From assembly GCA_002269645.1 (NCBI GenBank), contig NIVC01000746.1:62001-126000 (forward strand): DNA of 64,000 nt, read 5' to 3'. Each line of letters starts with the position of its first letter. The first letter of the stretch is position 1. This document shows positions 1 to 64,000 of this stretch, one piece after another. Origin of the DNA: Macrostomum lignano. Taxonomy: Eukaryota. The position numbers and the translations under genes were made by a program. The notes beneath the pieces are model-generated. The model searched no databases, had not been told where the DNA came from, and saw only the letters and a program-made list of their open reading frames with translations.

Positions 1-385
1 TTCTGAAAAAGCTGGCAGTCAATAAATCATTAGTCTCCTAATGTTGCGAATAGCAGAAAAAACTTTTCACTCAAAGCCATGGCCAGTGCAATTTTTGATC
101 CACTTTTTTTCCTCGCTGCGGTTTCGAATTTCATCCCGAGACGGGGCAGGAAGAGCAGGAGACAATAAATTTTACAAAGAATTTCACGACTCGCTGGTCC
201 CGACCCGATGGGCCGTGAAAATCGACTCTCACAGATAAAGATTTTTCAATTTCTATCCGGTTTGTCCAGCAGCCGGTGGTCGATGACTTGATTCTCTGCT
301 GTGCGCTCGTAAAACCAGAAAAAATCCTCCCTATAAACATTCTTTCCAGTGCCAGCAGAGAGCCAAGCAACTTGAGACTGCGATC

Positions 386-874
386 ATGCTGCTGGCCCGA
401 CCGAAAAGTGCTTGGAGAAACGGCTTCGTGATTTGCCTGCTTCTGGCCTGCTGCTGTTGCTGCCTGCGGCCGGCGCTTGCTGAGGCCAAAGCTGAGGACG
501 CAGAAAAGCGCGGCGCCTACTCCGGTTTTCTAGGAAAGCGCGGCGCCTATTCTGGATTTTTAGGAAAGCGCGGCGCCTACTCCGGTTTTCTAGGAAAGCG
601 CGGTGCCTACTCCGGTTTTCTAGGAAAGCGCGGCGCCTACTCCGGTTTTCTAGGAAAGCGCGGAGCCTATTCTGGATTTCTAGGAAAGCGCGGCGCCTAC
701 TCCGGTTTTCTAGGAAAGCGCGGTGCCTACTCCGGTTTTCTAGGAAAGCGCGGTGCCTACTCCGGTTTTCTAGGAAAGCGTGGTGCCTATTCTGGCTTTC
801 TAGGAAAGCGCGGCGCCTACTCCGGATTTCTAGGAAAGCGAAACGACGCAACGAGCGACTTGGAAGAGATGTGA
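386..874 (+). CDS. Neuropeptide precursor, 11 x GAYSGFL-amide
   Basis: Signal-peptide-like N-terminus (basic n-region, hydrophobic FVICLLLACCCCCL, probable cleavage near ALA-EA), acidic spacer, then 11 tandem GAYSGFL-G-KR units (amidation Gly plus dibasic site). The 30-bp DNA units differ only at synonymous positions. Single-exon CDS. Confidence 0.95.
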   Translation: MLLARPKSAWRNGFVICLLLACCCCCLRPALAEAKAEDAEKRGAYSGFLGKRGAYSGFLGKRGAYSGFLGKRGAYSGFLGKRGAYSGFLGKRGAYSGFLGKRGAYSGFLGKRGAYSGFLGKRGAYSGFLGKRGAYSGFLGKRGAYSGFLGKRNDATSDLEEM

Positions 875-1574
875 TCACTTTGACTCAAAAAGCAGTTGCA
901 TGGGGCTGGAACATTGTTTAACAGTTGCTGGTGTAATAATTTCAGGGTGCATTGAAAATCTAGGAAAGTAATTTCAGTGAAACATTTTGTTGGAATTAGT
1001 CCTAGCTAATTAAGTTAAAATTAAATCCAATCTAAAGTTCAAAGACAATTGATTTCAATAACAATTAGGTGAGAGTCCCCTGATGGCGGAAGCGCTGCGT
1101 TCTATCCAGCTATTGCACACCAAATATATGCGTGATCCAAATCTCAAATGCTGTTTGGCCACAGCGCAATCTCATAAACCTTTAGCTATAGATGTTTTTC
1201 CTGTCCATTTTTTCTCGGTGTGTTTCTGGGCGCCTGGTCATATAATTTACGAGTGTATGGCCAGTCCACTGTAAACTGGCCGCATGCATTACTGCTCCGT
1301 GTCAGAGACAAAATTAATGAGCACAGCATTGCTGCTTTACACCAAATCAGTTGAGAATGTGTTTACCGCAAGCTGCACATACGGCTAGATAGGACGAGTT
1401 TGTCTATAAGAGCATAAAAATGGAGACTTTAACCTTTGAAGTTTAAACCGAAATTTGCGAAACAGACGTTTGCGTATAGTGCTTCTAAATTGAGACTTGA
1501 GTGCATGAATCGAAGCAAAATACTAGTATTTTAAACAGAAAGTTGCTCCTTAAAAAATGAGTGTCTATGTAGGA

Positions 1575-2720
1575 GAGTTTTTGGAAAAAATGGTGTCTTA
1601 AAAATGTTTCTCAGAAAGACTTTTAGAAAAAGAAAATTCCTCAAAAGAGAGTTTGAAGAAGGAAGGGCTTCCAAGAAATAAAGTTTTAGAGTTTCTCAAA
1701 AATATACTTCTCAAAAAGAGTTTCCTAGAAAGATAGTTTCTCAGACAGAGAGTTTCACAGATAGAGTTTCTTAGGAAGAAAGTTTTCCAGAAAGAGTTTC
1801 CTAGAAAGAGTGGTTCTCAGAAAGAGAGTTTCCCAGAGAGTTTCCCAGAGAGTTTTCCAGAGTTTCACACAAAGGAGAGTTTCTTAGAGATAAGGTTTCT
1901 CAGAAAGATTTTCCTAGAAAGAGAGTTTCTAGAAAGAGAGTTTTCTAGAAAGAGAGTTTCCTAGAAAGAGAGTTTCCTAGAAAGAGAGTTTCCTAGAAAG
2001 AGATTTTCTAGAAACAGAGTTTCCTAGAAAGAAAGTTTCCTAGAAAGAGAGTTTTCTAGAAAGAGAGTTTCCTAGAAAGAGATTTTCCTAGAAAGAGAGT
2101 TTTCTAGAAAGATAGTTTCCTAAAAAGAGATTTTCCTAGCAAGAGAGTTTTCTAGAAAGAGAGTTTCCTAGAAAGAGAGTTTCCTAGAAAGAGAGTTTTC
2201 TAGAAAGAGAGCTTTATAGAAAGAGAGTTTCCTAGAAAGAGATTTTCTAGAAACAGAGTTTCCTAGAAAGAAAGTTTCCTAGAAAGAGAGTTTTCTAGAA
2301 ATAGAGTTTTCTAGAAAGAGAGTTTTCTAGAAAGATAGTTTCCTAGAAAGAGATTTTCCTAGAAAGAGAGTTTTCTAGAAAGAGAGTTTCCTAGAAAGAG
2401 AGTTTCCTAGAAAGAGAGTTTTCTAGAATTAAGAGAGTTTCCTAGAAAGAGAGTTTTCTAGAAAGAGAGTTTCCTAGAAAGAGATTTTCCTAGAAAGAGA
2501 GTTTCCTAGAAAGAGATTTTCCTAGAAAGAGAGTTTCCTAGAAAGAGAGTTTCTTAGACAGAGAGTTTCACAGTATTTCCACAGTTTCACACAAAGGATA
2601 ATTTGTTCAGAGAGAAAGTTTCCAGAAGAGTTTTCTAGAAAGAGAGTTTCCTAAAAAGAGAGTTTCCTAGAAAGCGAGTTTCCTAGAAAGAGAATTTCCT
2701 AGAAAGTAACTTTTCCAGAG
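1575..2720. repeat. About 16-bp satellite (AAAGAGAGTTTCCTAG) with degenerate flanks
   Basis: Dozens of tandem units with a TTTCTAGAAA-like palindromic junction. The variant block GATTTTCTAGAAACAGAG recurs at about 2002 and 2241, implying higher-order duplication. Confidence 0.9.
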
Positions 2721-3354
2721 AGTTTTCCTCTTTGTTAAAAAGAATGAAGAATTGAAGAATTCTTTGTTCAATTGAGGTGAGAATTTGTTAAGTGACTTCA
2801 CCTTTTTAAAAAAGGTTGTTACAATTAGTCGCACATTTTTTTACTTTAACCATCAAAAGTTTATTATTGGCTAGCAAATAAACAAAATATCAAACTACAT
2901 TTGGCCAGCCTTCGTAGTAGTGGGACATGCAATACAACGTAATATGCAGAGATTAATATCGCGCGCAAAAGAGACGAAGACAGGTGAAAAGACGAACTGA
3001 GGAATTCGAACAGATTCTCCTAACTGAGTTTAACGATTTAGTCAATTTTATTATGCCTTATTGCCCCCCTACTGTGTCTTAGGTAGCTTAAAAAGAGCAT
3101 TGGGCTTCTATTCGCAAATTAACCCATAACTTTGTATTTTGTCCGCCTAATTTGGCTCGTTAGGCTGAGAACTATCAAGGGAAATCTTATGGGAATCCGC
3201 ACTGCATATGCAGAGCGCTGGCAGACGTGGAGCTGGACTGACCGAAGACAGAAATAGCCGGAGAAGTTAAGCAGAAGGGTAAGTCAGTGCACAGAGTTGA
3301 CCTTCTTCATACTCCAATATCTAGTTCCTCCTTTGGAATTCTTTAGAAGACAGA

Positions 3355-3700
3355 TTGTCCCCGTAAAACTCCTAAAAGAATTCCCATATAGTTCTCCTAG
3401 AGAATCTCCCATAGAATCCCAACTAGGGTTGCCCATAGAATTCCCCCATATAATTCTCCTAGAGAATCTCCCATAGAATCCCAAATAGATTGCCCATAGA
3501 ATTCCCCCTATAGTTCTAAAGAATCTCCCCTAGAATCCCAAATAGAATTCCCCATAGAATTCCCCCTATAGTTCTAAAGAATCTCCCCTAGAATCCCAAA
3601 TAGAATTCCCCATAGAATTCCCCATGTAGTTCTCGTATAGAATTCCCCAATAGAATCCAACATGGGATCCCCACGAAAATTCCCTATAGGATTCTCTCCC
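3355..3700. repeat. Degenerate tandem repeat (TAGAATTCCCC / TAGAATCCC units)
   Basis: Repeated TAGAAT(T/C)CCC motifs; longer blocks are duplicated at about 3480-3610. Confidence 0.75.
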
Positions 3701-3774
3701 AGTAGTTTCTCAGACTTCTTTCTTAGTTCTTCCTCAGAAATCTCCCACAGTTCTCCGTCAACAAAAAAATCTGG

Positions 3775-4265
3775 TCAGCTTTCGGCGGCAGCGGTCAGGA
3801 ATCCGGCCTGTCGATAAGCCCGGTGCACCTGCTGCAGCCAGACCGAGACATTGTCAGCCTCCTCGGCGGTCAGGTAGCCGTGGCCCCAGTCCGCATCGGT
3901 CTTGGGCGACGACGAAGAAGACGAGCTTGAAGACGCCGCCGCCGATGATGATGAAGAAGAGAAGCTGGCTTCTCTCTGCCGTCCGTCTTCATCGGTTCGA
4001 CTCCCGGTAGTGGCCGTGGGAATCCTGTGCGAGTGAAGAGGCTGGCGATGCAGATGCCTCGGCGCCGCAGGAGGCTGCGCCACGGACAGCCTCGGCGTTA
4101 ATAGCTCAATTCGACTTCTGCTTTTAGAAGCAATAGTAGGTTGCAATAATCTGGAATGCTTCGATTGCTGCTGCTGTGGCTGCTGTGGCTGAGTCTGCCT
4201 GCCGTTGGGGTGCCGCAGATCCGGCAGAGTCCTGTGCATCGACCGGCGCTTGACCGTCGCTCTTG

Positions 4266-4303
<38 letters not shown>

Positions 4304-4460
4304 AGCGAGTACCTCGGCTGATGCAGCGCTTTCGAAGGCTGGCCACCAGGCCTACCGAGGCTGATCTCCGAGACCCAGCTGGACAGCCCCGGGCCGCTCC
4401 AGTCACGTCGGGCTTTGTGAGTCATTGCGGCTGGATTCCAGCTGAACTTTCTTGACAGAA
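3775..4460 (-). CDS. Probable terminal coding exon (polyQ/polyS-rich), possibly the C-terminal extension of the guanylyl cyclase
   Basis: GC-rich open frame with polyQ and polyS ending in a non-repetitive tail (GYLTAEEADNVSVWLQQVHRAYRQAGFL). A candidate AG acceptor near 4460 follows a pyrimidine-rich stretch. No start codon or domain recognised. Confidence 0.5.
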
Positions 4461-4917
4461 TGTTTATAAAAAAGAATAAAAACTCGTGAAGGCGCACTGA
4501 CAAGCTCAGTTTTATACTGCTAGATAGAGAAATAGGCTCTGTTTCTATGGAAACACGAAACTTTTTTCCGTAGCTAAATATTTCTCTGATTTTCTTAGTC
4601 TTACAGACACTGCTGCGGTGTCTTGTTTGCACGGGCGCAGAGGGCAGGCGGCATACATGGACTGTGGACTCTTGCAAATCTTTTCAGACTTATCTCCATT
4701 TCAAGAAACGATTCGGCATAGCAACGTTTTGCAAAACTGATTTCCAGGGCAGAGCAGATTCGAGGGAGAAGTTCAAAGTTCGTGAATTAAAATTAAATTT
4801 TTGTTGCGGGTGTTGACAAAAATTAAAGATTTTAATATTATAAATAGTTGCCATATTGTAAGCCCTTTTTTGTGTAAAAACCAATAGAATAGTAGCCATA
4901 TGTGTACATGTACGCTC

Positions 4918-5468
4918 GTACAGCGGTAAGGCAGATGCCACAGACACAGCGGTAAGACAGATGCCACAGACACAGTGGTAAGACAGATGCCACAGACACA
5001 GTGGTAAGGCAGATGCCACAGACACAGTGGTAAGACAGATGCCACAGACACAGTGGTAAGGCAGATGCCACAGACACAGCGGTAAGGCAGATGCCATAGA
5101 CACAGTGGTAAGACAGATGCCACAGACACAGTGGTAAGGCAGATGCCATAGACACTGCGGTAAGGCAGATGCCATAGACACTGCGGTAAGACAGATGCCA
5201 TAGACACTGTGGTAAGACAGATGCCATAGACACTGCGGTAAGACAGAAGCCATAGACACAGCGGTAAGGCAGAGGTCATAGACACTGTGTGGTAAGACAA
5301 AAGCCATAGACACAGCAGTAAGGGAGAAGCCATCAGACACAGCGGTAAGGCAGATGCCATAGACACAGCGGTAAGGCAAAAGCCATAGACACAGCAGTAA
5401 GGCAGATGCCACAGACACAGCGGTAAGGCAGATGCCACAGACACAGCGGTAAGGCAGATGCCATAGAC
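4918..5468. repeat. 26-bp minisatellite (GACACAGCGGTAAGGCAGATGCCACA)
   Basis: About 21 tandem units; the ORFs over it are repeat artefacts. Confidence 0.92.
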
Positions 5469-5966
5469 AAATAAATACCACTGAATTATTAAGAAACAGG
5501 TTCAGAGAAACGTAGTACTCGTATTCATAATTTTTTATTCTCATCGATAACTTGAATCGACAAAAGATTCGCTTTTATTTATTGACTGTCTAAACTACAA
5601 ACTTTGCTCAGGAAAGCTTTGGGCGCAGGTAAAACGTACAGTAAAGTCTAAAAGTGGGATTTTTACGCAAGCAGCTTAAGAATGTTATTCTACGTGTTTC
5701 TAACATATGACGTAATTTAAGTATTTAAACACGACGATTTGATAACAGTAATATTAGATCAACACTGTTTAAAACTACTTATAACTACTCAAAAAGTAGT
5801 ACCAGTCAAATTTGCTTGGATTATTATTAAAGATAAGCACGGCATGATACTCACAATTTTGAAGCGATAAAAAAGTGAGTTTCTGAAAATGGCATGACTT
5901 CAATCAATGGTAGGTCAAAGCCTTACAGCTTCAGTGCTTGTCCTCGAACACTCAATTAAACTCAAC

Positions 5967-6286
5967 TCAGTGCGACCCGTTCAGCGCCTTAGCGACCTCC
6001 GGTCGGTGCTGCCTGTGGCTGGACCGGCTGGCCGAGCTGGCCCGCTCCTGCCAGCTCTCGCTGCCACGCTGGTCAGAGGACAGACCGTCCTGCAGCTTTG
6101 ACCGCTCCAGGGTCAGGATGGACAGCAGGGAGCGGACTTGAGGGCTGTTTTGCCTTTTGCCGTCCAAAAAGTACGTGCGGAAGCTTCTCTTGTTCTGGCA
6201 ATGGTGGATGATGGCGTGCAGGCCTGGTATGGACAGACAGACAGACAGACAGACAGGCACTAAGGCCGACAGACAGACACTAAGGC

Positions 6287-6330
<44 letters not shown>

Positions 6331-6331
6331 C

Positions 6332-6368
<37 letters not shown>

Positions 6369-6371
6369 GCC

Positions 6372-6404
<33 letters not shown>

Positions 6405-6407
6405 GCC

Positions 6408-6444
<37 letters not shown>

Positions 6445-6451
6445 GCCAGCC

Positions 6452-6508
<57 letters not shown>

Positions 6509-6515
6509 GCCAGCC

Positions 6516-6552
<37 letters not shown>

Positions 6553-9500
6553 CAGACACTCACTGGTAGCACAACCTCGCTCCCGTCGCTTATCACGTAG
6601 GCTTCGTAGCTATCCAGCTTCGTCTTGGTGGTGGCGCTGATGTGTATTCTCTGAGGCTGTCAGAAAAATGAGACGCCTAGCAGTCGCTGTGAGGCTGACG
6701 CATATACAAAAAATGTGAAAAAGCGCTAAGCAGAAAGTCAAGCAGTTCGTACCTGGCCGCTGGACTCCATTTTATTAGCGGTGTTCACAGTGTCGCCGAA
6801 CAGGCAGTAGCGAGGCATCTTGACTCCGACAACGCCAGCCACGACCATTCCAGTGTGCAGACCTGAAACAGAGCTTAATCCATCCAATTTGAAATTTAAA
6901 GTCTGCATTGATTTGACCAATCCGTAGCCACTCACCTATGCGCATCATCAAATGCGGATTGATACCCGATGGATCCTTGCAGTTGGCGATGGCCTTGATC
7001 ATGTCCTGAGCCATCTCGGACATCAGGGGGGCGTGGTGTTCGGTTTTCACCGGAGCCCCGGACACGATCATGTAGGCGTCTCCCACCGTTTCTACCTGGG
7101 TTGTTTTGGAGAATGACAAATGTTGAGTTCCTTTTGAGTCTAACGCATGTGCAACTGAACCTACACGTTATCAAATAATTATCTATCGTGGGTCGCTTTC
7201 ACTAGCTCGAACTTTCATACCGTCAAATAAGTTTAAATTGTGACCTAGCGGAAGTTACGAGGGAGTTCATGAAGTTTCGAACTTGTGAAACTTCGAGGCT
7301 GTGAAGGATCCTGTCTTTGACGACAATGTGAAATTTTGAGTTTATGGACTAGTCAAGCACAAGGACTCTGCAGCCTAAAAGTAGATCTACGACACTAAAA
7401 ATGTCTTCTACCGATTAGATTTCTAGAATAGGAATCGAAAGATTCCTATCTCGGTAAATACTTTTGGAGCACAAGTGAAACCTCTGCTAAGCTGGTCTGG
7501 CTAAAGCCAATCTTCCCATTTGATAGCTGAAATCAAGACGCGCGTGTACCTTATAGACGCAGTTCTGCTCGGTGAGCTTGTCAAAGACGCTGTACATGTT
7601 GTTGAGCATATTTACAACGTCCAGCGGGGTGATGGCGCCGCAGATGTTCGTGAAGCCGCAGATGTCGCTGAACAATATTGTCACCTCGTCGAAGGTCTCG
7701 CATGTGCTGACAGCTGAGTCGCCTCGACGGAGACGATCGGCCACGGTCTTGGGTATCATCTGATACAGCAGCTCGTCTGTCTTCTTTTTCTCTTCGTCCA
7801 GGCGTTTCATGCTCTCGGTTAGCTTGGCGCTCTTCTCTTGCTCCTGCAAAAGAGTGCAGAGGTTCAGCATACGTCCTTGAACAAATAACGTAGTAGTGGA
7901 GAGACGCTGCACTCGCGAATCGGCCAATCTACTTCGGATAAGGCACATAACTTATTCTTCCATTTGTGATGCAGAAGTGGAGAAGATAAACAAAAACAAC
8001 AGTGCCAACCACAGATGCTGACTAGCTCTTTATTGTCATGGTCAAAGCTGTGAAAAAAGTAAAGCATCTGCTCCTTTTCAGTAGTTTTTCTGTGCAGTGT
8101 CACCTAAATTTAATGTGCCGGCTAAAATTTCCTTTTCTTTCTTGGGGTTTCTTTTCTTAGGAACATATGATTAAGATTGAACAACAAGCATTTAAGCTGG
8201 ATGTACACAAGTGAATGCAAGACAGACGAAACTCTAGGCCTAGGGAGGCAGGCCCAATCCAGCTCAGCCAATGAGAAAGCAGTAAGGAGAGAGGTCAAAG
8301 TCAGACGGACGAAACCCAGCCTAGCGGGACAGGCCCAGTCTAGCTCAGCCAATGAGAGAGCAGTAAGGAGAGAGGTCAAAGACACAAGACACAAGTGGGC
8401 AAGAGGAAAGTCAAATTGTTTATCTGCCTGGCTGGGGGCTGGGACGCCAAACCCTTTTCTCTCTTGCTCGCAATTCACACGCACATGATTTGGGTGCAGC
8501 TTCAAGCAGGATGAAAATGCTAATTTAATGAATCTGCATGTAAAAAGCCAGAGGAGGCGATTGTTGCAGCTTCGAAAACTTCCATATTTTAATCTTCTAA
8601 TATACAAGCAGTAAACGCTATTGTTGCTACCAAAAAAGAGTAGAAAAACGCATCTTTTCGAGTATGCTTGATATTTTAGTAGCGGTGGTGTTAACCAGCA
8701 GCCTTCAGTGAAAACTGCACGATTTGCGAGTGCAATACACCTATTACTCGTAAAATGTAATTGCACGAGTATAAATAAAAGTTAAGAGGCTTTTCAGCAC
8801 CTGCTCAAGAGCCAGCTTCAGTTCAGCAGACTGCTGCTCTCCAGCCAGGATGAGGTCCCGACTTGAGTCGTGCATGGACAGGTCGTTAATGTACAGGCCC
8901 ACTGAGTACATACTCTCAACGTCACGAAGCCTGTTCAAGGAAGTTACAGTTGGCTATAAATTTCCTACAAGCAAGCTGCTTTTGTTTTGCACTTCCTTTT
9001 CGATTAGAAATGAACAAATGAGTCTTACACAGGCGTCCCCAGGAAGACGATGGCGTCCCAGGCTGGCATGTACTTCATTTGGCCCTTCAGTCGGAGTCCG
9101 TTGTCTGAGGCATTGGACGCCTTCTTGTGCCCTTGAATTTAGCACGGATGGGCTCAGTACAATTTCAATTTACTAGGCTTCCACTTTAAATGCGACAAAG
9201 AAAATCTGGTCATTGGAAACTGATGCGATTGGTTGTTAAAGAATTTGTGAAAATGTATTAGCACTGGACAACAGTTTAAATAAGCAGTTTTTCTACAAGG
9301 ATCCTACGGCCTGAAGCCTAAATTGAAACATTCTGTGCAAACAGTGGCAGAGCCGCTCAACGTTAAATGTGTCTGTCTCTCGCACCACGACATGGGTTCG
9401 ATTCCATGTGAGGCCGCATTCATTTGTGACGATTCACACCCACGAGGGCCAACCACCAAGGCACAGAAAGTGTAAATGCCTGAGGATTATAAAGTCTGGG

Positions 9501-11448
9501 CCGCTGTACACCTCGTGTGAGCATGTGTATGAGTGCGTGTCTTTGTACAGTATTTGCGTGTTTGTAATGTGCTCAGGAGTCAGCGGAATGGACAGAGATG
9601 GTTGTGGGACGATGCTGCCCAAAGCGTTGCGCCAGGTGCCCACAGCCCTCCTGCAACTATCGCCGTTATTATTATGCATTCTGATATTCTTCATGACTTC
9701 AGTAAATGACACAACATTGATTGGTCAGGCGTAGTCAATGATTTTCATTGGCCCAGAGCTTTAGTCTATGGACAAAACCCACAAATCTTGCAAGGACAAT
9801 GCGTGCACCTACTCTCCTTGGAGGCTTGTCCGTCCTGCAGTTTGTTTTCCATGGAAATTAGCTCGAACACGTTGTTAGTGTGAATTATTACCTGCGGAGA
9901 GGAATACAAATGCATTTTGATATTAACTAATTATTCCATGCATGGAGGTCTCTCCATCATTCTGGCTTACAGCATCCCAGGAGAACTCAATCATCGGTCT
10001 GATGAGCAGGAAGTTCTCATTGATGAGCGTGTTCACCAGATTAGGCAGCGTGTTGAACAGGCCGCGGCCAATGTTGAGAATCCGCATGCCCCTGTTGAAC
10101 ACGATGTTGAAGGGGAACACCTCGAAGAAGACCTCCGATGGCACCTGGAGACTGTCGTCCTCGTCGGCCTTAAACCTGGTTGGTTGAGGAACAAAAAATC
10201 GATTAAGCTACTGGAAGTAGGGGGCACTATCAAAGCGAGGGGGAGATCTAGCTAGTGTTTAAGGACTAAAATTACTTTGGATTAGAAAAATCCCCAAATG
10301 TTCTTAACCGAATAGCAGTATGTTGTACAGGGGGCTTTATTTTACTCTTGCGACTTCTAGAGAATCAAAAAGAAGCACTTTTAGTACTTATAGTACACTT
10401 AAATTTAGTTTAGTACATGTGCCCTTCTGCCTCATTTGTCCGTGGTAAATGAAAAACTCTGTGGAAGGTACTTCGCGCTCAGTGGTCTCAGTGCACTTTC
10501 TATATACTTGCTTGCTGAAACTTCTATGTATTATCATGTCGGTTTATGTAGTGGCTAGCGCCCCTGTTGCTTAAGTCCCTAATGCTAAAGCACTCGACGC
10601 TCTTACAGTACAGAGGGGAGAAGATTCAAAGAGTCGGTCTGAAACAATAGCAAACCTGATATTGTTGAAGTGCAGCCTGAATATGCAGTTGACCACCCCG
10701 CAAGCCTCAGCCGTTTTGCTGACAATCTCAATTCGCATGCTGGTCTGGTAGAACAGCCGGGCGATCTCGGTGATCTGGCCGCGGACGTAGTGATGAAAGC
10801 CGCGCCTCTTCGAGCGGTACTGCAGAGTGATGCCGGTCTTGGACTCGTTCACGCAGAAGAATGACGGCGGCCGCATCTTCACGTAGGTGAAGCGCAGGTA
10901 TTCGTGCAAATTGTCCAGACCATTGAGAAAGTCGCGCAAATCGCGGCCAAGAACGCGCAGAATGGAATCGTAGCCGAAGTTTGACAAGAACGTGATGAAG
11001 AAGACCCCGTTCTCAAACATTATGTCGTCGTTGGACATTCTCAGTTCCTGGTCAGAGGTTAATTTTGATATGATTTATTATTCATGATAGAGGTAATTGA
11101 ACTAATTTAATATTAATGAATCATATAATTTGAATTAAGCCTTTGCTTTTTCAAGAGTTGATCTTGGCTGTGTATTTTTCGCATAAAGCCAGATTTCAAA
11201 TATTTTCTAAGACACGAAGTCTCCCACTCTTCTACTTGAAGTCCGTTCTACGACCCTCAGCTCCGGGTTACTCCAGTGCACCTCGCATGCTGCATCCACA
11301 ATCAGCGGTATGAGGCCGTCGCTGTACACCTCCCTGGTGCGGAAGTTGCGAGTGTCCGTCTTGGCCCGGGCGAGTATGGCGTCCCAGACGTCCTCGGAGA
11401 ATTTGCTGGTGATGAAGGCGTGAATTCCTTCAAGCAGTAGCCGTACAT
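5967..11448 (-). CDS. Gyc88E-like: Atypical soluble guanylyl cyclase (H-NOX, H-NOBA/PAS, coiled coil, class III cyclase)
   Basis: Inferred exons, all GT-AG and phase-compatible: 11448-11282, 11047-10656, 10175-9971, 9891-9813, 9131-9029, 8930-8801, 7843-7550, 7095-6936, 6862-6753, 6656-6564, 6194-5967. Motifs: MYG(L)LLE start, [18 protein letters not shown] (proximal His), YRSKR (YxSxR), [61 protein letters not shown]. One base is missing near 11440. The 3' end is uncertain. Confidence 0.93.
6228..6556. repeat. (GACA)n microsatellite in the last guanylyl cyclase intron
   Basis: Direct reading. Confidence 0.97.
7190..7310. mobile_element. Small palindromic MITE-like element in a guanylyl cyclase intron
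   Basis: Left end GGGTCGCTTTCACTAGCTCGAACTTTCA is an imperfect inverted match to the right part (TGAAGTTTCGAACTTGTGAAA...). The same GGGTCGCTTTCAC end motif recurs near 11987. Confidence 0.4.
9340..9670 (+). mobile_element. tRNA-derived SINE, family A, copy 1 (intronic)
   Basis: B-box GGGTTCGATTCC at about 9394. The following ~130 bp (…AGGGCCAACCACCAAGGCACAGAAAGTGTAAATGCCTGAGG…GGGCCGCTGTACACC) align with the minus-strand copy at 42450-42600. Confidence 0.7.
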
Positions 11449-12939
11449 TTTGCGACTCGAGCAGCAGATGTGACTAACAGGCAGGAGAAATCGGATTTCC
11501 ACCTGCTCGGGTTGAGGACTTAAATGGAATTCTTGAAGCGAAGCTCGGAACCCCTGGGTGTCTCCGGGCTGCCTCCTCCTTCTGACCAATTTCCCCTCTC
11601 GTCGTTGTTTTTCATTTTCACTTTCACTTTCTGTCAGACAGGAAGGACGCAGAGGCCGGGGGACAGTCAAACGGGACGCACTAATTTGCCCCGGCTCATC
11701 CGCGGCCGCGGAGTCCCTTTTCCTAATTTTCCCAGTCGACAGGACAGCGGTGCAAGCAGAGCTTTGACAGGCCGAAGTCTCATTACCGATCGGAAAACAC
11801 AGCGGAGAAAGAAATTCGCACACTAGAAGAAGAAGATGTTTGGTGAAAGCCGTTGGGAGGGAGGGGCGACAGTTCATCTGTCCTCTCCAACCGCTACCGT
11901 TTTTCTAATCATGCGGCACGCCATGACTTCGGGGACAAATAGCCACCTCCTAGCCTTGATTTGATGCAGTCAGTTCAGCCTCAATGGGTCGCTTTCACAT
12001 GCTCAGAAATCCATATTGTCGAAACGTCAGTCTGGTCTGTCACTTTCAAAATATTTCAAGTTTTGAGCCATGCAGAAGAAATTTGGTGCTTATGAAACGC
12101 CCCTGTCTACAGGTCTATGATGGAGAATCTCGCTGATATTTTAACCATAGCAGCGCCAAAAAATGGAAAAAGTGGTCGTTTTTATTTTAAACGGAGGATA
12201 TCTAAATTAGAACAGGTGATTTCAGCTTAATAAAAAGGATAAGTATTAAAATAGTTAATTTTAATGAGGTATTGTGGCGGCCAGACTATGCGACCGGCAG
12301 CACCAGTGCAGCCGCACTGGAAACCCCCCCCGCCAACCTCTGTCTAGCTGAGGTGGGGTGGTGGCGCACCGCGTTAGCCGGCTCGCTAAGCCAGGGGGGT
12401 TGGCGTAGCCAATCACGCCACGCCACATGTGCGCACCTCCCTTGGCCCCTCAGTAATCTCGCGCTGTTTTCACTAATATAAATATACGCGCAATGCAGTG
12501 CAACATCTTCGCTGCCATTCCATCTAGTGAAATTAAAAGGCCTTCCGCCTCAGTATATTATGTATTACGAGAGTATTTTAAATTCAACGGGGGTTTGAAA
12601 ACTTGAAAAAAAAACAAAAAAATTTTCATGGTTATGCTTTTTCGTTTTGTAAACGAGGAGTGGTACGTGGTGTAAGCATAAAGGCCGTTGGACAGAGCCA
12701 AAAGGGACATTAGAATGTTATTTCCATATTTCCATAGAAGGCATGACTGATTAGGATAGAGAGTACGCCCGAGGTTACTCAATATCGAACGGAAAAACCA
12801 TTGACAATGCGCCCGTGCTCATGTAGCATGTCGGGTTTTTTGCGACGACTGGCTATGTTGAACCCTGCTTAGGCAGCTGATAGTCAATAGCGCTGCAAAA
12901 CGCAGTCAACTGTTCGAATTTATTCAAAAGGAAGCGAAC

Positions 12940-15374
12940 CTTTACAGACGGTACATTGTTGGGGCCGACAGTGCGCTCCAGGAAAACCATGTCCATACCC
13001 ATGGAGTCTAGCAGGTGCCGCAGGCGCGGATGCACTGGTTTACCGGTGGTTGAGTCCTGCTCAAACATGCTCTCCCGCTGAGGCGTGATCAGCTGGAACC
13101 GTACATTTTGAGCCAATTTGTAGCTGCTTCTTCTCGCAGCATCCGGCTGTTCAGACTGGCGCTGCTTCTTCCTGTGCTGGCTGGAGCGATCGGCACCTTG
13201 GTTTCTGCGCTGCTCAGTAGCTTTGATCTGAGTAGGCGGCGTTGCTGAGGGAATCGAAGAGCATAAAAGTTTGTTACAAACCGGTAAAATGTTTAATCAT
13301 CGCGCTTTGAATCATTGCTGACAGTCAAATTGCTGACAGTCAAATTGCTGACAGTCAAATTGCTGACTGTCAAATTGCTGACAGTTAAATTGCTGACTGT
13401 CAAATTGCTGACAGTTAAATTGCTGACTGTCAAATTGCTGACAGTTAAATTGCTGACTGTCAAATTGCTGACAGTTAAATTGCTGACAGTCAAATTGCTG
13501 ACAGTCAAATTGCTGACTGTCAAATTGCTGACAGTTAAATTGCTGACTGTCAAATTGCTGACAGTTAAATTGCTGACTGTCAAATTGCTGACAGTTAAAT
13601 TGCTGACTGTCAAATTGCTGACAGTTAAATTGCTGACTGTCAAATTGCTGACAGTTAAATTGCTGACTGTCAAATTGCTGACAGTTAAATTGCTGACTGT
13701 CAAATTGCTGACAGTTAAATTGCTGACTGTCAAATTGCTGACAGTTAAATTGCTGACAGTTAAATTGCTGACAGTTAAATTGCTGACTGTCAAATTGCTG
13801 ACAGTTAAATTGCTGACTGTCAAATTGCTGACAGTTAAATTGCTGACAGTTAAATTGCTGACTGTCAAATTGCTGACAGTTAAATTGCTGAATGTCAAAT
13901 TGCTGACTGTCAAATTGCTGACAATAAAACTTCACCATGCAGCAGGCCAATTGCGGCAGTCAATCGTCGCAGACCTGGTTGCTATGGAATTAGGATTAGA
14001 TCCGGGTTACATCATACCTGCATGAGCACGTCTGTCGTCATGGACAGCTTCTGCTTTCTTATGCTGCTGTCTCGCACTTTTTTCCGTCTCTGTCCGTGAA
14101 GCATCCACCGCTGCAGCAGCCGCCGCAGCCTCTGGAGAAGACGAAATTGACGACTTTATATCGCCTGGGCTCATTAGTCCGGGCATCGCCCGGCTCATGT
14201 CGCTGACGGCTTCCATGACTGAGCGCCAGCTGGCGCCGCTCACAGCAATTGGCCTTCGACGATCGTCAGTAATAGCTCCGAGGCTGATGCTGACACCGCG
14301 GTGAGCGGATATCCGCACCAGAGCTGGGTCGTCGGGCTGCAGAGACCGGAGCAAAGTCAGCTGTCGGCGATGCCGCTGCCGCCGGCTGTTCGGGCAGGCT
14401 GACTCGGACGTTGAAGTTGACGAACTTGACGACGAAGACGTTGTTGATGACAACTTTGAATTCGAGGGAGAGCGGCGTTGGTACAGTTGAAAGCGACAAG
14501 TGACGCTATTCGGAGCCGCGTCCGGAGCCTGCTTAGCGGACGTCGGTGCCAGTTGCTGCTCATGATCAGACGTGCCGGACACCCTGTTATCACCGCAGCC
14601 ACCTGGGCAGCTTGGCTTCTGACTCTGCTGCTGGTGTTGCTGCTGCTGCTGCTCTCTGACAATCTTCATCTTGTTGCTGTTAAGCGAAGCTAGAGATTCT
14701 GAAGAGCTCTCTGATTGTTTTAACTCGGTCTCGGACTCGGTTGCCGACAGCTTTGAGCCTGGATGGGTCACAGTTTGATTGTACAATGTCTGTTGATTAC
14801 AGCAAACAATATAGGTTGTATTCAGGGATTCGCTTGCTCAATAATGATAAAAAATACCAGTTAATTATAGTAATAATCGATTACACCAGTCCTAATGAGC
14901 AGATGTGCAACCGACAGCTCAGCCGCAGCAATTGCGCGGCGCATCTGAAGGCTTCCGAAGGTTCCGAGTAAGTCTAGAATCGAACTCCGACCTTTCAGTC
15001 GTAAGTCCGACGCTCTAACCACTAGGCTACAACCTCCTCACGTAGTCTAAACTACCTGAATCGCAGTTTACTGTAGCTCGTACCGCAAACTCACAATCGC
15101 TGTCCGACGTTGAAGAACTGCCGCTGTCGTGTCGATAATCAAAATATTTAACGGCCGCATGAGAATGCTGCTGCTGACTTTGATGATGCTGATGCTGCTG
15201 CTGATTCGGCAGAGTCTCGATAGCCTCGAAAAAGTCCAGAGGCATGGCACGCCGATCCGGCTCGCGAATCTCTTGCAGCCACCGCTCGATTCGGCTGAAG
15301 TCTCCGGCGCTGCCAGTCTGCCTGCGCCTGTCCGCGGTCTTAATGCGAGACTGCGGCTGCGCCTGGGGCATCAT
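12940..15374 (-). CDS. Uncharacterised multi-exon gene, Ser/Gln-rich low-complexity protein (3' end not resolved)
   Basis: Phase-compatible GT-AG exons 15374-15056, 14758-14018 and 13244-12940 join into one open frame (MMPQAQ…FSRIERWLQEIREP…; …HPRLRHLLDSMGMDMVFLERTVGPNNVPSVK). No domain recognised. Confidence 0.7.
13313..13925. repeat. 15-bp intronic satellite with alternating variants (30-bp higher-order unit)
   Basis: About 41 units; ACAGTTAAATTGCTG alternates with ACTGTCAAATTGCTG. Confidence 0.96.
14972..15037 (-). pseudogene. tRNA-like SINE head or tRNA pseudogene
   Basis: Reverse strand reads GGAGGTTGTAGCCTAGTGGTTAGAGCG…GGAGTTCGATTC, with A-box and B-box. The acceptor stem does not pair. 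The head is nearly the same as that of the SINE at 48496. Confidence 0.7.
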
Positions 15375-15748
15375 TTAATTTTGCGAGCTGGGCTATTTCA
15401 ATATTATGAGCAATTCCCAGCGTACTCTGTTCGCCTATTCCTCTCAAGCTTGTCGGCAAACGAAAACATCGACAATGATGCTATGAAGAAGACTGAAATG
15501 AAAGTATCTATGGTGCAAATTGCAAGAGTACGAATCATGGACTTCTATACTTAGCATCCTAAGATGCTAAGTATAGAAGTCCATGGTACGAATAAATCGT
15601 TTAACTTGAAAAAATTAGGGAATTTTTCAGGGTAGTGCACCTTTCTATTAGTCTAAAATGTGACGCCGAGGTGAAGTGATGTTAAAGAGATATTTCAAAT
15701 GGCTAATAAGTCGTAGATTAAATGCAGAGCATGTAATGGCATTGGGCT

Positions 15749-15749
<1 letters not shown>

Positions 15750-15786
<37 letters not shown>
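15750..15786. repeat. (CT)n microsatellite
   Basis: Direct reading. Confidence 0.95.
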
Positions 15787-15789
<3 letters not shown>

Positions 15790-16924
15790 CAGTGAACAGT
15801 GTGGCGTGCAGTGGATTGTGTGACGTGTGATGAGTTTAGGAGTGGTGATCAGTCACTTGAAACCTCCCACTTCTAGACTCTGGAGAATAAGTGCCTAAGT
15901 ATATGCAAAATCAAATAACTCTTACTGCAGCGGATCCTTTAATAGCTTGTAGACGTCTTGGTTTGTTTTAGATGAATCGTTACCTCCCGGAGTCCTTGAC
16001 TTCTATCTGTGGGTCTTGACAGTCCTCGACCTCGGAACTAACAACAAAACGTGCGCTCTAATGAACAATTGAATTCTCTGAGTTTCTGTACTAGATCCTC
16101 TTAAAGGGCGTCTTCTTCGTTACGTCTGAAACGTAACGGATAACTCTAATCCATTGATGAATCCTCGAGGAATATTTCCTAGGAAACAAGGAGGCCTTTT
16201 TAAAATGCGTCGAAAATAAACTGCACTCGTAAAATTTTATTAATCAACCTTTTCATGCTAGCAACAAGGAACTAAATCTGGTAAACGCTTACCAATTGGA
16301 CAAGTGTAGTCTCTCAAAGATTGGTCTCCTTCTCTTCTTCTTAAGAATCTTCCTTGAGACTCCAAGTCTCTCCAATTCTGAATTTTTTTTACTCAGATCT
16401 TCGCTTATATTTATAGCAAAATTTTGGAGAAAAACCGGTTTGGAATCGGATATTTACTTAGGTCATTCATGTTTGATTAAGCTGTCATGTATTTTTAAGC
16501 ATATAGCTGCATTACCATATGTGGGGTTAAGCAAATACTGCTGTTAGAAACCGGTTCCTTGATCAAACAGACGTTGGTCCTACGTAGGGTTCTGAACCAC
16601 TCTATTATATGACTCATTCTATAAATAGATTGCAAGTTGAAATTGATTTTCTTAGAATATTACTTTAAGTAGGACATTTCGCTATGGTTTTAATAACTCT
16701 TTACACGTGTAGTGGACGGTGTTACATGCAGCAGATTGTGTGGCATTGGACGGTTTGGCGTGCAGTGGATGGTGTGACGTGCCAAGAATGTTCCAACAGG
16801 AATCATTAAACATATTACGAGCGTATGAAACGCAAATCAACAAAATTTGTTTCAACGGCATAATGTTTAGTTGTGCGTACATCTGTTGCATATTTTTATC
16901 TCGACTAACATATTGACCCTGATT

Positions 16925-17330
16925 GTTATCTTCAAAGATTTCAAGAAAGCATTCGACTCGGTCGTCAGGGCTGTGCTCCCTAAGGTGCTCCGTGCGTACA
17001 ACGTGCCAAACCAGCTGATTTCCGCCATTGTGGCGATGTACCGCGATAAGAAAGCTGCTGTTTTAACACCGGAAGGCCAATCGGACTTCTTTGAGACATC
17101 TTCCGGGTGCTTCAAGTAGATACGTTTGCGCCGTTCCATCCGCGCCGAGACGTACTGTCCACAAACGGTGAAGAAGGAGGTGCTGCTGCTGACACTGCAG
17201 GCACTCTACCGGCGGGGGCAGACCCGCACTTGGCGTTTCGTCGACTGCCTGCTGGCTGACGCCGGCGCCCCGGATTTGGTCGGGGGCGTGGCATTCGTGA
17301 CGCTGACCGCGTATTTTGTTGTTGTTGTTG
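16925..17330 (+). mobile_element. Decayed non-LTR retrotransposon RT fragment (RTE-like)
   Basis: Translates as IFKDFKKAFDSV…KVLRAYNVPNQLISAIVAMY…VLTPEGQSDFFETSSG, typical of LINE RT domains, then breaks up into frameshifts. Confidence 0.75.
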
Positions 17331-17410
17331 TTGTTGTATGGACAGCTGAAGGAGAACGTTGCACTTGATTTTCTCAGAAATGAGCTAGAGGCTGGTAAGG
17401 AACGCATATA

Positions 17411-18017
17411 CACTCAGCAACAGTCAAAACCGCCACCCTACCGAGAGAGGCGACTTCTCTCTCACCTCAACTGCAAGTGACGTAACTTGCGATAGTTGGG
17501 TGATAGTGAATTCCAGGGTGAGAGTACAAAAGGGACTCGGGTTGGGGTTGTCACATGCAACAGTACACGTGACAATGATCAGGCATATGACAGACGCTGA
17601 ACGATGGCGCGCTGTTGGCATGCTAGAAGCTGGTGCATCCATCAGTGCAGTTGCTCGCCAGTTTGGCCGATCACGTTCAACAATTCGAGCGCTGTTAACG
17701 AAGTCCCAAGATACTGGTAGTGTTCAGCACGCAGCCATAGGCAGCCAGCGCCATGATCTCCGCGGCTTAACAGCCAGGGCAAATCGACGTCTGCTGCGGA
17801 TTGTCAGGCGAACTCCGACCGCGCCAGCCACCCTGCTCCGTCTAATGTGGGGTGAAAGAAGCAGATGGGGCATCCCCTGCATCCCCTGATTGCTCTCTCC
17901 TGCATTCACTCTCACCCAGCTTTAGCCACGCCGTGGCGCAAGTTATGTCACTTGCAGTTGAGGTGAGAGAGAAGTCGCCTCTCTCGGTAGGGTGGCGGTT
18001 TTGACTGTTGCTGAGTG
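17411..18017 (+). mobile_element. Internally deleted Tc1/mariner element retaining only the transposase DNA-binding domain
   Basis: About 78-bp near-perfect TIRs (CACTCAGCAACAGTCAAAACCGCC…), TA on both sides. ORF 17575-17889 (MTDAERWRAVGMLEAGASISAVARQFGRSRSTIRALL…) is a Tc1 paired-like HTH. No DDE domain. Confidence 0.92.
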
Positions 18018-18504
18018 TATTAGTGGTATCGCCAGTAGTGCATTGTAATTATTTTTAGGGCAAATGCCTGCATCAATCACTTGTCGCTTTTTGCCTTTAA
18101 CTGTCTGTGACATTTTTATTTCAATAATTCTGATAATATTTATTATCAACGGCTTAGAAAGAAGAAGCGACGCAGTGCGGCTCGAATGCAGATGAGACTT
18201 GATGGAGCATATCAGTACGAGCCTCTTTTATTTGTTTTGATTCATTTACGCGTACTTTTCATCATTCCATTTTTTTTGAGCGCGTGCAGGTTGCACGTAC
18301 GTTTCAGCCCAGCCTACAGTCCTGATGTTCAGCACGCCCCGATTTATATAGAGAAGTTATTTTTTGCAAAAAATATAAATACTCAACAAAATTGAAAAGT
18401 CACCATTCTTTGCCCTGGTGAGCAGTGTCTTTCGACCAGCGTATATCACCTGGTCAACCATTTTGATATTAAAAAATGCTTTAAAAACAATGAAAACCAA
18501 CAGG

Positions 18505-20882
18505 TGTTACACTTTAGACTATCCGGGGTTTTTTTGTCTGGCCCGGATATCCGAACGCACTTACGATATCCGCCCGGATATTGCCAAGCAAAAAACCTGC
18601 TTTGTTTTCTCCTTCCCAGATATCTTGAGCTGCTTTGCATTGTCCGGGCACTTTGAGATGTCTCTCCTGGACATCCTACGGCACTGACTCTGCTATCCGG
18701 CCCGGAGATCACAAGAAGGGAAAGTTGTCTTGGGACATCCGACTGTAGGTTGAAAGAGAGGGTCAGTCTGCGGAGACAGAGGTTTGCTTTAGGACATCCG
18801 GCTACTGATATCCGAGGTTAGGAATAGCAAAATTTTGAAATCAATTTTCACAAAGTAGAAAAAACTGTTTGCTAATTTTTCAATTGGCAAACATCTGCGT
18901 CATGCTTCTTTAACCGAGTATATTTTCAATCACTATTTTGCATTTCACACACTCCAAACAGAAGTAACATTAAAGCTATTGATATACATTGTCAACCGAA
19001 AAACCGTTACTTTATTCACCAATCTACATGTAATTCGATCAATCAAAAGCAGGCGATCCGCTGAATGAAGCGTGATGAGCCACAGCCTTCTTCAGATGCT
19101 TTCAATTCCGTTTACACATTTTGACAACCCAGCCAGCTAATAAGTAGTTTTGCCGAGGCATTGGATGATGCGGTAGACCCGCTCACTCCACGTCTTCTGC
19201 AGCTTTCCGCCCTTCCTGTCGTCTCGGCGTGTGTTGCGAAGTCTCACCCGATCTCGAACCTTGAACTCCTCCGCTCGAGTTCGTAAAGCTGCGTGGCGCT
19301 TTTTCATTCGCTGCTGGCTCAGTTTGATTCTCCGCGCGAAGAATTTTTGGGATGCAGCTCGCTGTTTGTTCTTCTCGATCATCCAACCCCGATTTACAGG
19401 TGCAAACTTAGGCTTCGAGGCAGTAGGCAGCAGCGCCGCTGCCTGGTTGCCTAGCAAAGGTTCGAAACCAAACGCGGCCAGAAATGGTGAAATTCCAGTG
19501 ACTGAATGTCGTCGGCTATTGTAGGCCAGTTGAATTTCATTGAGCCTGGTGTCCCAGTCAGTTGGATTCTCTGATGAGCAACACTTTCTTACTGATGCAG
19601 GTCTGGTTCAAGCGTTTGGTCTGTCCGTTAGTCTCTGGGTGATACGCGCTTGTTACTCGTCTTTCAGTTCCACCAGATTCTAGAAGGATGTCAATAATTG
19701 AGTTGCAGAACTCCCGTCCCTGATCGCTGAGGATAATGCGCGGCCAACCGAACAGTGCAAAGAGGTCCTTCAGTTCCTTCGCGATGGATGCAGCTTGGAT
19801 GTTTGACAAAGGCCGGAATACAGCAAACTTCGTAAATTTACAGCACACTGTCAGAATGTACTTGGATCCTGAATCGGTGGTCGTTGGCATCGTGATGCAG
19901 TCGACACAGAGAAACCCAAAAAGCCTGCTTGCATTGTCCGGTATTTCAATCGGATGAATTTCGCTTTGCTTGGTTGAAAATTTCTTGTTGACCACTTCGC
20001 ACTTGCACATGCACAAGCTTCCACAACGGATTTGGCTATTGGCGATACAGGGAAGTCAGTGAAGTACCTCGACGTAAAGAGGCTCAATGTGCTCTTTATA
20101 CCTACGTGACTTCCCTGAATGTGCAAAGCTTGCATTTTGCTCTTGACTTCTGCGATGTCGTAAAGAACTTTGCGCTTCTCTTCAGACCTCCTTCTCTGAC
20201 TGTCCGCTTTGTTCTTGACTTGATAGTAAAACGAGCCTTCATGAATCGTGAATTTTTTGCTCTTTTCTCTGATTTTTCTTTTTAGATTATCTCTCTCTTT
20301 CGTATTGGAATTTTCCGGCAGCTCAACATACTCGTCTTTCAAAACATAAAAAACACTTGGTTCAGTGATACTTTAGCCATCGAGAGATAAATTTTCCTAA
20401 AGGTAGAACTTCGACAAGAAATAAAGTCTATATATCTTAGAAGTTACGTGTAATATACTCTCTCTAATTTGCGCAACACTTTCCTTTGTGGGCTATTAGC
20501 TCGTACACTGATCTTCATTGCACGTACGCTTGTAGTGCTAGCAATGTGACGCCAGTCCATTATCGATTTATTCTTAGACTGCACCTCATCTGCCCCTCCC
20601 CTGTCTAAGGTGCAGTCAGGGCCCTTCCCTGGCCTCTGAGTCAGCCCCATTCTCTCGAAATGATGTCCTGCCCCATTCACATGCGCTTTATCAGGTAAAT
20701 AACTTGACCACCTTGCCACCCAAATCTTTATTCACCCCGGACAATTTAAGACCCAGGATATTTCAAAGCCCGATTTTGTTGTGCCTTGGATTATCCTGGG
20801 TAGGTTATCGCAAAGCGACAATAATTTTGCTTTGCGATGTCCCCCGGACAAATTAAGACCCCGGAGAACAGAAAGCCTAACA
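18505..20882 (-). mobile_element. Ginger1-like DNA transposon (Gypsy-type integrase without RT), frameshifted
   Basis: Three overlapping frames give an N-terminal region, an H2C2 zinc-binding motif (LHIQGSHVGIK…C..C), an rve core (CVDC…ILSDQGREF…SAYHPETNG) and a GPY/F-like tail (FKVRDRVRLRN…KGGKLQKTW). No gag or RT. Imperfect TIRs begin TGTTA and end TAACA, flanked by CAGG (18501-18504) and CCGG (20883-20886). Confidence 0.8.
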
Positions 20883-21200
20883 CCGGGCGAAAGCTTCAAT
20901 CCATCCGATCTTCACCCTCCGCTCTTCCGAATTCCTCCAGTGCAGACGGCCAGTGCAGGGTCTCATTCAACCTGATTTGTCAGAATTTTGCTAAATTTTT
21001 AATATAATATTTCCAAACCCTCTGTGCTTTTCTCGGTGCTTTAGAATGGTTTCCAATTTAAGTTTTGTCTCATTCGTTAAATATTCTTCTCATGGCTAAA
21101 CAGCGTCTCGCATTGGTATCGGTCTATTTCACCCTTAATTACCCGTAATTTAATTCCTATACTAGTGTTCCTATAGTGTTCCTATACATGCCATAAGTAG

Positions 21201-21254
21201 CAACTTTTGTCCTTTGCTTCTGTCATTTTTGGAGGATTGTTGGGACATCCGTGC
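21201..21254. repeat. Left half of an unclassified dispersed repeat split by the LINE
   Basis: CAACTTTTGTCCTTTGCTTCTGTCATTTTTGGAGG…GGGACATCCGTGC matches 37599-37655. Confidence 0.8.
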
Positions 21255-24200
21255 GCATGCAAGGCGGGTACAGCACGCCTGTGTAGCATGAGACAGACTA
21301 GGCCTACGGGCTAAGGTCTGCGATCCTACACACCTGCACCCCCTCTATTCTGGTGCAGGAATGGCAGGAGAACTCCCTCCAAGCTGACTCGCAAGCCGAC
21401 CCAGGGGTTCACGCCCCGCATGAGTTCAAGGCAGATCTAGGGCTGCTGGACTGACTGGGCTCCGGTGGCGGCAACCCATCCGTGGCCTTTTGGCCAAGTT
21501 GGGTACCGGCTCCGCCCGGAAGTGCACCTGTGCGTATCAGGTACCTCTGGCCACGGCTCTGAGGAACAGGTACCACCCTCTGACCTTAACAGGGTATGCG
21601 GCCAGTCCGCAGGCTCCGGAGGCAGTCCTCCTGCTTCCCTCAAGGGCCCAGTGTAGTACCGTGCTGATGGTCCTTTGGTTCGGCCTTTGGTTTTTCCAAG
21701 CCGGGCTCTTAGCCGGGGAGTTTCTCGGTTGCTAGCGGTCGGGCCGGTACGGGCTTAAGCCACCCCCGGTCGCTACCTCTTGGCCTGGTTGTTGGGTTTG
21801 GGGTTACGGCCCAGCGGCTTCTCACCTTTAGTCCCCACTCGCCTTTCAGCGACTCATGGAGTATTCATTTACCTCCGACACGTCCGAGGCTGCTGGAGCA
21901 CACACCAAGGTTGGCACCGCGGCCCAGCCGGACATTCGCAACACCGGAACCCCCGGTGCCTCTCAATCTGCCGCTGCCGCCGCTCAGGATAATACCGGAG
22001 TGGCTGGACAAGACAGCGGACCTCAGATTTCGAAAAAGAAGGCCCGTAGCATTGCTCGCTACAAAGCCTTTCTCCTGCGCAAAGCGGAGGAACGGAGGAA
22101 TGCGAAAGCCGCCCCTCCGGCCACCTCTGAGGAGGGTGCCGGTAACTCTGCGAACCCCGCGGAGGAGCCGACATCCGACAAGGGGGTGGACCCCGCGCGC
22201 CGGTCTGATGCGTCAGGTGCCGCCGAAGCTCCTGGTGCGGCTGGCCCCTCCCGTGACCGGACCTCTGCCCGTGTGGAAGCTCCCACGGCCGTGGAGGGAT
22301 CCAAAGCGGGGGGCGCTGGCCAAACCACAAAGCCGAAGCGAACCTACGCGGCTATGGCCAAAAGCAGCCGGCCCTGGTTATCCAAGGCCAGGAGACGCCT
22401 CTTACGGCCGAACAGCTCGACCTTATCTGGCGCAGGTTGGACTCCTACCTGGTCAAGATGGCCTTGAGCGGCACTACTATTCGAGTCCAAAAGACGAAAG
22501 TCGAGGACCAAGCTCTCTATATCCAGCCCACCGACAGCCAGTCAGGACAGCAGCTCCTCGAGCAGCTGAAAACCTTCGACTGGGGTACGGAGCTGGAGAA
22601 CCTGTTCATCTACAAGGAGGACGAGCGACCCCGGACACACCGGCACCGTGCCTGGATCCCGGCTCGCAGCTGCATCACCAAGGCCGACGAGCTGCGTCAC
22701 CTGCTAGTGGCTTCCAACCCGGAGCTACCGGCCAACGGTGTCGTAGTTCACGAGACCATCTCCAAGCCGGACGGAGACGGTTTCACGGCTATTCTTGGAC
22801 CGTCGGATAGCTGGATGCTCCGCTACCCGGACATGTCCATCATCTCTGTCGGGCTGTTGCAGATTCAGCTCTTTAGCTTTGAGTCTGACGCCACCCGCCC
22901 ACCGCCCCCGGAGAAGCGTAAGCGGGCAGTCGGGGCTCTGCCGGGCGGAAACGCCCAGGAAAAGAAGCCCCCGGTCGTCACGACCCCTCCGAGGACGTGG
23001 ACCCTGTCAGAGGGAAAGCCGCGAAAGCTGCAGCAACAGGCGGACGTGGAAAGGGCCGGAAACCCGCCCGGAACACTATCCGCTCTGGTCTGACTCAGCG
23101 CGCGAAGCAGCTGCTGGACACCGCCAAGGCCCCCAACCGCAGCCACCCCCAGCCCAGTGTCACCACTGCGCCCCCCCCCGGAAAACCGGGCCGAGAGCGA
23201 GAATGCCGCCCAGGTAGCGACCTCGCCCTCGACCATGGAATCCATCCGGGAGGAGCCCATGGAGCTGGAGCCTGGAGCTATCGGCGAGGCAGAAGAGGCA
23301 GCTCTCCTGCACAACTCGCCTTGAGCCGGCAGGAAGCTGCGCGGACCACTCGTGGAATTCCCGGAGTGGACATCCTGCAGCTTAACCTGCACCACTGCAT
23401 CGCGGCCTCGACCAACCTGATGCGGGTGGCAAACTTTGCGAAACCGGGCATCATCCTACTCCAGGAGCCCTGGACAAAGAAAGGTAAGATTCCGAATATT
23501 CCTGCTGGTTTTGACTGTTTTCAAGACCCCCAAAACCCCAGAGCAGCCATTTTCGTATCTACCCACCTCAAAGCTTGGCACAGACCGGACCTCTCTGACA
23601 GAGACCTCTGTGTCATTCAGTCCAACCACATTATCACCAACCACACGGTCATCATCGCCTCGATCTATATCCCTGGCGATGGCCCCGCGGTTCCACCCAA
23701 CCTCACCTCCTTCGTGGACTACTGCTCTAACCGTAGGTGGCGGGCGACATCAACGCTCAACACACCCACTGGGGCAGTAATACTTCCAATAGCAGAGGCG
23801 AGGAACTCCTTGATTACATCTGCACCACCAACACTGAGTTTTGCAACATTGGTGGAACCCCCACCTTTGACAACGGGCGATGGACGGAGGCCCTCGACGT
23901 TACCCTCGTCTCCCATGGCTTGGCTCCTTTAGTCAAGGACTGGGAGGTGTGGGACGAAGAGGAGTCTCTGTCTGACCATCGCTTCGTTCGTTTTCGTTTG
24001 CAATCCTCTTGCCCCAAGCCTCACATTCTGTGGAAAAGGAACGTCCGGAACACTGATTGGACGGCTTTCACGGAAACCCTGAAATGCCAGACAGATCAGC
24101 TGACTACCGTCGCTCCAACCACCTGTCAGGAAGTGGATGACCTTGCAGACTTGCTCAGCAAGACCGTCCTGACAGCCCATGAGGCTTCCTGTCCTCTTAA

Positions 24201-27136
24201 AGCCTACAAAGGCAAAAAATCCGCCCCCTGGTGGCACCCGGCGCTCGGATCCCTCCGGCGCAAGGCAAAGTGCTTCCAACGGAAAGCTCGCAAGAGCAAG
24301 GACCCAGCTGACCTGGCCGCCTATCAAGAAGCGATCCGCGACTTTAAGCGTGAAACCAGGAAAGCCAAGTCCGACAAATGGCGCCAATACTGCGCGGAGT
24401 TAGAAGGCACCCGCCCTACTTCGCGCGTAGTTAAGGCTCTCACCCTCGACAAAATGTCAAAGCTCTCAGTCATTAAAAGACCGGACGGCCGGCTCGCTGA
24501 GAACCCTGGGGAATCGCTGGACATTATGCTCACCAGCTCTTTCCCACGTGCCGCACCGCAGCTAGGCCCACCGGACCACTCTCCGGGCGGACAGATCCTG
24601 GCTTCGACCATCATTACTAGAGAGAGGACGGCTCGCGCCGCAAAATCCTTCTCTCCTTTCAAGTCCCCGGGTCCTGACAACATTTATCCTGCCTTCCTTC
24701 ACGAGGCAGTTAAAAATGACAGGTTTCTGGGCCTCCTCTGCAACCTCTTCAAGGTCAGCATTACCCTCGGGTATGTGCCAAAAGCCTGGCAAGAGGCTAC
24801 GGTTGTCTTCATACCCAAGCCAGGAAAGGGAGACTATCACTCCGCCAAAGCTTACCGCCCTATCAGTCTGACGTCCTTCTTCCTCAAACTGATGGAACGG
24901 CTGGTGCTCTGGCGCCTTCTCCTCGTTGAGCTGAGGAACTCCCCGCTCTCCCCTAATCAGCACGCCTTTCGTCCTGGACGTTCCATCGAAAGTGCGCTGC
25001 ACGCCATTGTCGACAAGGCAGTGGATACGCGCTGTCGCTTTTCCTCGACATTGATGGTGCTTTTAACAATGTGCTCTTTGAAGCCTTTAAGCGAGCCCTG
25101 GAATCTCGGGGCACGCACGAGCACCTCATCCGCTGGATCATGTACATGGTCTCCCATCGTACTGCCACCTCGCACCTCCTGGGACACTCACGCTCCGTGG
25201 AAGTCCAGAAAGGCGGACCGCAAGGTGGAGTCCTCAGCCCGATCCTCTGGAATTTAGTCATGGACGAGCTGCTTTGCAGCCCGCATCCGGACCCTGTTCA
25301 GAAGGTCGGCTATGCGGACGATGTTACCGCCACTGTGGCTGGACCATCGCCCGTGGTCCTCAGGGACATCCTTCAAGCCTTTATCCACCGTGCCGAGCGC
25401 TGGGCACATAGCTGCGGTCTCAGGTTCTCTGAGTCTAAAACCGTGGCTGTCATGTTCACCAGCCGCCGAAACTGGAGGATCGAACCGCTCTCCCTCTACG
25501 GCAAACCTGTTGCCATGGAGAAACAAACTAGATGTCTGGGCGTCACCCTCGACCACAGGTTGAGCTGGACCCCGCACGTCCAAACTAAAGCCCGCAAAGC
25601 TCTCGCGACTCTCGCGCAGATCCGCAGAGCTTTCGGTGCTACCTGGGGCCTCACCCCCCGCCGCCTCTGGTGGATTTACACTGCCATTGTTAGACCGGCC
25701 ATCTCCTTCGCCGGCTTCATTTGGAACAGTGCCCTAGAGGTGAAAGGGGTTCTTGAGGTTTTAAATAGGGTGCAAAGGCCGCGCTTGTCGAGCTATCATG
25801 AGCGCGGCTCCCTCAACGCCCTTCGCTGGCATGAACTCCTTCTTGGACATTCCCCCCCCTCGACCTCTTTGTTAGAGGGGAGGCTATGAAAACCACCCGT
25901 CGTCTGCTTGACGCGAGTGTCCAAATCGAGAAGCAGTTTGCCTTCAGAAAGCGGAACCTCCGGCCGCATGGCGACCTCAGCCTGCGAGACCTGGAAGCAG
26001 CGAGAGGCCTGCTGACCCTCTCGGACGGAATCCCGTCCACGCTCTGCCCCCCGCTCAAATTCAAAACAGCATTCCACCACGCCATGAAGCGAGAGACAAC
26101 TGGAAACCCCATGAAATCCACTGCTTCACTGACGGGTCCCAAATCAACTCCGCCTCTGGATACGGCTACTGCATCGTGTCTGGAGGGAGAACTGCGGCGA
26201 CCTTCTCCCAACACACCGGCACCTGCTCCACCGTCTTCCAGAACGAAGTTTTCGCCATCAGCTCCTGCGCCATGGAGCTGTACAATCAGCGCGTCTGGGG
26301 GAAGGAAATTACCCTCCACTCGGACAGTCAAGCGGCGATTCACGCCCTTGAGCGCACCACCACCTGCTCGCGTACAGTCCTCGACTGAATCGGGCAGCTC
26401 AACCGCTTAGGCGCCTCCAACAAGGTGTCCCTAAGGTGGATCCCCGGGCATTCGGGCCACCCCGGCAACGAGCTGGCCGATCGCCTGGCCAAGGCTGGCT
26501 CGACCGGTTCTTTTACTGGTCGCCTGCCCGTGGCCCCCACCCCCATCGCCGTTGTCACCACTCGGATCAACCAGTGGGTAACTTCTAAGCACAGGGAGAG
26601 GTGGGCTAACGCCCCCGACTGCCGGCAATCCCGCGCGGCTGTCCCCTGTCCCTCCCCCGCCCTACGCAGGGCCCTGCTTGGACTCAACCGCAGGGACATC
26701 AGGGCGGTTACCATGGCCCTCTCGGGTCATGGCTGCTTTGCCAGGCATCGTTACCTCCAGGAGAAAATCCGCAGTGAGGAATGCCCTTTCTGCCTCTCCG
26801 GTGTCGAGAATGCGGAGCACTTCATCTGTGAATGCCCCGCCTTTACTCAGGACAGGCTCACCTACCTCGGCCCAAACCCGGACCTCTCCGACGTTTTCAG
26901 GCCCGAGAATCTCTGCCAGCTCGTCCGCTACCTAAGGGCTACCGGGCGAGCGACAATCCACCTCCTGGACTCTCCGGAGGGGGACCGCGCTGCGGACGCC
27001 GGCGCCACCGGAACTCCCTGCGCGACACCGCAGCACTAGCTGCCCGTGGTCGCCAGGGGTTAGCGAAATGGGCGGCAACGCCTCCTCGCTGTTTCCGGAC
27101 GCACGGAGCCCCCTGCAGCTAAGTCAAGTAAGTCAA
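21255..27136 (+). mobile_element. Full-length non-LTR retrotransposon, LOA/R1-group (ORF1; ORF2 with APE, RT, RNase H, CCHC), multiple frameshifts
   Basis: 13-bp TSD GGGACATCCGTGC at 21242-21254 and 27137-27149; 3' tail TAAGTCAAGTAAGTCAA. ORF1 starts at ATG 21856. APE: ILQLNLHHC…LLQEPW, GDIN, SDHR. RT: KSPGPDNIY, PQGGVLSP, YADD at 25311. RNase H: TVFQNEV…SDSQAA…[15 protein letters not shown]. Zinc finger: CPFC…HFICEC. In-frame TGA at 26386. Confidence 0.95.
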
Positions 27137-27390
27137 GGGACATCCGTGCATTTTCACTGGTGCTCCTGTGTGTGCTCGTGCGTTTGTGTGTGTTTTTGGC
27201 CTCCTTGCTCTCCGTTTGTCCCTCTACGGTCTGATTGGCTGTCTCGATCTGTGTGCGTTTTTAATTCTTATCTCTCCACCCCACCCTGCGTTTTGGTCGC
27301 CTACCCCCACCCCAATTCCAGGGCTCATTTTTCCTGTTTTCTCTCTCAAGTCTTGTGCATGCTTGATCCGTCTGATTCAACTTGAGTAAA
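27137..27390. repeat. Right half of the dispersed repeat split by the LINE
   Basis: ATTTTCACTGG…GTTTGTGTGTGTT…TTTAATTCTTAT…TTTTGGTCGCC.ACCCCCACCC aligns with about 37655-37770. Confidence 0.8.
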
Positions 27391-27889
27391 ATGGTAGAAA
27401 TTGTACCAGTGCTAGGCAAGGACTACTCAAATAGAAGCAGGGGCTGGTTTACGCCAAAAAAAGCACTACGGAGATAGAAAGTTTTAATTTTTTCAGCACA
27501 AAAATTTTTATTGCTTTTGATAGGAGGCAGACCCAATGTTAATAGCTTGATTTTTGTGCCTTTCTTATAGCTCTATTGATATTTATACAAGCTGTTGAAA
27601 CGCGCGGATTTTGAACCCGGGGAATTCTAATCCCCGGAACTACTTTTGCATGTATTCTGAAATCTAAGGCCATACACAAACAAATTAATAGTAGGATAGA
27701 GGTAGACATAAAATGGAGCACATTCGTGTAAAATTAGGGTTTGAGGCTAACGTTGATAATTAATATTGTTTGCTGGGGTACTCCACAGTCCACAGAATGC
27801 CAGGCAATGTCTGTCTGACTCTAAAACATGTATTGGCAAACTCTGGCCTCTCCCTGACTCTCCCTATGTCCCTTGGATCCTTTAAAATT

Positions 27890-28418
27890 TCTATCGTCTC
27901 TTTCCTTTCTTCTTTCTCATCCCTCGTCTCTCCTCTCTCCTCTCTCTTCTCTCCTCTCTCCTCTCTTCTCTTGTATCTTCCCTCATCTCTCTTCTGTTTC
28001 ATCTCTCTTCCCTATTCTTTTCTCTCTCATCTCCTCTCTCCTTTCTACTTTTCGTTTTTCTCTGCTCTCCTTTCTCCTCTCTACTCTTTCGTTTTCTCCC
28101 TCCTCTCCTCTCTCCTCTCTCCCCCTCTTCTCTCGTCTCTTCCTTCTCCTCTCTATTCTTTTCTCTCTTCTCCTAACTCTCTCCTCTACTCTCTCATCTC
28201 TCCTCTCTACTCTTTCCTCTCTCCCCTCTTCTCTCGTCTCTTCCCTCACCTCTTTCCTATCTTTCTTTCCTCTCATCTCTTTTCTTGTTTTATATCTTCT
28301 CTCTCCCCTCGTCGCTCGTCTCTTCCCTCACCTCTCTTCTCTCTCGTCTGCTCTTTCATCTCTCCTTTCTCTTCTTTTATCTTTTCTCTCTTATCTCTTC
28401 TCGTTTCTATCTGCTCTG

Positions 28419-28506
<88 letters not shown>

Positions 28507-29310
28507 CTCTCTTCTCCTCTCTACTCTCTCCCCTCTTCATTCTCCTATTTCCTCTTCTCTCTCCCTGTCTCTCTTCTCTCCTCTAGTCTCTGTAATATCT
28601 TCTCTCTTATCTCTCCTCTGTTCTCTGTACTCTCCCATCTCTCATCTGTTCATCTGCTCTCTCATCTGTCATCTTTACTCTCTTATACGTTCTCTCACTT
28701 ATCTCCTCTGTATTCTTCTCTTTCACCTCTTCTGACTCCTCTCTTTCCTTACTCCTCTCTTCTTTTCTCTTCCCCCTTCTATACCCTCTCTCTCCTCTAT
28801 TATTATCTCTCGTCTCTCTGCACTCTCCTCTCACCTTTTTCATCTCTCATCTCTTCTTTCATCTGTCTCATCTCTACAATCTCATCTTTTTCCTCTCTCC
28901 TCCTCTTCCCTTTACTCTCTCATCTCTCCTTTCTCCCATCTTCTTACACCCCTCTCTTATCTCTATCTCTTCTTTTCTCACCCCTTCTCTCCCCCTCTTA
29001 TCTCCTCTCTTTTCTATCCTTTCTACTCTCTCCTCTCTAATCTCTCCTCTCCTCTTGACCCTCTGTCATCTTCTTTCTGCTCTCTCATCTCTACTCTCTT
29101 CTCACTCTTCTCTACTCTCCTCTCATCGATCCTCTGTCTCATCTTTCCCCTCTTCTCACCTTTACTCTTTCCTCTCCCTCCTTTCTCCCCTCCTCTCGCT
29201 TCTTCCTCCCTTCTTCTCTGCTCTCTCCTCACCCCACTCGTCTCCTCATCTTATATCTTTTCTCTTATCCCCCTCTCGCCCCTCCTCCCTCTCTAATAGT
29301 CTATTCTTTT
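27890..29310. repeat. 1.4-kb polypyrimidine (CT-rich) low-complexity tract with a pure (CT)n core at about 28422-28503
   Basis: Direct reading; the L/S/F-rich and E/R-rich ORFs are compositional artefacts. Confidence 0.95.
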
Positions 29311-30019
29311 TCCTTTTCACTCTCATCTGGCCCGCAGCCCTGAGCTGGATTCTTTATCTGGCCTTTGAGATAAAAATCTGCCGATCCCTGCTTCGAAATA
29401 TCATGGGACATAGTACTATCATGGTTGTTATCATTTCTCATGCTTTAATCACGTCATCTTTCTGGCCAATTAGCAGCCCTGAGAGGAATCTGTGTATCTC
29501 CATTCTCCAGCTCCACCACCACAGTCTGCAGCAGTCTAACAACCAAAGAAATACGCATTTCTTAGGAGACCATTTAAATTTTAAAGTACCTTATGCGAAT
29601 CTTAATGTTAAAATTTTCATGGTGTAACTAATTTAGTAGGATAGTAGGATTGCATTGTAATCAGTTATTCATTAATTTTTCGCTATTTTTACAAACCATC
29701 CCACATAGCCTTGATTTGCCATCCTTGTTTAACTGCTGCGACTTGTCTATACAGAGGACAGTAGATTGAATCCCTCGCTAAACTCTCTCCTCTCCACGCC
29801 TCTCCACTCGCGGGGGTACAGAGAAGGCTATTAAAAAGTTATTCCAAAACACTGTACATTCGCTATGTACATTGAGCCCTATCGCCTGATCCTTCGTCTG
29901 GGGGAATGAGTTGGATGAGCGGCAAACAACAGAAAATGCAGACAGACTTCACATGCCTACAGTTTCTGTTCTGATTGAGATACAGAGTTGAGACTTTACA
30001 ATTAGACAGAGAATAAGTC

Positions 30020-30560
30020 AATAAAGAATTGTGTCAAATTTGAAGTTAATCGCTTTACGTGGAGCAAACTTATAGCAGCCGAAAGTTAGTCAATTTAAAA
30101 CCTATTTACACCCTTTGTCCAGATCGGGAAAGAGAGGCAGGCGGGCGGAGGTTGGGGTGGCTGCCTCGCTGAAAAAAACAGCCTAACTTTAAAAGTGCAC
30201 AACGCCGTTCAGAATTAACTTTAAAACTCGAAATTTTACACGATTGTGTCAAAATAGTTGAAGATTGGGTGTGTCAAATTTGAAGAGAATCGGTTGAAGT
30301 GGCGCGGCGCTATGGGGGATTTAGTAAAAAAAATCGCGCATTTTGAGCAGTTTTTTGTACTTTTAGGTGGGAAGACTTGAGTCTAGGAAATTTAAATGTA
30401 GCCTAAGACATTCTCCGTAGTAAGTTTAGGGTGGGTGTAAAGTTTGGTGTCATTTGGTTGAGCGGTTTGGGAGTCCATAGCGATCAAAATTGTCCACAGA
30501 CAGACAGACAGACACACAGACAGACAGACAGAGTTTTGGTTTTTATAGGTATAGAAAAGC
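30020..30560 (+). mobile_element. Possible non-autonomous Helitron/Helentron-type element
   Basis: Repeated GTGTCAAATTTGAAG..AATCG motifs followed by a (CAGA)n microsatellite and TTTTATAGGTATAG, an arrangement resembling DINE-1/Lep1-like elements. Family resemblance only. Confidence 0.35.
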
Positions 30561-31088
30561 TTTTCGTTCAAAAATACGAATTCTATTCTATTATATGTCA
30601 TATGCCTAAAACCATTAAAATAGCATTGCTCGACTCATTGATTTTATGAATCTACGAATATTTATCCTTCTTAGCTGACTGTGTAACAATATGTGTAACA
30701 GAGATGAGAAATGGATTCATACAACCAAAGAGTCGAGCAGTGCAATGCACTTTTATAATTTTTAGGGACAGGAAATGTACGTAGAATAAAATATTGACAT
30801 AGTATCGATCATTTTTGCTAGGGTCAACGTGGAATCGGACTTCGTTAAATAAATCCGTTTTATTTGTAAACTTTTAGGGGAATGACTCTGGGTATCGTGC
30901 TCTTCTACTAGTCTGCAGTTTTACAAAAGAAATCAGTTACTTAGGCGTTACTTTTGAACTCGTGCACTGCTAAATAAGTATGGAAAGATAGAATAGCAGA
31001 TTAAGAAAAGAGAAGTACGGCTCGTATCTAATTTGAAGACCAAATTAAAAATGATTTTTCATCCATTTCAGTAATCCTTTGGGATCCG

Positions 31089-32330
31089 TCATTGCTTCAA
31101 GCCGGATACGACCGGAACAAGAACGCGCCAATGATGACGGCAGTGGCGGTCACTCCGAATAGCATCAGCAATCTCTCCACAGCTCGGGTCGCCACGGCCC
31201 AGTCCGACTCGGTCGGAGCATCGCAAACTTCTTCCGTCTTGTCTCGATCTGAAGCGTCGGCGGGCGACGGGCCCACCCGGTTCAGGCAGAGCAGGCGGCC
31301 CAGGAATTGGACGAAGACCGCTCGGGCGCAGGCCGACATGCGCGCGGTCGGCGACGCGAAGTGGAACCGCATGGTCAGCGACGTCAGCAGCAGCCGTGAT
31401 GAACAGGGCGATGGCCGGCATGTCCTCCGACTTCGGCAGAATTCCGTCAAGCAGGAGCAGGAACACAGTGTAGCTGAGCATGATGGTGACGCCGAATCCC
31501 AGCTTCTCACCGGAGTCAAGAGGCACAAAGTACAGCAGCAACTGCAGCAGAGTTAGAAGTAGTAGCGGAATGATCACATTAACTATGTAATACGTCGAAA
31601 CGCGCTTTATCTTCAGTGTTAGATGAAAAACGTTTATTGGAAAGATTTTGATCTCAAAAATGTAGTAATATTTTTTTTTAACTTCGGTAGTGGCTTCAGT
31701 CAGAATCCATTCGCTGCTCTCCCTGTATATCGCAGTGATATTGTACCGAATTTCCGGATTAGCGATCACTGGTCGAATAAAGCGTTGGTATTCCAAGTCA
31801 TTCAAGAACAGCAGAAGGCTACAGGAGTGATAATCAAATGGAAAATCAGCCATAACAAATTTGCAATAGAATTCGAACTCCCGACGCCATATGGTAGTCA
31901 CCGAAGTCAAATTTTCGTTGACCGAATTCAGCCCAACGTGGCTAAACGGCACCAGGACTTGCTCGGCACCATTGCCGTTGTATAGCATTATTTCTGGATG
32001 CCAAATGAGGGAAGCGTCCCATCGGGTGTAATTGAGGCCACCAAAGTCAGCCGGCTTCCACACGAGCCGCTCTTCGTCTCTGGTCGTCTCCAAAAACAGC
32101 GACACTGTCATGCTCTGCTGTGCCGTGTCCACCGACACGATGTGGCTGAGCATGGCATTGAACGATACGTCGAGCATCTTGTTGCGACTCGTAGTCCAGT
32201 TGATTCTCGGGAACAGCGCAGGACTGAACCCAGGAATGTTTTTCAGGTATCGCTGGAGATTCGCTTCGAAGTCGGTAGCAGCCGAAGCAGCTGTCAGAAG
32301 ACAGAGCAGCACTGAGGCAACAGTCAGCAT
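31089..32330 (-). pseudogene. Intronless nAChR-like Cys-loop subunit, copy A, 26-bp frameshift deletion in M3
   Basis: About 98% identical to copy B. The 26 bp at 38466-38491 of copy B are missing between 31394 and 31395, so M3 and M4 are replaced by an out-of-frame tail. The correct M3-M4 sequence continues in frame 31097-31394. Confidence 0.85.
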
Positions 32331-33051
32331 TCTGCTTGCCCACAGGTCCTATTCTGTTTGTGTCTCGTAGTAGCAAAGAACGAAGTAAGTATCTGACTAA
32401 ATATGCTACTGCATCTTGGAGCAAATATTTGCCGAAATTGAATGCATCACCCACTGGTTGCAATTAATGCTGAAAATGTCAAATAAGTCCTGATTTAAAT
32501 ACGGAGCATGTATTAGCATTGGGCTGCATTGATTTCCGTCTCTCTTTCCGTCGCAAGAAATCGCAAGAATAATTTCCTGTTTTTGGTAAATTATCCATTT
32601 TCTGAAACTTGCTTAAAAATATGCCAGTAAGTGGCTACTGCGAAATTAACGATTTCTTATACGCGTAACTCCATACTCCCTGCACGTTTATTGACAAGCT
32701 AAATCTATTGCAGCTTTTGGGGTCTGAGTTTGTCACTTAATCAATATTTTCAATATTTGTTAGGTTGTAAGCGGAAGCTGATACGTAATAAAACGGCTCT
32801 TTTCAGGGCTGTAACTATTTTGTCAGTATGTAGATACAGATAATCTACATGATTGGTTGACAATAATTGCTGTAGACCCAATAAAATTAAATATGTGATT
32901 GAGCAGCAAAAATGCTGTGCAGCGGGTTGTGCAGCGTGCAGTGGACGGTGTGGCGGAAAACAAGGTAATGATTTCAATGATTCACAAGCACTTGGAATGA
33001 CGCTTTTACCATGAAACTATATTCTAGTTATCTATAATTTCGAAATTAATA

Positions 33052-33808
33052 TAGCTTTTTGCAGCTTATTTGGGCTTACGCGCATTAAATTTAATCCAAG
33101 ATAGGTTTGCCAATGTAATGGAGCTTTTGTCTATGGTAGCAAGGCTGGCGCAGCGGCATTTAACTTGGTCCAACAAGCATCAATTTGGTCCAAATGCTTG
33201 TGAGCCAATGGCAAACTCTTGCCTTCTCGCAACCGCCTAAGGGTTGTTGCGCACCGCTGGAATGTCAGCGTCTGTACCAGCAATTTCAGTCGCTTTTCCA
33301 GAGCTCTGCTGATAGTCCAAATCTGATAACCAACTGGAACTGTTCCTTCAACTGCTGCTGCATTTTCTGCAACGTCAAAAAAGTATTTGTCTCAATTGCA
33401 TTAAGTAGCAGTTAGACCTGAGTCTCTAGCAACTTGCCTTGGCGATTGCCACCTTTCACAGGCGACCTATGCCAGAAGTGGTTTCAACACGCTGATGGAT
33501 GCTGTAAATCATCTTTATTCTATATTCAGCAACCTTGCAATGTCCTTTGGGTGTTCACCTCTGTTGAGTGCTTTGATCACAAGCCATCGGCATACGTTCG
33601 ACAACCTAGCATGGTCCACAACTCTGGGGCTGATCCTGCTCCTCCGCAACAGTTGCAAATAAAGCTATGGACCAAATTGATGCTTGTTGGACTAAATTAA
33701 GTGCCGCTGTGGCAGCCTTGCTACCATAGACGAAAGCCCTGTTACATTGGCAAACCTATCTTGGATTAAATTAAATGCGCGTAAGCCCAAATGGGCTGCA
33801 AAAAGCTA
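33052..33808 (-). mobile_element. Internally deleted Tc1/mariner (IS630-like) element with long TIRs
   Basis: About 141-bp inverted repeats (33052-33192 and 33668-33808, roughly 90% identical), TA-flanked. The interior encodes a broken HTH region (RWLVIKALNRGEHPKDIARLLNI…KGGNRQGKL…LTLQKMQQQLKEQFQLVI…TISRAL). No DDE domain. Confidence 0.8.
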
Positions 33809-35739
33809 TATAGAATGAAAGCCGACATGTCTAATAGAGACAGAGTATAACTCAAATTTTATACACAGTTTTCTGTCTTTCTTTGATTTGTGCATTTATT
33901 TCATAGTAATTACAATTCCATAGTCCAGAACCCGAGACCAAAAACTCTGTCACAGTGTCCCAGGAATGGTTGGCGACGCCCCGCAACATCGCGGCCAGTA
34001 GAAGTCGATCACTTTTCTCAGCCCCTCGGAGCTTCACTTCTTTTCGGCGATTCCGAAGCACTTCACACAGTATTATCGCTTGAAATGGTGGTCTCGTGAA
34101 GATGAAAATCCTAAATTCAGCTTTCATCCGAGACTCCGACTACTACCATATGAATCGTACATAGATTGGTATCGAAAAAAATCTTAATTTTTATGCTCAC
34201 ATTAAAACAAATCGGCTCATTGTAATAGATGTCTCTCACCACAGCTTCCCTTTGCAGCACGAGGCGCATAAATTATTGTTCAAATTCTTGTGAACTCGAA
34301 TTAGCTTTCCCGATGACGAAAACTTGCAGGCATCAATCCAAGAAAGTCTGTCCGTGGCGTTTCCATTTTCCATGTAGTGAACCGCATAGAAGATCCTGAC
34401 TCCTGAGGGTCGCCATCGCTACCATCGGTCCAGCTGTAGGTCTGGTCGGAGAGTCAGTCGAGCTCCCTGCCAATCCAAGCGTGCGTGCAGTTGGCCAGCC
34501 GTCCAACCAGAGTGTTCTCGTGCTCCGATCCGATGGACACCAGGTGACCTCGTTAAGAGCGGTAGGTCTGCTCAGCCTGAAACCAGTACTGCGGACTGCT
34601 GAACCACTTGTAGCAGGAGGCACCTCGGGGCAGCCAGTGAGACTGCGGGCACTGAAACTGAGCCTGAGACCAGCAGGGCTGTGCTCAATGTCAAAACCAG
34701 TAATGGGACCTTAAGTCACAATTTTTCTTAGTCTGGCGACCTCTCTATATATTAGAAGCAATAAACTATTGAACCAATGCAAAAATGATCAGATGCAACC
34801 GAAAATTCTTTATTTTTCACTTCGCAACTGGCTTGAAAGCGTCTTACCTTGATAACGTTTTAGCATTTTACGAGTATGTCACAGCGTTCTGTCAGACAAG
34901 AGACATACTGAAGACCAGCGGCTTGGGACTCCGGCTTTGCCAGATAATATTTTTCACGCGAATGCTTCTTTTTTTGCGATACTCGCACTGTGCCCCTTGC
35001 TGTTCGCTTTCACACCTATGACAGCTCGCAAAGATGCTCTCGATTTTGTAATTCAGTGTAAGTAAAGCTTATTCGTCTTTTACGCTCGTATTTTTGTTCT
35101 TTTTGTGCCGATTTCCGCACACTAAATTGTACTTCGAGAAACAAAATTGAAAGGACGTAGAAGGAACGTAGGACGCAGGTGTTAAGAAGGTTTATTGAGA
35201 TTCACTGGTTGGGGTGACCATGCAGTCTTTTGTTCTAATTGTCCTTTGCCATGCAGAAAGAAGCCTTGTGACTTTATGAGTCAAAATGCATTGAAAAGCA
35301 GATGGAGAAGCAGGGTATCAGCTGCCACAGATTTTTACCAGCTCAGCGAAGTACAGCTGATTTTCGATGATAATGTTATTATCCGAATGGCTTAGACAAA
35401 ATAATCGATATTGCAAGGCCAGTGAAGACTCCCATTCGATCTGATTTGTTCGAGTAATTTTCTAATTTAATGCAAAGTGTCTGAAATGTCATATGTGAAG
35501 TTATGAGCCGAGTACGCAAACGAGACGAGTATTTGCAAATTGGAAGTAGAAATACACACGCGAACTCTTAAGCGCGGTGTCGCAGTATTTATTAAATTGA
35601 ACTCACTGAGTCAGCATAAACTACTAGATTGAGATTAGGGGCGGTTGCCGCACTGGCCAACAGAGAGAGAAAGTGAATTAGATAACTCCAGCCCCCAAGC
35701 CCCAAAAATAACAAATAACAAATAACAAATAACAAATAA

Positions 35740-37585
35740 TAATATGAGTGAACTTTTAAGTGGCCAATGCCATACAGCGGCCGGTGGTTGGTTGGCCTCC
35801 GGCAGCGAGCTCGTCAGCAGCTGGTCCATGTGCCACCGATGGAGAGCGCTGCCGACCTCAACGTCGCAGTTGCGGGATCCAGCGGACACGACGCTGCCCT
35901 CCGCCCAGCGGGTGCCGTCGCCAGCCTTAGCGTTGGAGCTGAAGTCGCACAGTAGAAGTCGGTCGCCGATTTGAAACTCGCGCGCATGCGGCTGCTGCTC
36001 GACCTGCCGCTCTTGGCGCTGCTGCATGCTGTTCGTCAGCGATGGGATCAGCAGGTCCAGCCGAATGCGCAGTCTGCGGCCGATGAACAGCTGGCTGGGA
36101 GCTTCGCCGGTTGGGAGCAGTCGTAACCGGCCAAACGGATCGCCCAGTGCTGCATGCGAGCAACCGCGTGCTCTGGAATCGCCTTGTTTTCGCCGAGGAG
36201 CCCTAGGAGCGGCTTATGGTCGGTCACAAGGACGAACTTGCAGCCTTGGAGGATCTGGTTGAAGCGCTGGAGGCCGAACATGATCGCTAACGCCTCTTTG
36301 TCCAACTGCGAGTAGCCCTTTTGAGCCTTCGTCAGACTGAGGCTGGCGAAGGCAATGGCTCGGTCTTGGCCGTCCACTCGGTGCGTCAGCACCACGCCGA
36401 GACCATAGGGGCTGGCGTCGCACTCGAGCCGCAACGGCAGCTTGGCGTCGTAATGCATCAGCACCGGAGACTCGAGCAGAAGACACTTGGACTTCTCGAA
36501 GGCTATCTGCTGAGACTCCCCCCACGTCCAGTGCTTCTTAGTCAGCAGCTGATTCACGGGAGCGACCACCGTTGACAGATGAGGCAGGAATTTGCCGTAG
36601 TGCGTCAACATGCCCAAGTAAGCTCGGAGCTGACTGCAGTCTGCGGGTGACGGGGCGTCCTGCACCGCCGTCACCTTCTCCGTCAGCGGCCGCAGTCAGT
36701 TGCTGTCGATCCGGTGGCCCAAATACTTGACCGAATCGCGGAACAACTCGCCCTTGTCCTTGTTCAGCCTCCTGTATGCCTGTCACCAAGATGTCTTCCA
36801 CAAAGACTCGCACAGACTCCAGGTCACCGAGCAGCGAGTCTAGAGTGCGCTGGAATACCGCACTGGCGCAGTTGATGCCGAACGGCATGCGGGTTCAGCT
36901 GGTACAGGACTCGCTGTGTGTTGATGGTCAAGAAGGGCTTGCTGTCTTCAGACAACGGCAGCTGCAGGAAGGCGTTTGACATGTCCAGCTTGGACCATTT
37001 GCAACCGCCACCCAGCTTTGCAAACAAGTCCTCAATGCGCGGCAGTGGGTACAGCTCCGGCCTGGACTCTGCGTTGTAGGTGAGCTTGTAGTCGCCGCAA
37101 ATCCTCACCGAACCGTCCTTTTTGACAACTGACACAATCGGTGCAGCCTAGTCGGAATGTTTGACTGGCGTAATGATGCCGTCAGTCTCCATCCGTCGAA
37201 GTTCCTCGTCGACGCGCTCCCGGAGTGCATAGGGGACCGGCCTGGCCTTGAAAAAGCGCGGCTTCGCCTCGGTAGGCATGCGCAGTTTCACCTCGCCGTG
37301 CCGATAGGTGCCCAGGCCGCCTTGGAAGACCTCGGGGAACTGCGCGAGCAGATCAACTGCTTGTCCGGCCACTGAGTTGACTTGACCAAGGATCGTCGGC
37401 CAGTCCAGTCTCAGCTTTGTCAGCCAGTCGCGACCCAGTAGTGCGACGTCGCCTTGCTCGACCACAAGCAGCGTCAACCGCCGATCTTGGCGGTTGTGCT
37501 GAACTGCGACCTCTGCGTGTCCGATGGGTCGAAAACCCTCGCCCGTGTAGGTTCGCAGCACCGTGGATGTCGGCGACAGACCACG
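35740..37585 (-). mobile_element. Decayed Ty3/Gypsy pol fragment (protease C-terminus, RT, RNase H, integrase tail)
   Basis: LRTYTG…LLGRDW (protease end); ARPVPYALRERVDEEL, VRICGDYK, YPLPRIEDL, LDMSNAFLQL, FVEDILV (RT, mutated YxDD); ECDASPYGLG…YSQLDKEALA…TDHKPL (RNase H); FQIGDRL…RW.EG.V…HMDQL (integrase tail). Stop at 37148, frameshifts, integrase core deleted, no LTR pair identified. Confidence 0.92.
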
Positions 37586-37598
37586 ACAGAAAAAGAAA

Positions 37599-37830
37599 CA
37601 ACTTTCGTCCTTTGTTTCTGTCATTTTTGGAGGTGTGCCGGGACATTCATGAATTTTCACTGGGGCTCTGTCTCTGCTGTGTTTGTGTGTGTTGCGTACA
37701 TTGACCTCCCTGTGCGTGTGTTTAATTCTTATATTTCCACCCTTTTGGTCGCCCACCCCCACCCAAGAGGCTTGTGCCCATACTGCCAAGTCAATTTCTA
37801 TCGCCAGTTCAACAAATTTTTCTCTCTCTC
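37599..37830. repeat. Uninterrupted copy of the dispersed repeat that was the LINE target; truncates the Gypsy element
   Basis: Colinear with 21201-21254 joined to 27150-27390; the target core reads GGGACATTCATGAATTTTCACTGG here. Confidence 0.8.
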
Positions 37831-38167
37831 TCGTCAGTTGATTCAAATTAATTGAAATTATAGAAAAGAATCTAATGAAATTATCTATGCTGTAAATTAT
37901 TAGGGTGATACAAGGGGTCAATTTTGAAAAGGATCAGTTTCATTTTAAAACTTTTAGAAGAATTTAGAAGAAGAAGTAGTTTTCTCTTTTACTAGTCTGG
38001 CGTTTTACAAAAGACGTTTTACATTAGTTCATTATGCATTCCATTAGAACTGGTGCACTGCTAACTAATAGGAGCGTGATAGAAGAAAAGATAAACAAAA
38101 AAAGTAGCAAATTTAAGGAAAAATTTTAAAGATGTTTCATCCATTTCAGCAATCCTTTGGATCCGCC

Positions 38168-39427
38168 TCAAGCCGGATACGAACGGAACAAGAACGCGCC
38201 AATGATGACGGCAGTGGCGGTCACTCCGAATAGCATCAGCAATCTCTCCACAGCTCGGGTCGCCACGGCCCAGTCCGACTCGGTCGGAGTCCCGCCGACT
38301 TCTTCCGGCTTGTCTCGATCTGAACCGTCGGCGGGCGACGGGCCCACCCGGTTCAGGCAGAGCAGGCGGCCCAGGAATTGGACGAAGACCGCTCGGGCGC
38401 AGGCCGACATGCGCGCGGTCGGCGACGCGAAGTGGAACCGCATGGTCAGCGACGTCAGCAGCAGCGACGCGGTGGACAACACCATGGCGGCCGTGATGAA
38501 CAGGGCGATGGCCGGCATGTCCTCCGACTTCGGCAGAATTCCGTCAAGCAGGAGCAGAAACACAGTGTAGCTGAGCATGATGGTGACGCCGAATCCCAGC
38601 TTCTCACCGGAGTCAAGAGGCACAAAGTACAGCAGCAACTGCAGCAGAGTCAGCAGTAGTAGCGGAATGATCACATTAACTATGTAATACGTCGAAACGC
38701 GCTTTATCTTCAGTGTTAGATGAAAAACGTTTATTGGAAAGATTTTGTTCTCAAAAATGTAGTAATCTTTTTTTTTAACTTCGGTAGTGGCTTCAGTCAG
38801 AATCCATTCGCTGCTCTCCCTGTATATCGCAGTGATATTGTACCGAATTTCCGGATTAGCGATCACTGGTCGAATAAAGCGTTGGTATTCCATGTCATTC
38901 AAGAACAGCAGAAGGTTACAGGAGTGATAATCAAATGGAAAATCAGCCATAACAAATTTGCAATAGAATTCGAACTCCCGTCGCCATTTGGTAGTCACCG
39001 AAGTCAAATTATCGTTGACCGAATTCAGCCCAACGTGGCTAAACGGCACCAGGACTTGCTCGGCACCATTGCCGTTGTATAGCATTATTTCTGGATGCCA
39101 AATGAGGGAAGCGTCCCATCGGGTGTAATTGAGGCCACCAAAGTCAGCCGGCTTCCACACGAGCCGCTCTTCATCTCTGGTCGTCTCCAAAAACAGCGAC
39201 ACTGTCATGCTCTGCTGTGCCGTGTCCACCGACACGATGTGGCTGAGCATGGCATTGAAGGATACGTCGAGCATCTTGTTGCGACTCGTAGTCCAGTTGA
39301 TTCTCGGGAACAGCGCAGGACTGAAGCCAGGAATGTTTTTCAGGTATCGCTGGAGATTCGCTTCGAAGTCGGTAGCAGCCGAAGCCGCTGTCAGAAGACA
39401 GAGCAGCACTGAGGCAACAGTCAGCAT
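38168..39427 (-). CDS. Intronless divergent nAChR-like Cys-loop ion channel subunit, copy B, intact, 419 aa
   Basis: Signal peptide, WHPEIMLYN (loop A), Cys-loop CKFVMADFPFDYHSC (C-x13-C), pre-M1 R, four TM helices, DSGEKLGFGVTIMLSYTVF (GEK, cation-type M2), short M3-M4 loop. No vicinal CC in loop C. Confidence 0.93.
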   Translation of the reverse strand: MLTVASVLLCLLTAASAATDFEANLQRYLKNIPGFSPALFPRINWTTSRNKMLDVSFNAMLSHIVSVDTAQQSMTVSLFLETTRDEERLVWKPADFGGLNYTRWDASLIWHPEIMLYNGNGAEQVLVPFSHVGLNSVNDNLTSVTTKWRREFEFYCKFVMADFPFDYHSCNLLLFLNDMEYQRFIRPVIANPEIRYNITAIYRESSEWILTEATTEVKKKDYYIFENKIFPINVFHLTLKIKRVSTYYIVNVIIPLLLLTLLQLLLYFVPLDSGEKLGFGVTIMLSYTVFLLLLDGILPKSEDMPAIALFITAAMVLSTASLLLTSLTMRFHFASPTARMSACARAVFVQFLGRLLCLNRVGPSPADGSDRDKPEEVGGTPTESDWAVATRAVERLLMLFGVTATAVIIGAFLFRSYPA

Positions 39428-42179
39428 TCTGCTTGCCCACAGGTCCTATTGTGTTTGTGTCGCGCTGATAAAGCTCGGCAGGAGCAAAGCAGTCGTGAGA
39501 TAAATGCCTGACTAAATATGCTACCGCATCTCGGAGCAAATATATGTAGCTCGTATTTGCCAAATCAAATTGAATGCATCATCCGGCATCGGTTGATTTG
39601 GATATTGCAAATATAAGCTGCAATGTAAATTGGCATTGGCATTTGTTTCTCCCTCTCCCTCACTCGCAAAACCACATGATTAGTTGTTTGCTTATGGCAA
39701 CCATGCAGTTCAGGCAACTGGTTTTATGTTTGTCGTTCTGATCTGCGGATTAGAGATTAGGTCCCTACTACCGTTACTAACGAATTGTGTTAATTACTAA
39801 TGGGTAGTTCGCTGCCAACAGACTAATCAATATCCCTTCATATTATAGGGTTGAACAACAAGTCGATTTTTTATTTTAAAACTTTTACCGTCAAGACAGG
39901 CTGTCAACAATGTTATTAATATGCATCAGGAGCGAGCATAAGTTCCTTCCTTTATTTGATTGTGGACTCATTTTAGTCCCCTATTTAATCGGCGAAATTT
40001 CCTTACCTCTTCGATTTTATTAATATATTAGCTGACTCAGACTTGTGAAAGAAAATATCCGAAACAAAACTAAAGGAATACTTTTCGAAAAGCTCAACTG
40101 CTCTTTTCTCTAAGTAATAATCAAACATATTTAATAAATTCATTAACTTTTCATTATTTTTCAATAACTTTTTACTCATTTTTCAAAAGCAAAAACAGCA
40201 TTACAACACCATCCTAAATTAGATATACAGTGCAAAAATCTACCTGTTGGTGACTTGAGCCAAATTAACGACTTTAATAATGTCCACGTGCACGTTTATT
40301 GACACGATGAATTTGATCGAAACTATTTTGGGCGGTTTGAAATTGTTACTCAATCAAACAAAACTATAGAAATACGAAACGATAGAAATTCAATATTTGC
40401 ATTGAAGCGCGCTGTCGCTCTTGCAGATGCAGGCAGTCTACAGGACTGATTGACAATTAGTTACTGTAGACGCCCAAGAAAATATAGTATACTCAGAAAC
40501 ATTGAAAAGTCGCCACTCATGCGCCAGTAAGCAATTTCTCTTGGACCATTCTGCAATAAAGGATACGAGAAAACTGATCGGGTAGCTTTAATCTGTCCAA
40601 CCCTCGCACACCGCTCCCCCCACTTCATTCCTCAACTCAAGCCGGCCGCAGCGTAGCAAGTTGCGTCACTCACAAAGATGAGAGACTTTACTTGCACTCT
40701 CAAAAGTGGCGACCACAGACGAAACAAGGATTTCTACTACTTAAGTACTTAATATATACGTTACTTTATTCATCCTTGAGACGAAAGTTTCTGTGATGGG
40801 AACTTTTCGATGTTGCTGAGTATATGTGATTGGCCAGCAAGAAAGGTGTGCATCGGGCTGAGTGGCGCACAACAAGAACGTTCCAACAAGCAGCCTACTA
40901 CATGTTGTGAGGCGTCAGTTGCCGTCATCACAGCCGTTACTGTGCCTGGGCAATGCTAAGAACATAGACTACATGGAGGCTGCATGCATTATGACCATAT
41001 AATATTGTCCCAAGAAGATAGTATCACCATAAACTAATGTTTAAGGAGATAATAAGATAGGACGACAAAATTAATTTTGGTTCAACGGTATTATTCTTAG
41101 TTGTCCATGCATCCGTGGCATCATTTATTTCAAGTTGTTTTGCTCACACCGGTGTAGTGACTGACATTTCAGTGGATGTACATTTCAGTGGACTGGCTAA
41201 TGCAATAAGCCAGCTACTGGCTAATACAGAATCTGTGGGCTAATGTACATTATTGCTGAACCAATTAGCAAGTTGTTTACGTCTGCCAGCTTGGGCTTCT
41301 AAGCTTATCAAAGTCGTTTCAGCTGCCTTTATTTTTATAAAATAGCTTATGTATTCTTCTTTGCTACTGAACTGAAAGCAGAATGCTGTTTTTAGCATGG
41401 ATTAAGGAATAACATGGAAAAAAATTAACATACACTCGTATAATACTAATTTTCTAGACGAAAAGCTTTATGAATATCAATAGAGCTATAAGAAAGGCAA
41501 AACATATCAAAAGATGAACATTAAGTCTGCCTCTCTTATCGAAAGCAATAACAATTTTAATATGAAAAGTGAAAACTACGAGTATTTCCATAGCGTATTT
41601 TTCGGCGTAAACCAGCCTCTTTAACATTTTCTAAGAAACATGTTTCCCGTCCTTCTACTAGAGTAGTCCTTGGGTAATTGTAACGTTACTCGCGTGTGAC
41701 TAAAATACTAATTAATGCCTAAATTTCTATTTTCAGATTTAAAGAAGCGTTTGTTACTAGCAGCAGTAGTCTGTAAAGAGAGTATTATGTACACCGATTT
41801 CTTGCTTCCTTCTACCAAAAACCCACTGAAGCAGCAATAATGGGGCAGCCAGGTGATCCAGAAGCGAGAGAAAAATTGGGCAATTTCAGATCTCTACAAG
41901 AAAGAATTTGAAGCAAGTCGGTCGGCCCGGCCCCGTTTTCGTGGAGAAATCGATCAGCCCAACAGTGATTGACAAGGCCTCCAATATATGCGCCAAACGA
42001 TGCTGAGCTTGGGCACAGATGGCGGAAACTCGTGCGCCCCCACCCGCCACTCCATTGGTCATGCGATGTTTCAAGGAGCTTGAGCTTATCGATAATTCGA
42101 CTATACTGATTGGTGAGAGTGCTCCCAATAATCCACTCAAGAGGCCTGCCGTGTGGCTGCTCTTGCCCTCGGGGGTTTA

Positions 42180-42600
42180 GTAGCTGGAATGGAAAGTCAC
42201 CACCTGGGAGTTGACCGTCTGCTGCTGGGAGAATAGAGTCTGTTTTATTCCCCTCTGGGAGTTCCCTGCTGGTGGCACCCTGTTAGTAATTATTCATTAC
42301 TAAAGTGTACAACCCACGGTAGCCCGGTCTGTATCATGTCCTCGGCTCCAGGTAAAATGGAGGTGTGATCGGAAAAGTTAATGAGTGGGAAAATTATCCC
42401 AAAGTGTGACTGAGGCATCTACAATGAGTGGGCACCATGGCGACATCGTACCACAACTAGAGCTGAGGGTGTACAGCGGCCCTGGCTTCCCAATCGTCAG
42501 GCATGTACAGTCTCTGTGTCTTGGGGGTCGGCCCTTTGTGTTTTTGAATCGCCCAACAACTTCCTGGCTGCGCTGGGAATCGAACCCTCGTATACAAAGT
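42180..42600 (-). mobile_element. tRNA-derived SINE, family A, copy 2
   Basis: GGAATCGAACCC (reverse B-box) at about 42575; body aligns with 9400-9640. Confidence 0.65.
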
Positions 42601-43197
42601 AAAGTCCCGTAGTAATAAAACTTTGACTCCCGATATTTGATATCTCTAATTTCTGTGCTTCAGCAACTTTTCGTATATTGCCATTTGCATGTTTTCCTTA
42701 TAGTGTGCAAAGTGAGACAGGCGGGCTGGCAGGAGTCTGGTGATATTTGGAATCTGCAGGCGCTGCGAAAAAAACTTCTGCCTTAATTCCTCCCGTCGGG
42801 AACTAGACCAGGGCGGTGAGATGCAGGAGGCTGAGTCAGTCAATAAAGCGACTCATGGCTTGGAGCTGCGGCAGCGGAGGCCGCATCCTTATACACGATG
42901 GATATCAGCTCTGGGTAAACTGGCTCGCGCGCAAATTGGTACGCGCGAATTCTGCGAGTTTAGCGACGGGAATCGAGGCCGGAGGGGAGGGGGGACAACA
43001 ATGATTCTCCCCAGTGTTTTGTTTGCCCGAAGCAAATTCGGACGAAGCCGTCTCACCTTGTCGAGCAGCGAGCGCCGAGGGCAAACACGTGCCGGGTTCC
43101 CACAAATTTCTTTTGGGGAGCTTCGGCATCAGCTCGAGGGCGGTGGAGTTTCAGACTTGGTGTCTGGACAGATGGCAAACTTCACTAAACTTCACCT

Positions 43198-43450
43198 GGG
43201 CGCTCTCGCAAGACCTAAATTTCCCATCACGGAAAATTTTCCTCAAAGTAGAAGCTTGCAAATTTTTGTCTTATGAAAGCGTTCCTAAGACCTAAACTTC
43301 ACAACGCCTAAATTTCACAACGCCTTAAATCTCTGCTTCTCTCCTTCACATTCAGTTTTAGGCGTTGTGAAATTAGGCGATATGAAATTTAGGCGATGTG
43401 AAGTCATGTGCTTTAGGCGTTGTGAAATTTAGGTCTTATGAAGAGGGTGC
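43198..43450. mobile_element. MITE-like palindromic element with internal CCTAAATTTCACAACG repeats
   Basis: AAGACCTAAA(C/T)TTCACAACGCC on the left is inverted as GGCGTTGTGAAATTTAGGTCTT on the right; several direct and inverted copies. Confidence 0.6.
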
Positions 43451-45197
43451 TTACGATATTTGATGATTATTTTGCATTTATGTCACCCCACTCTAGGAGA
43501 GGGTGGTTTCTATACCAAAATTCTAGGCATTAGAAGTCCATGCACAGGTGTTATCTGGCTCGTGTATGCGCGGAGGAACTCGTGCAAGATGCTGGCTCAT
43601 GCAAGCCCTGTGGGAGAGCGGAATTATCAGCAGTCGCTCTGCAGGCAGCTGCGTAAGAATTCAACAGCAAAGACTCACACAACACCCATCACCGTGAGGC
43701 TGATTTAGCTGAAGGCTAAACAATAGCTTCTGCATCAGCATGCTCAGTGTGGAGGGCTCGCATCGCAGCTCCGCTATTCCAATTCAGCCGCGACTTCAAA
43801 GCCAACCGGGAGGCGATGAAGCGGAGGAGGCCTCGCGGCATTGTCAATCATTTGATTGAGGCAGCTATTTTGTTTTCAATCCGACTTCAATGGCAAAACG
43901 GCGCTCGCTTCAGCGATTGAATTTAATGAACCGATTTTTTGAGCAGCTTTGATAGAAATAATTTCTAGTTAATTCAGCCTCACTGCGACTGAGAAGGCGG
44001 CTTGCAGCAGGTGAGATTTCTCACCATCCCCTCTCACCTGGGCTGCAAACTGCCTGCCTGTCTTTATCCTGTGATTAGCGGCCCAGTGAATAATTAATTA
44101 TCAGTAGCAGCGGGGGGCCCCAAGAGACTTCGGGTGGAATTAAATTGAATTTTTAATGACTGTCCGAGCAGCGATCTCACGGGCTGCAAGTGCAGGATTT
44201 GCAGGGCCGATGGAGGCCTTGGCCCAAGGGTTTGTGTTGCGATTTCTTTTTTTCTTCTGCACTCGCCAAGCATTGTTGGCGGGGGGGGGCTTCTTCAATT
44301 TGCTGATATCCCCCCAGCCTTTTCTCCACGCCCCCTCTTTATATCCACCCTGTGGCTCTCGCCTGCCAGCCCGCGGCGACCGGAGTCGCTGTCCAAATTT
44401 TTCGGATTGAATTTTCCCGCCCCTCCGTACAGCGGCTGACTCCAGCAGGGCTCCAGCGATGAGCAGGCGGAGTAGCGGCTGCCGCCACTTCTACGAGTAT
44501 ATGACACCCTTGGGAAATTAGCAAATAACATTTTCGGCCAGGGCTTGTAAGCCTATAAAGCTTAGTTAGTAGCGATCGGATTGAAGGAGTGAGTTGAGAG
44601 TGAGTGGGTGGGTAGGTGAGGTGGCCCCCGGGGCGGCTCCCTCATCAATTCCGATTCGTCGTTAAAGCGAAGATCAGCAGCAGCAGTAGTATCTTTTCTA
44701 GGACAAGTAGCCCAGTCTGGCGGACAGGGTAGGCAAGATTTCCGACTGAAATCCTGGCATGGTTTTGAGTGGCTCAACAGCAGTTCAACAGCAAGACAAC
44801 TTGAGCATCGTATGGAGACAAAATATGATTTATCAGACAACTTCGATTAACAGCCTGGGGAAATGGAAGATCTCATATATTCATAAAAAGGGGATCCAAA
44901 AAGGGCTCAAAGTTGTCTGTGTTGATAAGCTTGCATGCAGACTTCTCAAAGCCAATGAGAGCGGTTTGTGCTCACAGCTACTCAACCAATGACCTGCAGG
45001 GCTGAGAGGCAATCACTCACCGGGTGGGGGGGGGGACTGGATGAGGAGGCAGAGGGAGGGGACGCTTGGTGGTATCTGAGAATTAATAAACACACGCGCG
45101 GATCTGAAGTACCAGCAGGTCGTCAGGTGTCGTGAGGTGTTACGGTTTGCAGTCTCAATTTCACTTAGAGGGAATCTAAACAAACAACAGCAGCGCC

Positions 45198-48100
45198 ATG
45201 ACCCCGCGGACCGGTCCCGCACTGCTGCTGGCTCTGGCCGTCGCTCTGCGCGCTGCCGTCGCTATCTCGAAGCCTCGCGTCGTCAGCCTGACCGTCGCCG
45301 AGGAGACGGCCGCCAATCACGTGGTCGGCAACCTGAAGAGCCGTTTCAGCCTGCCGGATGGAAGCCGGTTCGTGGCCAGCTACCCGACGAAGGAAATCCG
45401 GGAGCTGTTCCCGGTGAACCGGGACACCGGTGAGGTGGTCACCGGCCGGCGCCGGTTGGACCGGGAGGCGCTGTGTCCCGGCGCCAAGCGGATCAGCTGC
45501 GAACGGGCCTTCAACGTGGAAGTCCGGCACGGCGGCTCCGCGGTCGAGGAGCTGTTCGCCATTCACGTGGTCATCACGGATGTCAACGACCAGCGGCCGC
45601 GGTTCCTCCAGGCCAACCGGCCGTTCGCACTGAGCATCGCCGAGTCCGACCAGCCACCAGTGAAGTACTCGCTGCCCATCGCGGAGGACGCCGACTCCGA
45701 GCGACACGACGGCGTCGCCTACCGCCTGCTGCCGAAAGACGACGCCGGCCAACACTTCAAGCTGTCGATGGAGGACCGCAGAGGCCGCCGAGTGCCAATG
45801 CTGGAGCTGATCAAGCAGCTGGACCGGGAGGCCAAGGACAGCTACCGGATGGAGCTGCTGGCCGGAGACGCTGAGTTCCCCGACGATGGCGAACGGCTTG
45901 AGATCCTGGTTCGTGTGCTGGACACCAACGACAATCGGCCGGTGTGGCGACTCGCCAGCGGCCGACTGGCCGTGTCCGAGTGCGGCCCGCTGCACCGGCC
46001 GCTGCTGCAGCTGTCCGCCACCGACGCGGACGAGGACAAGCGAATCCGCTACAGGATCGCCGGCACGGCCAGCCCGGAGGTCGCCGGTTCGTTTTACATC
46101 TCCGTCGATCAGCTGATGCAGAACCGATCGCTGGACTACGAAACCGTACGCCAGAGGCCGCTGTACCTGCCGCTGTTCGCCGAGGACTCCGGCGGACTGA
46201 AGACCGAGGCAGAGATTGAAATACGCGTCACCGACTGCAACGATCACTACCCGAACATCAGCGTGCAGCTCATCGACGGCAGACCGGCGGCGGTGCGCGA
46301 GAACGACGTAGCCGAGGTGCTGCTGGCCCGAGTGATCGTCCGCGACGAAGACGAAGGCGAAAACGGCAGCGTCAGTTGCGCGATCTCCGAGGCGCAGCGG
46401 CATCAGTTCGAGCTGCAGCAGCTGCTGGCGGACGGGTCGCATGTGAGCTACAAGCTGCGCAAAGTGCCCGGCGTGACCTTCGACAGGGAGGCAGCGACGG
46501 TGCGTGACGGGCGCTGGGTCGGCGTCGAGATCGCCTGCCGGGACCAAGCTGTGCAGCCCAAGGAGCGCCGCTCCGAGGTGCAGGTGGAGATTCTGGACGA
46601 GAACGACAACAGCCCGGTGCCCGACCGGCTGCTGTACCAGTTTCGGACGGCCGAGAACCAGGCGGCCGGCGCCCTGGTTGGCCGCATCGGCGCTACCGAC
46701 CGCGACGCCGGGGAGAACGCGCGGCTCAGCTACAGATTCGCCGACAGCATCGGCGAGCAGTTCTTTGAGCTGCGGCCGAGTCGCGGGTCGGACAGCAGCG
46801 TCGACTTGCTGACGCTGGTCAGCCTGGACCGGGAGATCCGCGACCGGTTTAACTTCGGGATTGTCGTATCGGACAACGGCAAGCCCGTTCAGCAGTCGGC
46901 CACAATCTCCGTGGAGGTGGTCGTCGAGGACGAAGATGACTCGCCGCCAGTCTTTGTGAACAAAGAGTATAGCTTCAGCCTGACCGAGGACTATGGCAGG
47001 AACACTTCCGAGAGGTTCATCGGCGAAGTTCAAGCAACGGATGCGGACGCCGGCAGCAACGCCAGGATCCGGTACGAGGTCATCGGTGGCGGCGGCGGCA
47101 CCCGAGCCAGCTTCTTCTTTCGTGACAACTGGCTGTACGCGCGCGGCAATCTTGACAGGGAGCGCCAGGAGCTGCTCAGCCTGCAGCTCCGCGCAGTCGG
47201 CATCCTCGACACCAGCAGGACCGGCTCAGCGCACGCGACCGTCACCCTGCTGGATGTGAACGACAACCCGCCAGAGTTCACCGGCCTGGCCACCTGGAGC
47301 AACCTCAGCGCCGCCAGCCCGGCTGGCACGCAGGTAACGCAGCTGCGGGCTGTCGATCCGGACGCGGGAGCGAACGGCAGCGTGACCTTCGGGCTTGTGG
47401 GCTCCGACCACGGCCACTTCAGCATCGACCCGATGCACGGAATCGTTACGCTGGTGAAGGCGCTGCCGAGAGGCGCCGAGAAAGACGACGTTGACTCCTC
47501 AGCCGTGTTCCGACTGGTTGTCAGGGTGAGCGACGGCGGACAGCCGCCGTTGAGCAGCCGGGCGGAGTCGCTGTACATTCGCGTGGTTGACATCACGGCC
47601 GGAGCCGCTGGCGGTGGCAGCGGTCGCGCTCCCGACGGCGGAACGCTTCAAGGCGCAGGTCGGCGAAGTCCCCAGGGCAAAGGCGGAGGCGGAGGTCGCG
47701 GCATGGACGCTGAGCAGCACGTGCTGATCCTGCTGTGCCTGGCCGGTGTCGTGTTCCTGGTCTTCGTGCTGCTGCTCGGCGTGCTCGTCTACGTGCACTT
47801 GAGAGGTGAGTCGGCCGCTACAGCGGTTGTGTGGAAAGTTTTAAGATTTTGAGCAAAGACATCCCTAAAGATGTTTCATTGGAATTCCGAATCCCAGGTT
47901 GCTTCACTTTGTATTCCCCAACATCCAATGAGGCTGCCCTTTTAGTTTCAATCAGGAAATGCAGTTCATTGAAAGACAGCCAGAAGAAAAAGCCAAATCA
48001 ATCAGAAAAAGCAACAAGCTTCAGAAGTTCCCCTTTTTGCTTTGATTTGCTCGATCTCTGTGCCCGCACACAAAGCTTGTTACTTCTGTTTGCCGGTCGA

Positions 48101-49419
48101 TAAAGTCGCTCAGTTAAGCCGCTTATGTAGGGCGGCGATTCTGAGACAAAGGGAAATGGCAAGTATTTTGATTACCTATACTCTCCAACTTGCCAGGTCG
48201 CCAACAAGAGGCTGCAGCCGCCAACACGACCGCTTCTTGGTACGACAAGGCCAACGAGAATGCGGTGAGGCCGGATTTCATTCCTGTTCATAACAAAGAA
48301 AGGAATAAAAATATTAATATGGAATCCTAAGGAAAATGATGCCTAAAGCAAGAAAAGCATCAGCTCTGAAAGCCAGATATCTAGCCTAAGATACCAGCAC
48401 CCACAGTGGGCTTTGGCATCAAGGCCTCTCTTTAAGCCCTGACTCTAACTCGCACTTTGATGCTTTGGCCAACCAAAAACTTCCAATTAACCCTCGGGGT
48501 TGTAGCCTAGTGGTTAAAGCATAGGACTCAGGAATGAAGGTTGGGGGTTCGATTCCCGATCCCACAGGAACAATTTGTGTCCTTGAGCAAGACGCTTAAC
48601 TCTGCATTGCTTCAGTTCACCTAGCTGTAAAATGGGTGCCCTCTCTTGTATGTACACTCTCTGTGCCTGGGGGTTGGTCCTCATGGGTGTGACAACCCTT
48701 GGCTAATTTTCGTGCATCGAAACCGGGGTTACTATGAAGCGAGAGTCGGACGTGTTAAACTTGCTCCACCCCTCTAAGCCAGCCAACCAGAGCCGTGGAC
48801 TCAGTTCAACTGCTTCCAATTGCCGCAGGCGGACGACCCAGCTGAGTCCACCATGCTGCGCTGCCAGCCAGACATTCTGAAGTCGGCCACCACCGGCAGA
48901 GGCCAGAAGCTGCAGCAGCGGCAGCAGCACCAGGAAGGCTCGTCGGGATTCTACCACTGCGCCACCATGGCCATAGACAACTCGAGACCGAGCGGCTCCG
49001 CTAGGCGCGGCGGCGGGTCTCGCGGGTCGCTGGTTCGATTCCCCAGCATCGGCTACCTGCAGGCATTGGCCGGGGCTGATGCGGATGCCGAAGGCGGCAG
49101 CTACGCGCCTGTCTATGGCAAAAACTACTCGGAGCGGCTGCCCCGCAAAGTGTACGCCACCGCCGCCGCGGCGTCCAGGCTGCCTACGGAAGCTGCAGCA
49201 GCAGAGGAGGAGCCAAGGAAACCGGAAGAATCCTCTAGTAGCAGCAAAACTCTGCTGCACAAGATGGAGGTCCAGCAGCAGCAGCAGCAGCAGCAGAGAG
49301 GCTTCGACCCTCACGGCTACGCCATGCTGACTGACCCCGCCTCGTCGACTCCGACGGGAGCAACCGTTGCTGTGGCAACCGTGTGCAAAACTCCGTACAT
49401 GACCTCGAGCTTTGTGTAA
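45198..49419 (+). CDS. Protocadherin with 7 EC repeats (delta1-like), about 1088 aa
   Basis: Exons 45198-47805, 48197-48264 and 48829-49419 (GT-AG, phase-compatible). Signal peptide; EC1 with LDREALC…C; six Ca-binding linkers (DVNDQRP, DTNDNRP, DCNDHYP, DENDNSP, DEDDSPP, DVNDNPP); TM HVLILLCLAGVVFLVFVLLLGVLVYV; low-complexity cytoplasmic tail. Confidence 0.93.
48496..48640 (+). mobile_element. tRNA-derived CORE-SINE in protocadherin intron 2
   Basis: A-box TAGCCTAGTGG, B-box GGTTCGATTCC, then TGTGTCCTTGAGCAAGACGCTTAAC…CTTCAGTT…CTGTAAAATGGG, which aligns with the MIR/CORE consensus as recalled. Confidence 0.75.
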
Positions 49420-49576
49420 CTATTAGCTAATATAGAGCTACCGTTTGTTACTCTTTAGCTTATCTTATGCCAGCAAAATTCTTTGCAATGATGTATTATC
49501 ACATGATTATTGTTTGATGCGCCAACTTTCGAAACCATGACATTCAAAGATATTCCTTCGTTACTATAGATTATAT

Positions 49577-49594
49577 ATAGATAGACAGATAGAT

Positions 49595-49632
<38 letters not shown>

Positions 49633-49633
49633 C

Positions 49634-49671
<38 letters not shown>

Positions 49672-49773
49672 GTAGATAGATAGATAGACAGATAGATAGA
49701 CAGATAGATAGATAGATAGATAGGTAGACAGACAGATAGATAGACAGATAGATAGATAGATAGATAGACAGAC

Positions 49774-49823
<50 letters not shown>

Positions 49824-49824
49824 G

Positions 49825-49911
<87 letters not shown>

Positions 49912-49912
49912 G

Positions 49913-49943
<31 letters not shown>
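49577..49943. repeat. (GATA)n microsatellite with GACA/GGTA variants
   Basis: Direct reading. Confidence 0.97.
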
Positions 49944-51084
49944 CAGAGCATAACTCAGCCAGTCCATGTTGAGTTCTCGCTCGCCCAGAAACACCATAAA
50001 GCGAGGAGCCCAAATTCCGCCATCAAAATTTCCGGCTTGGCAAAATTAATCCCCCTCACCTGCACCAAAAGCCCAAGACAAAAACAGGCCGGGCGTCCCT
50101 GGCTGCGCGTCAGGTTTTATTTACGACCCGGCCCGGGCGTCCCGCGGGCGGTGGGGGAGGGGCGGCGGCAGCGGCTTTGATATCTCCGGGACCGTCCGTA
50201 CCCCAGATGAGCCCCACAGCAAACTCTTCGCGGCACATATTTGCGGTATGATGAAGCTCGGCAGACTCCCGCTCGCGGTAAACCGGTCCATAAAAATGTA
50301 CCGCCAATCTCAGCGAGGAAGTCGGGGATTAATTTCCCAGTCTTATTGGACTAACAGCCAGCCCGGAAGTTCACCTGGGCCTAATTGCCATCATCGCTCT
50401 AACGTCTTCTCAATGGAGAAAGTTGCATAAATAATCTACGCTGGAATTCAGCAGCCGATTAAGTGGCAGAGATGAAGACAAATGGAAGCTGGAGATCCTG
50501 TCCAGTGGAGTATTGAATCAGGAAGCGGCGTTTGGGGGGGCAAGCAAGAGACAAATGATGGCGCGGCAGTGGAACAGGCAGGGAGCTGAGAAGAGCTCAA
50601 CCGGCTTAACCCGAAACTCCAGCCCCCATTGTCCCAGCAGTGGCCGGGGGACCCTTCAGTTCAGCAGTTTTAGCAGCAGCTCCCTCCGCCATTCACTTTT
50701 TATTTTGCATGCATCGGTCTGCCACCTGCCGTGCTGGGGACCGGGGATCGATCGCTCCTCCGCAGAGCCAAGCACTTCACCTGCGGGCGGCGGCTGGGGG
50801 GGGAGGCGTAACACTTCTGACACCTTGAAGAGAACAAAGGGATGAATTTTTTGTTGAGGACAGCAGCCGGGGTGGAGAGGGAAAATTGAGACTGGAGGAT
50901 GCTGAGAGATGAGGGGTGGGGGAAACAATGAAGGGGTCGAAGTGAGGGACGGCGTCAAGCAGTGCCAAGCCTGTGGGGCAAACTTTCAAAGCTCAAGATG
51001 CAGGCATATGGGATCGTGAGCTGAGGGAGGACTGGAGAGTAAGGGAAGACTGGAGGTGAGTTAGACGGTTGGAGAAAAAGAAGG

Positions 51085-51620
51085 AAATAATTAGCAGAGA
51101 AGAGAAGAGAGATCAGAGAGGTAGGACTAGACGAGGGAGATCAGAGATCAGAGAGTAGAGAATATCAGGGAGATGGGAGTATAGAAAGGAGATCGGAGAG
51201 ATGAGAGTAGACAAGGGAGATCAGAGAGATGAGAGTAGAGAAGGGAGATCAGAGAGATGAGAGTAGAGAAGAGAGATCAGAGAGATGAGAGTAGAGATGG
51301 GAGATCAGAAAGATGAGAGTAGAGAATATCAGAGAGATGGGAGTATAGAAAGGAGATCGGAGAGATGAGAGTAGACAAGGGAGATCAGAGAGATGAGAGT
51401 AGAGAAGGGAGATCAGAGAGATGAGAGTAGAGAAGAGAGATCAGAGAGATGAGAGTAGAGAAGGGAGATCAGAGAGATGAGAGTAGAGAAGGGAGATCAG
51501 AGAGATGAGAGTAGAGAAGAGAGATCAGAGACATGAGAGTAGATAAGGGAGATCAGAGAGATGAGAGTAGAGAAGGGAGATCAGAGAGATGAGAGTAAAG
51601 AAGGGAGATCAGAGAGATGT
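51085..51620. repeat. About 28-bp purine-rich minisatellite (GAGATCAGAGAGATGAGAGTAGAGAAGG)
   Basis: About 17 tandem units. Confidence 0.9.
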
Positions 51621-52235
51621 AAGGCGGCAGAAGTTTAGATAAAAATGGCACAAAGGGGAAATTACAAGATTACGGAAAAGATTAAGCTCCCCGCTTGATC
51701 CCCTATAGAGAGTGCTGCACTACACAGCTGGCTACTGGGACCCCGCTGGCACTCATAGAGTTGGAGGGCAATAAAAATTCTCACACCCGAGGACACGGGG
51801 ACCAGCAGCAGCTACCCCCCCCCCCCCCCAGCTAGCAGCAGTCACGGGGCCAACTGTGCGCTCTGGATTTATCTACTCATCCAGAGAACAATGCAAGTCC
51901 CAACAATCCCAGGTAAGGGGCCGGTCCTCTCCCTCAACTTGAGTCCCGCAGCTTGGGTCTGAAAGACAAATGCGGGTGTGGGGTTTTAGCCCCCATGCAG
52001 CCTCTCTGACAGCCGACTGAGCGCTGGCCATTAGGGATTTAATCTGGGAGAATGCGGCTGATGGTGGGGATGCCGGGAGCCGCGCTGGCGCCAGGTGCAG
52101 ACAATAAAACGCTGTTTTTGCGGATGCCACAAATCAAAAGCAATAAAACCTGACTGGACTGTTTATGATGCGCCAAGCCAGGTAAACACTGGCAAATCTT
52201 CTCAACGATGGTAGAGCAAAGAGTGAGGAGGAGAC

Positions 52236-54190
52236 AATCTCCCATAGCAGCGATTCCACAATCTCCCATAGCAGAGATTCCACAATCTCCCATAGCAGCG
52301 ATTCCACAATCCACAGCAGCGATTACACAATCTCCCACAGCAGAGATTCCACAATCTCCCACAGCAGAGATTCCACAATCTCCCACAGAGACAGCAGCGA
52401 TTCCACAATCTCCCACAGCAGAGATTCCACAATCTCCCACAGCAGCGATTCCACAATCTCCCACAGAGACAGCAGCGATTCCACAATCTCCCACAGCAGC
52501 GATTCCACAATCTCCCACAGAGACAGCAGCGATTCCACAATCTCCCACAGCAGCGATTACACAATCTCCCACAGAGACAGCAGCGATTACACAATCTCCC
52601 ACAGCAGCGATTCCACAATCTCCCACAGAGACAGCAGAGATTCCACAATCTCCCACAGAGACAGCAGAGATTCCACAATCTCCCACAGAGACAGCAGCGA
52701 TTCCACAATCTCCCACAGCAGAGATTCCACAATCTCCCACAGCAGAGATTCCACAATTTCCCACAGAGACAGCAGCGATTCCACAATCTCCCACAGCAGC
52801 GATTCCACAATCTCCCACAGAGACAGCAGCGATTCCACAATCTCCCACAGAGACAGCAGCGATTCCACAATCTCCCACAGAGACAGCAGCGATTCCACAA
52901 TCTCCCACAGCAGCGATTCCACAATCTCCCACAGCAGAGATTCCACAATCTCCCACAGAGACAGCAGCGATTCCACAATCTCCCACAGCAGCGATTCCAC
53001 AATCTCCCACAGAGACAGCAGCGATTCCACAATCTCCCACAGCAGCGATTCCACAATCTCCCACAGAGACAGCAGAGATTCCAAATCTCCCACAGAGACA
53101 GCAGCGATTACACAATCTCCCACAGAGACAGCAGCGATTACACAATCTCCCACAGAGACAGCAGCGATTCCACAATCTCCCACAGCAGAGATTCCACAAT
53201 CTCCCACAGCAGAGATTCCACAATCTCCCACAGAGACAGCAGCGATTCCACAATCTCCCACAGCAGCGATTCCACAATCTCCCACAGAGACAGCAGCGAT
53301 TACACAATCTCCCACAGAGACAGCAGCGATTCCACAATCTCCCACAGAGACAGCAGCGATTACACAATCTCCCACAGAGACAGCAGCGATTACACAATCT
53401 CCCACAGAGACAGCAGCGATTCCACAATCTCCCACAGCAGAGATTCCACAATCTCCCACAGCAGAGATTCCACAATCTCCCACAGAGACAGCAGCGATTC
53501 CACAATCTCCCACAGCAGCGATTCCACAATCTCCCACAGAGACAGCAGCGATTACACAATCTCCCACAGAGACAGCAGCGATTCCACAATCTCCCACAGA
53601 GACAGCAGCGATTACACAATCTCCCACAGAGACAGCAGCGATTACACAATCTCCCACAGAGACAGCAGCGATTCCACAATCTCCCACAGCAGAGATTCCA
53701 CAATCTCCCACAGCAGAGATTCCACAATCTCCCACAGAGACAGCAGCGATTCCACAATCTCCCACAGCAGAGATTCCACAATCTCCCACAGAGACAGCAG
53801 CGATTCCACAATCTCCCACAGCAGCGATTCCACAATCTCCCACAGCAGAGATTCCACAATCTCCCACAGCAGAGATTCCACAATCTCCCACAGAGACAGC
53901 AGCGATTCCACAATCTCCCACAGCAGAGATTCCACAATCTCCCACAGAGACAGCAGCGATTCCACAATCTCCCACAGCAGCGATTCCACAATCTCCCACA
54001 GAGACAGCGGAGATTCCACAATCTCCCACAGAGACAGCAGCGATTCCACAATCTCCCACAGAGACAGCAGCGATTACACAATCTGCCACAGAGACAGCAG
54101 CGATTCCACAATCTCCCACAGAGACAGCAGCGATTACACAATCTGCCACAGAGACAGCAGCGATTACACAATCTCCCACAGAGACAGCAG
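52236..54190. repeat. 2-kb mosaic minisatellite of interleaved 24-bp and 30-bp units (ATTCCACAATCTCCCACAG[AGACAG]CAGCG)
   Basis: Two length variants differing by a 6-bp insert; 1-bp deletion near 53085. Confidence 0.95.
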
Positions 54191-54857
54191 CTACTGAACA
54201 TAGTTCCAATGGGTTAGTGGACATTTCAAATCCCCAGCAAAACATCTAGGTACATCTAGGTACTAAATAACATTCAATCTTTTCAATTTAAAAACACTCT
54301 TAAACATAATAGCATTCTCATTCAGCCAAACAACAACTTACTTCAAGCACACAAACGTTTCAGCAGTGCAGATAGCTCACGTATTAGAAATCATTGACAT
54401 CGCCTCTCATACTTGAGTTTCATCCATGCAGCAATGGAGTATCAACTAGGGCTGCTCAGTCAGCTATAACAAGAGGAATCCAATGCACACACAAGCACTC
54501 ATGAAACAAAAATGGGTAAAAAAAGCGCCGATGCATATCAACTCGGCCTCTTCACTCACCTGAGCTAAAAACACACAAGAGAGGCACTTCTAGCTGTAAT
54601 GGCCCTCCTGTTTTACGTCTGCTGCAATCAAGGCAGCAGTGACACTCCAGCTTAGCCTACGAGTTGTTTAAGTCTGGCTTGTATTCGATCAAAAGAAAAT
54701 ACGAGCAACCGTGTAGATATGCATAATTGCGTCAGCTAAAAACCTCACTTTTAGCCGACTATCATTATCTAGGCATTTAAACATGGCATCTGAATACCTT
54801 TGTGTCCCCTTACCTTACCCTAGCGCTCTCTTACACTCTCGCCATATACACTATCTA

Positions 54858-55395
54858 CTCACTCCCCTGCCTACTCAATCTGTCTACTCACTCCCCTGCC
54901 TACTCAATCTGTCTACTCACTCCCCTGCCTACTCAATCTGTCTGCTCACTCCCCTGCCTACTCAATCTGTCTGCTCACTCCCCTGCCTACCCAATCTGTC
55001 TACTCACTCCCCTGCCTACCCAATCTGTCTACTCACTCCCCTGCCTACCCAATCTGTCTACTCACTCCCCTGCCTACTCAATCTGTCTACTCACTCCCCT
55101 GCCTACTCAATCTGTCTACTCACTCCCCTGCCTACTCAATCTGTCTACTCACTCCCCTGCCTACTCAATCTGTCTGCTCACTCCCCTGCCTACTCAATCT
55201 GTCTGCTCACTCCCCTGCCTACCCAATCTGTCTACTCACTCCCCTGCCTACCCAATCTGTCTACTCACTCCCCTGCCTACTCAATCTGTCTGCTCACTCC
55301 CCTGCCTACTCAATCTGTTTACTCACTCCCCTCCCTACTCAATCTGTCTGCTCACTCCCCTGCCTACTCAATCTGTCTACTCACTCCCCTGCCTA
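54858..55395. repeat. 29-bp minisatellite (CTACTCAATCTGTCTACTCACTCCCCTGC)
   Basis: About 18 tandem units. Confidence 0.95.
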
Positions 55396-56019
55396 CACCC
55401 TGCTAGCTTTTCAACAGGTAAAAAGCTGTATTCCAAATAACAATTCATTCGCAGTGTAAAAAAAGCATGAACTCTAGCGATGATTCACTGTGAATGAAAC
55501 GAAAACCATCAGTCCGTGAATTTCTAAACTCAGCAAGGGTTCTCCTGCTCGGATAGATGATTGACAAGCTGCTGAATTGGAAGCTGATTGAATGACAAGT
55601 CAATAATAAGTGCACAATAGCAAAATAGTTTTCGAAAGCCAATAAAACAATCACTATGCACATATTTTCTGCGAGAGGGAAAAAATTTATGGCTAACTAC
55701 CGCGGAACTGGTGGTAGCCAATGTATCATTTATTTAATATATCCTATTTGATAGCCTACAGTTAATATAATACGATAGCAGAGTGATCACTGCAAGTCAA
55801 TTCAATTATAACAAAGAGCTACAATTTCTAATAGTAAATATAGCGAAGTTTTATGTGTTTGTTTTTCTGCGTGCTACTGTAGTTGAATAACCAATGCTAA
55901 TTCTAACATCTGTGGTTCTGGTATTTGAAGATTACTTACAGGCAAACAATGGGTTATTGGGAATAGAGAACCAAGTTTACACTTTGCTATCACCCTAGTA
56001 CAGAGAGTGACATCGTTTA

Positions 56020-57420
56020 CGCAGACAGAGTGACATCACCCCAACACTCTGAGTGACACCACCCCAACACTCTGAGTGACATCACCCCAGCACTCTGAGT
56101 GACACCACCCCAGCACTCTGAGTGACATCACCCCAGCACTCTGAGTGACATCACCCAAGCACTCTGAATGACCTCACCCAAGCACTCCGAATGACCTCAC
56201 CCAAGCACTCCGAATGACCTCACCCAAGCACTCCGAATGACCTCACCCAAGCACTCCGAATGACCTCACCCAAGCACTCCGAATGACCTCACCCAAGCAC
56301 TCCGATTGACCTCACCCAAGCACTCTGAATGACCTCACCCAAGCACTCCGAATGACCTCACCCAAGCACTCCGAATGACCTCACCCAAGCACTCCGAATG
56401 ACCTCACCCAAGCACTCCGAATGACCTCACCCAAGCACTCCGAATGACCTCACCCAAGCACTCCGATTGACCTCACCCAAGCACTCTGAATGACCTCACC
56501 CAAGCACTCCGAATGACCTCACCCAAGCACTCCGAATGACCTCACCCAAGCACTCCGAATGACCTCACCCAAGCACTCCGAATGACCTCACCCAAGCACT
56601 CCGAATGACCTCACCCAAGCACTCCGAATGACCTCACCCAAGCACTCCGAATGACCTCACCCAAGCACTCTGAGTGACCTCACCCAAGCACTCTGAGTGA
56701 CCTCACCCAAGCACTCTGAATGACATCACCCAAGCACTCTGAATGACATCACCCAAGCACTCCGAATGACCTCACCCAAGCACTCCGATTGACCTCACCC
56801 AAGCACTCTGAATGACCTCACCCAAGCACTCCGAATGACCTCACCCAAGCACTCCGAATGACCTCACCCAAGCACTCCGAATGACCTCACCCAAGCACTC
56901 CGAATGACCTCACCCAAGCACTCCGAATGACCTCACCCAAGCACTCCGAATGACCTCACCCAAGCACTCCGAATGACCTCACCCAAGCACTCCGAATGAC
57001 CTCACCCAAGCACTCCGAATGACCTCACCCAAGCACTCCGAATGACCTCACCCAAGCACTCCGAATGACCTCACCCAAGCACTCCGAATGACCTCACCCA
57101 AGCACTCTGAGTGACCTCACCCAAGCACTCTGAATGACATCACCCAAGCACTCCGATTGACCTCACCCAAGCACTCTGAGTGACCTCACCCAAGCACTCT
57201 GAATGACATCACCCAAGCACTCCGAATGACCTCACCCAAGCACTCCGAATGACCTCACCCAAGCACTTCGAATGACCTCACCCAAGCACTCCGAATGACC
57301 TCACCCAAGCACTCTGAGTGACCTCACCCAAGCACTCTGAATGACATCACCCAAGCACTCTGAATGACCTCACCCGAGTGATTTCATCTAAGCACACAGA
57401 GTGACATCACCCCAGCACTC
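56020..57420. repeat. 23-bp minisatellite (CCCAAGCACTCCGAATGACCTCA)
   Basis: About 58 units; the edge units are more diverged (GAGTGACATCACCCC). Confidence 0.95.
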
Positions 57421-57540
57421 CCGAGTGCCTGTAAAAGTACATCTCAACTAAAGCTACCCCAAACCCACGCAACAAGCCAGTCTGAAAGTACAAGAAATGA
57501 ATTCGGTCAAAGTTCAGACATCCTCCATCTCCTGCGGCAC

Positions 57541-57878
57541 CTGCATGTTGATTCGCGATACGGGTGCAGCGGCAGCAGTCCCGGCTCGGTAGGCGGCTTC
57601 GGCAACTGCTGCAGATTGGGATAATATTTATTCCTGTAGGCTCGCAAATCTTCCCAATTGTAGGCCGGCGCGTTCTCCTCCGTGACATTGACATCCTGCG
57701 GCCTGGCAACAAAGTAATAGTGCCTGAATGGCACAATGGTCTCTGGCGGCAGCTGCAGGCACTTGGCTCGCCTATAGGCGTAGAAGCCAAGAGCGCCGAC
57801 CACAATTGGCACAGTGTAGAACAGGTGCGGAGCCCGGGTGGCGAATTGCTTGAGAAGTTCGTTGACTCGGGCCAGCAT
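57541..57878 (-). CDS. First coding exon of an uncharacterised gene, head-to-head with the calmodulin-like gene
   Basis: Acceptor CTGCAG immediately before CCATG; open frame MLARVNELLKQFATRAPHLFYTVPIVVGALGFYAYRRAK…NWEDLRAYRNKYYP… with one TM-like segment; GT donor at 57540. Downstream exons not resolved. Confidence 0.6.
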
Positions 57879-58745
57879 GGCTGCAGGCTGACGAGGCCAG
57901 AGGCATGAATCAACCAAGGCATCGGTAGGTTGAACGGGTCGGGTGGATTTAAAAAAATTCGTTACTTTCATTTCTAGGGAATTCTCGAGTGGGATCTGGC
58001 TCCGTTTCAGAGAATGATTTGGAGAATTATCCAGTGGAATTTCGGGTCAGTTCCAGAGAATGATTTGGGGAATTCTCCAGTAGAATTTCGGGTCAGTTCC
58101 AGAGAATGATTTGGGGAATTCTTGATGGTAGTTGCGAGATTCTAGTTCTCGGAAACATTTTCAAGGATTCTAGGCTACTTCATCAGATATTCTAAAGGGC
58201 TAAACTGACAAAACCATATCAGTTGAGGCTGAAGTAATTTCGGATAGTGCACGATTGTCTTTAACCATGTTATCCACACAGCTAATTTTTTAGTCGCAAA
58301 ATTGAGAAACCGGTAAAAGCTTTCCTTAGCTTAGTCTCTGTAGCATATTCTAATGAGAAACTTCTTTTTCAACTCGAGTGGTCTCTCCAATTATGTTTTT
58401 CATTCTGTTTCTTTTATCTAAGCGCGCCCAGTGCAATAAAATAAAAATGGCGCACACAGAAAAACTTGACTCGCATGAGTGGTCGGCTGAAAAGGGCCGG
58501 CGTATCGGCAACAATGCGACAGAGAAAGATGCGAAGAAACGCAACACCGCCTGTACACCAACAATAGGGAGCGAGAGAGCGCTAGCGGCAGAGCCGAGTC
58601 AAAATGGTAACAAAATGCAAGCAGCACTCGAGTAACACAAGCCGACCTCCTGAGCTTAGCGAAATTAAAAAGCACTGCTGTTGCTTCTGCTGCTGTAGAT
58701 TTGGTGTGACTGACTCAATTACACAGGTAAAGCCCAGGTAAAAAT

Positions 58746-61700
58746 ATGAGCAAAAAACCGGCCAAGAAGCAGAAGCAGCAAACGCCGGACGATGTAATGA
58801 GTAGCCTGACCCAGGAGCAGATTCACGAATACTACGAAGCTTTCTGCATGTACGACCACGACGGCAGCGGCACCATCGACACCTCGGAGCTGGCCATCAT
58901 CATGACCTCGTTGGGCCAGAACATCACTGAGCCTGAGCTCGAACGGTTGGTGCACGAAGTCGACGCTGATGGTGAGACTTGAGAGATGGGGCCAAAGTAG
59001 CTAATCGGTGGCAAATTATGAAAATCCAGTACTCCAATGAGGGTCACTGAGGAGCACTCCAGTTGCATTCCCGACTCCAATGAGGAGTCAATGAGGAGCA
59101 CTCCAGTTGCATTCCCGACTCCAACAAGAGGTCACTGAGGAGCACTCCAGTTGCATTCCCGACTCCAATGAGGAGTCAATGAGGAGCACTCCAGTTGCAT
59201 TCCGACTCCAACAAGAGGTCACTGAGGAGCACTCCAGTTGCATTCCCGACTCCAACAAGAGGTCACTGAGGAGCACTCCAGTTGCATTCCCGATTCTAAC
59301 AAGAGGTCACTGAGGAGCACTCCAGTTGCATTCCCGATTCTAACAAGAGGTCACTGAGCAGCACTCCAGTTGCATTCCCGATTCTAACAAGAGGTCACTG
59401 AGGAGCACTCCAGTTGCATTCCCGATTCTAACAAGAGGTCACTGAGGAGCACTCCAGTTGCATTCCCGACTCCAACAAGAGGTCACTGAGGAGCACTCCA
59501 GTTGCATTCCCGATTCTAACAAGAGGTCACTGAGGAGCACTCCAGTTGCATTCCCGATTCTAACAAGAGGTCACTGAGGAGCACTCCAGTTGCATTCCCG
59601 ATTCCAACAAGAGGTCACTGAGCAGCACTCCAGATGCATTCCCGATTCCAACAAGAGGACACTGAGGAGCACTCCAGTTGCATTCCCGATTCCAACAAGA
59701 GGTCACTGAGGAGCACTCCAGTTGCTCCTCCAGCACTCCAAGCAAAGACACTAAAGAAAATTTCTTTTCGAAGACACTTTAGTAACACAGCACCGATTTC
59801 TAAAATTTTGAGACATATCAAAGCAAAGAGATTGTGCTTTGTCAGGTGTTACAGTTGTCAAGAAAACTTTTTTAACTCCTACTTTACAGTACAGAAATAG
59901 GATAAGAAGGCAGATTAAGCAATAAAGCACCTGCATATATTACTAATCAATTTCAACAAGTACATTGCTTGAAGATTGTCCAAAGCATCAGAGACTTTGA
60001 TCTGAACTTCTGCAGATTAATTTATCGGTGTTGCACCATTTTGAAATTTACCAATCTGAACGGGTGCTCTATAAATTTTTATGCTTATCTCCCCTGTCAA
60101 TAATTGGGACTTTTGGCTGGCAGGTCTTAAAATTGGTGCCGGTCCGCTTCCGGTCCAAGTAAGCGGAGGTCCCCCAGGCTGAACTATAGTTTCTAATAAT
60201 TGCAAGTTAACACCGGTATTTTGGGGGAACCCAAACTCAAAGAAAGCATAAGCAGAGTTTAGCCAGCAATTTGAGACTCTTGACGCGTGTTTGAGGCAAG
60301 CCAAAAGCAAAGAACTCGTCAATGTTGAAAGATTGTATCCTTTTATTGCTAAATTCCGTCTCTATTAATGTGTTGGCACCAAATCTTGAGGCTAATAAAC
60401 CAGCACAGGCCTTTGTGATTCATAATAGGTCGCAGGAGAGGGCAAGATCAAGCATACAGAAAAAAGTGATTTGTGACTGCGCGTCACAGAGAGAAAAGTT
60501 AGATGGGAAAAGAAGATCAAGCAGAACCCACGCCCCCCCTGGTGAAAGATATCGAATTACGCGTAGGAGAGACTGGGAGGGGACGTCCAAACCTAAAGAG
60601 CCTGACTCTCTCCATCTATACAAAGCCTGGAAATGAATGAAATGCGAGATGAGTTGACAGACAGACGGACAGGTTTTAGTGACGAACTAGCCGTCCCTGT
60701 ATGGCAGTTTTAGTGCAAACTTATATGCTCAACTTTCAGTATGGCTTACGGCCAGGCTGCTGAGCTGGCTTCCAGCTTCCACGGCAAGAGGGAGTCAGAA
60801 TACCTTGGCTTAATCCTAATCCTAATCCTAGCAAAACCTACTGCTGTGCCCGGCCATGCTGCAGAGTAATAGCTGCACCCTCTAGAGATTAACCAACAGT
60901 CGACCATTCAAATCCTGGTGTCGATTCAAATCCTGGTTTTCTTCAACTCCCACTATCTCCCACAAGCTGCACAGCCTGCATGGCAACGTGCAAAAAACGG
61001 GGAAGATATCAGCTTTTTTATTCCTAGAAAGTTGACGTTTTTTTAAAAGAAACAAGTGCGTCACGTTTGAACAAAAATATATTATAGCTCTAAAAATTGA
61101 CACCGACGTTCCGTAGGAAGCGGCACCATCGATTTTCCCGAGTTCGTGTCGCTAATGGTGAATCACGTGAACAAACCGGTGACGAAAGAGGAGATTAAAA
61201 GCGCTTTTATGGTGTTCGACTTGGAGAAACGGGGTTACATCACCTCTGACGAGCTGCGGTGAGTGGCTTGTGGCCTCGGGGCCAGGGAATCAGGGAGGGT
61301 GGCATTGTGGCAGTCTGGACTGAGAATCAGTCAGGGAGGGTGACAGCATTGCCTAAGAATCAGTCAGGGAGGGTGACAGCATTGCCTAAGAATCAGTCAG
61401 GGAGGGTGACAGCATTGCCTAAGAATCAGTCAGGGAGGGTGACAGCATTGCCTGAGAATCAGTCAGGGAGGGTGACAGCATGGCCTGAGAATCAGTCAGG
61501 GAGGGTGACAGCATTGCCTGAGAATCAGTCAGGGAGGGTGACAGCATTGCCTGAGAATCAGTCAAGGAGGGTGACAGCATGACCTGAGAATCAGTCAAGG
61601 AGGGTGACAGCATGACCTAAGAATCAGTCAGGGAGGTTGCAGCATGACCTGAGAATCAGTCAAGGAGGGTGACAGCATGGCCTGAGAATCAGTCAGGGAG

Positions 61701-62006
61701 GGTGACAGCATGACCTGAGAATCAGTCAGGGAGGGTGACAGCATGACCTAAGAATCAGTCAGGGAGGTTGCAGCATGACCTGAGAATCAGTCAAGGAGGG
61801 TGACAGCATGGCCTGAGAATCAGTCAGGGAGGGTGACAGTAATAATCAACAGCAAGCACCCCGACCCTGCCAGTCGCATACTGACCACCCGCGGCGACAA
61901 GATGACCCCGGAGGAGGCGGACGAGATGATCCAGGCGGCCGACATGGACGCAGACGGCATGATTGACTACGAAGAATTTGCCGCCGCACTCGGGGAAGAT
62001 GAGTAA
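58746..62006 (+). CDS. Calmodulin-like 4-EF-hand protein, 166 aa
   Basis: Exons 58746-58971, 61117-61258 and 61874-62006. EF loops [36 protein letters not shown] (degenerate), [12 protein letters not shown]. The phase-1 intron at DADG matches the vertebrate calmodulin intron position as recalled. Confidence 0.92.
59030..59725. repeat. 44-bp minisatellite in calmodulin-like intron 1
   Basis: About 15 units of GGTCACTGAGGAGCACTCCAGTTGCATTCCCGATTCTAACAAGA. Confidence 0.95.
61285..61840. repeat. 33-bp minisatellite filling calmodulin-like intron 2
   Basis: About 16 units of GAGAATCAGTCAGGGAGGGTGACAGCATTGCCT. Confidence 0.95.
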
Positions 62007-62079
62007 AATAAGAAAGTCGAAAATTTACTTCTACCTACTACTGATACTAAAAAGTAGTGTAAATACTGTGAACATTCTA

Positions 62080-62097
62080 AATAAAATTTGTAATAAA
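62080..62097 (+). terminator. Candidate polyadenylation signals of the calmodulin-like gene
   Basis: Two AATAAA hexamers (62080, 62092) about 75-90 bp after the stop codon. Confidence 0.5.
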
Positions 62098-62922
62098 TAA
62101 GAAGTCGCACAGTCACGGGTATTTCGAAACTCGCACAGTGAAATCAAGCACTCGTTTATATCTGTCTGTTACAATGCAGCATCAAGGGATTTTGTTTTCT
62201 CAACCACAAGCAACTCATATTCATAGGAGGGTTCGGGAACAGAGGAAGAAGCTGACAAAAAATTATTTAAAATATTATTATTACTGATTTATAATTTCAA
62301 TGCGCTATACACGCTACTTTAAACGACCAAGGTTCAGACAAGTAGTGCACACCGTACAGGAGCTCCCACAATGGCCTGCACTGCAATGCGTAGGGCAACA
62401 AAAATGCTGAATCGCTCAATTGAGAAACAACAACCAAACAAAAAAACAAAAAATTAAGACAATACATATTTTTTTAAATTTTACGACAGCAACGAATGAT
62501 GCAACATTAGTGAGGCCTACAATAGCAGGATCGAAAATTTTTGAAGCTTACTTAAAATCATCTCCTTAGAAGATCTACGGCAACAGGAAAAAATAGCGAT
62601 CATCAGTCAGACAATGGAATCCACAGCGTTAAACTACTATATGCCGTAACAATTTACTAATATTATATTAAGTATCCAGAGTTTACAATTTAAGTAATGC
62701 ATCAACTGTGTCTCAACTGCCCGACAACATGGATTAGGGAGGGGTATTGATCAACAAAACAACTGTACTTTTCTAGGCGAATCCTTGCTAATATAACTTT
62801 TATGGGTCAGAAATTAATCTGGTAGGTTATTAGAGAAACCAACAGACAAATTAGATGGCATCAAGCCGAACTGAGATTATTATATATCCAGGTTCACCAG
62901 ACTGGAGCTGTGGGGTAGCTGA

Positions 62923-63484
62923 AGGCCCGCTGAAGGATCAGGGAGGGTGCAGCGGTGGCCCGCTGAAGGATCAGGGAGGGTGCAGCGGTGGCCCGCTGAA
63001 GGATCAGGGAGGGTGCAGCGGTGGCCCGCTGAAGGATCAGGGAGGGTGCAGCGGTGGCCCGCTGAAGGATCAGGGAGGGTGAAGCGGTGGCCCGCTGAAG
63101 GATCAGGGAGGGTGCAGCGGTGGCCCGCTGAAGGATCAGGGAGGGTGAAGCGGTGGCCCGCTGAAGGATCAGGGAGGGTGCAGCGGTGGCCCGCTGAAGG
63201 ATCAGGGAGGGTGCAGCGGTGGCCCGCTGAAGGATCAGGGAGGGTGAAGCGGTGGCCCGCTGAAGGATCAGGGAGGGTGCAGCGGTGGCCCGCTGAAGGA
63301 TCAGGGAGGGTGCAGCGGTGGCCCGCTGAAGGATCAGGGAGGGTGCAGCGGTGGCCCGCTGAAGGATCAGGGAGGGTGCAGCGGTGGCCCGCTGAAGGAT
63401 CAGGGAGGGTGCAGCGGTGGCCCGCTGAAGGATCAGGGAGGGTGCAGCGGTGGCCCGCTGAAGGATCAGGGAGGGTGCAGCAGT
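62923..63484. repeat. 33-bp minisatellite with an internal hairpin (CAGCGG-TGGC-CCGCTG)
   Basis: About 17 nearly identical units of CAGCGGTGGCCCGCTGAAGGATCAGGGAGGGTG. Confidence 0.96.
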
Positions 63485-63634
63485 GCTGATTTTCAATGCT
63501 CAAGGATGGAAATCTAAATCTTGGCATTTTCCAGGAATTATTTATTAAACACCCCAAGAAGTTCACGAGAGAAAAGTGTGCAATAGACGGAGAACAGGCG
63601 CCAAAGAAAGACCGCATAGTCAGGGGGGAGTCTC

Positions 63635-63856
63635 TCAATAAACATTGAAGGCTTTCTTTAGCTCGATGACCAGTTTCCAATCCTCCTTGCCGAGATCGTC
63701 GCGGAAGTACTGCTTGAGAGCGTCGATGCTCTCTCGGCTGACCCGGCTCATCAGCAGGTCGTTGTGGTCGAAGTGCCGGCCGTACATCTTCGGCGCGTCG
63801 CCAGGCGGTGCGGCGATTTTAATGCACAGCTCGGCGCCTCGGCGGGCCTCTTCCAC
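63635..63856 (-). CDS. Terminal coding exon of an uncharacterised gene extending beyond the window
   Basis: CAG acceptor at 63857-63859; GC3-rich frame VEEARRGAELCIKIAAPPGDAPKMYGRHFDHNDLLMSRVSRESIDALKQYFRDDLGKEDWKLVIELKKAFNVY ending in a stop. Confidence 0.75.
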   Translation of the reverse strand: MEEARRGAELCIKIAAPPGDAPKMYGRHFDHNDLLMSRVSRESIDALKQYFRDDLGKEDWKLVIELKKAFNVY

Positions 63857-64000
63857 CTGTTTGCCGATATGTAGTGTAAAAGACTTTATAAGGCATGAAT
63901 TTTCAATTAAAAGAGCTAAGAAAGACACTAGACACACCAAGAAAGACACTGAGGCAGTCACTGAGACCGACACTGAGACAGTCACTGAGACCGACACTGA

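What the first reader, a model, noticed from the sequence alone, without database searches (positions are those of the whole stretch)
31089..39427. Tandem intronless nAChR-derived receptors that have lost the acetylcholine aromatic cage: candidate contact chemoreceptors
Seen: both copies are single-exon and keep the Cys-loop and a cation-type GEK M2. They lack the loop C vicinal cysteines (KKDYYIFENKIF instead), the loop B Trp (LLLFLNDMEY in place of FGSWTY) and the loop D Trp (SLFLETTRDEE), and have a very short M3-M4 loop. Known: cephalopod chemotactile receptors are intronless, tandemly arrayed nAChR derivatives that lost these residues and detect poorly soluble compounds; intronless nAChR expansions also occur in bivalves. 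Inference: an independent or homologous sensory receptor family in this animal. This is the strongest candidate for an undescribed system in the window.
Basis: partly seen in the sequence, partly recalled or inferred. Interest (0 to 1): 0.75.

Follow-up and report, generated by a model that had tools for sequence, protein, structure and literature searches.

The report
Flatworm orphan nicotinic-receptor-like gene pair
Two neighbouring intron-free genes, one intact and one recently broken, encode a very divergent relative of nicotinic acetylcholine receptors that is otherwise known only from the flatworm Macrostomum; it has lost key acetylcholine-binding residues, and nothing yet shows whether it is a taste-by-touch receptor.

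Summary
Copy B (38168-39427, minus strand) is an intact single-exon 419-aa Cys-loop receptor subunit. It has a signal peptide, a C-x13-C Cys-loop, four TM helices and a cation-type SGEK M2. It has no loop C Cys-Cys and no loop B Trp, and loop D has Phe for Trp. The M3-M4 loop is about 50 aa.

Two corrections. Copy A (31097-32330) carries a 26-bp deletion in M3 that shifts the frame, so it is a young pseudogene. The aromatic cage is only partly lost: Tyr A and Tyr C1 remain, and Tyr C2 is Phe.

The only close relatives among about 15 billion proteins are from Macrostomum lignano. There I found three intact intronless paralogues plus a fragment in a tandem array. The clade is monophyletic (200/200 bootstraps), sits on a long branch and has no stable sister. 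It scores best against vertebrate alpha-type nAChRs, not against cephalopod chemotactile receptors. Among paralogues M2 is 97% identical, but loops B and C only 23%.

The genes are therefore a new flatworm-lineage member of the known class of divergent, intronless, tandem nAChR-like orphans. A chemosensory role is possible but untested. The family is small, and an accessory-subunit role fits equally well.

The parts
38168..39427 (-). Copy B: intact single-exon CDS, 419 aa plus stop. An nAChR-like cationic Cys-loop receptor subunit.
   Evidence: ORF; Pfam LBD and TM domains; PDB nAChR alpha E about 1e-38; AF2 pLDDT 90.8
38699..39373 (-). Copy B extracellular domain (aa 19-243). It has four N-glycosylation sequons (N44, N100, N140, N197) and R84 in place of an otherwise invariant Trp.
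38918..38962 (-). Copy B Cys-loop, C156-x13-C170 (CKFVMADFPFDYHSC).
   Evidence: sequence; both Cys columns are conserved in 154-155 of 155 homologues
38870..38911 (-). Copy B loop B region (aa 173-186, LLFLNDMEYQRFIR). There is no Trp; N177 sits at the Trp B column.
   Evidence: 23% mean identity among paralogues
38732..38776 (-). Copy B loop C (aa 218-232, KKKDYYIFENKIFPI). I224-F225 replace the vicinal Cys; Y222 and F230 sit at the Tyr C1 and Tyr C2 positions.
   Evidence: 23% mean identity among paralogues
38528..38617 (-). Copy B M2 pore helix with flanks (aa 271-300): -1' Glu in SGEK, 9' Leu, 20' Asp.
   Evidence: 97% identical among four paralogues
38276..38422 (-). Copy B short M3-M4 intracellular loop (aa 336-384): MX helix 342-355, then a low-confidence linker.
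31097..32330 (-). Copy A: a 98.2%-identical paralogue disabled by a 26-bp deletion in M3 (junction 31394/31395). The native frame covers aa 1-314 (31389-32330). The M3 end, the intracellular loop and M4 can be read only in another frame (31100-31402).
   Evidence: M. lignano paralogues carry the full M3, so B shows the ancestral state.
37984..38167 (-). 3' flank of copy B shared with copy A (A: 30900-31096). Only about 71-73% identical, with indels.
39428..39461 (-). 5' flank of copy B shared with copy A (A: 32331-32364; weaker similarity continues for about 140 nt). About 85% identical, with indels.
35635..37921 (-). Degenerate LTR-retroelement pol remnant (RT-RNase H) between the two copies, starting directly 3' of copy B. 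It is not part of the receptor but accounts for part of the 7.1-kb spacing.

Best explanation
Shown. The pair belongs to a small clade of nAChR-derived Cys-loop receptor subunit genes. The clade is intronless and tandemly arrayed, and is so far seen only in Macrostomum flatworms. Copy B is an intact gene. Copy A was functional until recently and is now frameshifted.

Inferred. The product assembles into a pentameric cation channel. The channel is probably Ca2+-permeable, because it has rings of Glu at -1' and Asp at 20'. Its pore is under strong purifying selection. The principal-face agonist site can no longer hold acetylcholine in the canonical way, because it has no Trp B for the cation-pi contact and no Cys-Cys loop C tip. 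Loops B and C have been free to change between paralogues. The most likely working mode is therefore a channel gated by something other than acetylcholine bound at this subunit's own canonical site. That could be a non-ACh small molecule in the remodelled pocket, or agonist binding on partner subunits. The array evolves by duplication, gene conversion within the CDS, and loss. Neither the ligand nor the tissue is known.
For: Family assignment: Pfam, PDB sequence search, and AF2 plus Foldseek with all top 50 hits being nAChRs.

Lineage restriction: an exhaustive search of 1.84 billion representatives finds only Macrostomum proteins above 36% identity. Monophyly is 200/200, within-family distance is at most 0.78 against at least 1.48 to any other unit, and the best sister has only 23% support.

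Intronless tandem array in M. lignano: three intact ORFs plus a fragment on one strand within 9 kb.

Constraint pattern: M2 97%, M1 and M3 about 70%, loops B and C 23% identity; TMD dN/dS about 0.1-0.2.

Copy A versus copy B: dN/dS 0.35. None of the 11 nonsynonymous changes falls in M1-M4, and 5 of the 6 extracellular ones fall in loops E, B and C. The CDS is 98.2% identical against 71-85% in the flanks, which indicates conversion.

Residue mapping.
Against: There is no expression, ligand or assembly evidence of any kind. Three of the five cage positions are still aromatic in copy B (Y117, Y222, F230), and loop D has Phe. In other Cys-loop receptors the cation-pi residue sits on loop A or loop C rather than loop B (established knowledge: GABA-A, MOD-1, nematode ACCs). 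An amine agonist, even ACh, is therefore not excluded. Both window copies have Arg where 155/155 homologues have a structural Trp (R84), which could mean impaired folding or assembly. The loop E alignment is ambiguous, differing between MAFFT and HMMER.
Confidence: 0.6

Rival explanations
1. One reading: contact or aquatic chemoreceptors, evolved from nAChRs independently of cephalopod CRs. They would be expressed in peripheral sensory cells and gated by environmental, possibly poorly soluble, compounds.
For: Shared features with CRs: intronless, tandem, cationic pore, loss of Trp B and Cys-Cys. The pore is conserved while loops B and C are hypervariable between paralogues. Recent A/B amino-acid differences cluster in the binding loops. 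Birth-and-death plus gene conversion is typical of environment-facing families. CRs are described as intronless nAChR derivatives (PMC11526382).
Against: The family is very small: 1 intact gene here, 3 in M. lignano. There is no expression evidence. Loss of these residues is common in non-sensory nAChR-like clades (PMC13174522). The pocket positions in loops B and E are polar or charged (N177, D178, K147, R149/R150, E151), not uniformly hydrophobic. dS is saturated, so positive selection cannot be shown.
Confidence: 0.2
2. An accessory (structural, non-agonist-binding) subunit that co-assembles with canonical alpha subunits into ACh-gated heteromers. In this role it would tune conductance, Ca2+ permeability or trafficking, as vertebrate beta1, alpha5 and beta3 do.
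For: It lacks the Cys-Cys, as non-alpha subunits do. Agonist loops drift while the pore and the ECD scaffold (WRREFEF, YNG.G, VDT..Q motifs) stay conserved. The invariant 20' Asp ring residue is rare elsewhere, which is consistent with a permeation-tuning role.
Against: The complementary-face Trp D is also lost (F/L/I/Y in the four paralogues), so it would contribute to neither face of an ACh site. The very short intracellular loop lacks the usual long MA helix region used for clustering. The long-branch, lineage-specific tandem array is unusual for an obligate partner of conserved alpha subunits.
Confidence: 0.25
3. A receptor for a different endogenous transmitter or modulator, for example choline, betaine, a biogenic amine or another small polar molecule, used in neuronal or neuromuscular signalling.
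For: Three or four aromatic positions are retained. Family-invariant charged residues lie next to the pocket (R149, R150, E151; D178 in three of four). There is precedent for nAChR-like channels gated by other amines (established knowledge: C. elegans ACR-23 and the LGC families).
Against: Loops B and C are only 23% identical among paralogues. This is not expected if all paralogues bind one conserved endogenous ligand.
Confidence: 0.15
4. A decaying retrogene family with no present function.
For: Copy A is frameshifted. There is a C-terminal fragment in the M. lignano array. R84 replaces an invariant Trp. [quoted passage not shown]
Against: Four full-length ORFs are intact across two loci despite saturated synonymous divergence. 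TMD dN/dS is 0.1-0.2, M2 is 97% identical, and there are no nonsynonymous A/B changes in the TM helices.
Confidence: 0.07

Closest known systems
Neuronal and muscle alpha-type nicotinic acetylcholine receptor subunits (alpha3, alpha4, alpha1, alpha7)
   Same: These are the best sequence and fold matches (E 9e-50 to 1e-44 with the family profile; TM-score 0.73-0.80). They share the Cys-loop, four TM helices, the SGEK -1' Glu, 9' Leu, Tyr A and Tyr C1.
   Different: The window protein has no loop C Cys-Cys and no Trp B. Trp D is Phe, the PP motif before the Cys-loop is replaced by RRE, the intracellular loop is about 50 aa, and the gene is intronless. Identity is only 21-24%.
Cephalopod chemotactile receptors (CRT1, CRB1 and the CR clade)
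   Same: Both are nAChR-derived, intronless, in tandem clusters, cation channels, and have lost canonical ACh-coordinating residues (PMC11526382; PMC13174522; bioRxiv 2025.03.03.641191).
   Different: The lineage differs and the origin appears independent. No CR chain is among the best 60 PDB sequence hits or the top 50 fold hits, while vertebrate nAChRs, Alpo and 5-HT3A are. The family has 1-3 genes against 26. A hydrophobic pocket, sensory expression and positive selection are not shown here.
Intronless, tandemly duplicated nAChR expansions of molluscs and annelids (Jiao et al. 2019, PMC6896357)
   Same: Intron-free genes in head-to-tail arrays, lineage-specific, sequence-diverse, some copies pseudogenised. 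This is the closest description of what kind of thing the pair is.
   Different: That study did not include flatworms. This clade is small rather than massively expanded. No poly(A) or target-site-duplication trace of retroposition is visible.
Alpo4 and other orphan lophotrochozoan nAChR-like receptors (PMC10338036)
   Same: Remote nAChR relatives without the vicinal Cys, isolated on long branches, agonist unknown. Similar score to the family profile (8e-32).
   Different: Alpo4 keeps the full aromatic cage, including Trp B and Trp D. The Macrostomum family does not.
Flatworm acetylcholine-gated chloride channels (schistosome ACCs; from established knowledge)
   Same: Flatworm nAChR-family subunits with non-canonical function.
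   Different: ACCs carry an anion-type Pro-Ala-Arg motif before M2. This protein has the cation-type Gly-Glu-Lys.

Membership tests
Cys-loop pentameric ligand-gated ion channel superfamily, cationic nAChR/5-HT3 branch | Neur_chan_LBD plus Neur_chan_memb domains above the curated cut-offs | tested here: met
   79.4 and 73.4 bits against cut-offs of 26 and 28.1
Cys-loop pentameric ligand-gated ion channel superfamily, cationic nAChR/5-HT3 branch | Cys-loop disulfide pair 13 residues apart, with an FPFD core | tested here: met
   C156-x13-C170, ADFPFD
Cys-loop pentameric ligand-gated ion channel superfamily, cationic nAChR/5-HT3 branch | Beta-sandwich ECD followed by four TM helices | tested here: met
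   AF2 model with pLDDT 90.8; helices 246-266, 276-297, 306-332 and 385-416; the top 50 PDB fold hits are all nAChRs
Cys-loop pentameric ligand-gated ion channel superfamily, cationic nAChR/5-HT3 branch | Cation-selectivity signature (Glu at -1', no Pro-Ala insertion) | tested here: met
   SGEKLGF; Glu in 146 of 155 homologues and in all family members. Actual selectivity was not measured.
Agonist-binding (alpha-type) ACh-gated nAChR subunit | Vicinal Cys-Cys at the loop C tip | tested here: not met
   I224-F225 in B; L/I-I in the M. lignano paralogues
Agonist-binding (alpha-type) ACh-gated nAChR subunit | Loop B Trp (cation-pi partner) | tested here: not met
   N177 in the window protein; I, S and A in the paralogues. 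No Trp anywhere in aa 171-190.
Agonist-binding (alpha-type) ACh-gated nAChR subunit | Loop A Tyr and loop C Tyr pair | tested here: inconclusive
   Y117 and Y222 are kept. Tyr C2 is F230 in the window protein and is non-aromatic or ambiguously aligned in the paralogues.
Complementary-face (non-alpha) ACh-site subunit | Loop D Trp55-equivalent | tested here: not met
   F79 in the window protein; L, I and Y in the paralogues; W in 100 of 155 homologues
Cephalopod chemotactile receptors | Placement inside the cephalopod CR clade | tested here: inconclusive
   No CR sequence could be placed in my tree. Indirect evidence is negative: the clade contains only Macrostomum sequences and has no stable sister, and CR chains rank below vertebrate nAChRs, Alpo and 5-HT3A.
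Cephalopod chemotactile receptors | Intronless genes in tandem clusters | tested here: met
   Window copies A and B; the M. lignano array of three genes plus a fragment
Cephalopod chemotactile receptors | Hydrophobic orthosteric pocket activated by poorly soluble ligands and not by ACh | not testable with these tools
   Needs a pentamer structure or electrophysiology. By alignment, loop C is hydrophobic but the loop B and E positions are polar or charged.
Cephalopod chemotactile receptors | Expression in peripheral sensory epithelium | not testable with these tools
   No expression data are reachable, and there was no literature hit for the M. lignano gene id.
Cephalopod chemotactile receptors | Diversifying selection on pocket residues | tested here: inconclusive
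   Loops B and C are the least conserved ECD segments (23%), and 5 of 6 extracellular A/B replacements lie in loops E, B and C. However, ECD dS is saturated and A/B dN/dS is 0.34.
Lophotrochozoan intronless tandem nAChR expansions (Jiao et al. 2019) | Single-exon CDS, tandem arrangement, lineage-specific clade | tested here: met
Lophotrochozoan intronless tandem nAChR expansions (Jiao et al. 2019) | Origin by retroposition (poly(A) tail, target-site duplications) | tested here: not met
   No poly(A) tract or flanking direct repeat at the ends of the shared segment. An ancient event followed by DNA-level duplication is not excluded.
Flatworm ACh-gated chloride channels (ACCs) | Anion-type PAR motif at the cytoplasmic end of M2 | tested here: not met
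   GEK is present

The most novel reading that the evidence does not exclude
Macrostomum flatworms turned a retro-copied nicotinic receptor into a small family of ionotropic chemoreceptors for environmental, food or mate cues. This would have happened independently of cephalopods and would be a second, convergent origin of CR-like sensing outside Mollusca.
Probability: 0.18. Interest if true: 0.75.

Novelty: new member of a known kind. Interest (0 to 1): 0.4.

Why it matters
If the family proves to be ligand-gated by something other than acetylcholine, it would be another independent case of a neurotransmitter receptor being re-purposed. It would also occur in a flatworm that is experimentally tractable (Macrostomum supports RNAi, transgenesis and transparent whole-animal imaging). 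With only one to three genes, de-orphanising it is a realistic project, unlike the hundred-gene molluscan expansions. If it proves to be an accessory subunit, it still extends to Platyhelminthes the pattern of intronless, tandem nAChR-like genes with remodelled binding sites that was described for molluscs and annelids. The locus is also a compact example of concerted evolution: the coding sequence is homogenised while the flanks diverge, and one copy was then lost very recently.

Tried and rejected
(1) The word-indexed protein search was nearly useless here. The full-length query returned only itself, one M. lignano protein and one fish 5-HT3A-like protein. The family profile returned two proteins. 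An ECD-only query returned nothing, not even the query itself. The exhaustive representative search was used instead.

(2) Exact-product look-ups for copy B and for P0002 found no contig. P0153 did work.

(3) Three CR primary papers and reviews (PMC10228259, PMC7605239, PMC11055638) are not held. CR features were therefore taken from a review and preprints.

(4) I could not obtain CR sequences for a joint tree. The comparison with CRs rests on PDB ranking only.

(5) The first bootstrap run was invalid because uncapped distances produced NaNs. It was repeated correctly.

(7) Retroposition hallmarks were looked for and not found.

(8) A third receptor copy or fragment in the window was looked for by tblastn at E=10 and not found.

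(9) Pairwise dN/dS for the ECD among paralogues failed because synonymous sites are saturated.

(10) The anion-channel (ACC) reading was rejected on the GEK motif.


Full report
WHAT IS THERE

The finding's interval holds two ORFs on the minus strand. They are 7.08 kb apart and arranged head to tail. Copy B (38168-39427) encodes 419 aa. Copy A's longest ORF is 31089-32330. Both match the Pfam ligand-binding and transmembrane domains of neurotransmitter-gated channels well above the curated cut-offs. Copy B matches solved nAChR alpha subunits at E about 1e-38. tblastn of copy B against the whole window finds only these two loci.

Copy B is a single uninterrupted reading frame containing:
- a signal peptide;
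- an extracellular domain with four N-glycosylation sequons;
- a canonical C156-x13-C170 Cys-loop;
- M1 to M3;
- a roughly 50-residue intracellular loop;
- M4 and a stop codon.

AlphaFold2, run with an 80-sequence alignment, gives a confident complete subunit (pLDDT 90.8, pTM 0.83). Its 50 best Foldseek matches in the PDB are all nicotinic receptors. The gene is therefore real, intronless and of the nAChR type.

COPY A IS BROKEN

A DNA alignment of the two copies, analysed codon by codon, shows a 26-bp deletion in copy A inside M3. It corresponds to codons 313-321 of B, and the junction lies at window 31394/31395. The real C-terminus (M3 end, intracellular loop, M4) can be read only in another frame, ending at 31097-31099. 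All three Macrostomum lignano paralogues have the full M3, so this is a deletion in A, not an insertion in B.

Otherwise the coding sequences differ at 22 of 1234 sites (98.2% identity). dN is 0.0125 and dS is 0.036, so dN/dS is 0.35. None of the 11 amino-acid differences lies in M1-M4. Six lie in the extracellular domain: D139E, K147I, N171S, M179L, D221Y and N227I. Five of those six fall in loops E, B and C. The other five amino-acid differences cluster in the intracellular loop. Most of the divergence therefore accumulated while both copies were under selection, and the disabling deletion is recent.

The shared DNA is short (30900-32364 against 37984-39461). The flanks are far more diverged than the CDS: 71-73% identity on the 3' side and 85% on the 5' side, both with indels. 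Synonymous divergence about ten times lower than flank divergence is best explained by gene conversion confined to the coding region. GC3 rises to 0.83 in the 3' third of the gene against 0.575 in the extracellular-domain region, which would fit GC-biased conversion. That last point is an inference.

THE BINDING-SITE CLAIM

I mapped the canonical positions with three independent alignments: phmmer to alpha1, a MAFFT alignment of 159 subunit units, and the family profile against alpha3.

Robust results:
- The loop C Cys-Cys is replaced by I224-F225.
- The Trp B column holds N177, and there is no Trp anywhere in loop B.
- The Trp D column holds F79.

On the other hand:
- Tyr A is kept (Y117).
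- Tyr C1 is kept (Y222).
- Tyr C2 is Phe (F230).

The statement that the receptor "lost the aromatic cage" is therefore half right. The two most diagnostic features are gone, but three or four cage positions are still aromatic.

The losses are also not rare. Among the 155 nearest homologous units, only about 70-79% have Trp B and about 40% have the first loop C Cys.

The pore is typical of cation channels: SGEK with Glu at -1', and 9' Leu. It also has a family-invariant Asp at 20', which is uncommon among the homologues. By analogy with alpha7's 20' Glu (established knowledge), this suggests appreciable Ca2+ permeability.

Two further oddities:
- The canonical W.PP..F stretch before the Cys-loop is replaced by a family-invariant WRREFEF.
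- Both window copies have Arg84 where all 155 homologues and all three M. lignano paralogues have a structural Trp.

RELATIVES

An exhaustive HMMER search of 1.84 billion cluster representatives gave 7892 hits. Only three representatives besides the query were close: P0006, P0007 and, from the earlier search, P0002. Everything else is at most 36% identical. The close hits are all from Macrostomum lignano, by name or by adjacent UniParc accessions.

I fetched the M. lignano contig around P0153 (NIVC01000059.1). It carries three intact single-exon paralogues on one strand, at L001 7884-9188, 10001-11305 and 12825-14105. It also carries a C-terminal fragment at 16390-16671. Only one of these was annotated. 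The paralogues are 47-53% identical to copy B. The source animal is therefore M. lignano or a close relative.

In a neighbour-joining analysis of 159 units, the four full-length family members are monophyletic in 200 of 200 bootstraps. Within-family distances are at most 0.78, against at least 1.48 to any outsider. No sister group exceeds 23% support. The nearest outsiders are a taxonomic mix: brachiopod, centipede, mite, whipworm, coral, sloth alpha3 and frog 5-HT3A-like.

The family profile scores solved alpha3, alpha4, alpha1 and alpha7 chains at 9e-50 to 1e-44. Non-alpha muscle and neuronal subunits score 1e-40 to 1e-32. Alvinella Alpo scores 8e-32 and 5-HT3A 1e-31. No chemotactile-receptor chain is among the best 60. 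So the family is an orphan long branch inside the nAChR group, with no detectable special affinity to cephalopod CRs.

CONSTRAINT PATTERN

Mean pairwise identity among the four paralogues, by segment:

| Segment | Identity |
|---|---|
| M2 | 0.97 |
| M1, M3 | about 0.70 |
| Cys-loop | 0.58 |
| M4 | 0.54 |
| Loop D, A and E regions | about 0.5 |
| Loop F region | 0.38 |
| Loop B | 0.23 |
| Loop C | 0.23 |

TMD dN/dS is 0.1-0.2. ECD synonymous sites are saturated. The pore is strongly conserved and the two principal-face agonist loops are the freest parts of the extracellular domain.

HOW IT MOST LIKELY WORKS

Shown: an nAChR-derived, intronless, tandemly arrayed subunit family with a cation-type pore. 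The family is under purifying selection and turns over by duplication, conversion and loss.

Inferred: the subunit cannot bind ACh in the canonical way at its own principal face. Its complementary face also lacks Trp D. I therefore favour a channel gated by something other than ACh at this subunit's canonical site (confidence about 0.6 for the package).

Within that, three readings remain open:
- An accessory subunit of ACh-gated heteromers (about 0.25).
- A receptor for another endogenous small molecule (about 0.15). This reading is weakened because loops B and C differ so much between paralogues.

Pure decay is unlikely (about 0.07), given the intact ORFs and the TMD constraint.

The conserved-pore, variable-loop pattern does not separate diversification from relaxation of an unused site. 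The small family size argues against a broad chemosensory repertoire.

COMPARISON WITH WHAT IS KNOWN

The closest description is the intronless, tandem, sequence-diverse nAChR expansion reported for molluscs and annelids (PMC6896357). That study did not sample flatworms.

Cephalopod CRs share the gene architecture and the loss of ACh residues. However, they form a predominantly cephalopod clade with a very hydrophobic pocket and documented sensory expression, and none of this could be tested here.

Alpo4 is another orphan without the Cys-Cys, but it keeps Trp B and Trp D.

Schistosome ACCs are excluded by the GEK motif.

I found no paper on a Macrostomum nAChR-like family.

VERDICT

One copy is a pseudogene and the cage is only partly lost.

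The pair is a new member of a known kind. Interest is moderate (0.4). It would rise to about 0.75 if expression and electrophysiology showed a convergent chemoreceptor.

Noticed in passing
window 38466-38491 (B) / junction 31394-31395 (A): The 26-bp M3 deletion that disables copy A. Its ends share only about 2 bp (GC). It is too long to be a typical assembly indel error but has not been verified with reads.
   Followed up: partly
window 30900-32364 vs 37984-39461: The CDS of the two copies is 98.2% identical, but the shared flanks are only 71-85% identical, with indels. Synonymous divergence is about ten times lower than flank divergence, which suggests gene conversion limited to the coding region.
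   Followed up: partly
window 39176-39178 (B codon 84) and the same codon in A: Arg replaces a Trp of the beta2 WxD motif. That Trp is present in 155/155 homologous units and in all three M. lignano paralogues. The effect on folding or assembly is unknown.
   Followed up: partly
window 38168-38527: GC3 jumps from 0.575 in the extracellular-domain part of copy B to 0.83 from M3 to the stop codon. M. lignano paralogue c3 shows a weaker version of the same trend.
   Followed up: no
L001 7884-9188, 12825-14105, 16390-16671: In the public M. lignano contig, two intact paralogues and one C-terminal fragment of this family lie unannotated next to the single called gene.
   Followed up: yes
window 29292-29803 and 30379-30462: Non-coding blocks 72-82% identical to the left (L001 1946-3157) and right (L001 17526-17609) flanks of the M. 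lignano array. They have the same orientation as each other, although the receptor genes are inverted relative to them. This is either rearranged synteny or shared repeats.
   Followed up: partly
window 35635-37921 (-): A degenerate LTR-retroelement pol remnant (RT-RNase H domains, split over several frames) lies between the receptor copies, immediately 3' of copy B.
   Followed up: partly
window 21856-27039 (+): A non-LTR (LINE-like) retroelement with endonuclease, reverse-transcriptase and RNase H pieces, broken over several reading frames. It lies in a GC-rich (54-61%) block.
   Followed up: partly
window 45198-47852 (+): A single 884-aa ORF with a signal peptide, six cadherin repeats and one TM helix. 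It ends just after the membrane span, like a protocadherin variable exon. A long antisense ORF (45165-47033) is probably a GC-composition artefact.
   Followed up: partly
window 1600-2730, 4920-5470, 6232-6558, 13293-13950, 49566-49947, 51096-51619, 52234-54191, 54851-55396, 56028-57375, 59031-59745, 61320-61839, 62924-63485: A dozen long minisatellite arrays with units of roughly 12-60 bp, which produce many spurious repetitive ORFs. The window is unusually rich in them.
   Followed up: no
window 27770-29400: A CT-rich low-complexity tract with extreme strand asymmetry (GC skew -0.63, AT skew -0.50) just upstream of the receptor locus. A similar tract occurs at L001 1490-2051.
   Followed up: no
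window 38157-38570 (+), 31092-31556 (+): Long antisense ORFs overlap the GC-rich 3' part of both receptor copies. They have no family match and are most likely composition artefacts.
   Followed up: no
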